Assembly (NCBI GenBank): GCA_035687405.1
Contig: DASRXR010000355.1
Coordinates: forward strand, 1 to 52,914
DNA length: 52,914 nt
Source: Polyangiales bacterium
GTDB taxonomy: Bacteria > Myxococcota_A > Polyangia > Polyangiales > JAFGIB01
Direction: 5' to 3'
Within the stretch, counting starts at the first letter, position 1; the number at the start of each line of letters is the position of its first letter. Under the pieces are notes generated by a model that did no database searches, was not told where the DNA came from, and saw only the letters and a list, made by a program, of their open reading frames with translations. Below are positions 1-52,914 of the stretch, in pieces. Made by a program: the position numbers and the translations under genes.

Positions 1-766
1 CGCCCGACGCATTGCCCGCCGTGACCGTTCCCGGCTTGCGAAACGGTGTCGACAGCTTCGCGAGTGCTTCGAGCGTGGTGTCGCCGCGCGGATGCTCGTC
101 CTTGTCGACTTGCACGACTTCGTTCTTGCCGCGTTGCACCGGCACCGCGACGATCTCTTCGGCGAGCCAACCGCGCTCTTGCGCTGCGACAGCCTTCTTC
201 TGGCTCGCGACCGCGAACTTGTCCTGCGCGTCGCGTGCGATCTTGTATTCTTCGGCGACGTTTTCCGCGGTCTCGGGCATCGAGTCCACGCCGTATTGGC
301 TCTTCATCAACGCATTCACGAAGCGCCAACCGATCGTCGTGTCGAAGATCTCGGCGTTGCGGCTGAACGCGGTCGTCGCCTTGCCCATGACGAACGGCGC
401 GCGCGACATGGATTCCACGCCGCCCGCAATGATCAGATCGACTTCGCCGCTCTTGATCGCACGCGCAGCGATGCTGACTGCGTCCATGCCCGAGCCGCAC
501 AAACGATTCACCGTCGTGCCCGGAACTTCGGCAGGCAAGCCCGCGAGCAAGCTCGACATGCGCGCCACGTTGCGGTTGTCCTCGCCGGCTTGATTCGCAC
601 AGCCGAAGATCACGTCGTCGATCGCGCTGAAATCGAGCTTCGGATTGCGCTCGCGCAGGGCCTTGATCGGAATCGCGCCCAGGTCGTCGGCGCGAACGGA
701 GGACAGTACACCGGCGTAGCGGCCGATTGGCGTGCGGATGGCGTCACAGATGAATGCGTCTTTCAC
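1..766 (-). CDS. Thiolase (acetyl-CoA C-acyltransferase / 3-oxoadipyl-CoA thiolase-like), N-terminal ~255 aa; the 3' end lies outside the window
   Basis: My own minus-strand translation; the gene is absent from the ORF track because it has no stop in the window. GTG at 766-764 is followed by MKDAFICDAIRTPIGRYAGVLSSVRADDLGAIPIKALRERNPKLDFSAIDDVIFGCANQAGEDNRNVARMSSLLAGLPAEVPGTTVNRLCGSGMDAV... NRLCGSGMDA is the thiolase acyl-enzyme Cys loop, and the N-terminus resembles PcaF/PaaJ. Confidence 0.85.
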   Translation of the reverse strand, partial: MKDAFICDAIRTPIGRYAGVLSSVRADDLGAIPIKALRERNPKLDFSAIDDVIFGCANQAGEDNRNVARMSSLLAGLPAEVPGTTVNRLCGSGMDAVSIAARAIKSGEVDLIIAGGVESMSRAPFVMGKATTAFSRNAEIFDTTIGWRFVNALMKSQYGVDSMPETAENVAEEYKIARDAQDKFAVASQKKAVAAQERGWLAEEIVAVPVQRGKNEVVQVDKDEHPRGDTTLEALAKLSTPFRKPGTVTAGNASG

Positions 767-930
767 GATGGGTCTCCAGGGGGTGCAGGGGACTGTAGAT
801 CAGTGTGGGGTTCCCGTCTCCATCGCCCGGGACCGGAGCGATTCACTGAGGCACGGATGCGCCACATGGGTCGCAGCCCGAGCCTGCATCGCCACACGGC
901 GCCGCCCGAAATTCCCAAACTCCTCGAATC

Positions 931-2514
931 GTGAAGCTTTTTACTTGCCTGACGACCGGCATGCGCCGTGCTTTGTACCCAGTCACCTTGGGCATCGAAA
1001 TCGATCAAGAGCACTTCACGGCGGAGGACCATCGCCGTTTCAAGGCACGTCTCCAGGACGCGCTGACGGCACTCGACCATGTTCTCGATCGGCCAGGGTT
1101 CGGGATCGGCGATCGCACGATCGGCGCCGAGCTCGAGCTGTTCCTGATCGATGGCCAGGGTCGTCCGTTCCCGGTCAACGAACAGGTGGAGAGCGCGGCG
1201 AAAAATCCGCTGATCACCCCCGAGCTCGGCGCGTTCAGCATCGAGCTCAACACACCGCCGGTTCGGCTCGCGGGTCGCCCGTTTACGGCGCTCGAGGATC
1301 ACCTCGTGCGCACGATCGACGACATCGAACGCCAAGCGGTTGCGCGCGGTGCGCGCTCGGTGCCAATCAGCATCTTGCCGACGTTCCGCCCGGACGACTT
1401 TTCGAGCGGCTCGATCACTGATCGCCCGCGCTACCGCGCGCTCGCGGCCGGGTTGCGTCGCTTGCGCAAGGGGCCGTTCACGGTTCGCATCGAAGGCGAA
1501 GATACGCTCGAGCTGATCTCGGAGGACATCGCACTCGAGGGCGCGAACTTGGCGTTTCAACTACATGTGCGCACCGCTCCGGAAGAGTTCGCACGCATGT
1601 TCAACGCAGCGATGATGCTGACGGCACCGGTGCTCGCTGTGTCCGGCAACTCACCGACGTTCCTCGAGCACCGGCTGTGGGAAGAGACGCGTGTCGCGTT
1701 GTTCCAACAGGCCGGAGACGACCGGCCTGTCGACGACGACAACGACTGGCAAGCGCCCGGACGCACCGGATTTGGCAGCGGTTGGGTGCGCGAAGGTGCG
1801 GCTGAGCTGTTCCGTGAAAGTGTCGCGCTGTACGAGCCGGTCTTACCGGTGTGCAGCCCGGAGCTGCCACTCGCGGGCCTCGCGCAGGGTGGGGTGCCGA
1901 AGCTTTCCGAGTTGCGACTGCATCACGGCACGGTCTGGAAGTGGAACCGCCCGGTGTACGATGCCGAAGGCGGAGGACATTTGCGGATCGAGTTGCGTGC
2001 GTTGCCTTCAGGACCGAGTGTCCGCGATATGGTCGCGAACGCGGCGTGTCTGCTCGGCGGAATGCTCGCGTACGCACCGCGCATGCTGGAGCTGTTGCCG
2101 GCGTTTCCGTTCGCGCTCGCGGAGCGCAACTTCTATCGCGCGGCGCAGTTCGGGCTCGATGCCGAGCTCGCGTGGCCGCGTGAAAACGGCCGGCCGGAAT
2201 CGGTGCTCGCGCGCGACCTTCTCCCCGAGATCGTGTCACAAGCGCGTCATGCTTTGCTGGATGCCGGTGTGACTGTGGCAGAAGTCGACGATACACTTGG
2301 CATCATCAACGCTCGCGTGCATATGGGCACTACGGGTGCGGTGTGGCAAAGCCGTGCTCTTGCGGCGCTCGAGGCTAGGGGCCTCCATCGCGCCGAGGCA
2401 TTGCGTCAGATGCTCGCATATTACGTCGAGCAGGTGCACACGGGTCAACCCGTGCACGCATGGCGCGATCCGGAGTCGCTGACGTCGCTCGAGCTCGAGT
2501 GCGACAGCGCCTGA
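931..2514 (+). CDS. Glutamate-cysteine ligase family 2 (GCS2) / carboxylate-amine ligase-like protein
   Basis: Track ORF of 527 aa. VTLGIEIDQEHF, IGAELELFLID, ITPELGAFSIELNT and ANLAFQLHV resemble YbdK/GCS2-type ATP-grasp-like ligases. An alternative ATG start lies at 961. Confidence 0.65.
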   Translation: MKLFTCLTTGMRRALYPVTLGIEIDQEHFTAEDHRRFKARLQDALTALDHVLDRPGFGIGDRTIGAELELFLIDGQGRPFPVNEQVESAAKNPLITPELGAFSIELNTPPVRLAGRPFTALEDHLVRTIDDIERQAVARGARSVPISILPTFRPDDFSSGSITDRPRYRALAAGLRRLRKGPFTVRIEGEDTLELISEDIALEGANLAFQLHVRTAPEEFARMFNAAMMLTAPVLAVSGNSPTFLEHRLWEETRVALFQQAGDDRPVDDDNDWQAPGRTGFGSGWVREGAAELFRESVALYEPVLPVCSPELPLAGLAQGGVPKLSELRLHHGTVWKWNRPVYDAEGGGHLRIELRALPSGPSVRDMVANAACLLGGMLAYAPRMLELLPAFPFALAERNFYRAAQFGLDAELAWPRENGRPESVLARDLLPEIVSQARHALLDAGVTVAEVDDTLGIINARVHMGTTGAVWQSRALAALEARGLHRAEALRQMLAYYVEQVHTGQPVHAWRDPESLTSLELECDSA

Positions 2515-2567
2515 ACGAATTTATCGAACTCGAATCGTCGCCGCTGATAGCGGCATGGAGGTGTATC

Positions 2568-3467
2568 GTGTGTGAGTTGCTCGGCGTGGTTTCCAACGTG
2601 CCGGCTGATCTGGTGTTTTCTTTCACCGGTTTCGCGCTGCGCGGCGGACAGACGGGCCCGCACGCGGATGGCTGGGGTCTATCCCTCTACGAAGGCTACT
2701 TTGCGCGCACGTTTCTCGAGCCGCATCCGGCGTTCTCGAGCCCACTTGCACGTTTTTTGCGCGAGAACCCGATTCAAACCGGCTTGGCGATCGCGCACAT
2801 TCGAAAGAAGACGCGCGGCGAGCCGAAGATCGTGAACACGCACCCGTTCGTGCGCGTGTTGCACGGGCGTCATCTCGTGTTTGCGCACAACGGCACATTG
2901 CCGTCGATCCGCGAACGCCCGCTGAAGTGGCAAAGCACGCTCGGCGATACCGATAGCGAACACGCGTTTTGCGTGTTGCTCGAAGAGCTGCGCACAGCGT
3001 ACGGCGATCGCTATCCGAGCGATCCGTATCAGCTGGGCAAGACACTTCACGAGCTCGGCAACGAACTCGGACAAGACGGCGTGTTCAACTTCTTGTACGC
3101 CGATGGCGAATGCTTGTACGCGCGATGCGGCGACAACCTGTCGTGCATCCTGCGAGAGCCGCCGTTTGGCTCCGCGACGTTGGTGGACGCCGACGTGCGC
3201 GTCAACTTGGGCGATGTGATGCGCGAGGTTCCCGAAGCGCGGATGGCCGTGATCGCGACCGAGCCGCTGACGCGCGACGAGACGTGGGAAAAAGGTCAGC
3301 CCGGAGCGCTCTGGGTGTTCCGCGCTGGCGAACGCGTGTTGTCGTTTCCCGGAACGGCGTCTGCGCAGGCAGTCGCAAATACCTGGGTCAACGGGCAGCA
3401 CAAACCGCAGCGTCCGAGCGTGCCACCCGCGGCCGCCGCGGCGCAGTCTAGTCCGCCGGCACGCTGA
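2568..3467 (+). CDS. Class II (Ntn-type) glutamine amidotransferase, YafJ/EgtC-like
   Basis: An in-frame GTG at 2568 gives M-CELLGVVSN, placing Cys directly after the initiator as the Ntn nucleophile. HADGWGL, AHIRKKTRGE, NTHPF and FAHNGT are also present. The track start at 2460 would overlap the upstream gene by 55 nt. Confidence 0.75.
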   Translation: MCELLGVVSNVPADLVFSFTGFALRGGQTGPHADGWGLSLYEGYFARTFLEPHPAFSSPLARFLRENPIQTGLAIAHIRKKTRGEPKIVNTHPFVRVLHGRHLVFAHNGTLPSIRERPLKWQSTLGDTDSEHAFCVLLEELRTAYGDRYPSDPYQLGKTLHELGNELGQDGVFNFLYADGECLYARCGDNLSCILREPPFGSATLVDADVRVNLGDVMREVPEARMAVIATEPLTRDETWEKGQPGALWVFRAGERVLSFPGTASAQAVANTWVNGQHKPQRPSVPPAAAAAQSSPPAR

Positions 3468-3511
3468 ACTCGGTCGGGCTCGAGGCCGCGATCTGGATCC
3501 ACAGCAGCGCC

Positions 3512-4885
3512 TCAGTCGGAGCCCAACTTTTTCGCGAGTGTTTGGCGGGTGATTCCGAGCAACTGCGCTGCCGCGGATTTGTTGCCGCCGCACAGCGCGA
3601 GCACGCGCCGAATGTGAAGTGCTTCAACTTCGGCCAGGGTTGCGACCGAATTGAGCCCGGAAACGTTGTCGCCGTCGGCTCTCTGTGGCCGCTCTGGTTC
3701 GGCGAGCGCTGCGCTGATCAGCTCGGCCGGCAAGTGCACGAGCTCCAAGGTATCGGCATCGTTCATGAGCGCGGCGCGGTGAACCGTCGCCTTGAGCTCG
3801 CGAATGTTGCCCGGCCAGCGATAGCGCTCGAGCACACGCCGTGCCGGGTCGGCTACCTGCCGCCAACGGCGGCCGTAGGTTCGGTTCGCTTCCTGTAAGA
3901 ACATGTGAATGAGTGCGGGTACCTCCTCCGGCCGATCGCGCAGCGGTGGGATCCGCAACGTCATGCCGCTGAGGCGATACCAGAGGTCTTCGCGAAACGT
4001 CTTGTCGTTCACCATCGCGGCGAGATCGCGATTGGTGGCCGCGACGACGCGCGTCTGCACGCGCTTGAGGGTCGTGCTTCCGAGGCGCCGGAAGCTGCGC
4101 TGCTCGAGAAACGTCAGCAGCTTCGCTTGCGCCGAGATGTTCAAGTCGCCGATCTCGTCGAGAAAGAGCGTGCCACCGTCCGCGATTTCGACGAGACCGC
4201 GCTTGCGCGAACGCGCGTCGGAAAACGCTCCGCGTTCGTGACCGAAGAGCTCACTCTCGACGAGCGTTTCAGGGATCGCCGAGCAGTTGAGCTCGACGAA
4301 CGCACCTGCGCGCACGGCGGAGCTCTCGTGCAGGGTTTGTGCGATCAGCTGTTTGCCAGTGCCGCTCTCCCCGACGATCAACGCGACCGGCACGTCGTTC
4401 GTCGCGATCAAGGTCGCTTCGGCGAGCAGGCGCCGCATCGCCGGAGACTCGCTGACCATCTCTTGCGGCGTGAGGCGCGCGCGATCGCGGTTGGCAAAGT
4501 ACTCGACGCGTTGCTCGAGCGAGCTCATGTGCAGTGCGTTGCGAAGCCCGGCGATCACTTCGGCGAGATCGAAAGGCTTGCGAACGAAGTCGTAAGCGCC
4601 GAGCTTGATCGCTTGCACCGCTTCTTCGACCGAGCCTTGCGCCGTGATCACGAGAAACTTCGTCTCGGGCGCTTCGCTGCGCATCTGGGAGAGAAGGGTG
4701 AGCCCGTGCCCGTCGCCTAAAATCAGGTCGACCACGACCGCATCCGGACGATTCTGCGCAAATGCGGAAGTAGCTTCGGCCACGGTCGATGCCGCGCTGA
4801 CTTCGTAGCCTTCGCGCTTCAGTGCCGCCGTCAGCGTCTGGCGGATCAAAGGCTCGTCGTCGACGACCATCACGTGCGCGTGCAT
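3512..4885 (-). CDS. Sigma-54-dependent response regulator (REC - AAA+ - Fis-type HTH; NtrC family)
   Basis: VMVVDDEP...DAVVVDL is the receiver domain. GESGTGKQLIAQTLH is Walker A. ESELFGHERGAFSDA is the GAFTGA-type sigma-54 contact loop. The C-terminal AAQLLGITRQTLAKKL is an HTH. The start lies 3 nt after the kinase stop. Confidence 0.92.
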   Translation of the reverse strand: MHAHVMVVDDEPLIRQTLTAALKREGYEVSAASTVAEATSAFAQNRPDAVVVDLILGDGHGLTLLSQMRSEAPETKFLVITAQGSVEEAVQAIKLGAYDFVRKPFDLAEVIAGLRNALHMSSLEQRVEYFANRDRARLTPQEMVSESPAMRRLLAEATLIATNDVPVALIVGESGTGKQLIAQTLHESSAVRAGAFVELNCSAIPETLVESELFGHERGAFSDARSRKRGLVEIADGGTLFLDEIGDLNISAQAKLLTFLEQRSFRRLGSTTLKRVQTRVVAATNRDLAAMVNDKTFREDLWYRLSGMTLRIPPLRDRPEEVPALIHMFLQEANRTYGRRWRQVADPARRVLERYRWPGNIRELKATVHRAALMNDADTLELVHLPAELISAALAEPERPQRADGDNVSGLNSVATLAEVEALHIRRVLALCGGNKSAAAQLLGITRQTLAKKLGSD

Positions 4886-4888
4886 GAG

Positions 4889-6373
4889 CTACCTCGCCAG
4901 CGGCAATGAGACGCGGAAGATCGCACCCGGCTTGTCGGTGCGGTTCGTGGCTTCGAGCGTGCCGCCATGCTCGACCACGATGTTGCGCGAAGTCGCGAGC
5001 CCGAGTCCGTGGCCGTTCGGTTTGCTCGATCGAAACGGCGTAAACGCGTGCGCGAGTTGTTCCGCCGACATGCCGGTGCCCTCGTCTGCGACCTCGATCC
5101 GAACCTCGCGCCGGCCAGGAGATTCGGTCACGAGCGCGCGCGTCTCGATCGCGCCGCCGCTCGGCATCGCTTCGGCCGCGTTGCGATACAGATTCACGAA
5201 GACCTGTGTCATCAGCAATGGATCGACGTTGAGCTCGGGCAGACCCGATTGCTCTCGAATACGAAACTTCCACAGGTCTTGCCGCAGTTGTGCCTGGACC
5301 GCATCGCGGGCGGACTCGAGAAAGCTGCGCACGGGCGTCGCGTGGACTTCCGGTGCGAGGGGCCGCGCGTAGCCGATCAAACGCCGCATCAGCTGCTCGA
5401 TGCGCGTGACCTCGCGTTCCAGCGCTTCCGCGGTCGGGCGAACGCTGTCGACCGACAAGTCGCCCGCATCTGCTTGCATGCGCATCAGCTGAACCGCAGC
5501 TTTCATCCCGGCGAGCGGGTTCAGGATCTCGTGCGCGAGCTTTGCCGTGAGCTCACCGATCGCGCCCATCTTTTGACTCTGGATCAATCGGCGGCGCTGC
5601 TCGGCGAGTGCGGTATCGGCTTCTTCCGCTTTCTGTACGAGCGAGGCGATTTGATCCGAAAGCTGCGCTGCGTCGTCACTCGTGTTCTCGAGCCGAATCT
5701 TCGTGCGTTCAGCCGCCGACTCGAATTGCAGTTGCAGCTGATACATCGGCCGCGCGATCCTGCGCGCCCACAAGAATCCGACTGTCACGCTCGAGAGCGC
5801 GACGACCAAACACGTGGCGACGAGAGACCACGCCAAGAGCCGAATCGTTCGTTCAGCCGTGACGAGTGAACGCTCCGTTTCACGCCGTGCGTACTGACTG
5901 AACTGCTGCGAGAGATCGACGAGGCGATCGATGTGCCGGTGGTAGCCCGGGATCATCGCGATCGCTTCGCCGCTCCGACCCGCTGCGAACAACTCGAGTG
6001 CGACGCGACGCGAGCGATCGTAGGCTTCGTTCTCGCGGATGATCTCGTCGAGGATCTCGCGCTGCTTCGCGTCCCGCAGCTGCAGCGGGTGTTTGACCCA
6101 CAGCTCGAACTTCGCGCGCGTGTCCTCGAGCTTGCGCAACCACACCGGGTCACGCGTCAGCATGTAGTCGCCGACGTAGCCCTTTTGGTAAAGGAGCGCG
6201 TCGAACGCGGAGGCATCGCGCAGCAGGTCGACCTCCTGCGTCACGACCGACTTCGTCTGCTGCGACACGTTCACGAGCCTGACGAGCGCGATCACGCACA
6301 CCACCGCCATCGCCGCGCTCGAAAGAATGAACGCGAGCGCGAGCCGCACCCCGAGCTTCGACGGCCCTCTCAT
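4889..6373 (-). CDS. Membrane sensor histidine kinase (two TM segments, periplasmic helical sensor, HisKA, HATPase_c)
   Basis: The N-terminal TM is LALAFILSSAAMAVVCVIALV and the second TM is LLAWSLVATCLVVALSSVTVGFLW. The H-box is LAHEILNPLAGM. The N/G boxes are FVNLYRNAAEAM, ADEGTGM and GHGLGLA. It forms an operon with the NtrC-type regulator. Confidence 0.88.
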   Translation of the reverse strand: MRGPSKLGVRLALAFILSSAAMAVVCVIALVRLVNVSQQTKSVVTQEVDLLRDASAFDALLYQKGYVGDYMLTRDPVWLRKLEDTRAKFELWVKHPLQLRDAKQREILDEIIRENEAYDRSRRVALELFAAGRSGEAIAMIPGYHRHIDRLVDLSQQFSQYARRETERSLVTAERTIRLLAWSLVATCLVVALSSVTVGFLWARRIARPMYQLQLQFESAAERTKIRLENTSDDAAQLSDQIASLVQKAEEADTALAEQRRRLIQSQKMGAIGELTAKLAHEILNPLAGMKAAVQLMRMQADAGDLSVDSVRPTAEALEREVTRIEQLMRRLIGYARPLAPEVHATPVRSFLESARDAVQAQLRQDLWKFRIREQSGLPELNVDPLLMTQVFVNLYRNAAEAMPSGGAIETRALVTESPGRREVRIEVADEGTGMSAEQLAHAFTPFRSSKPNGHGLGLATSRNIVVEHGGTLEATNRTDKPGAIFRVSLPLAR

Positions 6374-6466
6374 GGGCGCGGGGCCTTTCGATGCGGTCTT
6401 CGTGGGGCGCAGAGGTGGGGAACCCGGTGAGCGGCGGACTTCACGCCAGCCGCGTAGTGCAAGGAG

Positions 6467-6489
6467 CTTGCTAGTTGCTAGCTAGCAAG
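6467..6489. promoter_or_regulatory. Nested palindrome CTTGCTAG-TTGCTAG-CTAGCAAG, containing the perfect 14-bp palindrome TTGCTAGCTAGCAA at 6475-6488; candidate regulator/EBP binding site
   Basis: Read directly from the sequence. It lies in the divergent intergenic region, about 100 nt upstream of the kinase start (6373, minus) and about 250 nt upstream of the -24/-12-like element at 6736. Confidence 0.4.
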
Positions 6490-6735
6490 TGGGAACCAGC
6501 TTAGCTCGCGACTTGTTCCCTGCAACGGCGCGAATTCTGCAAGGACTGCGACGCTTAGTCGCTTCGAAGAAACGCGGCAGTTCCAGTTTTGCAACTATGA
6601 CGCGCGGTTCCAGCACGGAGTGTGCACGGATCGCGCGTCAAATATCTCACCGCAGCGGTGGCGCCGCGTTCAATTCTTTTACGCCGCTGGTAGCAGCACG
6701 CTGGATTTCAGCGTGTGTCTACGGCTCCTGCGTTT

Positions 6736-6751
6736 AGGAACGAAGCTTGCT
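6736..6751 (+). promoter_or_regulatory. Candidate sigma-54 (-24/-12) promoter for the RND efflux operon
   Basis: AGGAACGAAGCTTGCT compares with the consensus TGGCACG-N4-TTGCW. GG (6737-6738) and GC (6749-6750) have the correct 10-nt spacing. It sits 100 nt upstream of the ATG at 6851, and an NtrC-type activator is encoded divergently. Confidence 0.4.
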
Positions 6752-6850
6752 CTCCGGGCAGCTCGTGATCGCTTTGGAAGTTTCAATTTGTTTCCGCCGC
6801 CAGCTCGTGGCTGCGCATGATCTCACCCGTTCGGCAGCGAGACCCGAGCG

Positions 6851-8110
6851 ATGAACGCACGTTCGGTGTGTTTCGGATTCGGCATCGCGCTTGCGACCTT
6901 GCCGCTGAGGGCGGCAGGTCAGTCGGACGGTGCGGTCGTGCTCTCGCTCGAGGAAGCGCAGTCGCGTGCGGCTCGACTTGCTCCGGAAGCCCGCCTAGCG
7001 GCCGGTCGGATCAAGGAGGCCGCCGCGACCCGGGTCGGTGCGGGTGTCATCCTGCCGGTCAATCCCTCGGTCTCTTTCGACGCTCGGCCTGGCCTCGATC
7101 GGAATACGCGAGGCGAGGTCGGTGTTGCTGGTGGGCTCGACGTCACCTTCGAGGTGGGCGGCGGGCCGGGCGCGCGCGAGCGTGAAGCGGACGCGCGCAC
7201 ACGTTCGGCCACCGCGGAGGGTGGCATTGCGCAGCTCGAAGCTCGCCTCGCGGCAGAGCAGGCGTACGTCGCGGAACGCATTGCAGCGCTGCGCATTGCG
7301 CACGCGAAAGAAGCGATCGAGCTCGGCGAACGCGTGCTCGCAGCGGCGCTCGAACGCCTGAACGCGGGTGCCGGCAGCGACATCGACGTGAGCTCCGCGA
7401 AGTCGGAACTCGCGGAGTTTCGCGCGGAGCTGCATGCGGCCGAAGCGGAGCGCCGCCAGAGTGAGATGGAGTTGCGCTACCTCGTCGCGATTCCGGTCGC
7501 GGCGCCGCTGCAGCTGTCGACCGCGATCGAACAACCGATTGCGATCGCGCCGATCGAGTCGCTCGTGAAGCGCTCGCGCGAGCAGCTGCCCGACCTCGCG
7601 GCGATTCGCGCCCGGCTCGGGCTTCTCGCCGCCGCCGACAATCGCCTGAAGACGGAAGCGTTCCCGAAGCTGGGTGCACGTCTCGGCGTCGATGCGTCCC
7701 CCGCGTCGCCCGTGTATGGAATCGCCGGCTTGTCGGTCGAGCTTCCGTTCGCGCAGCGCAACCAAGGTCCGCGCGCTGTCGTCGCTGCCGAGCGCGAGAC
7801 CGAGCTCGATCGCTTCGACTTCACCGCCGGCCGGCTCGACCTGGCGTTGCGCGCGATTCACGGCGCGTACGAGGCGCACCGCGAAGAACTCGGCGTGCTC
7901 ACGCAGGCTGGTTTACCCGCCGCAGAAGAACATCTGCGTTTGGTCGAGACGGGCTGGCGTGCCGGTCGGTTCGACATCTTCCGACTGACTACTGCAGCGC
8001 AGAGTCTCGTGCGCATGAAAGCCGCGCGCGTCAGCGTGCTCGAAAGAATTTGGCGACAGCGAATGTTGCTCGAACGTTGGACTGGAGGATCGATCGATGA
8101 CCGCTCATGA
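6851..8110 (+). CDS. Outer-membrane efflux factor (TolC/CzcC family)
   Basis: The signal peptide is MNARSVCFGFGIALATLPLRAAG. The protein is a long Ala/Glu/Arg-rich coiled-coil type typical of OMF proteins. It is the first gene of a three-gene efflux operon and overlaps the next gene by 14 nt. Confidence 0.8.
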   Translation: MNARSVCFGFGIALATLPLRAAGQSDGAVVLSLEEAQSRAARLAPEARLAAGRIKEAAATRVGAGVILPVNPSVSFDARPGLDRNTRGEVGVAGGLDVTFEVGGGPGAREREADARTRSATAEGGIAQLEARLAAEQAYVAERIAALRIAHAKEAIELGERVLAAALERLNAGAGSDIDVSSAKSELAEFRAELHAAEAERRQSEMELRYLVAIPVAAPLQLSTAIEQPIAIAPIESLVKRSREQLPDLAAIRARLGLLAAADNRLKTEAFPKLGARLGVDASPASPVYGIAGLSVELPFAQRNQGPRAVVAAERETELDRFDFTAGRLDLALRAIHGAYEAHREELGVLTQAGLPAAEEHLRLVETGWRAGRFDIFRLTTAAQSLVRMKAARVSVLERIWRQRMLLERWTGGSIDDRS

Positions 8111-9308
8111 TCAAACTACATCACCCGAGGAGCCCGGCAAAGGCTCGGCTCAGAGCGCACGTGCGCGCGTCGTGTTCTCGCTGCTCGGAGCGGCGGCGAT
8201 CGTTTTGTTCGGTTGGGTGTTCGTGCGCTCGGACGAAGCGCAGCCCGCCCGCGCCGCCGAGCCGAAAGCCGGCAACGACGCACCGGTTCTCGATGGCGAG
8301 CTGATTCGTTTTTCCGACGCGTTCGGAAAGCGCGCCGGCATCACGACCGAGGCGGTGACGCCGTCCGAGCTCTCGCCGTTCGTGACCGTCGGCGGAACGC
8401 TGACTCACGATCCGCGGCATCGCGCTGCGGTCGGCGCGCGCATTCAAGGTCGCGTGCGGCGCGTGTTCAAGTACCTCGGCGACGAGGTGAAGCGCGGCGA
8501 CACGCTGATCGAGATCGAAAGCGCAGAGCTCGGTCGAGCCGAAGCGGCAGTGCTCGCCGCGCGCGCGAAGGAAAAAGCGGTCGAGGCCGACATGAAACGT
8601 GAACGTCACCTCGCGGAGCAACGCGTCACAGCGCAGCGCGACGCCGAGTTCGCACAAGCCACCTACGAGGCCGCCCGCGCCGAACGCGTCGCGGCTGAGC
8701 GCGCCGTCGAAGCCCTCGGCGGCACGCTGGCCGACGATTTCGGCTTGTTGGTGTTGCGCAGTCCGATCGCCGGGCGGGTCGTCGCGTCGAGCGCAGCGCT
8801 CGGCCAAACCGTCGACCCGACCCAAACGTTGTTCGAGGTTGCCGAGCTGAGCACGCTGTGGGTCGAGCTGCACGTGTTCGAGCGCGATCTGAACGGTGTC
8901 CATCGCGGCAACGACGTGGCGATCACGACGCGTGGCGCGCACGACAAAGTCATCGCGGGCAAAGTCGACCACGTCGGCGAGATCATCGACGTGGACACGC
9001 GCACGGCGCCGATCCGCGTCGTCGTCGCAAACGAGAAGCGCGAGCTGCGCGCCGGCCAGTCCGTCGTCGCGCGCATCGACACCAGCGCCGCCGCACAAAA
9101 GGCGTTGACGATTCCGCGCGCGGCGGTCACGCGCATCGACGGCAAGTCGATGGTGTTCGTGATGCACGACAAGAACACGGTCGAGCCGCGCTCGGTCATG
9201 ACCGGTCCCGAAGATGCCGAGCGCATCGCCGTTCACGAAGGTTTACGCGAGAACGATCGCATCGTCCTCGGCGGCATGTTCGCGCTGAAATCCGAAATCT
9301 TCCGCTGA
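8097..9308 (+). CDS. Efflux RND periplasmic adaptor (membrane fusion protein, HlyD/CzcB family)
   Basis: It has an N-terminal TM (VVFSLLGAAAIVLFGWVF). GDEVKRGDTLIEIESAELG is the lipoyl-like hairpin. It also has a coiled coil and C-terminal beta-barrel motifs. Confidence 0.85.
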   Translation: MTAHDQTTSPEEPGKGSAQSARARVVFSLLGAAAIVLFGWVFVRSDEAQPARAAEPKAGNDAPVLDGELIRFSDAFGKRAGITTEAVTPSELSPFVTVGGTLTHDPRHRAAVGARIQGRVRRVFKYLGDEVKRGDTLIEIESAELGRAEAAVLAARAKEKAVEADMKRERHLAEQRVTAQRDAEFAQATYEAARAERVAAERAVEALGGTLADDFGLLVLRSPIAGRVVASSAALGQTVDPTQTLFEVAELSTLWVELHVFERDLNGVHRGNDVAITTRGAHDKVIAGKVDHVGEIIDVDTRTAPIRVVVANEKRELRAGQSVVARIDTSAAAQKALTIPRAAVTRIDGKSMVFVMHDKNTVEPRSVMTGPEDAERIAVHEGLRENDRIVLGGMFALKSEIFR

Positions 9309-9335
9309 AGACTCCGCTTGCGATCGCTTTAAATC

Positions 9336-12300
9336 ATGCTCGAAAGAATCGTAGTAGCCTCCATTCAGGCGCGCGGCGCGGTCGTCGCTCTGCTCTTCAT
9401 GTTGATCGCCGCCGGTGGCTTCGCGGCAGCGCATCTGCCGATCGACGCGATGCCGGACGTCTCGACCGTGCAAGTCTCGGTGCTCACGCGCACCGGTGGC
9501 TTGTCTGCGGTCGAGGCGGAGAACGCGGTGTCGATCCCGATCGAAAACGCGCTGAACGGCGTGCCCGGGGCGATCGAGATTCGAAGCATGGCGGACAGTG
9601 GCGTCACATCGGTCACGGTCGTGTTCAGCGACGACACCGACCCCTGGGCTGCGCGGCAGCTCGTGCTCGAACGCCTGCGCGGAATCGAAGACTTGCTTCC
9701 AAACGGCGCATCGACGCCCGAGCTCGCGCCGATTTCGAGCGGTCTCGGCGAGATCTACACGTTCGTCGTGCGGTCGAACCACCACACGCCGATGCAGCTG
9801 CGCACGTTGCTCGACTGGGAGATCGTGCCGAAGCTGCGCAGCGTCGCCGGCGTGATCGAAGTCAACACGCAAGGCGGCGATCTCAAGCAGTACCACGTGC
9901 TCGTGGATCGCGATCGCCTCGGCGCCCAAGGCATCACGCTCAGCCAAGTCGTCGACGCGCTCGAGGCCGCGAACAAGAACGCGGGCGGCGGCTACATGGA
10001 CCGCGGCTCCGAGTCGTACGTGGTGCGCGGCGAGGGATTGTTGAAGGACGAGCAGGACATCGCCGATGTCGCGCTTCGAGCGGAGCCGGGCAAGTCGCCG
10101 GTCCTCGTCCGGCACGTCGCCGAAGTGAAAATCGGTTCGGCGTTGCGCTACGGCACGGTGACGCGGGCGGGGGAGGGTGAAGCCGTCAGCGGCACGGTGA
10201 TGATGCTGCTCGGGTCGAACAGCCGCGAGGTCGTGACGGCGGTCGGTTCGAAGGTCGAAGAGATCCGGAAGTCGTTGCCGACCGGCGTGAGCATCGACGT
10301 GATCTACGATCGCTCGGACTTCGTCGGGCGCACCTTGCAGACAGTCATGACGAACCTCGCGGAAGGCATCGCGATCGTGATGGTCGTGCTGGCGTTGTTC
10401 CTCGGGACGTTGCGCGGCGCGCTCGCGGTCGTCCTCGGGATTCCCGCCGCGATGTCGGTCGCGCTGATCGGAATGCACGCGTTCGGGGTGACGGGTGACT
10501 TGATGTCGCTCGGTGCGATCGACTTCGGGTTTCTAGTCGATGGTCCGATCGTTGTGCTCGAAGCGGTGATCGCAGCGACGACGGGTCGCAAGCTGATCGG
10601 CGCTGCGCGCGCCCACGCGTATTCCGACGTGGCGAAGCTCGCGGCTCGCCCAGTCGGCTTTGCAGTCGCGATCATCATGCTCGTGTACGTGCCGCTGCTG
10701 ACGCTCGAGGGTGTCGAGGGCAAGATGTTCCGCCCGATGGCGCTCACGATGGCACTCGCGTTGTTCGGCGCGCTGGTCTACGCGATCGTGTTCTTTCCAG
10801 CCGTCCTCACGTTCCTCGTGCCGCCGAAGGCTGCGCACGGCCCGGCTTGGATGGATCGCCTCGCGACGCTGTACACGAACTTCATGCCGCGCATCATTCA
10901 GTTCCGTTATCTGTTCATTGCGGTGGCGGTCGTCGCGCTGGGCGTGACCGGGTTTCTGTTCGCGCGCAGCGGTGCCGAGTTCGTGCCGCGGATCTTCGAG
11001 GGTGATGCCGTCGTGACGATCCGGCGTGCGCCGAGCATCTCGCTCGCGCAAGCGCGCGAGCTCGACTTGGCAGCGCAAAGGGTCCTGCACACCTTTCCCG
11101 AAGTCGTGACGACGCTCGGCCTGAACGGACGGCCGGAAGTCGCAGTCGACGTGGTCGGTGCGGACAATACCGACGTGTTCGTGCGCTTGAAGCCGCTGAA
11201 GTCGTGGACGAGTGCAGACAGTTTCGATGGGCTCTCGGAAGCGTTCAAAAACGCGATCGAGAGCAAAGTGCCGGGCACTTACGTGTCGGTGTCGCAGCCG
11301 ATCGAGGACCGCACGAACGAGCTCATCAGTGGCTCGCGCGCGGATGTGTCGATTCAGATCTACGGCACGGAACTCGAAGACCTCGCGCGGCTCGCGGCGG
11401 AGACCAAAGAGATCGTGCGCGGGATCAGCGGCACGGGTGATGTCCGCGTCGAGCGCATCCTCGGGCAGCCCGTGCTCAGCGCGGTTGCGGACCGGCAGCG
11501 GATGGCTGCATACGGCGTGCGGTTGGACGACGCACTCACCGTGCTCGCTTCGACGCGGGAAGGCGTCGACGTGGGACAGATCTACGAAGGCCCGCGCCGG
11601 TTCGACTTGCGCGTGTTGCAGCCACCGTCGGAGCCGCGCCCGGAAGCGCTGGCAGAGCTCCGGGTGGAAACCATGACCGGAGAGACCGTGCGGCTCGGCG
11701 ACGTCCTGAAGGTCACGGAGGGCGAAGGCCCGGCGTCGGTGCGGCGCGTCAATCGCGAACGCGCCGTTCGCGTCGACGTGAACTTGCGCGGCCGCGACCT
11801 GCTGTCGTGGGTGCAGGAGGCACAAGGCACGGTCGGGCAGAAGCTGCCGCTCGCGGCCGGCTATCACTTGGAGTGGGGCGGCCAGTTCGAAAACTTCAAC
11901 CGTGCCCAAGCGCGCTTGAAGGTCGTGATCCCGGTCGTGGTCGCGATCATCTTCGGCATGTTGTTGATCATGTTTCGCAACGTGCGCTTTGCAGCCGCCG
12001 TGTTTGCGACGGTCCCGCTGTCGCTCGCGGGCGGAATGTTGGGCTTACTGCTCCGTGACATGCCGTTTTCGCTGTCTGCCGCTGTCGGCTTCATCGCGCT
12101 CGGCGGCATCGCCGTGCTCAACGGTGTCGTGATGGGGCAAGAAGTGCAGCACTTGCTGTCGCGGGGTGTACCGCTGGCGCGGGCGGTCTCGCAGGGCTCG
12201 AGTGGTGTGATTCGCGCGGTGCTCACGACCACGGCGGTGGCTGCGCTCGGCTTTTTGCCTATGGCTTTGTCGAGCGGTGCAGGTTCCGAGGTCCAGCGGC

Positions 12301-12470
12301 CGCTCGCGACTGCGGTGGCGGTCGGCATCGCACTCGGCGCGGTCACGACGTTGTTCGTCTTGCCCGGTCTATTCACGATCTTCCTGCGCGGCTATTCGGT
12401 GCGGCCTGCCACCCCGGATGCGGTCGAAGCCGAGCCCGCTGCAGCGAAACATACTGCTGTCGTGACCTAG
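9336..12470 (+). CDS. Heavy-metal-efflux RND transporter permease (CzcA/CusA family)
   Basis: 1044 aa. The N-terminus IDAMPDVSTVQVSVLT is like CzcA/CusA. The TM4 proton-relay signature AIDFGFLVDGPIVVLEA has the D, D and E of the HME motif DFG-DGA-VEN conserved. Confidence 0.9.
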   Translation: MLERIVVASIQARGAVVALLFMLIAAGGFAAAHLPIDAMPDVSTVQVSVLTRTGGLSAVEAENAVSIPIENALNGVPGAIEIRSMADSGVTSVTVVFSDDTDPWAARQLVLERLRGIEDLLPNGASTPELAPISSGLGEIYTFVVRSNHHTPMQLRTLLDWEIVPKLRSVAGVIEVNTQGGDLKQYHVLVDRDRLGAQGITLSQVVDALEAANKNAGGGYMDRGSESYVVRGEGLLKDEQDIADVALRAEPGKSPVLVRHVAEVKIGSALRYGTVTRAGEGEAVSGTVMMLLGSNSREVVTAVGSKVEEIRKSLPTGVSIDVIYDRSDFVGRTLQTVMTNLAEGIAIVMVVLALFLGTLRGALAVVLGIPAAMSVALIGMHAFGVTGDLMSLGAIDFGFLVDGPIVVLEAVIAATTGRKLIGAARAHAYSDVAKLAARPVGFAVAIIMLVYVPLLTLEGVEGKMFRPMALTMALALFGALVYAIVFFPAVLTFLVPPKAAHGPAWMDRLATLYTNFMPRIIQFRYLFIAVAVVALGVTGFLFARSGAEFVPRIFEGDAVVTIRRAPSISLAQARELDLAAQRVLHTFPEVVTTLGLNGRPEVAVDVVGADNTDVFVRLKPLKSWTSADSFDGLSEAFKNAIESKVPGTYVSVSQPIEDRTNELISGSRADVSIQIYGTELEDLARLAAETKEIVRGISGTGDVRVERILGQPVLSAVADRQRMAAYGVRLDDALTVLASTREGVDVGQIYEGPRRFDLRVLQPPSEPRPEALAELRVETMTGETVRLGDVLKVTEGEGPASVRRVNRERAVRVDVNLRGRDLLSWVQEAQGTVGQKLPLAAGYHLEWGGQFENFNRAQARLKVVIPVVVAIIFGMLLIMFRNVRFAAAVFATVPLSLAGGMLGLLLRDMPFSLSAAVGFIALGGIAVLNGVVMGQEVQHLLSRGVPLARAVSQGSSGVIRAVLTTTAVAALGFLPMALSSGAGSEVQRPLATAVAVGIALGAVTTLFVLPGLFTIFLRGYSVRPATPDAVEAEPAAAKHTAVVT

Positions 12471-15400
12471 CGCTGGCCTGACTCGAGCGCACGTGTGCGC
12501 AGGAACGGATGCGTGCTCTGAACCGCCGCTTCGGCTTTTGGAGCGGCGGGTGCGATCTCCAACCAGCAGCGCGTGCGCTGAAACGGATAACTCGGCAGCG
12601 CGATCTTGGGGCGTTCGAAACCGGCGTGGAACGCGTTGAAATCGAGCGCCGAACCTTGCTCGTAGAGCGCAGCTACGTTTTGCAGAAGTGCGAGGTAGCT
12701 GCAGCCTTCGGCGGCAACTTGGACCTGTCGTTCTGCGTCGAGTTGCTCCAGCGCAGCCAGGTGGCGCTCCGCGTCTGCCGGCGCGTACAAGTGCGCCAGC
12801 CAGTATTTTTGGTCGAGCGTCTCCCGAGTCGTGACGACGCGCCCGTGGCTTGCAGCCAGGAGCGGCAGGGACGGTGGCGTGTAGTCGACCGCCGCGAGCG
12901 CGGTCTTGAACTGGTGCAGGGTCTGACGCACGCGCGCGCCGGGTACGAGCGACCGGAGCAGCAGCTCGCGCCGCGCGGCGAGCCGGAGCGCGTCGTGCCA
13001 TCCGAGCGCACCTGCCGCACAGGCGGCTGCAAACTCGCCGGTCCCGCTGCCCGCGATGATGGCCGGCGCGACTCGCCAATACTCGAGCAAAGTGTGCAAC
13101 GCGTACTGCAGAACCACGCCGCTCGTCTGCGGGAACTCGAGCCTCGGCCCTGATTCGTTGGACAGCAGCTGCGGCAGCGGATCAGTATCGAGCACGGCCT
13201 CGACGATCCGCGCTCCGCGCTCGAGTGCGCGCTGGAACATCGGCTCCGCTTCGTAGAGCTCGCGAGCGACTCCGGCACGTGGCACGCGCTCATTGAACAC
13301 GAACACGATGCGCGGCTCGCGGCGGTGCGCGGTCAGTGTGGCTGTGCTCGCGATGCGCGCGAGCCCCGCCCGCATCTCCGAAGGGTCACTGGCGACGATC
13401 GCCGCGCGGTAGGCGAAGTGATCGCGACCCGCGTTCATCGTGAAGCAGACCGACGACAGCGTCTCCTCGGAGATCCGCGGGAGGAGGTCGGCGGCGAGCT
13501 CACGCAGGGCCTCGGGATCTTTCGCGGAGAGCGCGAGTAGCTCGTAGCGGCGCGTGATGCTCGGCGCTCGAGCGATGCGCTCGGAGCTCTCACGCAACAC
13601 GACGTGTGCGTTGGTGCCTCCGAAGCCGAATGCACTGATCCCGGCAAAGCGCGTGCGCGCCGAGCGTGGCCACGGCACAGCGCGCGCCGGGATCGCGAGC
13701 CCGAGTGAGTCGAGGTCGAGGTGCGGGGAGACGTTCTTCAGGTGTAGATGTGCCGGCAGAGATTCGTGGCTGAGCGCGAGGGCAGTCTTGATCACGCCCG
13801 CGATCCCCGACGCCGCTTCGAGGTGCCCGAGATTCGTCTTCACCGAGCCGACGTAGCAGCGCGAACCGCCCGTGCGCGCGAACACTCGGCCGAGCGCGCC
13901 GAGCTCGACAGCATCCGACACCGGCGTTCCGACGCCGTGCGCTTCGATGTAGTCGAGCTGATCTGGACCGACGTTTGCGGAGTGCAATGCGGCTCGCAGC
14001 AGCCGCTCTTGTGCGGGCAGGCTCGGCGCCATCAATCCGTTCGAGCAGCCGTCGTGATTGGTCGCAGAGCCTTCGACGCGCGCGTAGATCCGATCGGCCG
14101 CAGCTTCGGCATCGGAGAGGCGCTTCAGCACGATGACCCCGCAGCCTTCGCTGCGCACGAACCCGTCTGCGCTCGCGTCGAATGTCTTGCAACGGCCATC
14201 CTTTGCGAGCGCGCGAGACTTGGCGAAAAAAACACCCGGCTCGGGCGCAAGCACCGCGTTGACTCCGCCCACGATCGCGACACTGCACTCGCGCCGGCGT
14301 AGACTTTCGCTCGCGAGGTGGAGCGCGACCAGCGAGGACGAACACGCGGTGTCGATCGTCATGCTCGGTCCGCGCAGGTCGAGCGTGTAAGAGACGCGAT
14401 TGGCGACGACACTCTTCGCGTGGCCCGTCCCGTAGTCCGCATCGATCAGCGACAGCTGACCGGCGTGCAAGAGCGCGTAGTCGTTCGTGCACACGCCCGC
14501 AAACACGCCCGCGTCCGTCTCGCGCAAAGTCGAAGCTGGAATGCCGGCGTCTTCGAGCGCGGCCCACGTCAGCTCGAGAAACAAACGCTGCTGCGGGTCC
14601 ATCCGGGCGGCTTCGCGCCTCGAGACGCCGAAAAACAGAGGATCGAAGCGATCGATGTCTTCGATGAAGCCACCGAACTGCGCGCCACTCGCCGCGAGCT
14701 CCGGGCGGTCCGGCGGCAACTCACCGATGGCATCGCGCCCAGACGCCAGAAGATCCCAAAAGCCTTCGAGGTTTGGAGCCCCGGGGAAGCGGCAACTCAT
14801 GCCGATGATCGCGATCGAGTCTCGGTTGTCGTGTGGCTCCGGACGTTCGCGCCGGTCGCTGCGCGCGCGAGGCGGAGGGGTCGCGCCGGCGGAGAGTGCG
14901 GTCGCTAGCGCGGCGATCGTCGGCTGTTCGTAACTGAGGGTGGACGGAAGCGCCTCGTCCAAAAACTCTTCGAGCGCCGCGGTCAGCTCGGCCGCGTGCA
15001 GCGAGTCGATGCCGTAGCGCGCGAGCGGCGCGTGCTCGTCGATCTCGCTCGGTTCCAGCTTTGCGAGTTGTGCGACTCGGGACCGGAGGAATTGCGTGAT
15101 CGCGTCGTGGCGAGCGCCGCCGACGGGTTGCGTACGCGTCACGGCGCGACCGCGGTCCCCGTTCGAGATCTCGCCGTTGAGCGCAGACAGCTCTTGGGTC
15201 TTTACACTCGCGTCCCAGCGCGCAACCACGTCCAGTCCGCCGTCGAGGTACGCGCGCTTCATGGTCTGCCGCTGCACCTTGCCGCTCGCGGTCCGGGCAA
15301 CGGTGCCGCGCTTCACGATTGCGCAGGCGTGCAGCGACAACCCGTGCAGTTGGCGGACGGTCTCGAGCACTTCGGAGATGAGAGTCTCGGCGTCGGCGTG

Positions 15401-16870
15401 CTGGCGGTGATCGATCTCCTGGACGACGACGACGCGCTCTTGGCCGTCGACCTCGACTGAAAACGCGGCGCCGGGCTCGGCCCGAAGTGCGGGATGGATC
15501 GCTTGCACCGTCCGCTCGATGTCGTGCGGGTAGTGGTTCTGACCGCGGATGACAATCAGATCGCTTAGTCGCCCCGTCACGAACAAGGCCCCGTTCAGGA
15601 CGAAACCGAGGTCGCCAGTGCGAAGGAACGGCCCTTCGTCCAAACCGGCGATACGCGCCTGAAAGCGTTCGCGCGTCGCTTCGGGTCGCTTCCAGTAGCC
15701 GGTTGCGACGCTGGCACCTGACACCCAGATCTCGCCGATCTGACTGTCGCCGAGTTGGATCTGACTGTCAGGGTCTACGATCCGTACGCGGGTCGCCGTC
15801 GCGGACTGGCCACAACTGACGACAGACACGACGCGACCGCCGGCAGTCCCGCGCCGCGCCTGATGGTGTTCGAGGGCGGTCGCGTCGATCGTTTCCACGA
15901 CGGGCAGTGTTTCCGGTGAGCCGCCTGCGACGAACAGCGTAGCTTCGGCGAGGCCATAACAAGGAAAGAAGGCGCGGCGCTCGAAACCACTCGAAGCGAA
16001 CGCGGTCGCGAACGCGTCGAGCGTGTCCGGATGAATCGGTTCCGCGCCGTTACACACGACGCGGAGACTCGACAGGTCGAGCCCGGCGCGTTGCGCCTCC
16101 GGGATGCGACGCACGCATAGATCGAAAGCGAAGTTCGGAGCCATCGTCACGCTGGCACGCCGCTCGCTGATTTCGGCGAGCCAGCGCCGCGGCCGGCGAA
16201 TGAACGACTCGGGCGGCAAGATGTACGTCGCGACGCCGGCGAACAACGGCCAGAAGATGCCGCCGAGCAGCCCCATGTCATGGTACGGCGGTAACCAGGT
16301 TACGAGAACGTCGCTCGAGCTGAGTTGGGTAGCGTCCGTGATCGCGACCAAGTTCGCGGTCAGCTGCCGCAAGCTCACCGCAACGCCCTTCGGCGTAGAC
16401 GTCGAGCCCGATGTGTATTGAAGCAGACACACGGCGTCGGGATCGAGCGACCATGTGAGCTGCGGTGCCTCGAGTGCGCCGGCGAGCAGTGTCTCGAGCC
16501 GAAGCGTTTCGACTTGCAACACTTCACTCGTCGCGCCGCCTACGGTCAGCGCGCAACGCACGCCCGCGTCCGACAGGATCGATGCGATGCGCTGATTCGC
16601 GCGCGACAGGCGCAGCGACGTCGCAGGATAGGCCGGCACCATGATCGCTCCGGCATACACGCAGCCGAGCAGGCATGAGACGTAGTCCAAACCCGCGGGC
16701 GCTGCGACGAGCACCGGCTGCCCAGCTAGGCCACGCGCACGTAGCGCGTGCGCAACGCAGAGTGCTCTCGTCCGCAACACGTGCAGCGGGCAACCATCGA
16801 AAGTCAGCGTGTCGGGCGCCGACAGGAAGCGCCCTTCCAATACGTCGATCAACGTCAGCGGGTGAGTCAT
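12467..16870 (-). CDS. Polyketide synthase with lipid-loading module: FAAL - ACP - KS - degenerate AT - DH N-terminal stub
   Basis: This is track ORF 12467..16939. I prefer the ATG at 16870 (MTHPLTLIDVLEG), giving 1467 aa. Domain motifs are listed in the domain features below. The stop shares the tetranucleotide CTAG (12467-12470) with the convergent czcA-like stop. Confidence 0.9.
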   Translation of the reverse strand: MTHPLTLIDVLEGRFLSAPDTLTFDGCPLHVLRTRALCVAHALRARGLAGQPVLVAAPAGLDYVSCLLGCVYAGAIMVPAYPATSLRLSRANQRIASILSDAGVRCALTVGGATSEVLQVETLRLETLLAGALEAPQLTWSLDPDAVCLLQYTSGSTSTPKGVAVSLRQLTANLVAITDATQLSSSDVLVTWLPPYHDMGLLGGIFWPLFAGVATYILPPESFIRRPRRWLAEISERRASVTMAPNFAFDLCVRRIPEAQRAGLDLSSLRVVCNGAEPIHPDTLDAFATAFASSGFERRAFFPCYGLAEATLFVAGGSPETLPVVETIDATALEHHQARRGTAGGRVVSVVSCGQSATATRVRIVDPDSQIQLGDSQIGEIWVSGASVATGYWKRPEATRERFQARIAGLDEGPFLRTGDLGFVLNGALFVTGRLSDLIVIRGQNHYPHDIERTVQAIHPALRAEPGAAFSVEVDGQERVVVVQEIDHRQHADAETLISEVLETVRQLHGLSLHACAIVKRGTVARTASGKVQRQTMKRAYLDGGLDVVARWDASVKTQELSALNGEISNGDRGRAVTRTQPVGGARHDAITQFLRSRVAQLAKLEPSEIDEHAPLARYGIDSLHAAELTAALEEFLDEALPSTLSYEQPTIAALATALSAGATPPPRARSDRRERPEPHDNRDSIAIIGMSCRFPGAPNLEGFWDLLASGRDAIGELPPDRPELAASGAQFGGFIEDIDRFDPLFFGVSRREAARMDPQQRLFLELTWAALEDAGIPASTLRETDAGVFAGVCTNDYALLHAGQLSLIDADYGTGHAKSVVANRVSYTLDLRGPSMTIDTACSSSLVALHLASESLRRRECSVAIVGGVNAVLAPEPGVFFAKSRALAKDGRCKTFDASADGFVRSEGCGVIVLKRLSDAEAAADRIYARVEGSATNHDGCSNGLMAPSLPAQERLLRAALHSANVGPDQLDYIEAHGVGTPVSDAVELGALGRVFARTGGSRCYVGSVKTNLGHLEAASGIAGVIKTALALSHESLPAHLHLKNVSPHLDLDSLGLAIPARAVPWPRSARTRFAGISAFGFGGTNAHVVLRESSERIARAPSITRRYELLALSAKDPEALRELAADLLPRISEETLSSVCFTMNAGRDHFAYRAAIVASDPSEMRAGLARIASTATLTAHRREPRIVFVFNERVPRAGVARELYEAEPMFQRALERGARIVEAVLDTDPLPQLLSNESGPRLEFPQTSGVVLQYALHTLLEYWRVAPAIIAGSGTGEFAAACAAGALGWHDALRLAARRELLLRSLVPGARVRQTLHQFKTALAAVDYTPPSLPLLAASHGRVVTTRETLDQKYWLAHLYAPADAERHLAALEQLDAERQVQVAAEGCSYLALLQNVAALYEQGSALDFNAFHAGFERPKIALPSYPFQRTRCWLEIAPAAPKAEAAVQSTHPFLRTRALESGQR
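12470..12517 (-). other. N-terminal stub of a PKS dehydratase domain (HPFL motif) at the extreme C-terminus
   Basis: The protein ends ...QSTHPFLRTRALESGQR*. HP[LF]L-x-R is the canonical start of PKS DH domains. Confidence 0.55.
12575..13315 (-). other. Degenerate, shortened acyltransferase-like domain (active-site Ser lost)
   Basis: FVFNERVPRAGV replaces F-x-F-x-GQG-x-Q-x-x-GM. GSGTGEFAAACAAGAL (GSGTG encoded at 13037-13051) replaces GHS-x-GE. AASH replaces HAFH/YASH. The post-AT linker SYPFQRTRCWL is retained. Confidence 0.75.
13586..14818 (-). other. Ketosynthase domain with an intact Cys-His-His triad
   Basis: IAIIGMSCRFPGA, DTACSSSLVALHLA (Cys codon at about 14342-14344), EAHGVGTPVSD, KTNLGHLEAASG and FGFGGTNAHVVL. 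Confidence 0.9.
14885..15109 (-). other. Acyl carrier protein domain (ACP1)
   Basis: LARYGIDSLHAAELTAALEEF. The phosphopantetheine Ser in DSL is encoded at about 15002-15004. Confidence 0.85.
15206..16870 (-). other. Fatty acyl-AMP ligase (FAAL) domain
   Basis: LLQYTSGSTSTPKGVAVS, WLPPYHDMGLLGGIF, MAPNFAFDLC, FPCYGLAEATLFV, GEIWVSGASVATGYWKRPEAT, LRTGDLGFVLNGALFVTGRLSDLIVIRGQNHYPHDIE and RTASGKVQR together form a FadD32/FAAL-type motif set. Confidence 0.85.
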
Positions 16871-17065
16871 TGAGTTACAGCGCAAGCGAAGACGAACCCG
16901 TCCGAGCGCGACCTGATGGCGCACGGCAGGCGAGTGCAAAGTGTGGCGTGTCAGCGCACCAGCAGGGGCGAGCGCAATTACGCCATAGCCAACAAGTGTC
17001 TACATGCCTAGCCGGCTACGACCGGTCAAGCGAAATGCGTCGGGATGCGTTGGAATAAACATTCG

Positions 17066-17095
17066 CGTGCGCGTTCGTTCGTTCGAACGCGCACG
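17066..17095. promoter_or_regulatory. Perfect 12-bp inverted repeat CGTGCGCGTTCG-N6-CGAACGCGCACG in the divergent PKS/NRPS promoter region
   Basis: Read directly from the sequence. The arms are at 17066-17077 and 17084-17095 with spacer TTCGTT. It lies about 195 nt from the PKS ATG and about 170 nt from the NRPS ATG. Confidence 0.45.
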
Positions 17096-17138
17096 TCGTG
17101 TCGAGGACGAGCCGAACATCCATCGATCGAGACATTGC

Positions 17139-17227
17139 AACGCGGCTTAGCAACGCGCCTTGCGTCACATTGATAGTTACATCGGTGTGTCCGCGACCAA
17201 TGCGGCTTGCGACCGAACGCGGCTTAG
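17139..17227 (+). repeat. Three copies of a 12-mer upstream of the NRPS gene: AACGCGGCTTAG (17139-17150), AATGCGGCTTGC (17199-17210), AACGCGGCTTAG (17216-17227)
   Basis: Read directly from the sequence. Two copies are exact and one matches 10/12. All are in the same orientation and lie within 130 nt of the ATG at 17267. Confidence 0.5.
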
Positions 17228-17266
17228 TCGTAAGGGTTCAATCCAATCCGGTTAGTTGGTGTCGCA

Positions 17267-18052
17267 ATGGCTCATGCGTTCGAGTTGTCCGCAGAGATAG
17301 TCGAATCATTGTCTAGTCCGCGATTTGACTGTCAGACGGAGTTGGGGTGGGGAGGGTTGCTCGAGTGGTCGATCGCGGTGCGTCGCGTGACGTCGAACGA
17401 GAACGCAGAGTCGGACGCCGCCTATCCAATCCGGCTAGGGCGCGTCACGTGGCACGCGGCGGAGCCGACGGCGGGCGAGCCGCTGTATTGCCGGACGCAG
17501 CCAGGCGGGCCGTTGCTCGTAACCACCGGACCGCGCAGCGGTGGGCGGTTGCTGCTGAGCGCGACATCGGCTGAAGCAGAGCCGGTCGCGCGTTTACCTT
17601 CGGTCGCATTCCCAATCGGCGAGCTCGGCCAACGCGTCGGCGAAGGACAGTTCTACGCGGAGCTCACCGCGCGCGGGTTTGAAATTGAAACAAACGCGCG
17701 CGTTGTCGAGTACGCATGCTTCAGGCAAGACGCCGCGGTCGCGGTGCTCGCCGCGCCGTCGAATCTCGAAGCCGGGTTCATCCTCGGTCCGAGCGCGCTC
17801 GACGCCGCGCTTTACGTTGCGTTCGCCTACGCGCAGCGCGCGATCGGAGAAGCCAGCGAGCCGCCGCGGTCGGGCCCTTTGCCCGCGATCGAGGATGTGG
17901 TCGTAGTCGCTTCGGGAGTTCCGCGGACGATCATCGTTCGTGCCAGACCTCGCACGACTCGAACGCAGCTCGACGTAAGCCTGCTGGACGTCCACGGCAT
18001 GGAGCTCGCCAAACTCGAAGGTGTCACGTTCGAGAGTCGCGCGGCCGAAGCC
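17267..18052 (+). other. PKS dehydratase-like double-hotdog region, catalytically degenerate
   Basis: AFELSAEI aligns to the [FW]E-x-x-LS that follows HPLL. RFDCQTELGWGGLLEW sits where L-x-DH-x-V-x-G...PG-x-x-x-LE is expected, with His replaced by Cys. FYAELTARGFEIETNA aligns to YGP-x-F. GPSALDAALYV aligns to HP-ALLD-x-x-x-Q, with the Asp retained. Confidence 0.55.
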
Positions 18053-21000
18053 ACGCAGCGGACTCTCAATCTCACATGCGTCTTCATCGAGATCGTTCGC
18101 GCGTGTCTGCCGGCAGTCGACTTCGAGCCGACCACCTCGCTGCCCGGACTCGGCGCAAGCTCGATCGACCTCGTGCGGATCGGCAGCCTCGCGAGCGAGT
18201 GGTTGGGCTGGATGCCGCCGCTCGCGGACTTCTTGCGAACGCCGACTGTAGCGGGCCTCGTACAATTGTATCTCACTCGCGACGCGCGTCCGGGTGGGCG
18301 CGGGACACTGGACATTCTCAGCGCGACAGAACGGCAGCTCTGGTTTCTCGAGCAGGCCACCCACGCAGCCGGTGCCTATAACGAGGGCGTCGCGTGGCGG
18401 ATCCGCGGCGCGCTCTCGATCGACGCGCTCGAACGTGCGCTCGTGCACGTACAGCAATGTCATCCGGCGCTCCGCAGCTACTTTCCTGCTCCGGACGGCG
18501 TCCCAGAGCGCAACCTCGACTGGCGACAGTGCGAGCTCGAGCTGATCGAGACACCGGCGGACATTCGAAGCCAACCCGAGCTACTCGATGACTACGTCGC
18601 GGATCAAATCTGCCGCCCGTTCGATCTCGAGCACGCACCACCGTTTCGCTGCGCGCTGCTGTTCCACGGAGCCGGTGATTCGACAATCGTGCTCAGCGCG
18701 CATCATCTCATATGCGACGCCTGGTCATTTGCGCACGTCGTCGTTCCGGAGTTGCGCGCGGCGTATCGGTCGCTGCTCGAGTCGCCTGAGCTGCAGCTGC
18801 CGGTCGCGAGCGTCGAGAGCGAGCTCGCCCGTCACGAGCTCGACCCAGCCGAACGAAAGCGGTCCGAGGAGCACTTCCGCCGGACGCTCCGCGAGTTGCC
18901 GCACGTGCTCGACTTTCCGTTCGACCACCCGCGACCCGCCGTGCAGCTGCATCGCGGCGCGTGTGTACACCGGCCGCTCACGGCCGCGCGCTGGAGCGCA
19001 GTGAAGGCGCTCGCGCGCGAGCTCGGGCAATCGCCGTTCGTCGTGTGCCTCGCTGCGCACGAGATCTTGCTCCAGCGGTACACGCGCAGCGATGCGTTTT
19101 GTGTCGGTGTTCCGGTCTCGCTGAGGCGCGACTCCGAGGACGCGCGAAAGGTCGGCTGTTTCGTCAATCTCAGCGTGGTTCGCGCACGGGTCGATTCGGC
19201 GCATACGTTCGACGCGCACTGCGCGCGTGTCCGAGAGGACTTGATCGACACCCTCCAGTTCGATCGACTCGCGCTCGGTGAAATCGTTCGCGCGGTTGCA
19301 CCGGTCCGATCGCTCAGCCACACGCCGCTCGTGCAAGCCGTCTTCGGTTACCGCGAGCTCGCGGGCGCAACACTGGAGCTTCCGGGTGTGATCGCCACGC
19401 CGCTCTTCGTGCACAACCGTCGCGCGAAGTTCGACCTCACGCTCTCCATCGACGACTGCGGGAACGAAGCGGAGCTTAGCCTCGAGTACGCGTCGGACTT
19501 GCTCGAACGACCCAGCGCGGAGAGTCTGCTCGATCACTTCGAAGCCCTGCTCGACGAGTTGGCACACAATCCGCGTGTGCGGATCGGATCGCTTCAGCTA
19601 GCGAATCGTCGCGAGCAAAAACAAATCGCGAGCTACGAGCACGGCCCGGTTCGCACAGTGCCGCCGAGCGAGCTGGGCCTAGCCACGCTGGCACGCTCCC
19701 CCGATGACGTGATCGTTCTGCGCACAAGCTCGCGCGAGTGGAGTGCCGCAGCGCTTCGCCAGTTGACGTCACGGATCGCCACCGCGCTTCAGTGCGCGGA
19801 CGTTCGACCGGGCGAGCTCGTCGTCGTCTGCGCACCGCGAAGTGCAGAATGGGTGGCAGCTGTGCTCGCGATCCTGGAGGTCGGAGCCGCGTACGTCCCG
19901 CTCGATCCGCGACAGCCTGACGCGCGCATTGCGCACGGCATCGCCCGCTCGGGTGCGCGGCTCGTGATCACCCTCGATGCTGCGTTCGTGCCCGCGCCTG
20001 ACTCCACGCTGCGGACTCTGGAGCTGCGAGGGCTCGCGAGCTCGACGCCAGTGCAAACGCGCGCGATCCCGCCTGCCGATCCGCACCATCCGGTCTACGC
20101 GATCCTCACTTCCGGTTCGACCGGCGCGCCTCGCCTCGCTGCGGTCGCGCACGCGGGTTTTTCGAACCTCTTGTCGTTCTACTCGCAGCTGCTGTCGCTC
20201 ACAGCGGCGGACCGCGTCCTGCTTGCGACCTCGGTCGGCTTCGACCTCACGCAAAAGAATGTATTCGCTGCGCTACTCGCGGGCGCCCAGCTCGTCATCG
20301 ACGACTCGGACTCCTTCGACCCCGAGCGACTCGCGGAGCTGATCGAGCAGCGCGGTATCACCGTGATCAACTGCACCCCCACACTCGCGTATGCACTCGT
20401 CGCAAGCGCAGCCGCACTCGACTTCCGCAAGCTTCGCTCGGTGCGTGTGCTCGTCCTCGGCGGCGAACCCATCGACGAGAAACAGCTGCGCGCCTGGACG
20501 GCGCACCCGAGTTGCTCTGCGCGCATTCTGAACTCCTACGGCCCGACGGAGTGCAGCGACGTGGTCGCGACCAGCGAAGTGCAGGCCGGCGTTCCGTGTG
20601 GCACGAACCTCGGACGCCCAATTCCCAACGCGCGCTGTCGCGTCGTCGACTGCTCAGGTGCAGTCGCAGGCATCGGCGTTCCGGGAGAACTGTGTCTCGC
20701 CGGCACGCCGCTCGGCCTCGGATACGTCGGCGATCCCGCGGCCACGGGGACGAAGTTCGTTCGCGAGCACGGGACTCGCTTCTACCGTACGGGCGACCTG
20801 GTTCGCTGGAATCACGCCGGCGAGCTGCAGTTCCTCGGTCGGCTCGACGCCCAAGTGAAGATTCGTGGCTACCGCATCGAGCTCGCTGAGATCGAAGCGG
20901 CGCTCGAACTGCGACCTGAGGTCAGCGACGCAGTCGTGATCAGTCGGCCCGATCCGCGCGGTCAGCCGATGCTCGTCGGCTACGTCGTGCTCACAGCTTC

Positions 21001-21484
21001 AGTCGAGGGCGCCGATCGCGCACTCGAACGCTTGCTGCGTCGCGACCTCGCGCGGAACCTCCCGAGCTACATGATCCCGCGGGCGATCGTGACGATCGAT
21101 CGCCTGCCTCGCACCGCCAGCGGCAAGCTCGATCGGAACGCGCTGCTCGGACGCGCTTGGAATCCTGAACCGCCGAGCCTTCAGGATCGCGAACCGAGCG
21201 ATCCGATCCTCTCGCGCGTTCGCGCGGCATTTTGTGACGTGCTCGGTGTGGCCGGGATTGCGAGCGATGCGGACTTCTTCGAGCACGGAGGCCATTCGCT
21301 TGCGGCGGTCGCCCTCGTCGCGCAGCTCGAAGACGAGCTCGGCTTGCGCCTGCGTCCGGCCGCCGTCTTCGAGCGGCCGGTCCTTCGCGATTTCGCGTCG
21401 CATTTAGCGGAGTTACTCGATCAGGGACCGGACAGCGACGGCCACGCGATCAGCGCACCCCGGACTACGTTGAACGCGATCTGA
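17267..21484 (+). CDS. Hybrid PKS/NRPS protein: DH-like domain (without its N-terminal HPLL segment) - carrier - C - A - PCP; no TE/R domain
   Basis: Track ORF of 1405 aa. Motifs are given in the domain features below. Confidence 0.9.
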   Translation: MAHAFELSAEIVESLSSPRFDCQTELGWGGLLEWSIAVRRVTSNENAESDAAYPIRLGRVTWHAAEPTAGEPLYCRTQPGGPLLVTTGPRSGGRLLLSATSAEAEPVARLPSVAFPIGELGQRVGEGQFYAELTARGFEIETNARVVEYACFRQDAAVAVLAAPSNLEAGFILGPSALDAALYVAFAYAQRAIGEASEPPRSGPLPAIEDVVVVASGVPRTIIVRARPRTTRTQLDVSLLDVHGMELAKLEGVTFESRAAEATQRTLNLTCVFIEIVRACLPAVDFEPTTSLPGLGASSIDLVRIGSLASEWLGWMPPLADFLRTPTVAGLVQLYLTRDARPGGRGTLDILSATERQLWFLEQATHAAGAYNEGVAWRIRGALSIDALERALVHVQQCHPALRSYFPAPDGVPERNLDWRQCELELIETPADIRSQPELLDDYVADQICRPFDLEHAPPFRCALLFHGAGDSTIVLSAHHLICDAWSFAHVVVPELRAAYRSLLESPELQLPVASVESELARHELDPAERKRSEEHFRRTLRELPHVLDFPFDHPRPAVQLHRGACVHRPLTAARWSAVKALARELGQSPFVVCLAAHEILLQRYTRSDAFCVGVPVSLRRDSEDARKVGCFVNLSVVRARVDSAHTFDAHCARVREDLIDTLQFDRLALGEIVRAVAPVRSLSHTPLVQAVFGYRELAGATLELPGVIATPLFVHNRRAKFDLTLSIDDCGNEAELSLEYASDLLERPSAESLLDHFEALLDELAHNPRVRIGSLQLANRREQKQIASYEHGPVRTVPPSELGLATLARSPDDVIVLRTSSREWSAAALRQLTSRIATALQCADVRPGELVVVCAPRSAEWVAAVLAILEVGAAYVPLDPRQPDARIAHGIARSGARLVITLDAAFVPAPDSTLRTLELRGLASSTPVQTRAIPPADPHHPVYAILTSGSTGAPRLAAVAHAGFSNLLSFYSQLLSLTAADRVLLATSVGFDLTQKNVFAALLAGAQLVIDDSDSFDPERLAELIEQRGITVINCTPTLAYALVASAAALDFRKLRSVRVLVLGGEPIDEKQLRAWTAHPSCSARILNSYGPTECSDVVATSEVQAGVPCGTNLGRPIPNARCRVVDCSGAVAGIGVPGELCLAGTPLGLGYVGDPAATGTKFVREHGTRFYRTGDLVRWNHAGELQFLGRLDAQVKIRGYRIELAEIEAALELRPEVSDAVVISRPDPRGQPMLVGYVVLTASVEGADRALERLLRRDLARNLPSYMIPRAIVTIDRLPRTASGKLDRNALLGRAWNPEPPSLQDREPSDPILSRVRAAFCDVLGVAGIASDADFFEHGGHSLAAVALVAQLEDELGLRLRPAAVFERPVLRDFASHLAELLDQGPDSDGHAISAPRTTLNAI
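18074..18271 (+). other. Carrier protein domain (ACP2/T)
   Basis: LPGLGASSIDLVRIGSLASEWL. The candidate phosphopantetheine Ser codon is at about 18161-18163 (residue 299). Confidence 0.7.
18314..19600 (+). other. NRPS condensation domain
   Basis: LSATERQLWFLEQ, AYNEGVAWRIRGALSIDALERAL, and SAHHLICDAWSF, which is the HHxxxD motif at 18701-18718. Confidence 0.85.
19640..21140 (+). other. NRPS adenylation domain (substrate not assigned)
   Basis: LEVGAAYVPLDP, YAILTSGSTGAPRLA (an A3 variant with PRL instead of PKG), FDLTQKNVF, NSYGPTE, GELCLAGTPLGLGY, YRTGDLVRW, GRLDAQVKIRGYRIELAEIE and LPRTASGKLDR. Confidence 0.88.
21205..21405 (+). other. Peptidyl carrier protein domain (terminal)
   Basis: DADFFEHGGHSLAAVALVAQLEDELG. 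The protein stops about 25 aa later with no thioesterase, reductase or terminal C domain. Confidence 0.85.
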
Positions 21485-21729
21485 ATCTCCTGCCGCCACC
21501 AGCTGCAGTCGTTGATCGCTTTCGGCGCCCGCCTGTCCGAAAAAGCTGCTTTCAACTCGACAGAACGGCCATGGCGGGTGAGCACGCTGCGTTCGTATGC
21601 TTTTTTGGCCCCGTATTCACGGGCGTTTTCGCGGGCTTGATTGTTTCGTCTACTAGCGACCGATGCACCGCGTGCTAGCGTGCGCAAGATCCTCACGCGC
21701 GATTGCGCGCGGAGAAACAGGCGTTATCC

Positions 21730-22932
21730 ATGACGAAGCTTGAACGATGTTTGTGTGGCTGCTTGTTGATGGCCGCCGTCAGCGGCTGCGGTGCGGACCA
21801 GGACACTAGCGGCCGTACTGGAGCTACAGGCGGTCCGAGAGGCGGCTTCGGCACGGCGGGCGGTAGCAGCCCATCGAAGCCCGGCTCGTTTGGAGACGGC
21901 GTCGCGGGAGGTCTAGGCCTCGCTCCGATCACGCCTTCCGACATGCGGCCATCGACGATCTCCGATCCGAACACCTGTGCGGCGGCTTCGGTGCGCGCGT
22001 CGCGCGTCACGCCCACCGTCTACTTGGTGGTCGATGGCAGCGGGAGCATGAACGCCGTCTTCGGCGGCATGGGCACGCGCTGGCAGGTATTGCGTGAAGC
22101 CCTCGTCGGCACGAACGGAGTCGTTCCGAAGCTCGAGAGCGTCGTGAACTTCGGCATGACGATCTACAGCAACAACGACCCGATGATGTGCCCGGCAGTC
22201 AAAGAGGTTAAGCCCGCGCTGAAGAACTATCAGGCGATCATGGCTGGCTATCCGGCGATGGAAACCGGTGGCGGCACTCCGACCGGCGAAGCGCTGCAGA
22301 AGGTCGTGGACTCGCTGCCAGACTTCAACACCGTCGCGCCCGACCAGGTCGTGAATGCGCCGCCGATCATCGTGCTCGCTACCGACGGTGAGCCGAACGG
22401 CTGCGCGGCCGGTGTCATTTGCAACTGGGTCGACTGGGCCAACTGCTTGGGCCAGCTCCTCGGTTCGCTCGCGAACGCAGCGCCGACGTACGACTCCACG
22501 CTGGCAGCAGTGCGCGCCGCGAAGGCCAAGGGCATCGCGGTGTGGGTCGTCAGCCTTGCGGATGGTCTGAACGCGATTCCGGATCTGCAGAAGACCGCGA
22601 ACATCGGTGCGGGTCTCGCCGACAACGCGAGTCCGGGTGCGATGATTTACTCGCCGAAAAACCCCGACGAGCTGACTGGCACGCTCACCAAGCTGATCGG
22701 CGATGTCGTCTCGTGCGACGTCTCGCTCGAAGGCTCACTCGTCGTGGCGCGCGCCTGCGAAGGCACGGTCACGATGAACGGCGTTCCGCTCAACTGCAAC
22801 AACGATGAAGGTTGGAAGCCCGTCGACGAGAAGCACATCCAGCTTCAAGGCAGTGCTTGCACGAAGTTCAAGTCGGATCCGTCGATCGTCTTGGACGCGA
22901 GCTTCCCGTGCGACGTCGTCGCGCCGCAGTGA
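21730..22932 (+). CDS. Secreted von Willebrand factor A (vWA) domain lipoprotein with a Cys-rich C-terminal region
   Basis: I prefer the ATG at 21730, giving MTKLERCLCGCLLMAAVSGC with lipobox AVSGC. The MIDAS motif is VYLVVDGSGSM, with GGGTPTGEAL and LATDGEPNGC. The C-terminal ~90 aa contain several Cys (CDVSLEG...ACEG...LNCNNDEGW...SACTKF...FPCD). Confidence 0.8.
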   Translation: MTKLERCLCGCLLMAAVSGCGADQDTSGRTGATGGPRGGFGTAGGSSPSKPGSFGDGVAGGLGLAPITPSDMRPSTISDPNTCAAASVRASRVTPTVYLVVDGSGSMNAVFGGMGTRWQVLREALVGTNGVVPKLESVVNFGMTIYSNNDPMMCPAVKEVKPALKNYQAIMAGYPAMETGGGTPTGEALQKVVDSLPDFNTVAPDQVVNAPPIIVLATDGEPNGCAAGVICNWVDWANCLGQLLGSLANAAPTYDSTLAAVRAAKAKGIAVWVVSLADGLNAIPDLQKTANIGAGLADNASPGAMIYSPKNPDELTGTLTKLIGDVVSCDVSLEGSLVVARACEGTVTMNGVPLNCNNDEGWKPVDEKHIQLQGSACTKFKSDPSIVLDASFPCDVVAPQ

Positions 22933-22935
22933 CGG

Positions 22936-25900
22936 TCACGCGCGCTCGCTGAACCCGGGCACGTACATTCCAACCCAACGCTCGGGGTCTACGACCCCTT
23001 GCGATGCGAGCGTCTTCACGGCTTCCGCCGCGGTTTGCCGCGAGGTGGGAGCCGTATCGACCGGCCCCAGACAGGACTGCGCGTACAAGGCGAACATCTC
23101 GTAGCCGTTGGCGCGCGCGATCGCGAGTGCGGCCGTGAGCTCGACCACCGCCCTCGCGTTTTGCTCTTCGCAACGGGCGATGCCTGCCGCTACCAGATGC
23201 ATGTACATCTGCGCATCCGGTCGCGGAAGTTTGTGCAATGCCGCGCAGGCGCCGCGGGCATCGCGTAAGCGTTCGGTCGAACCCGTGTCGAGATACGCCC
23301 AGATCGCCGTGCGGCCGTAGAGATACTGCGCGTTCGTGTAATACAGCTGGGCGCGGTAAAACAGCGTGTGCTCGAAGGCGGGCCACTGCGAGAGCAGGTG
23401 CTCCCAGGCGTGCGCGCCCTCGCGGCGATAGTTGTAGGCGTCGACGGCGCGCGACATCACCCACAAGTGGAAAGTCGAGAAGCTCTTGCCGAGGTGCGTA
23501 CGTTCCTCCGCGAGCGCGCGCAACGCACCATCGCTGTCGCCGCGCATCAGCTGCGCCATGTGCGCGTGGACGCCCAAAAACGCGCGCGAAAAACCGTCGT
23601 CACGCTCGTTCGCTTCGCGGGCCCTGTCGTAGGCTTCATCCGCGAGCTCTCGCAGGCTTCCGACGAGCTCCACGCAGGCGTAGCGCAGCGACATCACGAC
23701 GCTGCGCTCCCAGTAGGTTCCGGGGCAATGTTCGCGAAGCAAGCGCTCTGCGTCGCGCGCGAGCGGGTAGGCCTCGCGAAATCGGGCGAGCCCGACGTAA
23801 CACGCAGCGCGCGTGAGCTTGACCGTTGCGAGCGCTTGATTCGTTCCGAGTTGACTCGCGAGATCCTCGCTCCGACGCAGGAACCATTCGACACGCGCTT
23901 GCGCTTTGATGCCTTGGCCGAGCGCGAGGTGCACCGCTTCCCACGCCATTCCCTCGAGGATGCGGCTCGGGTCCGCCGCCTTGAGCGCAGTCCGCAGGAA
24001 TTGCGTGTGGAGAAAACTCCCGCGCACCATGTCGATCGCGCTCACCTCGCGAAACGCCGCCGCGAGCGTCTCGAGCTGCTGCGCTTGCTCGGGAGAGATC
24101 ACTGGGTCGTTCGCAGGTGCGACCGCAAAGGTCGAGAAGCGCAGCATGCTCTTGTTCCAGAGCAGCTTCGCCAGAACTCGTGCATCGGACGAAAAACCTC
24201 CGACCCCGACTTCCGCAAGCAGCTGTTCGAGCAAGCGCGTGCCTTCTTCGATTCGGCCGCTTCGCAGGAGTTGCTGCGCTGCCTTCCGGCGCAACGTACT
24301 GGCTTGCCAAGCGCTGCTCGCAGCTGCAGCGAGCAGGTAGGCCTCGGCGGCCTGGCCTCCACGTCCCGAGTTCGACAACGCATCGCCGAGCTCTTCGTAC
24401 AGCTCGCGCCGTCGCGATGCGTCTTCGGGGTGGATTAGCTCGATCGCTTTGCGGAACAAGTCGGATGCGCGATTGAACGCCAGCTTGTTCGCGGCCGAGC
24501 GCGCCGCTTGCAGGGCGGTTTCACCGGCGCGCCCGCCGTCGCCCGCTTCCGCGTAGTGCACCACCAACTGCTCCGGCTCGCCGACGCCCCAAATTTCGAT
24601 CGCACGTGCGACGCGCGAATGGATCTCGCGAATGCGCGCTGCGCTCAAGCCGGCAGTCACGGCTTCGCGCACTCGATCGTGGTACGTCTCGGCGTGATCG
24701 GTCTGACGCGTGCCGCGCGTTCGAATCAGGCGCGCCGCGCGCAAGGTCAGGAGCGCTTCGCGGTCGCCCGACGGAATGTTCGCCGCTTCGAGCGCGACGC
24801 CTTGTTCGAGCGGCCGCGCCGTCACGCTGAGCACCTCGAGCAGTCGTTGCGCCGGCTCCGACAGATCGCTCACCCGCGCCGCGATCACTCCGTCGAGCGA
24901 GACCGGCCCGAGCGGCGCCGTCGGCTTCGATGCGCGTCCTTTCACGTGCTGCGCGAGCTCGCCGATGAAAAACGGCACGCCTTCACTCTCGAACGAGATC
25001 GCACTCGCGAGATCGGTGTTGCCGTGTTTCTGATCACGAAGCAGCTCTCGCGCCAGGTGCGCAGCTTCATCCGTCGAGAGCGGGTCCACCGCCAGCTCGC
25101 GCGCATTTGGAATGCCGCCTTCAATCGGCCCGGTCTGAAGCACCGTGCGTAGAAACGCACTGGTCTCGGCCTCGTCGCGCCGGTAGACCGCGATGAACAG
25201 GATCGGTGGCGGATCGGGCGGGCCGAGCAAGTGCGCGAGCAAGCGCGCGCTGTCCATGTCACCCCACTGCAAGTCGTCGATCGTGACGACGAGTGGCTGC
25301 CAATCGGACAACCGCGCGAGCATGTCTTTCAACGCGCCGAACGCTTGCAACCGAATCTCGTGTGGATCGGTCGTAGGGTGGAGCGGCACTCGTGCGTGAG
25401 CGACCGCGCGCACGCGCCGCAGCACGGGAAACAGGTGTGCGAGCGCGTGAATGCTCCGCGGCAAGAGCTCCGACGCTTCTTCCGTCGGCAAGCGCATCAT
25501 GTGCCGGCTCAGCGCATCGACGATGTCGTCGAACGCTTTGTACGGCACGCTCTCGCGCTCGTAGCAGCGCCCGCGCAACACGACCGCTTCCTGGTTCTTG
25601 ATCAGTTCGTTCGCGAAGCAGCGTACGAGCGCAGACTTGCCCATGCCGGAATGGCCGTGCACGAACACGGTCGCCGGCTTGCCCTCTTTCACGGCTTCGA
25701 AGGCTTGTCGCAGCTGGGCGAGGTGCGGCTCGCGTCCAATGAACAGCTCACCGACGCCTTGTGTCGACGACTTGTGATACGGCACCGGCGCCGGCGGTAG
25801 CGACGACGTCAAAAGGATTCGTTGCAGGTCTGCGGTGGTCGGCCGCTCTTCGGGCTTGCGCCGCAAGAGCGCGCAGCACAGGTCGTTCAGGTCGGCCGGC

Positions 25901-26754
25901 ACGCCGCGTACGACATCCGAAGGCGGCGCAGGCTCGAACTCGTCCTTCCGCTTCAAGATCTCGAGGACCGTGCCCTCGAACGGAAGCTGCCCCGTCAGCG
26001 CTTCGTACAGCATGCAGCCGACGCTGTACCAATCGCTGGCGGTCGAGACCGGCTCTCCCGTCGCTTGCTCCGGAGACATATACGCCGGCGTCCCGAACAC
26101 TGCGCCGCCGATCGTGCGCTCCGAAGCTTCGTCGCTCGCTTCCACGAAGGTCGTGCTGCTCACGAGGCCGAAGTCCAACACGACGACGCGGCCGGTCTTC
26201 GTGACGAGCACGTTCGAAGGTTTGATGTCGCGGTGCAACTTGCCCGCTTCGTGGATCGCCGTGACTGCAGCCACCAGCTGCCGAAAGGCCGCCCGCAAGC
26301 GATTGATGTCGCAGGCGATGCGCTCGAGCGGGAACTCGCTGCCGATGCCGTGCTGACTCAGCGTGACCGATGTGTCGCGCACGATGCGAGCGCGGCCCGC
26401 GAGTGTGGTCTGAAGCGCGCGATCCGGCACACGTTGAGAAGCTCCGTTGTGAGCCACGTACGCGTCGAATGTCTCGCCGATGACGAGCTCCATCGTGAAG
26501 AACCACAGGTCGTTCTCACAGCAGAGCTCGTGCAACGAGACGAGATTTGGGTGACTCAGGTCGGCGAGCTGACGAAACTCGTTCTTCAGCCGGTAGATAT
26601 TGAGCGCGTCGATCGTGTTCAACGCCTTGAGCGCGACGCGGGTGTTCCGCTCGAGATCGAGAACTTGATACACCGCCCCCATGCCACCGTGGCCGAGCTC
26701 GCGCTCTACGACGTAGCGTCGCGCTCCTGCCAGTGAGTTGACTAGGGTTTGCAC
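22936..26754 (-). CDS. Ser/Thr protein kinase fused to a STAND/AAA_16-type ATPase and a TPR-like helical repeat region
   Basis: GTG start. The kinase motifs are LGHGGMGAVYQV, VALKAL, HRDIKPSNVLV, DFGL and MSPEQ. The Walker A is FVHGHSGMGKSALV and the Walker B-like segment is LVVTIDDLQWGD. About 650 aa of Ala/Leu-rich helical repeats follow. Confidence 0.9.
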   Translation of the reverse strand: MQTLVNSLAGARRYVVERELGHGGMGAVYQVLDLERNTRVALKALNTIDALNIYRLKNEFRQLADLSHPNLVSLHELCCENDLWFFTMELVIGETFDAYVAHNGASQRVPDRALQTTLAGRARIVRDTSVTLSQHGIGSEFPLERIACDINRLRAAFRQLVAAVTAIHEAGKLHRDIKPSNVLVTKTGRVVVLDFGLVSSTTFVEASDEASERTIGGAVFGTPAYMSPEQATGEPVSTASDWYSVGCMLYEALTGQLPFEGTVLEILKRKDEFEPAPPSDVVRGVPADLNDLCCALLRRKPEERPTTADLQRILLTSSLPPAPVPYHKSSTQGVGELFIGREPHLAQLRQAFEAVKEGKPATVFVHGHSGMGKSALVRCFANELIKNQEAVVLRGRCYERESVPYKAFDDIVDALSRHMMRLPTEEASELLPRSIHALAHLFPVLRRVRAVAHARVPLHPTTDPHEIRLQAFGALKDMLARLSDWQPLVVTIDDLQWGDMDSARLLAHLLGPPDPPPILFIAVYRRDEAETSAFLRTVLQTGPIEGGIPNARELAVDPLSTDEAAHLARELLRDQKHGNTDLASAISFESEGVPFFIGELAQHVKGRASKPTAPLGPVSLDGVIAARVSDLSEPAQRLLEVLSVTARPLEQGVALEAANIPSGDREALLTLRAARLIRTRGTRQTDHAETYHDRVREAVTAGLSAARIREIHSRVARAIEIWGVGEPEQLVVHYAEAGDGGRAGETALQAARSAANKLAFNRASDLFRKAIELIHPEDASRRRELYEELGDALSNSGRGGQAAEAYLLAAAASSAWQASTLRRKAAQQLLRSGRIEEGTRLLEQLLAEVGVGGFSSDARVLAKLLWNKSMLRFSTFAVAPANDPVISPEQAQQLETLAAAFREVSAIDMVRGSFLHTQFLRTALKAADPSRILEGMAWEAVHLALGQGIKAQARVEWFLRRSEDLASQLGTNQALATVKLTRAACYVGLARFREAYPLARDAERLLREHCPGTYWERSVVMSLRYACVELVGSLRELADEAYDRAREANERDDGFSRAFLGVHAHMAQLMRGDSDGALRALAEERTHLGKSFSTFHLWVMSRAVDAYNYRREGAHAWEHLLSQWPAFEHTLFYRAQLYYTNAQYLYGRTAIWAYLDTGSTERLRDARGACAALHKLPRPDAQMYMHLVAAGIARCEEQNARAVVELTAALAIARANGYEMFALYAQSCLGPVDTAPTSRQTAAEAVKTLASQGVVDPERWVGMYVPGFSERA

Positions 26755-26841
26755 CGCCGACTCCAGCTAGGGACTGGCCATTTTCAATGGGGTCGGTGCT
26801 TGCCGTCAATATCGATCATACGGCTTTTTTCCAGTTTTATT

Positions 26842-26863
26842 GCCGCCCCCAAGCGGGGGCGGC
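26842..26863. other. GC hairpin: 9-bp perfect stem GCCGCCCCC / GGGGGCGGC with loop AAGC
   Basis: Read directly from the sequence. It is preceded on the plus strand by a T-rich stretch (CTTTTTTCCAGTTTTATT). It lies in a divergent intergenic region, so it is not positioned as a terminator of either flanking gene. Confidence 0.35.
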
Positions 26864-27063
26864 CGCAGGGCGGTCCTGGCGGCGGGAGAAACACAACGGA
26901 CCCGTACGACTATCCTCGACAGATTCGGTTAGTATGCGCGCAACACTCCAGATTTCCCCACAATTTCACCGCACGATCCGCGACCAATCTGCCTCACTCT
27001 AAGTCGCGCAAAGATCGGGTACGCTGCTTTAGAACGTATCCTGTCGGTGACGAAGCGCGACGC

Positions 27064-28611
27064 ATGAGTCCCACTCCGACCCAACCGGTGGCGCAAGGCA
27101 CGCTGGCGAACACGCCGTTCGCCCACCTGGTTTTGTACATTTACCAGCGCCGCTCGAGCGGCACTTTGGTCGTTCGCGATGCGGTCGGCGCACCTGGAGT
27201 CGCGCTGCCCTCGCGCGATCAACGCGATGAACCGATCGCGGTGTTGTTTCATCGCGGTCGAGCGGTTGCCGCTCGCGTCGCAGCGCCGGCGGAAGCACTC
27301 GATCAGGCGCTGCTTCCATTCTGCTCGCTCCGCGACGCGACGTACGAGTTCTTCGAAGACGACCTCGTCGGCAGCGGCGCAGCGATCGTGACCGGCATGT
27401 TCGATCCCTACGCGTTCGTGACTGAAGCCGCGCGCCGCTACACGCGCCAAGACGTCGTCGAACACGTGCTCACCCGCTTTGCGCAGACGCCTCTGTCCGT
27501 GCAGTCGGGCATGGCTCTCGATCGGTTGCTGCTCAGCTCGCAAGAATCAAGCTTTGCAGAAGTGCTTCGCGACGGAACTGCGACGATCGAGTCGCTGCTC
27601 GCAACGCGCCGGCTGCCAGAGCCTGACGCACGCCGATTGTTGTACGCGCTCTTGGTCACGAAGGTCGTCGGCGCATATTCACCCGCGAACGATACGACAC
27701 TACAGCCGAGCGGTGCTCCCGACGGTCTACCCGCAGGCCAGGCTTCGGATGTACCGTCGAGTCGCTCGTCGACCCTCACACCCGAGCAGCGGCGCCGCCA
27801 GTCGAGCGCGGCTTGGGCTGCGATCGCGGCGCGCGCGCAGCAGGCATCGCGTCCGATCAGCGGCTCGATCCAATCGCAGCCCGCAGCAGGTCGTTCGCTC
27901 ACCCCGTCGAGAACAGCCAGCCAACAAACGGGTCCGCTGACACCGCAGCCACAAGCGGCGGCGCGCAACCTCACACCCGCGCCGGGCCGCAGCTTGACGC
28001 CGCCGCCGAGCGCTCAGCCTCCGCTTCGCTCGGTCACACCGCCGGGCTCGTTCGACGGGCGCCGCTCACCCGCGCCGCCCGATCTGCCTTCCTCGCCATC
28101 CGGCCGCGTGGTTACGGGCGCGCCGCTCGAGCAAGGCTCGACGCCGGCGGGCACTCCGCGCGTGACGACACCGAGCCGGCCGATCAGCCGCGTGACGCCG
28201 CGCCCGAACTCCGAGCCGCTCGACTCGCTCGACCCAGCCGGTAGATTCCGCCGCGTCGAAGGGATGCTCGCGCGCAACGCGTTCGACGAAGCGCTACCGA
28301 TCATTCGCGCACTCGTCGAGAGCGAGCGCCGCAATCCGTCGTACCTCGGGTTGCTCGCGTCGGTGCTCTACGGCCAAGGCATCGAAGGCACGATCTCGAA
28401 AGAGATCGTCGAGACGGTGAACCAAGCGCTGCGAATCATGCCGGACGAGGTGCACGCGCTCTACACGAAGGCGCGCTGTTACAAGCGGATGGGGAAAAAC
28501 CGCGAAGCGCTTCACTACTTCAAGCGGACCGTCTCAGTCGATCCGGCGCACCTCGAGGCGGCACGTGAAGTGCGGCTCTTGACCCTGCGCCAAAACGAGA
28601 AGAAGCGCTGA
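27064..28611 (+). CDS. DUF4388-like N-terminal domain / proline-rich (S/T)P linker / C-terminal TPR protein
   Basis: I prefer the ATG at 27064 (MSPTPTQPVAQGTLANTPFAHLVLYIYQRRSSGTLVV, which fits the G-x-L...sG-x-L pattern of DUF4388). The middle ~150 aa are low complexity. The C-terminus (ARNAFDEALPIIRAL...ALYTKARCYKRMGKNREALHYFKRTVSVDP) is TPR-like. Confidence 0.7.
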   Translation: MSPTPTQPVAQGTLANTPFAHLVLYIYQRRSSGTLVVRDAVGAPGVALPSRDQRDEPIAVLFHRGRAVAARVAAPAEALDQALLPFCSLRDATYEFFEDDLVGSGAAIVTGMFDPYAFVTEAARRYTRQDVVEHVLTRFAQTPLSVQSGMALDRLLLSSQESSFAEVLRDGTATIESLLATRRLPEPDARRLLYALLVTKVVGAYSPANDTTLQPSGAPDGLPAGQASDVPSSRSSTLTPEQRRRQSSAAWAAIAARAQQASRPISGSIQSQPAAGRSLTPSRTASQQTGPLTPQPQAAARNLTPAPGRSLTPPPSAQPPLRSVTPPGSFDGRRSPAPPDLPSSPSGRVVTGAPLEQGSTPAGTPRVTTPSRPISRVTPRPNSEPLDSLDPAGRFRRVEGMLARNAFDEALPIIRALVESERRNPSYLGLLASVLYGQGIEGTISKEIVETVNQALRIMPDEVHALYTKARCYKRMGKNREALHYFKRTVSVDPAHLEAAREVRLLTLRQNEKKR

Positions 28612-28641
28612 ACGGACGCGGCGCGAGCACCGCGGCCGTTC
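28610..28641. terminator. Putative bidirectional terminator hairpin between convergent genes
   Basis: GAACGGACGCGG-cgcgagca-CCGCGGCCGTTC forms a 12-bp stem with one mismatch and an 8-nt loop. No U-tract is present. It sits exactly between the stops at 28611 (+) and 28653 (-). Confidence 0.4.
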
Positions 28642-28652
28642 AGCTCGTGAGA

Positions 28653-29837
<1,185 letters not shown>

Positions 29838-29922
29838 GATGATCTCCTTGAATTCAGGACTATGGAGGCCAGGGACCATCGCGCGGAGGGGCGGACCACG
29901 CAACACCTAGAACCCGGGGTTG

Positions 29923-29947
29923 GGCAGGATTTGCTGGCAGGATTTGC
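29923..29947 (+). repeat. Tandem direct repeat GGCAGGATTTGC x2 (period 13) in the thiolase/acyl-CoA synthetase divergent intergenic region
   Basis: Read directly from the sequence. The copies are at 29923-29934 and 29936-29947. A 7-bp inverted repeat GCGAGTG-ACCA-CACTCGC follows at about 29993-30010. Confidence 0.4.
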
Positions 29948-30124
29948 GCGCGGCCCATGGCTGGGACACATGGCGCGAGCCTATAGCGATAGTGCGAGTG
30001 ACCACACTCGCGGGGAACGAAAACGAATGCCGGAGCGTTGTGCAACGTCGTGCGAGAGCCGAGCTCCGTCAGTCACGCTACGTCTGCCGCTCAGGACCCC
30101 GCTCGTCCTGGCTCCTCCTCGTCC

Positions 30125-31903
30125 ATGACCGAGACCACGCCTCGCTACGCACATCTGGTCGAACTGTTTCAGCAGTCCGTCGAGCATTACGCCGAACGGC
30201 CGGCGTTTGGCGTCCTGAAGGGGAAAGACTGGATTTGGACGACGTACGCGGAGCTTGGCACGCGCGTCGAGCGGTTCCGGGCGGCTCTGGCGCTGCTCGG
30301 AGTCGGGCGCGGGGACCGGGTCGCGATCATCAGTGACAATCGCATCGAGTGGGTGATCGCCGCGCACGCGACGTTCCAGCGGCGCGCCATCTACGTGCCC
30401 ATGTTCGAGGCACAACACGACTCCGAGCTCAGATACATCCTGACCGACTCGGCGGCCAAGGTTTGTCTCGTCGCAAACGCGTCGGTTGCGGCACGGGTTG
30501 CGTCACTTCGGGAAGACCTGCTCGACCTGCAACACGTCGTAGTCATCGATGCGGCGGCGGACGACCCGAGCTCGTGGGCAGGGCTCGTCGCACGCGGCGC
30601 GGACCGTTCCGTGAGTGCTCGCACGCCGCTGCCGACCGACGTTGCGACGATCATCTACACGTCTGGCACGACCGGGGAACCGAAGGGCGTTCGGCTCACA
30701 CACCGCAACCTCGCGAACAACGCTTGGGCGCTTCGCGAAGCGCGCGACTACGGCGCCGATCCGCGCTGCATGGCGTTTCTGCCTTGGGCGCACGTGTTCG
30801 GCGGGTGCGTAGAGCTCAACCTTGCGCTCGCGATCGGCGCGAGCATCGCGATCTGCCGCAACACCGATCAGCTCTTCGAAGAGATGGCGCGCGTTCGCCC
30901 GACGATGTTGTACGCGGTGCCGCGGATCTGGCAGCAGATCTATCACGACATGCAGCGCGACTTGGCGCGCGAGCCCGAGATGAGCCGCAACATGTTCGAT
31001 CAGGGCTTGCGGCTTCGAGCGAAGCAGAAGCGCGGCGAGCATCTCGGCATCTCGCAGCGCGTCTCGCTCAACCTCGCCGAGAAGCTCGTGATCGGAAAGC
31101 TGAAGGCGCGGCTCGGCGGGCGCTTGCGCCTGGCGTTTTCGGGTGCCGCGCCGCTCTCGGTCGAAGTCGCCGACTTCCTGCACGCAGTCGGCGTGTCGAT
31201 CTACGAAGGTTACGGCCTGACGGAGTCGAGCGGCTCGACTACGACGAATCCGACCGGTTCGGCGAGGTTCGGTTCAGTCGGCAAACCGCTGCCCGGCACC
31301 AACATCGTGATCGATCGAAGCAACCCTTCGCCGGCCGATCCGCGCGAAGGCGAGATCATCGTCTACGGGCACGGCGTGATGGCGGGATATCACAACCGTC
31401 CGTCCGAGACTTCGGCCGTGCTGCTGCCCGACGGCGGGCTACGCACCGGTGATCTCGGCTTCCTCGATGAGGACGGTTATCTCTGGGTCACCGGTCGCGT
31501 CAAAGAGCTCTACAAGCTCAATAACGGCCGCTACGTCGCGCCGACGCCACTCGAGGAAAAGCTGAAGCTGAGCCCGTATGTCTCGAACTGCATGGTGTAT
31601 GGCGCAGGTCAACCGTACAACGTGGCGCTCGTGGTTGCGGACTTGCCCGCTTTGCAGGCGTTCTTCGGGGGTGAGCTGACGACACCACAGCAGCTGCTCT
31701 CGGACCGGCGCACCCGGCGCCTCTACGAGGACGAAATCCTCAAGCACAGCAAGGATTTTCGGACGTTCGAGCTAGTCCGGAACTTTTGGATCGAGACCGA
31801 GCCGTTCACCCGCGAGAACGGCATGTTGACCCCGACCTTCAAGCTGAAGCGCGAGAACGTGCGCCGGCGCTACGAGGCGAGATTGCTCACGCTCTACGGT
31901 TGA
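30125..31903 (+). CDS. Long-chain acyl-CoA synthetase (AMP-forming, FadD-like)
   Basis: I prefer the ATG at 30125 (MTETTPRYAHLVELF). The motifs are IIYTSGTTGEPKGVRLTHRNL, EGYGLTESSG, LRTGDLGFLDEDGYLWVTGRVKELYKLNNGRYVAP and LTPTFKLKR. Confidence 0.88.
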   Translation: MTETTPRYAHLVELFQQSVEHYAERPAFGVLKGKDWIWTTYAELGTRVERFRAALALLGVGRGDRVAIISDNRIEWVIAAHATFQRRAIYVPMFEAQHDSELRYILTDSAAKVCLVANASVAARVASLREDLLDLQHVVVIDAAADDPSSWAGLVARGADRSVSARTPLPTDVATIIYTSGTTGEPKGVRLTHRNLANNAWALREARDYGADPRCMAFLPWAHVFGGCVELNLALAIGASIAICRNTDQLFEEMARVRPTMLYAVPRIWQQIYHDMQRDLAREPEMSRNMFDQGLRLRAKQKRGEHLGISQRVSLNLAEKLVIGKLKARLGGRLRLAFSGAAPLSVEVADFLHAVGVSIYEGYGLTESSGSTTTNPTGSARFGSVGKPLPGTNIVIDRSNPSPADPREGEIIVYGHGVMAGYHNRPSETSAVLLPDGGLRTGDLGFLDEDGYLWVTGRVKELYKLNNGRYVAPTPLEEKLKLSPYVSNCMVYGAGQPYNVALVVADLPALQAFFGGELTTPQQLLSDRRTRRLYEDEILKHSKDFRTFELVRNFWIETEPFTRENGMLTPTFKLKRENVRRRYEARLLTLYG

Positions 31904-31936
31904 TGTGCTCTCCGTTTTCGGAGAACGTCTGCCGCC

Positions 31937-32983
31937 ATGGAGCGAACCGAGCTACTTGCGTCCCACACGTTACCGATCGACGAGCCGGCACTGCGCAGCT
32001 ACTTGGAGTCGAAGCTGCCGGATGAGTTTCGCGGCGTGCTCGAAGTGCAGAAGTTCGCGGGTGGCCAGAGCAACCCCACGTACAAGCTGACGGCGAACGG
32101 CAAGAGCTTCGTGTTGCGGAAGAAGCCGCCCGGAACGCTGCTCGCGACTGCGCACATGGTGGATCGCGAGTATCGCGTGATCAGCGCGCTCTACGGCAGC
32201 GGTGTGCCGGTCGCGAAGCCGATCCTGTATTGCGACGACGCGAAGGTGATCGGCACCGAGTTCTTCATCATGGAGTACGTCGGCGGGCGGATCTTTTGGG
32301 ATCCGACGTTTCCGCAGCTGTCGGCGGCGGAGCGGGCCGCACTCTACGCCGAGATGGCGCGTGTGCTCGCGGCGCTGCACATGGTCGACTACTCAGCGCG
32401 CGGGCTCGGCAGCTACGGCAAAGCCGGCAACTACTTCGCACGGCAGATCAAGCGCTGGACCGAGCAGTATCTCGCGTCGGTTACAGAGCCGATCCCGTCG
32501 ATGGATGCGCTGATCAAGTGGTTACCCGAGCACGTGCCGGCGGACGAAAAAACTTCGCTCGTGCACGGCGACTATCGGTTCGACAACATGGTGTTCCACC
32601 CAACCGAGCCGCGCGTGCTGGCTGTGCTCGACTGGGAGCTGTCGACACTCGGGCATCCGCTCGCGGATCTCGCCTACAACTGTATGTCGTACCACTTGCC
32701 CGGGGTGGACCGTCCGCCGCTCGCAGAGCTCGCCGGGCCCGAGAGCGGCATTCCAACCGAAGCCGAATACGTGGCGGAGTATTGCCGGCACACTGGGCAG
32801 AAAGAGATTCCGAGCTTCGGGTTCTACTTGGCGTTCTCGGCGTTTCGGTACGCAAGCATCGTCCAAGGCGTCGTGAAGCGCGGCTTGTCGGGCAACGCGA
32901 GCAGCGGCAAAGACGCGCTGGGTTACGTCACGCGCGTCAAAGCCGCTGCCAACAAAGGCTGGGAATTGGCGCAAAAGAGCTGA
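31937..32983 (+). CDS. Phosphotransferase (APH/kinase-like fold) of the ACAD10/ACAD11 N-terminal type
   Basis: QKFAGGQSNPTYKL, FVLRKKPPG, REYRVISAL, LVHGDYRFDNMVFHP (catalytic HGD...N) and VLDWELSTLGHPLADL. Confidence 0.8.
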   Translation: MERTELLASHTLPIDEPALRSYLESKLPDEFRGVLEVQKFAGGQSNPTYKLTANGKSFVLRKKPPGTLLATAHMVDREYRVISALYGSGVPVAKPILYCDDAKVIGTEFFIMEYVGGRIFWDPTFPQLSAAERAALYAEMARVLAALHMVDYSARGLGSYGKAGNYFARQIKRWTEQYLASVTEPIPSMDALIKWLPEHVPADEKTSLVHGDYRFDNMVFHPTEPRVLAVLDWELSTLGHPLADLAYNCMSYHLPGVDRPPLAELAGPESGIPTEAEYVAEYCRHTGQKEIPSFGFYLAFSAFRYASIVQGVVKRGLSGNASSGKDALGYVTRVKAAANKGWELAQKS

Positions 32984-33517
32984 TCAGTTGCTCGTTCGTT
33001 CCGCAGCCACCAGCTTCAGCTCGACCATCAGATCGTCCGCCAGTGCTTCCAGCGCGTGCTGAAGGTCATTCACCTTCAGCGCCGCAGGCAGGTGCACGAG
33101 CGCTCGCGCGTGGAACAACTGCTCGCCCGACATCGGTGCGCTCTCGCAGTGCGTATCGAGCTCTTCGACGTTGACTCCGCGCGCGGCGAGCGCGCTCGAC
33201 AAATCGCGGACGATGCCCGGGCGATCGTCGCCGACGAGCGACAAGCGATACGCGCGCGAGTCGTCGCGTTCGGCCGCGGCGCTCGCTTCACTCACGACGC
33301 GCAAACCCTGACTTGCGAGTGCGTCGAGCGCGCGATGTAGCTCGGCCACGTGATCGCGCCCAATCGTCACGCGCAAGATGCCGGCGAACTGGCCGGCCAG
33401 ATGCGCCATGCGACTCTGCTCCCAGTTGCCGCCGTGAGCGGCAATCGTGGTGGATAACAGCTCGACGATGCCGGGACGATCCGGACCGATGACGGTCAAC
33501 ACGATTGAGGCACGCAT
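32984..33517 (-). CDS. Tandem ACT-domain protein, GcvR-like (glycine cleavage system regulator family)
   Basis: I prefer the ATG at 33517, giving MRASIVLTVIGPDRPGIVELLSTTIAAHGGNWEQSRMAHLAGQFAGILRV. The second ACT domain is YRLSLVGDDRPGIVRDLSSALAARGVNVEELDT. Confidence 0.75.
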   Translation of the reverse strand: MRASIVLTVIGPDRPGIVELLSTTIAAHGGNWEQSRMAHLAGQFAGILRVTIGRDHVAELHRALDALASQGLRVVSEASAAAERDDSRAYRLSLVGDDRPGIVRDLSSALAARGVNVEELDTHCESAPMSGEQLFHARALVHLPAALKVNDLQHALEALADDLMVELKLVAAERTSN

Positions 33518-33744
33518 GGTAATGACCTCTCTGGCGAACTCAGATGGTTCCACGCCTTCCCGCCGAGCGCCACCGCTCTCGTTTGTGAGCGCGCAAACCC
33601 CCACAACCGCGCCGGATGACGCTGAACCGCGCCGCAAAAGCGTCTCGCCGGGGAGCCGCTCGAGCCGCGCGCTCTCCCGCGGCTCTGGGCTGCCGTGTAC
33701 GATCGAGCTGTCGCGTGACTGACAGCGCGCCGGGAACACCCTGC

Positions 33745-34311
33745 ATGAAGAAGCTCGCTCGCTCGCTGCGCTGCCGAAAAAAACTGACTGGCTTCACGTT
33801 GATCGAGCTGATGATCGTAGTCGCGATCATCGGCGTCTTGGCCTCGCTCGCGCTACCAGCGTTTCGCACCGTGTTATTTCGCTCGCGGACGGCCGAGGTG
33901 TCCGCGAACCTGAGCGCGATGTTCAAGAATGCGGCGACGTATTACTCGGCCGAGCGCGCCGACAAAGGTCAGAACGCGAGCGTATCCACGTACTGTACGG
34001 TCTCCGACGCAGGCCCGCTGCCACCGAATCCGCAACGGCAAAAGCAGCGCTTGCCCGACTCGGATCCGCAGTTTCGCGCGCTCGGATTCAGCATCGCGGA
34101 CTACGTCTACTACGCGTACGGGCTTGCCACGGAGACGGGCACCGGGACGTGCGGCAACGGGGCGAACGACCTGACCGTGTACACGCTGTATGCGAACGGC
34201 GATCTCGACTCCGACACTACGACGAGCACGTTCGAGCTCGCGGTCGGCTCCGACAACAATAACGAGCTCTATCACGCGCGCGGCATGAGCATCACGCAAG
34301 AGCTGGAGTAG
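33745..34311 (+). CDS. Prepilin-type N-terminal cleavage/methylation domain protein (type IV pilin / pseudopilin-like)
   Basis: I prefer the ATG at 33745. MKKLARSLRCRKKLTGFTLIELMIVVAIIGVLASLALPAF is the class III signal (G|FTLIE). No other pilus or T2SS genes are in the window. Confidence 0.85.
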   Translation: MKKLARSLRCRKKLTGFTLIELMIVVAIIGVLASLALPAFRTVLFRSRTAEVSANLSAMFKNAATYYSAERADKGQNASVSTYCTVSDAGPLPPNPQRQKQRLPDSDPQFRALGFSIADYVYYAYGLATETGTGTCGNGANDLTVYTLYANGDLDSDTTTSTFELAVGSDNNNELYHARGMSITQELE

Positions 34312-34318
34312 GGCGAGC

Positions 34319-36115
34319 TCAACCTTCGTCGACGAAGACGACCGTCGAGAACTCGATCGTGATGACTGGCGCCTTGTACGCCACGATCCGCGCGTTCGGG
34401 ATGTTCTTCTGCTTGAGCTTCGCCGCCAAGTCCGCCGCCGCAGCGCGACGTTCGTGTTTCGACAGGCGTTGCCACGCCGGCCGCGACACGAGCCCATCGA
34501 GCTGATGCTGGCGTGGCGATAGCGTCGCTCGCAGTAAGAGCGGCGACAGGTGCAGCAGCTGAGGGCTGCTGAGCGCCGCCGGCGGCGTGCCGACTTGAAA
34601 TACGCCGGTCGTGTACAGCAGCCAAGTCGTGCTCAAAACGATCACGAGCGAAAGCCCTGCGAGCTTGAGCCACACGCCGACGCTGGGCTTTTCGACGCTC
34701 TTCGCCGCGCGCTTGCGCTTCTTTCGGCGCGAAGCCGCCGGCTGCGGCAATGCTTCCTTGGAGGGTGCAGGGCGAGGCGACGACTTTGCGGCGGGAGTCG
34801 AACGCGGCCGGCGAAAGCTCGAGAAGACTTCTTCGGCGGCGCGCTGCTGGGTTTGAAGCTGTGCGTCGAGCGAAGCAGCCGACGGCGTGCCCGAGCGCGA
34901 CCACGCGAGCAAGCGGTTGTGCAGCTCGACGTGCACCGCCGCGCACAAGTACAAGAACTCGGGGCACGTGATCTGATCTCGCATCGAGATCTTGTAGCCG
35001 TGCAAGTCGAGAAAGAACTCGCTGTCGAAGAACGACTTGGGTCCATCGATCTCACCCAGGCGATCGAGAGCTTCACGCAGGTGATCGACTGCGGGCCCGC
35101 GCTCTTCCTGTGCCGCGACTTGCGCAAGCCCGGCGAGCAGGTGATGCAGCACGGGCCCAGCTTGATCGCGCGCCAACAGCTGCAGCCGCCCGTCTGAGCC
35201 TTCGTTCGTCAGCAACTCGAACGCCAAGAACTCGAAGCGATCGCGCCGGTACCCGATGTTGAAGCGCCGCATCGCGAGCACGCGCGCGTAGCGCAGGAGC
35301 GACTTGACCGGGTGGTGCTCCTTCGAGACCTTTGCGCGAAACTCATCCTCGGTGATGCTGTCGTCGAGTGCGAGGAGGCGATCCTCGACCTTCGTCAGCG
35401 AGCGCTCGTGCTCGTCGAAACCCGGTGCCGGCAGCGAGTTGTGAAGGTGATCGGAGTCGCGTTTTTCGCCAGACTCCGTCGGCGGCAACACCGCGCGCAA
35501 GCTCGCCTCGTAGTTGCTGAACAGGTCGACGAGCTCTTTGCGCGAGCTCGAGCTGATCTCGAAGCTCGACAAGACTTTGAACGCGGTGCACGCCGACTTG
35601 TAACGCACGGCGAGCCGGCCCCGACGCCCATCGAGCGTGTCGCGCGAACGCGGCAGCTTCAGCGTCGCATCGAAGTTCACGTCAGCCGGCACGTGCGTCA
35701 GTTGCCGCGTCTCGAAACGTTCCGGCTCGGTCGCTTGCCTCGCAGCCAGCTGCGCTGCTAAGAGCGGCGCCTCGAGCTCGGCCGTGTTCGCGAGCGCCGC
35801 AAACTCCGCGTCGACCTCCGCCGACTCGCGCGCGAGCTCGCTGTTCATCTGCTCGGCGTCGATCGCTTGCGGGACGACCGGCTCTCGGACGTCGTTTGCC
35901 GGACCTTCGAGCTTAACGCCGGCGCTGGTCACGGGCGAAAATTCGAACGCGTGAGTGCCCGAAGTGCTCGGCGCATCGAGCTCGAACAGTTTCTGACTCG
36001 CTGGACGCGGCGGGGTCGGTACTGATACCGAGCCGCTCGCAGGTGGCGCACGCCGAAGCTCGCGGACTTTCGGATCGCGCTCGCCCGGCTTGTCGTCTTT
36101 CACTGAACCGCTCAC
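34319..36115 (-). CDS. Hypothetical protein, ~600 aa, with a single C-terminal-proximal TM segment and a ~110 aa extracytoplasmic tail
   Basis: This is the same frame as track ORF 34319..36562. The first ~150 codons of that ORF overlap the EVE gene in another frame, so I chose the GTG at 36115 (or 36103) downstream of the EVE stop. The TM segment is VGVWLKLAGLSLVIVLSTTWLLYTTGV, preceded by a basic stretch RRKKRKRAAK. I recognise no family. Confidence 0.55.
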   Translation of the reverse strand: MSGSVKDDKPGERDPKVRELRRAPPASGSVSVPTPPRPASQKLFELDAPSTSGTHAFEFSPVTSAGVKLEGPANDVREPVVPQAIDAEQMNSELARESAEVDAEFAALANTAELEAPLLAAQLAARQATEPERFETRQLTHVPADVNFDATLKLPRSRDTLDGRRGRLAVRYKSACTAFKVLSSFEISSSSRKELVDLFSNYEASLRAVLPPTESGEKRDSDHLHNSLPAPGFDEHERSLTKVEDRLLALDDSITEDEFRAKVSKEHHPVKSLLRYARVLAMRRFNIGYRRDRFEFLAFELLTNEGSDGRLQLLARDQAGPVLHHLLAGLAQVAAQEERGPAVDHLREALDRLGEIDGPKSFFDSEFFLDLHGYKISMRDQITCPEFLYLCAAVHVELHNRLLAWSRSGTPSAASLDAQLQTQQRAAEEVFSSFRRPRSTPAAKSSPRPAPSKEALPQPAASRRKKRKRAAKSVEKPSVGVWLKLAGLSLVIVLSTTWLLYTTGVFQVGTPPAALSSPQLLHLSPLLLRATLSPRQHQLDGLVSRPAWQRLSKHERRAAAADLAAKLKQKNIPNARIVAYKAPVITIEFSTVVFVDEG

Positions 36116-36176
36116 GCCGAGCGATCGTAACACTCGAGAAAGGCGCCAAAAATGCAGGGCCGGCGCGCCTTCGCAC

Positions 36177-36662
36177 CTACAACTCGGTTTTGGCTCGGGC
36201 CTTGTCGAGGATGTGCCGCATGTGGCCCGCTTCGACTGGCTGAACTGACAAACGTTGGCCACGTCGAACGACCAACATGGTTTCGAGTGCCTGATCCGCC
36301 TTGATGTCGGCGAGCGTGACCATCGTCGGAAACCGCTCCACGAACTCGACGTCGACCATGAACCAGCGCGGCGCATCTTTCTTCGCGCGTGCATCGTAGT
36401 ACTGGCTCTTTTTGTCGAACTGCGTGTGGTCGGGGTAGGCCTCGCGCACCACTCGGCACAGCCCGACGACCCCCGGCGGCTCCGTGCTCGAGTGATAGAA
36501 CAGCGCGAGATCGCCGATCCGCATCGCTTGCAGCTGCGTGCGGGCTTGGAAGCTGCGCACACCGTCCCAGTGCGCGCGCTTCTTTCGCCGGAGATCCGAG
36601 ATCGAGAACGCCTCGGGCTCGGTCTTCATCAACCAGTACCGAACGCCGCGCGCTTCTTCCAT
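36177..36662 (-). CDS. EVE (PUA-like) domain protein
   Basis: MEEARGVRYWLMKTEPEAFSISDL...WDGVRSFQARTQLQAMRIGDLALFYHS...PGVVGLCRVVREAYPD...RWFMVDVEFVERF is the canonical EVE/DUF55 pattern. An alternative start lies at 36680. Confidence 0.85.
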   Translation of the reverse strand: MEEARGVRYWLMKTEPEAFSISDLRRKKRAHWDGVRSFQARTQLQAMRIGDLALFYHSSTEPPGVVGLCRVVREAYPDHTQFDKKSQYYDARAKKDAPRWFMVDVEFVERFPTMVTLADIKADQALETMLVVRRGQRLSVQPVEAGHMRHILDKARAKTEL

Positions 36663-36708
36663 GATCGAGACTTCGGTCATGACCGTGAACGGGCCCGCGC
36701 CCTTCAGC

Positions 36709-37704
36709 TCAGGTGAACCAGCGCTGCGTGGTCTCCGGCAACTTCAAGCCGGTGACTTTCGCCTTCTGCACGAGCTCCCAGAAGTAGCGATACGTCGCGC
36801 GATCGTGAAGCTCGCCTTCGTATTGGATTGGACCCCAGTTTGCATCCTGCGCGGCCGCGAGAATGTTCACCGCATTTTCGACTTCGTCCGTCCGCGGCTT
36901 CATCGCGTCCACGATCGACTGAATCTGCGCCGGGTAGATCGACCACATGCGCAAGAACCCGAACTCGTTTCGCGCGCGCGAAGCATCGGAATACGTCGCG
37001 TACGTGTTCTTCAAGTCGAGCGTGACGTTGTGCGCGGGGATGACTCCGCTGGCCATGGCCGCGGAGACTACGCGCGCCTTCGCATACGCGATCGCGCGGT
37101 GCTCGAACTGTCCGGGCGATCGCATGCACTCCGAACTGATCGCGCCGTGGAACCCGGAAACGAAATCCATCAAACCAAAGTCGAGCACCTGGACCCACGG
37201 AAGGGCCGCGATGTCGTACGCATCGCGCAGGGCACCGTGCGTCTCGATCAGCACGTGGATCGGAATCTCGCGCTGGACGCCCGCCTTCTTACACGCCTCT
37301 TGGATGTACGTGATCTGTTCACGCACTTGTTCCACCCGCGTCGGCTTCGGCAGTGTGATGTACGCGAGTGCTTCTCCGGCACCCGGGACCAGGATATCGA
37401 CGTCCTGCTTCCACCAAGCGTTGCTCGGATCGTGAATCCGGACACCCGCCTTCTTGTGGACGTTCTTCGCCGACTTGGCCATCGCGACAACCATCTCGGC
37501 GTGCTTGCGTTCTTCGCCTTGCTTCGCCCCGTCTTCGCAGTCCATCGTGATGTCGAAAATGCCTTCCAGCTTTTGCTGGAGCTCCATGGCTTTCTCGATC
37601 AGCTTTTCACTCCCGGCGAAGTGCTCGCACGTATTGATGATGGGGAAGGGTTTCTCGCCTGCGAACAAGGCGTCATTCGGATGGATGCGCGCGCTCATAG
37701 TCAC
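36709..37704 (-). CDS. HpcH/HpaI aldolase - citrate lyase beta (CitE)-like family protein (acyl-CoA lyase-type TIM barrel)
   Basis: 331 aa. DITMDCEDGA and VLIETHGAL are the metal/substrate-binding acidic motifs of the CitE/malyl-CoA-lyase fold, and LDFGLMDFVS is also present. The specific activity is not assignable by eye. Confidence 0.6.
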   Translation of the reverse strand: MTMSARIHPNDALFAGEKPFPIINTCEHFAGSEKLIEKAMELQQKLEGIFDITMDCEDGAKQGEERKHAEMVVAMAKSAKNVHKKAGVRIHDPSNAWWKQDVDILVPGAGEALAYITLPKPTRVEQVREQITYIQEACKKAGVQREIPIHVLIETHGALRDAYDIAALPWVQVLDFGLMDFVSGFHGAISSECMRSPGQFEHRAIAYAKARVVSAAMASGVIPAHNVTLDLKNTYATYSDASRARNEFGFLRMWSIYPAQIQSIVDAMKPRTDEVENAVNILAAAQDANWGPIQYEGELHDRATYRYFWELVQKAKVTGLKLPETTQRWFT

Positions 37705-37972
37705 TCCTTCGGTCGGCAGCAGGTATGGCCAGGCTTGCCGCGCCCGGGCCTATATCATGTTCTGTGGAGCCCACCACGCTTTCAAAACCAGACTCCAGTG
37801 TACCTAGCCCTAGGGCTCGTCGGCTCGGCCGATCGGACAGATTTCACTTCCGATCAAGGCAACGATTCGGAGTGCTTGCGCAGTTTGTGCAAGGCGACGC
37901 ACACTACGCGGCGTTTCCTAGTCGCGCACCAGATACGCGCCGGAAAACTGATGAAATCCAACGGAAGCACCG

Positions 37973-37988
37973 TGGCACGGAACCTGCT
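37973..37988 (+). promoter_or_regulatory. Strong candidate sigma-54 (-24/-12) promoter upstream of the polysaccharide genes
   Basis: TGGCACGGAACCTGCT compares with the consensus TGGCACG-N4-TTGCW. The -24 half is perfect, the -12 half is CTGC, and the GG/GC spacing is exactly 10 nt. It lies about 60 nt upstream of the ATG at 38050. Confidence 0.6.
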
Positions 37989-38049
37989 CACTCGGGGGAC
38001 CTATTGAGGCTGTGAGCATCCACCCAGCCCGGAGCACCTAACTACAGCG

Positions 38050-39483
38050 ATGGACAAACCACCTGCACGACTTGCCGGGGTACGCGACGGCATCATACGA
38101 CCACACGAGGCCAAGCTCGATTTCTTGGCGCGCGTCGGCGACGCGTTTTGGATCACGGCTGCGCTCTGGCTCGCGTGTTTGTCTTATCCAGAGGAATGGG
38201 AGACGCGGCACAGCACGGCTGCAGCTCTCGGCGTCGTCCTCTTCTACATGGTCGGTCAAGCGCAAGGTCTGTATCGGCCTTGGCGTGCTGAACCAGTCAA
38301 GAGTGAGTTCACGCGCGTTTGGTTTTGCTGGGCGTTCGTCGTCCCGCTGCTGTTGATGCTCGCCTTCGTTTCGAAGACGTCCGAGGACTACTCGCGCATC
38401 ATCATGCTGAGTTGGTTCGCGCTCGCGCCGGCATTGGTCGCCTCGTCGCGCGTCGCCTTCCGCATCATCCTGCAAGAGGTCCGCGCGCGTGGTTACAACA
38501 CGCGAACCGTCGCGATCGCAGGTGCATCTCCGCTCGGTGAAGAGCTCGCGATCAGCATTCATCAGTCGCCCTGGATGGGCATGAAGCTCGCGGGCTTCTA
38601 CGACGACCGCCACGTCTCGCGCTTGCATCCGATGGACCCCGCGGCGGGTCAGGTGAAGGGCGATCTCGACAAGCTCGTCGCCGCAGCGCGACACGGATCG
38701 ATCGACGTGGTGTACATCGCGCTGCCGCTGCGAGCGGAGCCGCGCATCAACGCGATCATACGGCGGCTACAGGACACCACCGCATCAGTCTATCTCGCCT
38801 ACGACTTCGGAGGCTTCGACGTACTGCGCGCCCAGTGGGGCCAGGTGGGCAACGTGCCCGTGATGAGCGTCGTCGAGAATCCGTTCCACGGCATCGACGG
38901 TTTCGCGAAGCGGCTCGAAGACTTGGTGCTCGGCACCTTGATCATGACCTGCATCGCATTGCCGATGCTGATCATTGCGCTCTTCGTGAAGCTCACGTCC
39001 CGCGGCCCCGTCTTCTTCAAGCAGCGCCGCTACGGGCTGAACGGTGAAGAGATTCGGGTGCTCAAGTTCCGGACGATGTCGGTGATGGAGGATGGAGCCG
39101 AAGTCAAACAAGCGCAGAAGAACGATCAGCGCGTGACCAAGGTCGGCGCCGTGCTCCGCCGAACGTCCCTAGACGAGTTGCCCCAGTTCCTCCAGGTGCT
39201 TACTGGAGAGATGTCGATCGTGGGCCCGCGCCCGCACGCGGTTGTGCACAATGAACAATACCGGGCCCTGATTCAGGGGTACATGCTCCGCCACAAGGTC
39301 AAACCGGGGATCACGGGCTGGGCGCAGGTAAATGGTTGGCGTGGTGAAACCGATACGCTCGAGAAAATGGAGAAGCGTGTCGAGTACGACTTGGCCTACA
39401 TCCGCGACTGGGCCCTCCTAATGGATCTGAAGATAATTCTGATGACCATTCTTGGCGTGTTCCGCGGCAAAAACGCATACTAA
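38050..39483 (+). CDS. Undecaprenyl-phosphate hexose-1-phosphate transferase (large PHPT, WbaP/WcaJ family; initiating sugar transferase)
   Basis: It has four to five N-terminal TM segments and a central Rossmann-like region. The C-terminal catalytic domain carries LKFRTM, LDELPQF, GEMSIVGPRPH, KPGITGWAQVNGWRGET and YDLAYIRDW. Confidence 0.88.
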   Translation: MDKPPARLAGVRDGIIRPHEAKLDFLARVGDAFWITAALWLACLSYPEEWETRHSTAAALGVVLFYMVGQAQGLYRPWRAEPVKSEFTRVWFCWAFVVPLLLMLAFVSKTSEDYSRIIMLSWFALAPALVASSRVAFRIILQEVRARGYNTRTVAIAGASPLGEELAISIHQSPWMGMKLAGFYDDRHVSRLHPMDPAAGQVKGDLDKLVAAARHGSIDVVYIALPLRAEPRINAIIRRLQDTTASVYLAYDFGGFDVLRAQWGQVGNVPVMSVVENPFHGIDGFAKRLEDLVLGTLIMTCIALPMLIIALFVKLTSRGPVFFKQRRYGLNGEEIRVLKFRTMSVMEDGAEVKQAQKNDQRVTKVGAVLRRTSLDELPQFLQVLTGEMSIVGPRPHAVVHNEQYRALIQGYMLRHKVKPGITGWAQVNGWRGETDTLEKMEKRVEYDLAYIRDWALLMDLKIILMTILGVFRGKNAY

Positions 39484-39495
39484 AAGCTTTCGCAC

Positions 39496-41418
39496 GTGGA
39501 CCAGTACGATTCAGAGGACGAGTATCGGGGCCGGCCAGGAGTCCCGGTCGACATCGGGCGCCTACTTCATGCGATGAAGCGCAACTGGCGTGCGTTGCCG
39601 ATCGCGGCGGCTGTCGGAGCTCTTGTCGGGCTGGTAGTTGCGGCCCTGTTCATCAAGCCGTCGTACACCGCGCGCGCGACCATCATGTGGGAGCCGCAGG
39701 CGGACGCGCAGCCGTCGGACCGGAGCTTTCTCACCCAAGTCGACAGCATCAAGCTTCCGGTGAACTTGATGGAGGCGCGCAAGCGGCTCGGCTCGAAGCT
39801 CTCGCTCGACGACTTCAAAGAGAAGATCAACCTGCTGTTCGACGGGCAGAGCCACCTCGTCGTCGTCGAAGTCACGGAAGGCACGGGCAAAGGCTCTGCG
39901 CGACTGGCGAACACGCTGGTCGAGGTTTTCCTCGACTACCAGCGCCGCATCGGGCAGGCGCGCGGTCGCGAGCACTTGCAAGCGATCGAGACCGACATCG
40001 AGGTTGCGCAAAAGCAGCTGCAGCAAGCGCGCGACGGATTCGAGCTGTATCGGAAGGAGGTCGGCGTGTCCGACTTCCCGCTCGAGACGAAGCTCGCGAT
40101 CGAGAAGGTCTCCGTGCTCAAGCAACAGCAGGCGATGTCGTCCACCGAGGCCGTCACCGAAGAAGCGCGGCAGCGCAAGCTGAGCGAAGAGTTCGCGCGG
40201 GCACCTGCGGCGGTACAGTCGGGCACGATCTCGAGCAACCCGGACGCGCTCGCGCTCTCGGGTCTGCGGACACAACTTACGAGCGCGCGTGCTCACCTCT
40301 CCCCCGAGCACCCGCAAGTCATCCAACTCGAAGCGCAAATCGCGAGCCTCGAGCAGAAGGTCAAGAGCAGCCCGAACAACTTGGTGCAGGGCTCCGTCAG
40401 CGTCTCCTCGAACCCGAACTACGTCGCGCTTCAGCAAGGCCTCGCCCAGAGCAAGGTCTCGAAGGAAGCGGCGGCCGAACGCCAAGAGTCACTGCGCAAG
40501 CAGGCCGAAGAGGCCGAAAAACGGCTCGTGCAGCTGACGGAGGCGGAAGGCAAAGCCCAGCAGTTCACGTCGCGGATCAGCTTGCTCGAGACGCGCATGA
40601 ACGAGCTCGAAACCCAGCGCGTGCGGGTGCGGGACGAAGTTCGAAACGCGGCTGCGGACTTCCGCGTCGTGACTTCGGCGAGCGTGCCGGAGAAGTCGAA
40701 CCCTTCGAAGCGGCGCCAGATCGCGATTCGCTTTCCGCTCGGCGCACTCGTGCTCGCGTTCCTGGGCATCCTCGCAAACGAGCTGCGTGGGCTGCGCGTG
40801 CACACTGCGCGCGAGGCAGGCTTTTGGGCGAATGCGGCAGTGATCGCGTCGTCGACCTGGCCACGCGAGCAGACGACTTTGGGGGTGCTCGTCGACGAGC
40901 TGAGCGATGCTGCGCCCGCCGTCCGGGGCACCACGCTCGTGGTGGGCGCGCGCGTCAACGAGGTTCCGCTCGCACGCGAGATCGCCTACTGGCTGAGTCA
41001 TCTCACCGGCTGGTCGCAGCGCGGTGTCGTCGGTGCGTCCCAGCCCGTCGTAGCCGAACCGATGCCGCGTGGAGCGGCGAACGTTCACGTCGCGCCCGAA
41101 CTCGGGCCGTCCAACGCGCCGCCGCCCAACACTGGTGCAGCCCTCGCGCGGCGAGGCAACGAGGCGCTCACGATCGCGCAAGCCTGGGATGGGCCGCCCG
41201 AAGGTCCGTCACTCCGGCGTGCAGCGCGTCTCGCCGATCGCGTGTTGGTCGTGATCGCGGCCGGGACGCTCTCGGTGACCGAGGTCGCACAGCTTCGCTC
41301 GCGGCTCGGGCGCAGCAACGGTATCGGCCTGTTGCTCGTCGGGCTCAATCCCGACTTCGTGCGCCTGCCTGATCGCGTCGGTGAAGTCGAACGCTTCTGG
41401 GAAGCGAAACCGGCTTGA
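39496..41418 (+). CDS. Polysaccharide co-polymerase (Wzz/Wzc-like PCP) with a C-terminal BY-kinase-like domain lacking Walker A
   Basis: GTG start. TM1 is ALPIAAAVGALVGLVVAALFI. It has the Wzz motif region, a long coiled-coil periplasmic part, and TM2 (IRFPLGALVLAFLGILA). The C-terminal ~200 aa are TTLVVGARVNEVPLAREIAYWL...DRVLVVIAAGTLSVTEVAQLRSRL...IGLLLVGLN. Confidence 0.8.
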   Translation: MDQYDSEDEYRGRPGVPVDIGRLLHAMKRNWRALPIAAAVGALVGLVVAALFIKPSYTARATIMWEPQADAQPSDRSFLTQVDSIKLPVNLMEARKRLGSKLSLDDFKEKINLLFDGQSHLVVVEVTEGTGKGSARLANTLVEVFLDYQRRIGQARGREHLQAIETDIEVAQKQLQQARDGFELYRKEVGVSDFPLETKLAIEKVSVLKQQQAMSSTEAVTEEARQRKLSEEFARAPAAVQSGTISSNPDALALSGLRTQLTSARAHLSPEHPQVIQLEAQIASLEQKVKSSPNNLVQGSVSVSSNPNYVALQQGLAQSKVSKEAAAERQESLRKQAEEAEKRLVQLTEAEGKAQQFTSRISLLETRMNELETQRVRVRDEVRNAAADFRVVTSASVPEKSNPSKRRQIAIRFPLGALVLAFLGILANELRGLRVHTAREAGFWANAAVIASSTWPREQTTLGVLVDELSDAAPAVRGTTLVVGARVNEVPLAREIAYWLSHLTGWSQRGVVGASQPVVAEPMPRGAANVHVAPELGPSNAPPPNTGAALARRGNEALTIAQAWDGPPEGPSLRRAARLADRVLVVIAAGTLSVTEVAQLRSRLGRSNGIGLLLVGLNPDFVRLPDRVGEVERFWEAKPA

Positions 41419-41531
41419 ACGCCCGCACTCCCCAACTGCCCGCGCTTCGCGCCTGACTCGAAGCTGTCGCGAATCATCGCGCATGTCGCACTTTTCCGAG
41501 TGCGTTTGCCATGAGATGATGCGGACCGCTT

Positions 41532-42554
41532 ATGCACTTTCCGAAAATCGCCGCGCTGTGCGCGCTCGCGCTGTCGTCCTCGGCCTGCGCCGGCCTACCG
41601 ATGGCACCGCGTCATCCGCTCGATGACAAACAGTTCGCCGCTCCGATCCTCGCGCGGCGCCCTGGTGTCGGAGACGATCGCGCTCCGGCGCTCGTGCTTC
41701 TGCCTGGCGACCGCGTGAACATCGAGCTCAGCTCGTCGACGACGCAGGCTCTTCCAAACATTCTCATCGAGCCGGGTGGCACACTGCACTTGCCGCTCGC
41801 GGGGGATGTAGACGTTCGCGGCCTCGGGCTGGTGGCGGCGGAAGCGAAGCTGAAAGCGGCGATGCAGCGCTACGACTCGCTGATCCACGTGACACTCACG
41901 ATCGCGACGTTGGACGGGCACAAGGTGTCGGTCGCAGGCGCAGTTCGCACGCCGGGTGTGATTCCACTGACTCCCGCCGCCCGGCTCTCCGACGTGATCC
42001 TCTCCGCCGGCGGCACGATCGTGAACCTCGTGAACGGGCAGATGGTGAGCGGTTCCGACCTGCGCACCGCGCGCTTGGTGCGTGAAGGTTCCGAGATGCC
42101 GGTCGACTTCGAAAAGGCGATGGCCGGCGACGTGACGCACAACATCTATATGCACGCCGGCGATCAGGTCTACGTCCCGTCCGAGCGCGGCCTGACGATC
42201 AGCGTGATGGGTCAGACGAACGGCACGGTCGTGCAGTGGTCGCCGGGCGTGCGCTTGACCGAAATCCTCGCGATGTCAGGCGGCATCCACGTCGGCGGCG
42301 ACAAAAACGACATCCGCATCGTGCGCGGGCCGATCGACGCGACGCGCGTGTACACGACGAGTATTCGCGACGTGATCGATGGCGAGAGTCACGACGTCGA
42401 GCTGTATCCGGGCGACGTCGTCTTCGTGACCGACCACTGGATCGAAGACTTCGGCGAAGTCATGACTGCGCTCGGTCCGCTGTTCTCGCTTTCGTTCAGC
42501 GCCGCGGCGCTCGCGATCGCGCTTCAGAACAACACCGCCACCGTCGTTCGCTGA
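41532..42554 (+). CDS. Outer-membrane polysaccharide export protein (OPX, Wza-like; Poly_export + SLBB domains)
   Basis: The lipoprotein signal is MHFPKIAALCALALSSSAC. LLPGDRVNIEL is the PES-type motif. The SLBB-like repeats are VSVAGAVRTPGVIPL and ISVMGQTNGTVVQW. The hydrophobic C-terminal helix is ALGPLFSLSFSAAALAIAL. Confidence 0.82.
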   Translation: MHFPKIAALCALALSSSACAGLPMAPRHPLDDKQFAAPILARRPGVGDDRAPALVLLPGDRVNIELSSSTTQALPNILIEPGGTLHLPLAGDVDVRGLGLVAAEAKLKAAMQRYDSLIHVTLTIATLDGHKVSVAGAVRTPGVIPLTPAARLSDVILSAGGTIVNLVNGQMVSGSDLRTARLVREGSEMPVDFEKAMAGDVTHNIYMHAGDQVYVPSERGLTISVMGQTNGTVVQWSPGVRLTEILAMSGGIHVGGDKNDIRIVRGPIDATRVYTTSIRDVIDGESHDVELYPGDVVFVTDHWIEDFGEVMTALGPLFSLSFSAAALAIALQNNTATVVR

Positions 42555-42560
42555 GCGAGC

Positions 42561-43691
42561 CTACTCGTCGTCTTTGGGCGGCGGCGGGTTCGCTGTCAGG
42601 TACAGCTCGTCGAGCCGCAAGTTCACGTTCAGCCCGTAATACGTGTCCATCGGTCGGAACGGCGGGCGAACCGCGCTGTCGGGGCCGCGCTCTGCAAAGA
42701 TGCTCGTCGCGCTCGCGCCGAGGCCGAGCCAGCCGGTCGCGAAGTACGTGACGGTGATGTCGATCGTATTGATGTTGCGCCAGTGGCGAAGTGTTCCATC
42801 GTCGAGCGACTGGACTGCGCCGTCCGAGGCCACGTACGAGAAGTCCGCGAGGTTCGCGCCGCGCCGCCAGCTGTGCGTATAGCTCGCCGACAAGCCCCAC
42901 TTTTCAGTGATCGCGAGCTCACCGCTGACGCTGCCCGTGAACGCGAAGCGCGCGTTGGTCGAACCACCGAGCGCGCTGCACAGCTCGCGAGAAGTCGTGC
43001 CCGCGTTGCAGGGGTAACCGACATCGACCGCAACCACGTTCTGCTCGAGGAATCGGTGCAGGTAACCGAGGGACAAGTTGAGACCCAAGCCCTGCAGCAC
43101 CTTCGGCAGCGACAAAGTGCTCGAGAGGCCGACGCGTGTACCCAAGATCATCGTCGCGGCTTGGCTCGCGAGCGACGTCGGCGCGTTCAAACCGACCGAC
43201 CCGTTCAAGATGAACTGGGCTTTGGGACTGAACGTTTGCTTCAGCAACAGTGCGCCGAAAGTCGCCGTCGTATCGGTGAGTCGCGGCTCGCGGCGATTCA
43301 AGGTGGTGTCGGAGTTGGTGATCTCGATGTTCAAGCCTTGGTCCAAAATGATTTGGAACCGGCGATTGAAGTGCCAGAGCAGCGAGAGATCGAACCCCCA
43401 CGCGTACGTCGGGTTGTACGAGAGCTGGTTTCCGCGCGTGAAACTGTTCCCGGTCAGGGTCTGATAAAACGCGAAGCTCGAGCCCCGGAACGGTAAGCCT
43501 TCTTCCTTGGCTTCCTCGGAATCGAGCGGTGATTCGATCAGCTGAGCGTGCGCGATGTTTGAGGCACCGGTGAGGCACACAGCGGCGAACGTAAGGACAC
43601 GCGCTACGGACGACGACACGGAGCGGAGTATGCCAGAGGTGAGTAGTGTTGTAACCGGGGGAACGTTGCCGTTGTCCCGCGCCGCCGGCAA
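42561..43691 (-). CDS. Putative outer-membrane beta-barrel protein associated with the polysaccharide export genes
   Basis: The signal peptide is ...VARVLTFAAVCLTGASNIAHA|Q. Alternating hydrophobic/polar strands with aromatic girdle residues run throughout (YAWGFDLSLLWHF, QIILDQGLNIEI, FILNGSVGLNA, LGLNLSLGYLHRF, WGLSASYTHSW, IDITVTYFATGWLGLGASA). The family was not identified. Confidence 0.55.
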   Translation of the reverse strand: MPAARDNGNVPPVTTLLTSGILRSVSSSVARVLTFAAVCLTGASNIAHAQLIESPLDSEEAKEEGLPFRGSSFAFYQTLTGNSFTRGNQLSYNPTYAWGFDLSLLWHFNRRFQIILDQGLNIEITNSDTTLNRREPRLTDTTATFGALLLKQTFSPKAQFILNGSVGLNAPTSLASQAATMILGTRVGLSSTLSLPKVLQGLGLNLSLGYLHRFLEQNVVAVDVGYPCNAGTTSRELCSALGGSTNARFAFTGSVSGELAITEKWGLSASYTHSWRRGANLADFSYVASDGAVQSLDDGTLRHWRNINTIDITVTYFATGWLGLGASATSIFAERGPDSAVRPPFRPMDTYYGLNVNLRLDELYLTANPPPPKDDE

Positions 43692-43781
43692 AGCTGTCGG
43701 GGCGCGACCACTGCGCGAGATTCGCTGCGCTCGCGCGTGGCCTGTTGAGTCTCAACCGGGAACCCGGCGGCGCGATATCAC

Positions 43782-44303
43782 TCAGGTTTGCTGGACGAAT
43801 GTCCGATCGAAGACCCCTGTTCGGCGTAACGCGTCGAACAAGACGATCGAGACCGCGTTCGAGAGGTTGAGGCTTCGAATCGCGCCGCTGGTGGGGATCC
43901 CCCACACCCGGTCGGGGTGCGCGCGCAAGAGCTCGCGCGGTAATCCCACCGACTCTTTGCCGAATACGAGTGCATCGCCAGGCTGCAGATCGGCCGCGTG
44001 ATACGAGCGCTCCGCGTCCGAGCTGAACAGGTGCAGCCGTACCTCGGGGTGCGCGGCTTGAAATGCGGCGAAGCTCGCGTGCACCGAGAGATCGACCAGG
44101 TGCCAGTAGTCGATGCCCGCACGCTTGAGCGATCGATCGTCGATCCGGAACCCGAGCGGTTCGATCAAGTGCAGCGGGCTTCCGGTCGCGGCGCAGCTGC
44201 GAGCGACAGAGCCCGTGTTCGGTGGGATCTCGGGTTCGACGAGCACGACTCGAAAGGCTGGCTGCACAGGCGGGCAGCGGAGTTTGGGCGTGAGTGGAGC
44301 CAT
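43782..44303 (-). CDS. trmL: tRNA (cytidine/uridine-2'-O)-methyltransferase TrmL (SpoU/TrmH family)
   Basis: I prefer the ATG at 44303. VVLVEPEIPPNTGSVARSCAATGSPLHLIEPLGF, LVFGKESVGLP and IPTSGAIRSLNLSNAVSIVLFDALR are present. Confidence 0.85.
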   Translation of the reverse strand: MAPLTPKLRCPPVQPAFRVVLVEPEIPPNTGSVARSCAATGSPLHLIEPLGFRIDDRSLKRAGIDYWHLVDLSVHASFAAFQAAHPEVRLHLFSSDAERSYHAADLQPGDALVFGKESVGLPRELLRAHPDRVWGIPTSGAIRSLNLSNAVSIVLFDALRRTGVFDRTFVQQT

Positions 44304-44329
44304 CGATTTGATGGTAGCGTGGCGCGAGC

Positions 44330-45373
44330 GTGCGTCAGGTTTCGATGTCGAGAGCTCGGTTCGGGATGGCCGTGCTGGCGTGTTTGCTCTGCCATGCGTT
44401 CGCGGGGCCCGAGCACTCGCGCGCCGAGAGCATGGATCCTGAGCTCTCGCGCTTTCGGCTTCCACCAGGGAAGGGCGGTTGCCCGAGCTCCGGCGGATTC
44501 TGCGCGAACAACGAAGCGTTCGAGCGGCTCGTCTCGGACCTCGCAGTCGGCGTTGCGCCTGCCGTTGGCAGCGGCGCCGCTTCACTCGGGGTTCGCGGGT
44601 TTTCGCTACGACTCACCAGCTCGGTCACGCCGATCTCGGGCCGGCACTGGGTGCTAGGCAGCGCGGGGTCGAACGCTGCAAGCGAGAGCTTCAATCCTTC
44701 GCCGGCCGGCTCACTCGTGTGGAATCGCATCGAGGTCCACAAAGGATTGCCGTTCGGGCTCGAGGTCGGCGGCTCGCTCGGGCACGGGCTCGATACCTCG
44801 CTGTGGACTTTTTCCGGCGAGCTTCGAGTCGCGCTGTTCGAAGGCTTTCGCTCGGGCCTCGGAGCACTGCCCGACGTCGCGGTCCGCGGCGCCTACCAGG
44901 GAATGGTGGGTTCGCGCGAGATGTCGTTGCAGACGATCGCGTTCGACGTGACCCTGTCGAAGCCTTACCTCGTCGCGGGGCGGCACCAGCTCACGCCGCT
45001 GATCGCGATGCAAGCGCTGTTCGCAAACGCAAAGACGCAGCCGATCGATCTCACACCCGACGTCTCGGCCTTCGATGATTGCGCCCCGCAATTGACCGCG
45101 GGCGGGACGCGAGCGATCGAGCCGGGGCGTTCGTGCAGCAGCACTGGCAACTCGCGAGATCTCGACAACACTGTGCGGTTTGCGAACGTGCACCAAACAC
45201 GAATTCGTTTGTTCTTCGGGCTCGAGGAGCGGTACGGGCCATTTGCCGGAGCGGTCACGTTCGGCTTCGACCTGGTCGTGCCCGAGCGCAGCGCGGATAC
45301 GACCGACGACGGAATCGATGATCCGCTCGCCAGCTCACTCACGCTCCACTTCGCACTCGGGCTGCGCTACTGA
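44330..45373 (+). CDS. Hypothetical secreted / outer-membrane protein
   Basis: The signal peptide is FGMAVLACLLCHAFAGP. The protein has beta-strand-like alternation and a terminal ...LTLHFALGLRY with an aromatic C-terminal residue, as in OMP beta-signals. The start may be an internal Met (44345 or 44366). Confidence 0.5.
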   Translation: MRQVSMSRARFGMAVLACLLCHAFAGPEHSRAESMDPELSRFRLPPGKGGCPSSGGFCANNEAFERLVSDLAVGVAPAVGSGAASLGVRGFSLRLTSSVTPISGRHWVLGSAGSNAASESFNPSPAGSLVWNRIEVHKGLPFGLEVGGSLGHGLDTSLWTFSGELRVALFEGFRSGLGALPDVAVRGAYQGMVGSREMSLQTIAFDVTLSKPYLVAGRHQLTPLIAMQALFANAKTQPIDLTPDVSAFDDCAPQLTAGGTRAIEPGRSCSSTGNSRDLDNTVRFANVHQTRIRLFFGLEERYGPFAGAVTFGFDLVVPERSADTTDDGIDDPLASSLTLHFALGLRY

Positions 45374-45380
45374 ACGCGCA

Positions 45381-46445
45381 GTGTTTGCAACTCGGCATGT
45401 CTGGGCCGCGCTGGCCGGCCTCTCGATATTGCTCAACTGCGCGTGCGGCGCGAGCGAGACCGCGAAGCTCGAAAACGCGCTCGTCGGGCGCGGCCGTGTC
45501 GCCGTCTTGGGCGGGCAGGATCTCGTGTCCACGCAGCCGCAGGGGGCCGAGCTCTCACCGGCTTCGAAGTGGCCCGAGATCGAACGCGCGCTCTCGGGAA
45601 CCGACGACCGCGCCCTCGCATCCGCGATGCAAGCCGCGAAAGTATCCGGCGTGCTGGTAGACGTTCGGCCGGGCGCGTTCGCAAACAGTTATCGCTTGGC
45701 GAAACAGCTCGTGGGCTACGCCGCGTTGTCGGCGTTGCAAGGTGCTTTCCTTTCGCCGCGCGCGGCGTTTTACGTGCTCGATCCGGTACGCGATTGGAGC
45801 CCGAGTTTGCGCGCGGGTCTGGCCGAGGTCGCGCGGCGCTTGGTCGCCGGTGCGAGTCCACCGCGCATCCGTTCGTTCCCCGAAATCGTGCGGCGGATGG
45901 AGCCGGCCGAAGTGATGGTGCTGCTCCGCAGCGATGGGCGGCCGCGCCTCTGGCGTTCCGCCCGCGGCTCTTCATTTGCGCGCGCGCTGCTGACAGCGGC
46001 GGACGTCGCGCGGCAACGTTGGACCGAGCGATCTCAAGCGATGGGCGGACCGCTCGATAAGATCCTGCCGAAGCTGCAAGTCGAGGTTTCCCTCTTGCAG
46101 GACGACGGCGAAATCGGCTCGACGGACGAGGCTTTCGTGAACCGAGTCGTGTTGCCAGTTCACGGCGTCGCGTTCGAGCACAAAGGCGCGTGGCGCTATC
46201 TCTTGCCGGAAGCGACGCACACGAAAGAGCTCAAGACTCCGAGCCAGGCGTACGAGCGTTTGTTCACGGACGACGGGTTGCCGGACGACAGTCTCACGAC
46301 TCAGGAGCTCCGGCCTTACCGGATGGCGGTGAAGCTGATCGGTATCTCGGCGCCGCAGCTACCTGTGAAGCGCAAGGAACCCAAAGATGGATTGTCCGAC
46401 GTAAAGTCGCCAGACGAGGTCTTAGGCCGCGGCGCGCCGCACTGA
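45381..46445 (+). CDS. Hypothetical lipoprotein
   Basis: An in-frame GTG at 45381, just after the upstream stop, gives VFATRHVWAALAGLSILLNCAC (lipobox-like). The upstream part of the track ORF starting at 45180 overlaps the preceding gene. I recognise no family. Confidence 0.5.
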   Translation: MFATRHVWAALAGLSILLNCACGASETAKLENALVGRGRVAVLGGQDLVSTQPQGAELSPASKWPEIERALSGTDDRALASAMQAAKVSGVLVDVRPGAFANSYRLAKQLVGYAALSALQGAFLSPRAAFYVLDPVRDWSPSLRAGLAEVARRLVAGASPPRIRSFPEIVRRMEPAEVMVLLRSDGRPRLWRSARGSSFARALLTAADVARQRWTERSQAMGGPLDKILPKLQVEVSLLQDDGEIGSTDEAFVNRVVLPVHGVAFEHKGAWRYLLPEATHTKELKTPSQAYERLFTDDGLPDDSLTTQELRPYRMAVKLIGISAPQLPVKRKEPKDGLSDVKSPDEVLGRGAPH

Positions 46446-47921
46446 CTCGCGATTGGCGAGCTTTTCTGCGGCGTGGAAGACCAGCGCCATGATCGAGTGC
46501 TGCGGGTTCACGCCGAGATTCGTCGGCAATACGCTCGCGTCCATCACGTAGAGCTGCTGCACTTCGTGGCTCTCCAGCTCGGGCGTTACGACGCTGCGGG
46601 ACGGGTCGCCGCCGGCAGCTGCAGTGCCGAAGTGGTGCGAAGCGACGAGGTGGAAGTCTTTGCGTTGCACGCTCTGCGCGAGGATCGCATCGGCTTGGTC
46701 GGGATGTGTCATGCGTTCCGCAACCGACGCGACCCCGGGATACACCTCGACCGCACCTGCCGCGAACATCATCCGCACCATCAGGGAGACCGAGTCTCGC
46801 AGCCGCTGCACGTCTTCGGGCTGCAGCTCGTAGCGGATGTCGACCATCTTGAAGATGCCGGGGCGAACGCGCCCGCGCGCTGCTACGCGCTGTATCGCGG
46901 CGAACTGCGCGAAGTGATCGAGCTGGCTGAGCTGCTCCTGCCAATCGCGGCCCGCACCGGGCAAGCGCGCGGCGAGCAACTCGGGTGGCATCGCGAGTGA
47001 CTCCACTTTGAAGCCTTGTTCGCGAAACGGAACTTCGTAGGCTTGGGTCGCGCCAAAGCCCATTCCGACCGGTCGATCGAAACGCCCGACGACCGCCGCT
47101 CCGGGATGCGCCGAGAAGTTGTCGCCGACTACGCCTCGCAAGCCGCTGTTCCGCAACAAGACCGGCGTGTAGATCGCGCCAGCAGCGACGATCACCGCGC
47201 GGCGTGCGCGCAGCTCGAAGCGACCGTCGCGCTTGCCTTCACTCGTCAACAACTGACCGCGCACTCCGACCGCGCGACCGCGCTCGATGATGACTTCGCT
47301 CGCGCGCGCGAGCGGATAGAGCCGAGCCCCGCGTTCGAGCGCGCGCGGCACGTACGAGATGTCCATGCTCTGACGCGCGCCTTCTGGGCAGCCTTGCAAA
47401 CAGCGCGCACGGCCGACGCAGTGGCGCGCGTTCCGCCGGATCACGCGACCGGGTAGGCCCAAACGTTGGCTCGCGAGCTCGAGCGCGTTCGCGTTGCCGC
47501 CGCGCGTCTCGCTCGGAACCTCGGCGATGTCCAGCTCGCGCTCGATCTGGGTGAAGATGCGATCGAGCGCGGCTTCGTCGACCAAGCTCGCCAAGCCGAA
47601 ACGCTCGCTGAAGTCCCGCCGCGTGTCCTCGGGCAAGCGCCAGATGATGCCGGAGTTCACCGCGGTGCTGCCGCCGACGCAACGCCCGAGCAAGAGCGGC
47701 ATCGGTGAAGCGCTGCGCGTCGATACGGTCGCGAGGTCACGCATCGACTCGAGCATCGCATCGAGCAAGCCGGGCGAACGTTCCTGCGGTGCAAGCGCTG
47801 GACCTTCTTCGACCAGGATCACCGATAGCCCCGCTTCGGAGAGTACTCGAGCGGCTGTGGCTCCGCCTGCGCCGGTGCCGACGATGACGATGTCGGCGCT
47901 ATCTTCGACCGTGCGGCTCAC
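46422..47921 (-). CDS. GMC-family FAD-dependent oxidoreductase
   Basis: DIVIVGTGAGGATAARVLSEAGLSVILVEEG is the FAD Rossmann motif. The C-terminal HHFGTAAAGGDPSRSVV...LYVMDASVLPTNLGVNPQ is the GMC signature. Confidence 0.88.
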   Translation of the reverse strand: MSRTVEDSADIVIVGTGAGGATAARVLSEAGLSVILVEEGPALAPQERSPGLLDAMLESMRDLATVSTRSASPMPLLLGRCVGGSTAVNSGIIWRLPEDTRRDFSERFGLASLVDEAALDRIFTQIERELDIAEVPSETRGGNANALELASQRLGLPGRVIRRNARHCVGRARCLQGCPEGARQSMDISYVPRALERGARLYPLARASEVIIERGRAVGVRGQLLTSEGKRDGRFELRARRAVIVAAGAIYTPVLLRNSGLRGVVGDNFSAHPGAAVVGRFDRPVGMGFGATQAYEVPFREQGFKVESLAMPPELLAARLPGAGRDWQEQLSQLDHFAQFAAIQRVAARGRVRPGIFKMVDIRYELQPEDVQRLRDSVSLMVRMMFAAGAVEVYPGVASVAERMTHPDQADAILAQSVQRKDFHLVASHHFGTAAAGGDPSRSVVTPELESHEVQQLYVMDASVLPTNLGVNPQHSIMALVFHAAEKLANRESVRRAAA

Positions 47922-48484
47922 GAAGCGACCCGATCGCGCGCGGTAGGCGCGTGGTCATGCGCAGTGTTGATCGCGAAGGCTGGCGGCGGCGCGACGACGT
48001 CGACGCGTTTGGCCGGCGCCACGAACACCGGCAACGCGCGACGCGCTTCGCGCACGACATTCGCGGCCGCTTGCGGTTTGTCGTAACCGGAACGCTCTCG
48101 CACCGAAGGCGTGCCGAGGAGTGCGAACGCCGCCGTCAGCTTCAAGAGCAGCGCGAGCTCGCGCACGACGAGGTTGGTGTGACGCAACAGCCGAGACAGC
48201 AGCTCGGTCCGCTCGGCGCGTGCAAGCTTCGAGAACGTCGCGAAACGGCCGAGGAGCCACAGCGGTGCGAGTGCGACCATCCACAACGCGAACCGGAGGC
48301 CCAGCCCCGCGAGCGGAGTCGAGCCCGCGTGCATGCGCCGGAACGTACGGAGGTAGTCGACCTCGCCTTCGCGGGGTGCGAGCTGAGAGTTCTTGGACGG
48401 CTGACTCGAGCCGTTTCGGGGCTCAGCTGCCGGCGCAAACGCAGCCAAAACCTCGACTGCCCAGATGTGCTCCCAGCGTGTCAT
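47918..48484 (-). CDS. Small membrane protein translationally coupled to the GMC oxidoreductase (4-nt overlap)
   Basis: I prefer the ATG at 48484 (MTRWEHIWAVEVLAAF). The hydrophobic segments are LAGLGLRFALWMVALAPLWLL and ELALLLKLTAAFALLG. The family is not recognised. Confidence 0.5.
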   Translation of the reverse strand: MTRWEHIWAVEVLAAFAPAAEPRNGSSQPSKNSQLAPREGEVDYLRTFRRMHAGSTPLAGLGLRFALWMVALAPLWLLGRFATFSKLARAERTELLSRLLRHTNLVVRELALLLKLTAAFALLGTPSVRERSGYDKPQAAANVVREARRALPVFVAPAKRVDVVAPPPAFAINTAHDHAPTARDRVAS

Positions 48485-48542
48485 GCCCGAGACCTCCCGC
48501 CCGGCCGAGAGCTTCGAGTCGGTTCTGTGAACTTCCGGCCGG

Positions 48543-48573
48543 CCACCCGGAATTCTGATTCGAATCCGGGTGG
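48543..48573. other. Hairpin CCACCCGGA-N13-TCCGGGTGG in the 5' leader of the small-protein/GMC operon
   Basis: Read directly from the sequence. It has a 9-bp perfect stem and the loop ATTCTGATTCGAA. Confidence 0.3.
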
Positions 48574-48725
48574 GCTGCAACACGGCAGCCAGGTGGAAAT
48601 GGCATTCAGCCTCGGGGCGCTCGAGGATGTGTCACTAATATGGCGAAACTATGAAGAAATTGGGCAGCGGCGTGCGCAGTCGCCGCCCCTCGCAGCCTGT
48701 GGCCACGTTCAGCATGAGGCCGCGT

Positions 48726-50180
48726 TCAGCCCGCGGCGCTTCGGCGACCCGCGTCGCGCTCGAGCAACTCGGAGACGCGCTCGAAGAGCTCGTCTAGCTC
48801 GAACGGTTTGCGGAGCACGGCGTCCGGCTCACCGCCGGCGACCAGCTTCCGCGGGACGTCGGTGCCCGTGACGAGCAGCGCGCGGTCGATCATGCCTTCT
48901 TCGCGCAGCCGCGCGATCGCCACGTCACCGCGCTGATCGCCGAGCAGAAAATCGATCACGGCCAGGCGAAACGGCCCTTCGAGCTTCAATGCTTCGTTGA
49001 GGCTCGCGGCGGGGCACACTTCGGCTCCCCGCATCTCGAGCGCGGTCGCGATCATCTCGCGCAGCGCTGCGTCGTCGTCGATGATCAGGAAGCGACCTTC
49101 GAGCGACTCCGACATGAAGACGCCCGTCGTGCGTAGCGACACCGACGGTCGCTTCGGCGGCGGCTCGGAGAGGGCACCGTTGCTGCGTGGCAGCTCCACC
49201 AAGAAGCTCGTGCCTTCGCCGACCTGACTCTCGAGCTCGATCTGGCCACCCAGAGCCAGCACCGCTTGCTTCACGAGCGCCAGGCCGAGGCCCGTGCCGG
49301 ATGTTTTGGTCGTAAAATACGGCTCGAACACGCGTGCGCGAACTTCGGTCGTCATGCCCGGACCGTTGTCGTTCACGCTGAAACTCACGTGGTCGCCGCG
49401 CGATGCGAGCTCGAGCCGGAGCTCTCCGCCGGAGGGCAACGCTTCGATCGCGTTCGTCGCCAAGTTCCACACCAGCGCCCATGCGCTACTGCGATCACCG
49501 GCCACGTAGAGACCGGGCGTGATCTGCGTGTGGACCGTGATGTTCTTCTTGAGCGCCTTCGGGATGATCAGCCGTGCTGTTTCATCGATGAACTCCGAGA
49601 GATTCATCACTTGCGGCCGCGAGCTCATCGTGGTTTGGCCGCTTACTTCGCCGAGCACCGTGCGCGCAGCGGACCAGGCGTTGTCGGCGCTGCGCTCGAT
49701 CAACTCCAGCGCTTCGTCGACGCGCACACCTTCGCGCGCGAGCCGAGCCCAACCCGCGATCGCACCGAGCGCGTTCGCGAGTTCGTGCGACACGCGCGCG
49801 GAACGATCACTCGCGAGCGCACGACGTTGCAGCGCAACTGCGTCGAGCGCGCCTTGCGGCGCAAACACGACGCACGCAAACTCGGGCGAGCGCGGTGCCG
49901 GCGATACGAGCGCGCGCAGTCCATCGACTAACGCGAGCTCACTCGATTCGCCTCTACGCGCCTGCGCGAGACTGGCTTCGAGTGCAGACATGTCGACCGT
50001 CTCACCGACGAGTGGACCGAGTGCTGCAAGGATGGTCGGGAAGTCGCCCGTGCCCAACATCTCACGTGCCGCGCCGTTGAGGCTTAGGCCTCCCTCCGGC
50101 TGCTCCTCGATCAATGGCAGACCGAGGCTTCCGCATAGCCATTCTAGCAAGATCCAACTCCGTCGAAATGATTCAGCCAC
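48726..50180 (-). CDS. Hybrid sensor histidine kinase with C-terminal receiver domain (cytoplasmic)
   Basis: The H-box is VSHELANALGAIAG. The N and G boxes are VWNLATNAIEAL, NDNGPGM and GTGLGLALV. The receiver is RFLIIDDDAALREM...LAVIDFLLGD...LRKPF. No TM segment is evident. Confidence 0.85.
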   Translation of the reverse strand: MAESFRRSWILLEWLCGSLGLPLIEEQPEGGLSLNGAAREMLGTGDFPTILAALGPLVGETVDMSALEASLAQARRGESSELALVDGLRALVSPAPRSPEFACVVFAPQGALDAVALQRRALASDRSARVSHELANALGAIAGWARLAREGVRVDEALELIERSADNAWSAARTVLGEVSGQTTMSSRPQVMNLSEFIDETARLIIPKALKKNITVHTQITPGLYVAGDRSSAWALVWNLATNAIEALPSGGELRLELASRGDHVSFSVNDNGPGMTTEVRARVFEPYFTTKTSGTGLGLALVKQAVLALGGQIELESQVGEGTSFLVELPRSNGALSEPPPKRPSVSLRTTGVFMSESLEGRFLIIDDDAALREMIATALEMRGAEVCPAASLNEALKLEGPFRLAVIDFLLGDQRGDVAIARLREEGMIDRALLVTGTDVPRKLVAGGEPDAVLRKPFELDELFERVSELLERDAGRRSAAG

Positions 50181-50510
50181 GCTAGAAAATAGCTCGGCGC
50201 CGCCCTCGCGTCAACGGCCGAAGGCGACTGGGTCGTCGCTGGTGGACCAGCGACGGCGCACATACCCAAGCGTACGCGAGCGCGTACCCGCGCCGCGCCC
50301 TCCGAGTCCAGTGCACCTGCGCTTCCCACCATTGGCGCCCCCGCGCGAGGTCGAGTCGAGACCGTGATAACCGAGCGGGAAGATAGCCGCAATAAGCCTT
50401 GGCACCGCGATTTGGGCACTGTCGAGCAGCGCGCGTCCCGACTTGTGGAGCGTTTAGAGTGCTCCGCGCATGGCCAAACAGCCGACCTGTCTGGTACTTT
50501 GCGCGCCCTC

Positions 50511-50813
50511 ATGAGTGCGCCCCGGATCACTGCCGACGCTGTCCGACACGTCGCAAAGCTCGCCTGTATTTCGCTGACCGCGGAAGAGGTCGCCCGAATG
50601 CAGCGAGAGCTCGATTCCATCCTCGGTTTCATGGCCGAGCTGGACAGTCTGGACGTCAGCGACGTGCCTCCCGCGTTCCAAGCGCTCGGCGTAAACGCGC
50701 CGTTGCGCCCGGATGTAGTTGTTCCTGGGCTCGACCGAGACGAGCTCCTTGCGTCCGCACCCGCATCGGACCAGGGAGGGTTCGCGGTTCCAAAAGTGTT
50801 GGAAGGAGACTGA
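50511..50813 (+). CDS. gatC: Asp-tRNA(Asn)/Glu-tRNA(Gln) amidotransferase subunit C
   Basis: The ATG at 50511 gives MSAPRITADAVRHVAKLACISLTAEEVARMQRELDSILGFMAELDSLDV, about 100 aa. gatA follows immediately. Confidence 0.85.
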   Translation: MSAPRITADAVRHVAKLACISLTAEEVARMQRELDSILGFMAELDSLDVSDVPPAFQALGVNAPLRPDVVVPGLDRDELLASAPASDQGGFAVPKVLEGD

Positions 50814-50814
50814 A

Positions 50815-52269
50815 GTGCACGAGCTCGTCACGGCTTCGGTGACCGAGATCGCGCAAGCGGTCCGCGATGGGAAAGTTTCGGCGGTCGAGATTACGCGCGC
50901 TGCGCTCGCGCGCGCGGATGCGAAAAACGCCTCGCTGAACGCGTTTCTGCACGTCGATCACGAAGGTGCGCTCGCGCAAGCCGCACGCGTCGATGCGTTG
51001 CCCAATCGCACGGGGCTGCCGCTCGCGGGCGTTCCGTTTGGCCTCAAAGACAACTTGTGTACGCGCGGTGTCCCGACGACTTGCGCATCGAAGATTCTGC
51101 AAGGCTACGCGCCGCCCTACGACGCGCACGTAGTGGAGCAGCTGCGAGCGGCGGGCGCGGTCGTGCTGGGCAAGCTCAACCTCGACGAGTTCGCGATGGG
51201 ATCGTCGACGGAGAACTCCGCGTTCGGCGCGGTCAGGAACCCGTGGGACACGTCTCGCGCGCCCGGAGGCAGCTCTGGTGGATCCGCGGCGGCAGTTGCG
51301 CTCGGGCTCAGCGCAGCGGCGCTCGGTAGCGACACGGGTGGTTCCGTCCGGCAGCCGGCGAGCTTTTGCGGCGTCACCGCGATCAAGCCGAGCTACGGGC
51401 GCGTCTCGCGTTATGGGTTGATCGCGTTCGCATCGTCGCTCGATCAGGTGGGTCCGATCGCGCGCAACGTGCGCGACGCGGCGCGGGTGCTCGGCGTGAT
51501 CGCGGGTCGCGATTCGCGCGATCCCACGAGCGCGGATCGGCCTGTGCCGAACTACGAAGCCGAGTGTGAGCGCGATGTCAAAGGTATGCGCGTCGGGGTC
51601 GTGCGCGGCATCACCGACGAAGGCTGCGCGCCCGCGGTGCAGCAAGCCATGGCGCGTGCACGCGAGCAGCTCGCCGCTCTCGGCTGCGAAATCGTCGAAG
51701 TCGACATGCCGCACCAGAAGTACGCGCTGTCGGTCTACTACATCGTCGCGACGGCTGAAGCGTCGTCGAACCTCGCGCGCTTCGACGGCATGCGGTACGG
51801 CCTGCGCGTGAACGGGGATGACCTGCGCGACACCTACGGTAAGACGCGCGATGCAGGCTTCGGGCTCGAGGTAAAGCGCCGGATCATGCTCGGGACGTAC
51901 GTGCTGTCTGCCGGCTACTACGACGCGTTCTACCTGAAGGCACAGAAGGTGCAGACGCTGATCCGGCGCGACTACGCGCAGGCGTTCGAGCGTTGCGACG
52001 TCGTGATGACGCCGACCGCGCCGACCGGCGCGTTCAAGCTCGGCGAAAAGATCGACGACCCGCTGCAGATGTACCTGCAAGACGTGTTCACACTTCCTCC
52101 GAGTCTCGCCGGCATTCCGGCCGTGAGCGTGCCGTGTGGCTTGACTCCCGAGCGATTGCCGATCGGGTTGCAGCTCGCGGCGCCTGGGTTCGAGGAAGCG
52201 CGGCTGGTGCGGATCGCGGCTGCGTTCGAGCGGGCGAGCGGATGGGCCGAACGGCCTCCGGGATTTTGA
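50815..52269 (+). CDS. gatA: Asp-tRNA(Asn)/Glu-tRNA(Gln) amidotransferase subunit A (amidase signature family)
   Basis: The GTG at 50815 comes 1 nt after the gatC stop and is preceded by [32 protein letters not shown] and [12 protein letters not shown] are the amidase Ser-Ser-Lys signature. The track start at 50719 overlaps gatC. Confidence 0.9.
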
Positions 52270-52271
52270 TC

Positions 52272-52914
52272 ATGGGCAGCGGATACGAAACCGTCATCGG
52301 CCTCGAAGTGCACGCGCAGCTCCTCACGCGTTCGAAGCTGTTCTGCGGGTGTTCGGTCAAGTTCGGAGCTTCACCGAACACGCAGGTGTGCCCGGTGTGT
52401 GTGGGTTTGCCCGGCTCACTGCCGATGCCGAACGCTCGCGCGGTCGAGCTCGCGTTGCGTGCCGGCGTGGCGCTCGGCTGCCAGATCCGCAGCCACAGCG
52501 TGTTCGCGCGCAAGAACTACTTCTATCCAGACCTCGCGAAGAACTATCAGATCTCGCAGTACGAGTTGCCGCTGTGCGAACACGGCAAGTTGCGCTTCGA
52601 GCTCGATGGCAAGGCGCACGAGATCCCGATTCAGCGCATCCACCTCGAGGAAGACGCGGCGAAGAACCTCCACGGGATGGGTTCGGGAACGGTCACGCTC
52701 GTCGACTACAACCGCGCGGGCACTCCACTGATGGAGATCGTGAGCGGGCCCGACTTGCGGAGCTCTGCCGAGGCAGAGGAGTACCTGAAGCGTTTGCACG
52801 AGACGCTGATGTTTTTGGGCGTGAACGACGGGAACTTGGAAGAGGGCTCGTTCCGTTGCGATGCGAACGTGTCGGTTCGGCCGATCGGGCAGGAGCAGCT
52901 CGGCACGCGCGTCG
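52272..52914 (+). CDS. gatB: Asp-tRNA(Asn)/Glu-tRNA(Gln) amidotransferase subunit B, N-terminal 214 aa (runs off the window)
   Basis: My own translation; the gene is absent from the ORF track because it has no stop in the window. It reads [54 protein letters not shown]...[21 protein letters not shown]...[10 protein letters not shown]...[14 protein letters not shown]...[12 protein letters not shown]. Confidence 0.9.

Follow-up and report, generated by a model that had tools for sequence, protein, structure and literature searches.

A pair of divergent megasynthase genes from a Polyangiales bacterium very probably works as a functional two-protein lipo-amino-acid line, as suggested by domain content and conservation, and its adenylation domain carries the specificity code of homoserine. 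Judging from the sequence, this split FAAL-PKS/NRPS pair may release its own product as an N-(3-oxoacyl)-L-homoserine lactone, an account that we regard as plausible but still short of probable. The pair lies in a 52,914-nucleotide stretch of DNA that was analysed as a whole (the window).

Results

Gene organization and flanking genes

The ORF listing confirmed the two divergent open reading frames described in a first-pass annotation of this DNA, with gene 1 on the minus strand and gene 2 on the plus strand (Table 1). The gene 1 ORF (12467-16939) reaches a TTG codon, corresponding to 1490 residues, and an ATG at 16870 gives a 1467-residue protein. This ATG is almost certainly the true start; the database protein P0121, which is 100% identical, begins there too. 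Pfam positions for gene 1 are given in the 1490-residue numbering. The divergent promoter region contains a perfect 12-nt inverted repeat (17066-17077/17084-17095) and four copies of CAACGCGGCTT; a sigma-70 consensus, a terminator and an Rfam match were sought in these 396 bp and none was found.

The upstream flank consists of an RND operon of the CusA/CzcA family, with a TIGR00914 score of 919 bits (cut-off 701), and the downstream flank is a vWA lipoprotein with a VSGC lipobox and the MIDAS motif DGSGS, in agreement with the heavy-metal RND operon and secreted vWA lipoprotein of the first-pass annotation. That annotation also regarded the pair as accessory-looking and orphan, a view that we do not share: the GC content of the pair is that of its flanks, and relatives carry it at the same syntenic position. 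The RND operon is missing from most orthologous loci, with a remnant in L001, so its adjacency to gene 1 is incidental. What was inserted at this locus is the RND operon and not the pair.

Table 1. Positions in the window of the two genes, their domains and the region between them
Feature	Position	Strand	Evidence or remarks
Gene 1, FAAL-ACP1-KS-dead AT (predicted)-post-AT linker-DH strand-1 tail	12467..16870	-	1467 aa
Post-AT linker (SYPFQRTRCWLE) and C-terminal tail with HPFL (12500-12511)	12470..12670	-	Motif reading, alignment
KS-AT linker and degenerate AT (AT0)	12671..13726	-	Pfam KS-AT linker 1072-1197; Acyl_transf_1
KS	13739..14821	-	Pfam KS 707-1067, E 6e-88
ACP1, phosphopantetheine site GIDSL	14894..15091	-	Pfam PP-binding 617-682
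FAAL domain	15227..16777	-	Pfam AMP-binding, E 2e-59, and DIP2-like C-terminal part
Divergent promoter region, 396 bp	16871..17266	.	Blocks conserved across orthologous loci
Gene 2, DH0-ACP2-C-A (homoserine code)-PCP	17267..21484	+	1405 aa; stops ~25 aa past the PCP
Degenerate dehydratase (DH0), double-hotdog fold without strand 1	17267..18061	+	AlphaFold2, Foldseek, alignment
ACP2, LGASSIDL, Ser299 at 18161-18163	18062..18301	+	Pfam PP-binding, motif, model
Condensation domain, HHLICDA	18317..19627	+	Pfam 351-787, E 3e-57
Adenylation domain, code DLKNVGSDVK	19691..21127	+	Pfam AMP-binding 809-1153 and AMP-binding_C 1208-1287
Terminal PCP, GGHSL; nothing beyond	21215..21406	+	Pfam 1317-1380

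Domain structure of the two proteins

The Pfam and NCBIfam E-values for both genes exclude chance matches. In gene 1, AMP-binding (residues 55-416) and DIP2-like C-terminal (460-571) matches cover the FAAL domain, which scores best in NCBIfam with families of fatty-acid--AMP ligases (340-405 bits). The FAAL domain has its own carrier protein, ACP1, with the DSL serine kept in 31 of 31 aligned sequences (30 family members and the outgroup P0133). Motifs read directly from the KS (DTACSSS, EAHGVGT and NLGHLE) contain the intact Cys-His-His triad claimed earlier, and the triad is kept in the same 31 sequences. The KS has the lowest dN/dS among the domains (0.09-0.21).

The acyltransferase region of gene 1 lacks both residues of a competent cis acyltransferase, the GHSxG serine and the HAFH histidine. 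Its Acyl_transf_1 match spans just profile positions 12-159 of 319, the GHSxGE motif reads GSGTGE with the active-site serine changed to glycine, and ~90 residues corresponding to the small subdomain with the HAFH histidine are deleted. The same defect was found in all 30 family members and not in the outgroup P0133 (GHSAGE). The cis AT is thus predicted to be dead and, given the GSGTGE motif and the deleted subdomain, the line would be either AT-less or loaded in trans. The C-terminus of the protein reads ...SYPFQRTRCWLE...STHPFLRTRALESGQR up to the stop codon, a post-AT linker followed by an HPLL motif. All full-length PKS proteins of the family (27 of the 30 aligned) end 9-47 residues past HP[LF]x.

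Pfam detected two PP-binding stretches in gene 2. Ser299 of ACP2 is at the start of a helix (residues 299-313) in an AlphaFold2 model and is invariant in all aligned members. The domain sets of the two proteins are complementary, the gene 1 KS having no downstream carrier and gene 2 opening with DH0-ACP; ACP2 would act as the acceptor carrier for this KS and the donor carrier for the C domain. An NRPS module follows, with HHxxxD in the C domain, the core motifs and Lys517 in the A domain and GGxS in the PCP. Every aligned member retains the HH motif of the C domain and the serine of the PCP.

KR, ER, TE, R, Cy and terminal C domains were sought in both proteins with Pfam and NCBIfam, and no matches were found. 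Gene 2 matches the NCBIfam MxcG profile with 343 bits against a cut-off of 2300; the match stops at profile position 1052 of 1442, and the terminal SDR-type thioester reductase of MxcG-like proteins (TGxxGxxG and YxxxK) is missing. A domain dedicated to chain release (TE, R, Cy or a terminal C) is absent from gene 2 and from the window, in agreement with the earlier claim. The domain strings of the first-pass annotation, FAAL-ACP-KS-(AT*)-(DH stub) and (DH*)-carrier-C-A-PCP, were likewise recovered with Pfam, NCBIfam, motifs and the structure model.

The rest of the window was scanned with Pfam as 30 further gene-like ORFs of at least 150 residues. They include no thioesterase, PPTase, trans-AT, autoinducer synthase (the LuxI-type Autoind_synth fold that uses acyl-ACP and SAM) or LuxR-type receptor, and a six-frame motif scan of the window found no MbtH. 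These results match the earlier statement that the window has no stand-alone thioesterase, MbtH, PPTase or trans-AT. The TE, R* domain or stand-alone Dieckmann cyclase (TrdC/SlgL-type) of tetramate-forming PKS-NRPS systems was not found in the window either.

A dehydratase fold divided between two proteins

The N-terminal region of gene 2 has a weak PS-DH match (residues 119-263, E 0.004). In an AlphaFold2 model of residues 1-345 (pLDDT 82, pTM 0.84), this region, DH0, adopts the double-hotdog fold of PKS dehydratases, and Foldseek matched it to solved PKS dehydratase domains (E ~1e-14; TM 0.65-0.71, target-normalised). The structure model thus indicates that the weak match is a true PKS dehydratase fold. 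DH0 lacks the full N-terminal strand, and in the alignment the catalytic histidine of HxxxGxxxxP is replaced (FDCQTELG). Its LDAAL motif is partly kept, and the LDAAL[QH] aspartate motif is retained in most orthologues. DH0 has the highest dN/dS (0.43-0.59) and is the least constrained domain.

The first strand of the dehydratase is the HPFL/HPLL motif on gene 1, and gene 2 encodes the remainder of the fold. The PKS ends at HP[LF]x, the NRPS starts with the DH strand that comes next (FEL...), and the spacing between them is canonical. The earlier reading of a degenerate DH split between the genes therefore agrees with the HPFL tail, the DH0 model and the lost histidine. We propose that the HPFL tail of gene 1 docks onto DH0 of gene 2. 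The layout resembles what an inversion with its breakpoint between DH strands 1 and 2 would make of an ancestral gene of the order FAAL-ACP-KS-AT-DH-ACP-C-A-PCP-R.

The adenylation domain code

The code residues in gene 2 (993, 994, 997, 1035, 1063, 1065, 1090, 1098, 1099 and 1287) are identical at 10 of 10 positions to the published homoserine/homoserine-lactone signature DLKNVGSDVK (PMC12283262). They fit the pattern DLKN[VFL]G[ST]D[VI]K, as does another homoserine code, DLKNFGSDVK (PMC7524897). All 15 NRPS sequences of the homoserine clade that span the A domain read DLKNVG[ST]D[VI]K, the partial protein P0018 has DLK at the three code positions covered, and an alignment-free regular expression recovered the code in 12 of the 12 members available as database proteins. 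The similarity to other DLKN-code domains extends over the whole domain: in a BLAST search of ~490 NRPS proteins, the five best A domains from outside the family were all DLKN-type, with substrates that are themselves only predicted. Stachelhaus-code matches may mislead where substrates are rarely characterised. The substrate of the A domain is probably homoserine. Extraction of the code had been suggested in the first-pass annotation, whose account of the amino acid was incomplete; the residue can be predicted.

Conservation and relatives

A search of other Myxococcota, also suggested there, found the pair in at least 10 metagenomic lineages of uncultured soil Polyangiales. Relatives with the same synteny (GCS2, GATase_4, the pair, vWA, Ser/Thr kinase, TPR, thiolase and acyl-CoA ligase) are 51-97% identical in gene 2 and 60-100% in gene 1, and both ORFs (~1400-1500 residues) are open in at least 10 lineages at identities down to 51%. 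In 11 of 11 loci with both sides visible, the PKS gene lies next to the NRPS gene, head-to-head in 10 and co-directional in L012. Against five orthologues, dN/dS is 0.09-0.62 across all domains. In the 11 loci the pair is repeatedly accompanied by genes for a Ser/Thr kinase, a TPR protein, an acyl-CoA ligase and a thiolase of housekeeping type. No TE, no R domain and no conserved neighbour lacking an assignment emerged there as a candidate Dieckmann cyclase. At none of the loci is the pair linked to a malonyl-loading enzyme, a PPTase, a LuxR-type AHL receptor, a lactonase or an exporter.

The pair belongs to a wider family of such split pairs in the Polyangiales/Myxococcales, in which a thioester reductase usually closes the NRPS half. 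In four relatives (L005, L007, L010 and L011) the NRPS is longer and the codes are non-homoserine, Gly-type in L005 and L007 (PMC12283262 gives DILQLGMIWK as Gly) and two unknown codes in L010 and L011. A redox-competent R domain (TGATGF[LV]G and Y..[ST]K) ends the NRPS in L005, L010 and L011, and a different 382-residue domain with no Pfam match ends that in L007. FecCD/ABC/PBP genes are found near the pair in L005-L007. The A domains of the four relatives rank 248-377 of 378 BLAST hits, which indicates that the homoserine module was swapped in and did not diverge in place. L012, the only sampled member of a sister clade, has an intact NRPS with the code DASMLVLIWK and no R domain, so loss of the R domain can persist without homoserine, a point that makes the comparative case for self-release weaker. 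The association of homoserine with a missing R domain appears to represent one evolutionary event, and an unlinked release enzyme may serve both the window clade and the L012 clade.

Discussion

Combining the domain analysis and the A-domain code suggests how the pair may function. The FAAL domain would adenylate a free fatty acid and load it onto ACP1, as expected from its family membership. The KS would condense this chain once with malonate on ACP2, a carrier on the other protein. Since the cis AT has lost its serine and the subdomain with the histidine, malonate would need a loading enzyme acting in trans, for which the cellular FabD is the simplest candidate. Without a KR, and with a DH that has lost its catalytic histidine, the line would leave the chain as 3-oxo. 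The two proteins may be held together by the split dehydratase, to which the PKS would contribute strand 1 (the HPFL tail). The A domain would activate L-homoserine and the C domain would then form N-(3-oxoacyl)-homoseryl-S-PCP, most likely the final intermediate on the line, in keeping with the earlier logic that a beta-ketoacyl chain is passed to one amino acid. Attack of the homoserine gamma-hydroxyl on the thioester would give N-(3-oxoacyl)-L-homoserine lactone with no LuxI-type synthase. Activated homoserine readily cyclises to the lactone, for example homoserine-AMP in tRNA-synthetase editing. Release by lactonisation is inferred from the chemistry of the intermediate, and the lactone as the released product is a possibility that we lean slightly against. 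The earlier proposals for release, Dieckmann cyclisation and hydrolysis, were incomplete, since the homoserine code makes gamma-lactonisation a more direct TE-free route than either; in general terms, the suggestion that the product is a small lipid and perhaps a signal is supported.

The same line and intermediate could end differently. An enzyme encoded elsewhere (a type II thioesterase, an alpha/beta-hydrolase or an acyltransferase) may release the chain in trans by hydrolysis or transfer, giving the lipo-amino acid N-(3-oxoacyl)homoserine or a larger lipid built on it. L012, with an intact NRPS, no R domain and no homoserine code, points to release that is independent of the side chain, and the PPTase and malonyl loader must be unlinked anyway. 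However, none of the 11 loci has a conserved candidate beside the pair, and a hydrolase would need to outpace intramolecular lactonisation; we consider release in trans fairly unlikely. Dieckmann release to 3-acyl-5-(2-hydroxyethyl)tetramic acid, spontaneous or helped by the DH-like hotdog, seems improbable. The required beta-ketoacyl-aminoacyl-S-PCP follows from the domain logic (no KR, a dead DH and a terminal PCP) and most orthologues keep the aspartate motif in DH0, but this domain is the least constrained and has lost its histidine, the window has no known type of cyclase, and a primary gamma-hydroxyl could attack the thioester without an enolate, a reaction that should be faster. 3-oxo-AHLs reportedly rearrange non-enzymatically to this tetramic acid, so the lactone and the tetramate could coexist.

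Other readings question the amino acid or the activity itself. If the code prediction were wrong, the A domain may load another small polar amino acid (for example Ser or Thr) and the product would be a different N-acyl amino acid, possibly metal-related. The CusCBA metal-efflux operon that abuts gene 1 and the Fe-siderophore uptake genes (FecCD/ABC/PBP) of some relatives would fit such a function. However, the RND operon is missing from most orthologous loci, the FecCD genes occur only beside Gly-type, R-bearing relatives, and both the full code identity and the whole-domain clustering with DLKN domains argue for homoserine, making another substrate quite unlikely. The pair could also be a decaying remnant of a larger PKS-NRPS gene, broken by an inversion, that has lost its reductase and makes no product, as the first-pass annotation had allowed. 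This was right to the extent that distant relatives keep a terminal reductase that is missing in the window clade, that AT and DH appear dead and that the DH is split over two genes. But the split and the dead AT are common to the whole family and, being shared with members that have intact R domains, are old, tolerated features. Both ORFs remain open, and the shortened version keeps the catalytic residues it needs, with dN/dS well below 1 in all domains. Decay appears strongly disfavoured, with almost negligible probability; since all catalytic motifs are kept under purifying selection, the pathway appears to have been remodelled and not to be decaying.

The proposed self-releasing line can be compared with known systems. 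MycA-type initiation (mycosubtilin/iturin) uses a FAAL-ACP-KS-aminotransferase-carrier-C-A-PCP order in a single polypeptide. In both systems a FAAL loads a free fatty acid, one KS extension gives a beta-keto chain, malonate comes in trans in the absence of a working cis AT, and the chain goes straight to C-A-PCP. MycA, however, turns the beta-keto group into a beta-amine and feeds a long NRPS ending in a TE, whereas the pair consists of two divergent genes, would keep the 3-oxo group and has one amino acid and no TE. The uncharacterised Chloroflexota hybrids P0171, P0180 and P0159 have the same domain order and 42-43% identity to gene 1, but they are single proteins with a full-length AT (profile 2-316 of 319) and no DH remnant. 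The split pairs with C-A-PCP-R (L005, L010 and L011), which have an MxcG-like reductive release, share the FAAL-ACP-KS-dead AT-HPLL tail protein at 46-51% identity, a partner starting with DH0-ACP and the Ser/Thr kinase neighbour. They differ in their Gly-type or other codes and their redox-competent thioester reductase; the window clade lacks an R domain, carries the homoserine module that was swapped in and has a vWA lipoprotein gene in addition.

PoTeM synthetases with a TE, fungal R* domains and the stand-alone Dieckmann cyclases TrdC, SlgL and KirHI represent the tetramate systems. They share with the pair the beta-ketoacyl-aminoacyl-S-PCP intermediate, and in some bacterial lines, too, nothing follows the last PCP, but none of the known cyclase types is found in the window or beside any orthologous pair. 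In trans-AT PKS split modules (gladiolin-type), KS and DH meet at subunit junctions with DH-docking tails. The boundary between a KS-bearing and a DH-starting protein and a short C-terminal tail proposed to bind the DH are similar in our pair; here, in contrast, the DH fold itself is cut, just past strand 1, the upstream protein comes from a cis-AT module, the DH is apparently dead and the genes are divergent. The AHL synthases are the LuxI family, LuxM/AinS and HdtS; LuxI uses acyl-ACP and S-adenosylmethionine, with the lactone coming from the methionine moiety. The predicted product class of the pair, N-(3-oxo)acyl-L-homoserine lactone, is the same, but there is no sequence or mechanistic relation; the route of the pair would be ATP-dependent, on a thiotemplate and with free homoserine.

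That a Polyangiales clade makes N-(3-oxoacyl)homoserine lactones, or tetramic acids derived from them, on a split thiotemplate and releases them via homoserine itself is possible but rather doubtful. If true, it would be a fourth AHL-type route, independent of LuxI and SAM and out of sight of luxI-based genome mining, in a phylum that is not known to signal by AHLs. The capacity for AHL quorum sensing in genomes and metagenomes is judged almost wholly from luxI homologues, and with a thiotemplate route apparent non-producers may make AHLs. With just two genes, the pair would also be a compact means of producing defined 3-oxo-AHLs out of free fatty acids. As a natural megasynthase cut inside a domain fold and probably still functional, it is relevant to subunit docking and the engineering of split lines. 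The family also provides a clear instance of module swapping, in which a homoserine module lacking a reductase took the place of a reductase-bearing Gly module while the PKS chassis stayed constant.

Domain organization of the pair

The first-pass annotation described two divergent megasynthase genes, an FAAL-PKS half (gene 1) and an NRPS half (gene 2), and this description was confirmed with a single correction, at the start of gene 1. A 1467-residue database protein encoded on a 379-kb ENA contig (P0121) is 100% identical to gene 1 and begins at the ATG at 16870; gene 1 was therefore shortened from the mechanical ORF to this start. Matches to Pfam and NCBIfam profiles gave the order FAAL, ACP (ACP1), KS, KS-AT linker and a shortened acyltransferase (AT). 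The top NCBIfam matches of the FAAL domain are fatty-acid--AMP ligase families. In the translation the KS triad is intact and the post-AT linker SYPFQRTRCWLE is normal. The AT match spans profile positions 12-159 of 319, with GSGTGE at the active site in place of the usual GHSxGE. Thirteen residues ahead of the stop, the C-terminus carries THPFL, which corresponds to HPLL, the motif with which every PKS dehydratase (DH) starts.

Gene 2 encodes a weak PS-DH match, a carrier (ACP2), C, A and PCP domains, and ends ~25 residues past the PCP. An AlphaFold2 model of its residues 1-345, calculated from 12 orthologues, shows a double hotdog with a four-helix carrier C-terminal to it (pLDDT 82, pTM 0.84). 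Every one of its top matches to solved structures is a PKS dehydratase domain (E about 1e-14), so that the DH remnant proposed from the weak Pfam call is upheld. A high score against the LgrA PDB entry, read at one point as a link to glycine modules, was discarded because it merely sums two domains.

No KR, ER, TE, R (thioester reductase) or Cy domain was found by Pfam and NCBIfam in either protein, in agreement with the earlier claim that the pair carries no release domain. None of the 30 other gene-like ORFs in the window encodes a thioesterase, PPTase, trans-AT, autoinducer synthase or LuxR-type receptor, and a six-frame motif scan of the window found no MbtH. The pair has no linked receptor, lactonase or exporter, a point against the lactone product proposed below.

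Features of the window and of related loci
Feature	Sequence	Position	Strand	Remarks
Insertion relative to orthologous loci	Window	3512-12470		Sigma-54 response regulator, histidine kinase, CusCBA/CzcCBA-type heavy-metal RND operon
Overlap of RND pump gene and gene 1 stop codons	Window	12467-12470
Gene 1, mechanical ORF	Window	12467-16939	-
Gene 1, as taken here	Window	12467-16870	-
Divergent promoter region	Window	16871-17266		396 bp between gene 1 and gene 2
Perfect 12-nt inverted repeat	Window	17066-17077 / 17084-17095
Gene 2	Window	17267-21484	+
vWA lipoprotein	Window	21703-22932	+	Lipobox VSGC, MIDAS DGSGS, Cys-rich C-terminus
Ser/Thr protein kinase fused to AAA_16/STAND-type NTPase	Window	22936-26754	-	~1270 aa
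Acetyl-CoA C-acyltransferase, FadD-like acyl-CoA ligase, APH-family kinase	Window	28653-32983		After TPR gene
Polysaccharide assembly/export set	Window	38050-42554		Sugar transferase with CoA-binding domain, Wzz-like chain-length determinant, Poly_export/SLBB outer-membrane exporter
C-terminal pump fragment	L001	4955-5206		83 aa
NRPS with other C-terminal domain	L007	4288-9606	-
Co-directional NRPS and PKS halves	L012	5537-14638
FecCD permease, ABC ATPase, periplasmic binding protein	L005	14757-16569
FecCD permease, ABC ATPase, periplasmic binding protein	L006	8497-10108
FecCD permease, ABC ATPase, periplasmic binding protein	L007	18425-21226

Conservation and genomic neighbourhood

Full-length gene 2 orthologues (1394-1429 aa, 51-97% identity) are all metagenomic, and the named ones are Polyangiales; gene 1 orthologues share 60-100% identity. 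The two genes are adjacent and head-to-head at every orthologous locus whose contig permits the comparison. A genome-collection scan with a 5-sequence alignment found no cultured carrier and one locus only, in the Polyangiales MAG of L004, one of the related loci compared (L001-L013). Multi-module NRPSs dominated a profile search against 1.84 billion representative proteins, which added three new sequences (P0241, P0243 and P0247).

The common neighbourhood consists of GCS2, GATase_4, the pair, the vWA lipoprotein, a Ser/Thr kinase with AAA_16, a TPR protein, a thiolase and an acyl-CoA ligase. The window has the same arrangement apart from the insertion between GATase_4 and gene 1. The flanks are as first annotated, with a CusA/CzcA-family RND operon on one side and the vWA lipoprotein on the other. 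In L001, the pump fragment is all that remains at the same position, hence the operon was acquired and later lost within the clade. Since the pair is syntenic and the operon is inserted or a remnant, the operon is the variable element and the pair the conserved one. A functional tie between the two was rejected on the absence of the operon from most orthologous loci.

The alternative that the pair is a decaying remnant of a larger cluster, a possibility raised in the first-pass annotation, is very unlikely. Against five orthologues, the window sequence gives pairwise dN/dS values, rough because dS is close to saturation, of 0.09-0.21 (KS), 0.15-0.24 (FAAL), 0.19-0.37 (C), 0.27-0.34 (A), 0.26-0.39 (dead AT) and 0.43-0.59 (dead DH). 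These values speak against decay, as do the required catalytic and carrier residues, all kept across the aligned members, and the conserved divergent intergenic region. Six loci with proteins sharing just 51-67% identity have identical or almost identical blocks in this region, for example GACAGTTACATCGGTGT, GCTTGCGA, TTAGTCGTAAG, GGTCAAG and GAATAAA. The GC content of the pair equals that of its flanks. Judged from these comparisons of sequence, the pair is a conserved, selected and remodelled unit. The intergenic region also holds the inverted repeat and four copies of CAACGCGGCTT; scanning it gave no sigma-70 promoter, terminator or Rfam match. Its blocks and repeats are candidate operator sites for a regulator.

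The kinase-NTPase gene adjoins the 3' end of the NRPS gene at every family locus (the window, L001-L005, L007 and L009-L012; PKS identity 46-100%), even where the remaining neighbours change, and L007, L010 and L012 have a second copy on the opposite side. This suggests that it is functionally tied to the pair, for instance in regulation or sensing. The vWA gene lies between the NRPS and kinase genes in the clade of close orthologues without an R domain, and is missing from R-bearing relatives and L012. Its possible origin as a diverged reductase in place of the R domain was rejected: BLASTP revealed no similarity, and the protein shows weak similarity to CglB, a gliding-motility adhesin (NCBIfam E 2.6e-10, under the cut-off). 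The thiolase is a housekeeping-type acetyl-CoA C-acyltransferase (NCBIfam PRK07108, 635 bits versus a cut-off of 615). It lies near the pair at most loci, and in L012 and L013 it immediately follows the PKS, a recurrence that probably reflects synteny with fatty-acid metabolism genes. The polysaccharide set elsewhere in the window is unrelated to the pair.

A wider family with a split dehydratase

About 30 proteins of 1466-1613 aa from Polyangiales and Myxococcales assemblies share the gene 1 architecture at 46-51% identity. All 30 have Gly for the AT Ser and lack the small AT subdomain with the catalytic His; an outgroup protein (P0133) has GHSAGE and a complete AT. In every member reaching this region of the alignment (27/30), the C-terminus lies 9-47 residues past S-HP[LF]x. 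The partner NRPSs, including the R-bearing ones, were retrieved locus by locus; the L005 NRPS as a homologue-search query returned itself and generic NRPSs only. They start at the next DH element (FEL..., followed by a degenerate HxxxGxxxxP region) and continue as ACP-C-A-PCP. Because PKS tails and partner starts agree family-wide, the break that separates dehydratase strand 1 from strand 2 is an old, shared feature. The spacing at the junction, HPFL-14 residues-FEL, is that expected of an uninterrupted DH. The simplest history would be an inversion that broke an ancestral FAAL-ACP-KS-AT-DH-ACP-C-A-PCP-R gene in two. Chloroflexota have contiguous FAAL-ACP-KS-AT-ACP-C-A proteins with an intact AT (42-43% identity). 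We hypothesize that the HPFL tail strand still completes, or docks onto, the DH fold and would thus hold the two proteins together.

In four distant loci (L005, L007, L010 and L011) the NRPS half is ~370-420 aa longer. Three of these proteins terminate in a thioester reductase of the SDR type (motifs TGATGF[LV]G and Y..[ST]K). In L007 the final 382 aa form another domain in its place, with a Rossmann-like GLGSMGHG motif and no Pfam match at E<0.01, which may have an unrecognised role in release or tailoring. A neighbour-joining tree of the PKS half shows the clade of the window pair as monophyletic and nested among R-bearing lineages, so the R domain is ancestral. The sister clade is represented by a single locus, L012, in which the NRPS is flipped: DH0-ACP-C-A-PCP precedes FAAL-ACP-KS-AT0 on the same strand (DH0 and AT0, degenerate domains). 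Inversions seem recurrent at this locus.

Genes for iron-siderophore-type uptake lie near longer-NRPS relatives with a Gly code: R-bearing L005, its close relative L006, and L007 with the non-SDR C-terminal domain. This hints that Gly-coded versions may make a metal-binding lipid. The window contains no FecCD-type uptake genes.

Predicted homoserine specificity

The ten specificity positions of the gene 2 A domain, read through the A4, A5 and A10 motif anchors, give DLKNVGSDVK, and an alignment-free regular expression reproduced this code. All clade NRPSs spanning the A domain (15/15) have this code, with S/T and V/I changes as the sole differences; the partial protein P0018 has DLK at its three covered positions. 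Letter for letter, DLKNVGSDVK is a reported signature of domains activating homoserine or homoserine lactone (PMC12283262). A study of laxaphycin gives DLKNFGSDVK, which differs at one residue, as the Stachelhaus homoserine code (PMC7524897). The relatives have the Gly-type codes DILQLGMVWK and DILQMGMIWK (DILQLGMIWK is assigned to Gly; PMC12283262), or two others without an assigned substrate. When, independently of the ten positions, the whole A domain was compared with ~490 NRPS proteins by BLAST, five DLKN-coded domains were the best non-family matches, and the A domains of R-bearing family relatives ranked 248-377 of 378. The C-A-PCP module of the homoserine clade was therefore swapped in, not inherited in place.

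Proposed product and chain release

The pair combines a FAAL and its carrier, a competent-looking condensing KS and a second carrier heading the other protein with a standard C domain, a homoserine-coded A domain and a terminal PCP; a functional AT and a KR are missing, and the DH has lost its His. We propose that ACP2 would be malonylated in trans, with FabD the obvious candidate, and that a fatty acyl chain would be extended once on ACP2. Homoserine would then be amide-linked to the 3-oxoacyl chain. The resulting N-(3-oxoacyl)-homoseryl thioester would bear its own nucleophile and could yield N-(3-oxoacyl)-L-homoserine lactone. Activated homoserine readily cyclises to its gamma-lactone, as in homoserine editing by aminoacyl-tRNA synthetases; a release domain may thus be dispensable. 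3-Oxo-AHLs rearrange to 3-acyl-5-(2-hydroxyethyl)tetramic acids. The first-pass annotation had the assembly-line logic right and missed homoserine as the amino acid; the tetramate it suggested could arise through the same intermediate, tetramate and lactone being two faces of it. Every biochemical step is a prediction from sequence, and we consider it possible, rather than probable, that the pair is a LuxI-independent synthase of an AHL or an AHL-derived tetramate.

A strict correlation between a missing R domain and the homoserine code was set aside as proof of this proposal, as it is broken by L012, which is R-less with a non-homoserine code (DASMLVLIWK). Loss of the R domain may have preceded the arrival of homoserine; an unlinked enzyme would then release the chain in both clades. 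The pairing of the two features counts as one evolutionary event and has little weight statistically.

Among known systems, mycosubtilin MycA resembles the window pair in FAAL-primed PKS/NRPS initiation. The pair differs from it in being in practice AT-less, in ending after one amino acid without a release domain and in being split inside a domain. It does not belong with the tetramate synthetases, having no Dieckmann catalyst, with MxcG-like reductive modules, having no R domain, or, trivially, with LuxI. Full-text searches of an open-access corpus found no report of NRPS/PKS-made AHLs or of homoserine-lactone off-loading, an absence of evidence that does not prove novelty; the paper cited for Hse/Hsl by PMC12283262 does not discuss lactone release (PMC7756705). 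The new point would be the combination of predicted homoserine specificity with a missing release domain. The split FAAL-PKS/NRPS pairs of Polyangiales form a previously undescribed family, of which the window pair is a remodelled member.

Follow-up and report, generated by a model that had tools for sequence, protein, structure and literature searches.

Gene content of the locus

The window analysed here, a 52,914-nt stretch of Polyangiales DNA (GCA_035687405.1, DASRXR010000355.1:1-52914), contains a PKS and an NRPS subunit gene lying head to head. By ORF translation and Pfam searches, the minus-strand PKS gene (12467–16870) encodes a FAAL-ACP-KS-AT protein composed of a FAAL domain (15227–16777), an ACP (ACP1, 14894–15091), a KS in which the Cys, His, and His residues are present (13739–14821), a KS-AT linker (13349–13726; PF16197, PF22336, and PF22621), an AT-like domain (12599–13276), and a C-terminal tail (12470–12598) that ends at the stop codon (12467–12469). 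A 396-bp intergenic region (16871–17266) separates its start from that of the plus-strand NRPS gene (17267–21484). The latter has a pseudo-DH-ACP-C-A-PCP organization in Pfam, with a DH-like double-hotdog region (17267–18061), a second ACP (ACP2, 18107–18268) carrying its serine in the motif LGASSIDL, a C domain with HHLICDA (18317–19627), an A domain (19691–21127), and a PCP (21215–21406). On the other side of the PKS gene, Pfam identified a GATase_4 gene (2460–3467), minus-strand genes for a sigma-54 response regulator (3512–4885) and a histidine kinase (4889–6373), and plus-strand czcC/B/A-like RND efflux genes (6851–12470).

Read together, the two proteins give the order FAAL-ACP-KS-AT-DH-like-ACP-C-A-PCP. 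An earlier note on this DNA had taken this for a canonical single-polypeptide order. The pair does correspond to one module: fused Chloroflexi proteins of ~43% identity show the same order. The KS, ACP, C, A, and PCP motifs are all intact in the pair. No release domain is present in the NRPS and none was found in the window; similarly, a Pfam scan of ~22 large ORFs of the window detected no discrete AT. The specificity code of the A domain, derived by hand, is about DLKNVGSDVK, which to our knowledge matches no described code, and we therefore claim no substrate. An exact look-up retrieved neither the window PKS nor the window NRPS protein, while an ENA entry (P0014) is identical to the window PKS protein apart from its start. 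The NRPS orthologue on contig P0011 has the same architecture as the window NRPS.

The AT-like domain gives a weak, partial match to PF00698 (43 bits, profile positions 12–159 of 319), and GSGTGE (13034–13051) stands where an AT has GHSxG. The same Ser to Gly replacement occurs in the clade members in which the motif was found (~30), and the sister clade has GHSVGEY. Judged by this motif, the AT of the window PKS is dead.

The PKS ends and the NRPS begins within a DH-like domain

As the earlier note had stated, the PKS terminates shortly after a DH motif. Its C-terminus reads ...LPSYPFQRTRCWLEIAPAAPKAEAAVQSTHPFLRTRALESGQR*, and the ~43-residue tail consists of YPFQRTRCW (12563–12589), a variable spacer, HPFL (12500–12511), and ten further residues before the stop. 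The HP[F/L][L/I] sequence, the sole conserved feature of the tail, is the opening motif of every PKS DH domain. H and P are invariant in all 36 of 36 clade PKSs with a visible C-terminus, a set spanning to ~45% identity, and the spacer ahead of them is free to vary in length and sequence. The distance from H-P to the stop ranges from 9 to 48 residues in these proteins, and in the deeper clade, where the tails reach as much as 48 residues beyond the His, they contain a second motif, SGFVRK. In the retrieved loci, ten other proteins have their stop no more than 70 residues from the post-AT motif; eight of these end 4–19 residues after YPFxRxRCW and have no HPLL. This absence, together with the 36/36 invariance, places the HPFL tail beyond chance.

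The complementary statement, that the NRPS starts at the next DH element and continues as a DH-like region, was borne out as well. The NRPS ORF begins MAHAFELSAEIVES at 17267, and the DH-like region opens at FELS (17279–17290). A check for a complete DH start of its own revealed no HPLL at the NRPS N-terminus. As an in-frame TAA lies upstream (17231–17233) and no start codon intervenes, no HPLL is hidden ahead of the annotated start. In place of HxxxGxxxxP the NRPS has SPRFDCQTELG (17315–17347), which aligns a Pro with the His, a Cys with the Gly, and a Gly with the Pro, and YGP is lost (FYAELTARGFEIE, from 17651; EIETNAR in its place). The Asp of LDAAL is retained in GPSALDAALY (17786–17815), where Tyr occupies the Q/H position of DxxxQ/H. 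Lacking HxxxGxxxxP and YGP, the DH-like domain is, as far as its motifs tell, catalytically dead.

Of the NRPS head, PF14765 (PS-DH) matches residues 119–263 alone, at 17–22 bits (cutoff 23.7), and PF21089 (PKS_DH_N) in Pfam matches neither the head nor its concatenation with the PKS tail. A custom HMM recognized the C-terminal half of the head with an E-value of 1e-10; the N-terminal 115 residues taken alone were not significantly DH-like (hhalign, E 0.5). An exhaustive HMMER search with the head gave only 4 matches, so this family is either rare or very divergent.

The divergent arrangement is conserved

The earlier note had proposed that a single inversion, of about 12467–17260, broke one megasynthase gene at this site, with a mis-assembly or a phase-variable invertible segment as further options. 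Such a break of a FAAL-ACP-KS-AT-DH-ACP-C-A-PCP gene would fit the near-canonical DH N-terminus formed by tail and head, the fused architectures of distant relatives, and the CTAG (12467–12470) which, as the note had pointed out, is shared by the convergent stops of the PKS and czcA (TAG at 12468–12470). Yet the same head-to-head pair, with the same termini, was found in six independent assemblies with PKSs 46–79% identical to ours: L001 (81% amino acid identity in the NRPS head), the P0011 contig (52% in the NRPS head), the P0015 contig (79% in the PKS), L161 (60%), L162/L163 (51%), and L164 (46–47%). The note's synteny check asked whether orthologues are fused and co-directional; all six relatives with context proved divergent, with intergenic gaps of 230–396 bp. 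The NRPS partners in L001, P0011, L161, L162, and L164 start 4–26 residues before F-x-E-L/F-E-L, again with no HPLL, and the PKS tails of the clade uniformly end after HPxL. Furthermore, no inverted repeats pairing ~12467 with ~17260 were found, and neither ORF is broken; comparison with L001 indicates purifying selection on both genes, at a dN/dS of 0.24 in ACP+C and 0.45 in the pseudo-DH. That inversion would bring the two genes into register cannot be counted as evidence, because the right boundary (17260) was chosen freely to give this result.

The czcA stop, which the note had regarded as a possible rearrangement junction, has a separate origin. L161 lacks the two-component and czcCBA block (3512–12470), and there the orthologue of the GATase_4 gene (84% identity) runs directly into the PKS 3′ end and overlaps it. 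This block, a lineage-specific insertion of ~9 kb, does not belong to the assembly line; it accounts for the apparent junction at 12467–12470 and left the PKS tail unaltered, the tail being equal in length and nearly equal in sequence to those of P0015 and P0016. The genes 3′ of the PKS stop vary among relatives (thiolase, GATase_4, FecCD, czcA), therefore the PKS terminus is a property of the gene and not of a junction. In the light of these data a recent inversion is extremely improbable, and we conclude that there is no inversion, mis-assembly, or phase variation in the window. As relatives down to 46% identity share the layout, it is, by sequence comparison, a conserved design.

An older event is a different matter. 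A module once fused could have been split, by inversion or by gene fission, in the ancestor of the myxobacterial clade, with the split later fixed and the present arrangement functional; this history is compatible with the explanation we prefer. Fused FAAL-ACP-KS-AT-(DH remnant)-ACP-C proteins do occur in Chloroflexi (~43% identity), and an ancient inversion that included the promoter and the first part of the gene would leave one promoter region between the halves, fitting the shared, conserved intergenic region. On the other hand, within the clade, to ~45% identity, the searches brought up neither a fused nor a tandem member; the fused relatives have an active AT and only a short piece of DH and so are not simply unsplit versions, and the data do not tell fusion from fission. 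We regard such an ancestral event as less likely than not. Wider searches added little: a profile scan of genome and metagenome contigs with the head alignment gave no match, and two contig scans with the AT-tail alignment returned a Polyangiales MAG as the sole close relative, the rest being generic ATs (22–43%).

The intergenic region itself is ~92% identical in nucleotide sequence to that of L001 over the aligned stretch; the dS of a neighbouring gene in the same comparison is 0.27. It contains four copies of an 11-nt repeat, CAACGCGGCTT (17138–17225), and a perfect 12-nt inverted repeat (17066–17095). Rfam had no match in the region, and a promoter and terminator scan of it gave nothing useful. 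Presumably it serves as a bidirectional promoter/regulatory region.

Does the PKS tail complete the NRPS head?

To compare the two termini with intact DH domains, we used a canonical profile of 17 post-AT-linker+DH sequences. The profile covers the PKS tail over columns 1–42 (about 1–45), and global hhalign places NRPS residues 1–264 on columns 50–330 with 98% probability; the tail and the head are therefore complementary and do not overlap. When they were concatenated, the profile match crossed the junction gap-free, to column 60. The normally spaced join claimed earlier thus holds with respect to gaps, but the HPFL-to-FE spacing is 14 residues in the concatenation vs. 12 in canonical DHs. 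In a phmmer search of the PDB, the concatenation aligned with the contiguous KS-DH of 7zma, HPFL on HPFL (E 0.01). The test suggested in the earlier note, concatenation against PF14765, brought no gain: 22.2 vs. 21.8 bits over the same residues. As score and range were unchanged by joining, Pfam cannot settle the join. AlphaFold models of the fused junction reached a pLDDT of 38 (7-row MSA) and 53 (37-row MSA), with the junction region below 50, and strand complementation is thus left without structural support. In a Foldseek search with the better, low-confidence model, PKS DH domains ranked first at a TM-score of only ~0.2.

The HPxL tail could instead be a vestigial stub of a truncated DH that does no docking, with the subunits meeting by other surfaces or the ACP diffusing to the KS. 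The models, in which no confident strand insertion was seen, agree with this, as does a half-DH clade of PKSs ending after half a DH with no complementary partner (in Burkholderia a monooxygenase gene comes next), from which it follows that a DH remnant need not be a docking element. A stub would hardly keep H and P invariant to ~45% identity behind a freely varying spacer, and in every pair seen the partner domain misses exactly the HPxL element. We consider it improbable that the tail is such a stub, and propose that it is a docking element supplying the first DH motif and strand.

Proposed function of the gene pair

The explanation that we favour, with reasonable though not high confidence, is a naturally split module, ancient and selected, whose tail probably docks on the pseudo-DH. 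The evidence thus sides with the alternative already raised in the earlier note, a naturally split DH that serves as a docking interface. The two genes would encode two subunits of one lipopeptide-type PKS-NRPS line conserved in Polyangiales-like Myxococcota, with an elongation module split inside its DH, the split being old and kept by selection. The HPxL tail would bind the N-terminally incomplete pseudo-DH in trans, giving it the missing first strand, and would thereby tether the ACP of the NRPS subunit beside the KS of the PKS subunit, much as both lie in an unbroken KS-AT-DH-ACP module. FAAL would place a fatty acid on ACP1, and the KS would extend the chain with malonyl-ACP2. Loading of ACP2 would fall to a trans-acting AT, as the cis AT has no serine. 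The PCP-bound amino acid would then receive the 3-oxoacyl chain through the C domain, and divergent transcription from the conserved 396-bp region would co-regulate both subunits. Against this scheme count the N-terminal hotdog half, not significantly DH-like when taken alone, the long SGFVRK-bearing tails of the deeper clade, and the failure to find a trans-AT gene or a release domain among the window ORFs scanned. More specifically, and with a little less than even confidence, we suggest that the dead DH is kept purely as an inter-subunit adaptor, with HPxL on the PKS and the remainder on the NRPS, so that one fold is completed by two proteins (split-domain complementation).

Subunit junctions decide whether engineered PKS/NRPS lines work. 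If a 10–45-residue HPxL tail and a non-catalytic DH suffice for docking, they would offer a compact, portable, and naturally validated PKS-to-NRPS connector. Such a split-domain docking mode is not known to have been described for cis-AT-type PKS/NRPS hybrids; if real, it would mark out a family comprising at least 36 myxobacterial clusters in which both AT and DH are dead. With respect to annotation, termini that look ‘broken’ within a domain are no reason to call a divergent PKS/NRPS pair rearranged or pseudogenic.

Comparison with known systems

Our literature search found no HPLL-based docking and no characterized cluster of this type; the myxofacycline cluster differs in organization from the window pair. 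Canonical cis-AT KS-AT-DH-ACP modules (CurF/CurK, the DEBS DH) share YPFxRxRYW, HPLL, FExxL, and the hotdog helices with our pair, colinear and almost gap-free. Unlike them, the window polypeptide is broken after the HPLL segment, a recognized boundary motif of the DH fold (PMC6697708), and the His of HxxxGxxxxP, YGP, and the AT serine are absent. The window module also has no KR, so its DH has no substrate. The fused Chloroflexi FAAL-ACP-KS-AT-x-ACP-C proteins (P0050, P0054, and P0060) match the concatenated pair in domain order, with the ~43% identity given above in the PKS part and ~30% in ACP-C, but they are single polypeptides with an active AT (GHSVGEY) and a DH remnant of only 90–200 residues between AT and ACP.

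The closest parallel is the DHD docking domain, which at KS/DH split-module junctions binds the surface of the downstream DH directly (PMC9113145; PMC11221535), as in gladiolin GbnD4/GbnD5 of the trans-AT PKSs (Jenner et al., 2018, summarized in PMC9113145 and PMC11221535). The two differ in several respects. DHD junctions have been described for KSs without the flanking subdomain, whereas the tail in our PKS follows a complete KS-AT linker and an AT-like domain; the tail contains a literal HPxL, and the GbnD4 DHD sequence in PMC11524581 has none; in the window, the DH is dead, the downstream subunit is an NRPS, and the genes are divergent. In both, however, one module is divided over a subunit carrying the KS and a DH-first subunit, and the downstream DH starts without any docking appendage at its N-terminus, the heads here beginning 4–26 residues before the FEL strand. 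The upstream C-terminal extension likewise corresponds to the cis KS-to-DH linker; it contacts the DH directly in DHD systems and would do so here. As in the trans-AT DHD systems, a trans AT is probably needed, since the cis AT is non-functional. If our reading is correct, the DHD principle extends from trans-AT PKSs to AT-containing modules.

Domain architecture of the PKS and NRPS subunits

The minus-strand PKS gene (12467-16870) encodes a protein of 1467 residues, composed of a fatty acyl-AMP ligase (FAAL), an ACP (ACP1), a KS and a KS-AT linker, followed by a weak, partial AT-like match. The KS keeps its Cys (DTACSSS) and both His residues (EAHGVGT, KTNLGH). In the AT-like domain GSGTGE (13034-13051) occupies the position where GHSxG is expected; the acyl-accepting serine is thus absent and the module would have to depend on an AT acting in trans. 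No discrete AT was detected among the window ORFs scanned against Pfam. The Ser-to-Gly exchange is common to about 30 members (among P0014-P0049) of the clade formed by relatives of this PKS, and the sister clade carries GHSVGEY. The C-terminus reads LPSYPFQRTRCWLEIAPAAPKAEAAVQSTHPFLRTRALESGQR, i.e., a canonical post-AT linker motif, a spacer and HPFL (codons at 12500-12511), with the stop ten residues later.

The plus-strand NRPS gene (17267-21484, 1405 residues) starts with MAHAFELSAEIV. The N-terminus cannot be longer, as an in-frame TAA lies 36 nt 5′ of the ATG and the stretch between them contains no start codon. Residues 119-263 match PS-DH weakly (17–22 bits, under the Pfam cutoff), and ACP (ACP2), C, A and PCP domains follow, all four with intact core motifs. 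No release domain was found in the window NRPS, which stops after the PCP (the remainder, 21407-21484, is neither TE nor R). In the alignment of the N-terminal DH-like region (the head) with HxxxGxxxxP, His is replaced by Pro, Gly by Cys and Pro by Gly; the YGP motif is lost, and only the Asp of LDAAL is left of the catalytic motifs. Judged by these motifs, the DH-like domain is catalytically dead.

The NRPS head of locus L162, from a relative whose PKS is 51% identical to that of the window, has a near-canonical LDHSRVCGRPVLS segment in which the His is present, so the loss of the catalytic His is specific to the window’s subclade. Neither pair contains a KR. The NRPSs of the deeper orthologues, L162 (4431-9770) and L164 (4288-9606), are longer by about 370 residues (1772–1779 in total); the extra part in L162 matches terminal reductase families (Epimerase, NAD_binding_4), and L164 was grouped with it by length. 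A release domain is absent from the NRPSs of the window clade.

Conservation of the divergent arrangement

An elongation module, KS-AT-DH-ACP with dead AT and DH, is spread over two divergently transcribed subunits and has been kept in this form across a large myxobacterial clade, with a conserved break just past the HPLL segment of the DH. In the metagenome contig L001, the NRPS head is 81% identical to that of the window and lies head-to-head with a FAAL N-terminus on the opposite strand. The contig of P0011 encodes a 1422-residue protein with the architecture of the window NRPS (head 52% identical); a large divergent gene is located 385 bp upstream, and a 401-residue gene and a minus-strand gene come next, as in the window. 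A search with the whole PKS as query gave four further relatives with neighbours on record: the P0015 contig (PKS identity 79%), L161 (60%), L162/L163 (a Polyangiales MAG, 51%) and L164 (46–47%). In all four an NRPS (PS-DH, PP, C, A, PCP) is divergent to the PKS at a distance of 230–395 bp, with a Ser/Thr-kinase-AAA_16 gene beyond it.

The termini are conserved as well. All 36 clade PKSs with a visible C-terminus (down to about 45% identity) stop 9–48 residues past HP[L/F/Y][L/I/V/F/A], and the H and P of this motif are invariant. Every readable NRPS head begins just ahead of F-E-L and lacks HPLL (P0001, VHRFELS; P0011, IREFELS; L161, TARFELG; L162, MPNPLFELD; L164, APSFIELE). The genes 3′ of the PKS stop vary among relatives (thiolase, a convergent gene of no assigned family, GATase_4, FecCD, czcA), indicating that the PKS terminus belongs to the gene and not to a junction. 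Comparison of the NRPS 5′ part with L001 gave a dS of 0.27 and dN/dS values of 0.45 for the pseudo-DH and 0.24 for ACP plus C; these sequence-based ratios indicate purifying selection, relaxed in the non-catalytic domain. The L001 orthologue resembles the window NRPS only to about residue 445, from where a second ORF carries on (L001 about 1820-1974); this break is a frameshift, which reflects either an error in sequencing or decay of this metagenome sequence.

An earlier note proposed that a single inversion (about 12467-17260) had broken one megasynthase. Since relatives share the divergent pair and its termini, no inverted repeats join the two proposed breakpoints and the NRPS 5′ part appears to be under purifying selection, we exclude a recent inversion as well as a mis-assembly or a phase-variable segment. 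Rearrangement was thus wrong as a headline claim, the divergent layout being the same in relatives, and the restored register after inversion is a consequence of where the boundary was placed and has no evidential weight. The alternative offered there, a natural split, agrees with the layout and termini found down to about 45% identity; we regard the split as ancient and natural, with little room for doubt. An ancient fission or inversion as its origin is compatible with a naturally split, docking DH. Fused FAAL-ACP-KS-AT-(short DH remnant)-ACP-C proteins occur in Chloroflexi at about 43% identity, no fused or tandem member was found inside the clade, and the change may have run in either direction.

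The intergenic region (16871-17266) aligns to L001 at about 92% nucleotide identity, although dS in the adjacent gene is about 0.27. An 11-nt direct repeat, CAACGCGGCTT, occurs four times in it (17138-17225), and a perfect inverted repeat of 12 nt lies at 17066-17095; these are probably regulator binding sites of a bidirectional promoter. No Rfam match was obtained in this region.

Complementarity of the PKS tail and the NRPS head

We built a canonical profile from 17 post-AT linker plus DH segments taken from the retrieved loci. The PKS tail matches its columns 1–42, and the second half of the NRPS head columns 177–324. When the head family (window, P0001, P0011 and P0012) was compared profile to profile with the canonical alignment, head residues 1–264 fell on columns 50–330 with a probability of 98%. 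As columns 1–49 comprise the linker, HPLL and the segment directly after, the two proteins hold complementary, non-overlapping parts of one DH-like unit. The earlier note was therefore right that DH parts are divided between a PKS ending just after HPFL and a plus-strand gene starting at the next DH element. A gap-free join, the check that it suggested, was seen with the canonical profile, where the match of the concatenated tail and head runs unbroken across the junction to column 60; with Pfam, joining did not improve the score. In an independent phmmer search against the PDB, the concatenation aligned to the contiguous KS-DH of 7zma, HPFL on HPFL (E 0.01); the HPFL-to-FE spacing is 14 residues vs. 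12 in canonical DHs. The first 115 head residues by themselves gave no significant DH likeness. AlphaFold modelled the fused junction twice, each time with low confidence (pLDDT 38 and 53), and with the better of these low-confidence models Foldseek ranked PKS DH domains first at a TM of only about 0.2.

The HPxL tail could instead be a vestigial stub with no docking role, as some PKSs end in a DH fragment for which no complementary partner exists. In the sister clade (P0051-P0133; 41 of the top 120 matches, from Chloroflexi, cyanobacteria and Archangium), FAAL-ACP-KS-AT proteins break off directly behind the first hotdog half of their DH, which is otherwise canonical (WTLHATGKIRHS at the C-terminus). 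Separately, a Burkholderia PKS of the half-DH type is followed by a luciferase-like monooxygenase gene. Yet, H and P are invariant in 36 of 36 clade PKSs beside a CW-to-HP spacer that varies freely in length and composition, and every partner is truncated exactly complementarily, which argues for a function. Ten retrieved loci, mostly from Burkholderia, show the half-DH PKS with the monooxygenase gene and no second half (L012, L013, L015-L017, L075, L096, L102, L134, L145). In the deeper half of the clade (P0023-P0049) the tails run 26–48 residues from the His of HPL[L/I], and many share a second conserved motif, SGF[V/A]RK, which may form a further contact to the partner.

Flanking genes and the czcA junction

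The gene order orf931-homologue, GATase_4, PKS, NRPS, vWA lipoprotein, kinase is conserved in L161, with identities to the window of 69, 84, 60, 51, 67 and 80%, respectively. GATase_4 and the PKS 3′ end share 11 bp in L161; in the window GATase_4 lies at 2460-3467, separated from the PKS stop by a block (3512-12470) of sigma-54 response regulator, histidine kinase and czcCBA-like RND efflux genes. Nothing equivalent to this block exists in L161, L162 or L164; either about 9 kb were inserted in the window lineage or the other lineages lost them. The end of the czcA-like gene, at 12470, overlaps the PKS stop, the convergent stops sharing one CTAG as previously described. The earlier note was right to see a junction at 12467-12470, which is the edge of this insertion or deletion and not an inversion breakpoint. 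The window PKS tail has the same length as those of P0015 and P0016 and a nearly identical sequence.

Downstream of the NRPS lie a lipoprotein gene with a vWA-like region (21703-22932; weak CglB gliding-motility match) and a Ser/Thr kinase gene whose 1272-residue product includes an AAA_16 domain (22936-26754); both genes may regulate, or belong to, the cluster. The kinase gene adjoins the NRPS in L161, L162 and L164, the lipoprotein was matched only in L161, and the P0011 contig has genes at positions equivalent to both. Together with the Polyangiales and Myxococcales labels that the nearest PKS homologues carry, the flanking genes speak for an origin of the window in Myxococcota.

Proposed mechanism and comparison with known docking systems

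From sequence comparisons we consider it fairly probable that the invariant HPxL tail is a docking element, which would attach in trans to the pseudo-DH and contribute the first strand that this domain lacks. With the strand in place, the subunits would be arranged as in a contiguous module, and ACP2 could reach the KS. FAAL would load a fatty acid onto ACP1, and the KS would condense it with malonyl-ACP2, whose malonyl group would come from a trans-acting AT, since the cis AT has no serine; the C domain would then transfer the 3-oxoacyl chain to the amino acid on the PCP.

The closest precedent is the dehydratase docking (DHD) domain of trans-AT PKSs, which occurs where a module is split between KS and DH. 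There, the KS subunit is extended at its C-terminus, and the extension directly contacts and binds the surface of an N-terminal DH lacking any docking appendage (PMC9113145, PMC11221535). The systems differ in several respects: the window PKS keeps the KS-AT linker and an AT-like domain, whereas DHDs are described for KSs without the flanking subdomain; its tail has a literal HPxL, which the GbnD4 DHD sequence in PMC11524581 lacks; its DH is dead; and it is paired with an NRPS subunit. Both split modules and docking onto a DH are already known, and no description of the AT-containing PKS/NRPS hybrid variant was found in the searchable literature. This variant, in which the pseudo-DH presumably acts as an adaptor between subunits, is of moderate interest for PKS/NRPS enzymology and engineering.
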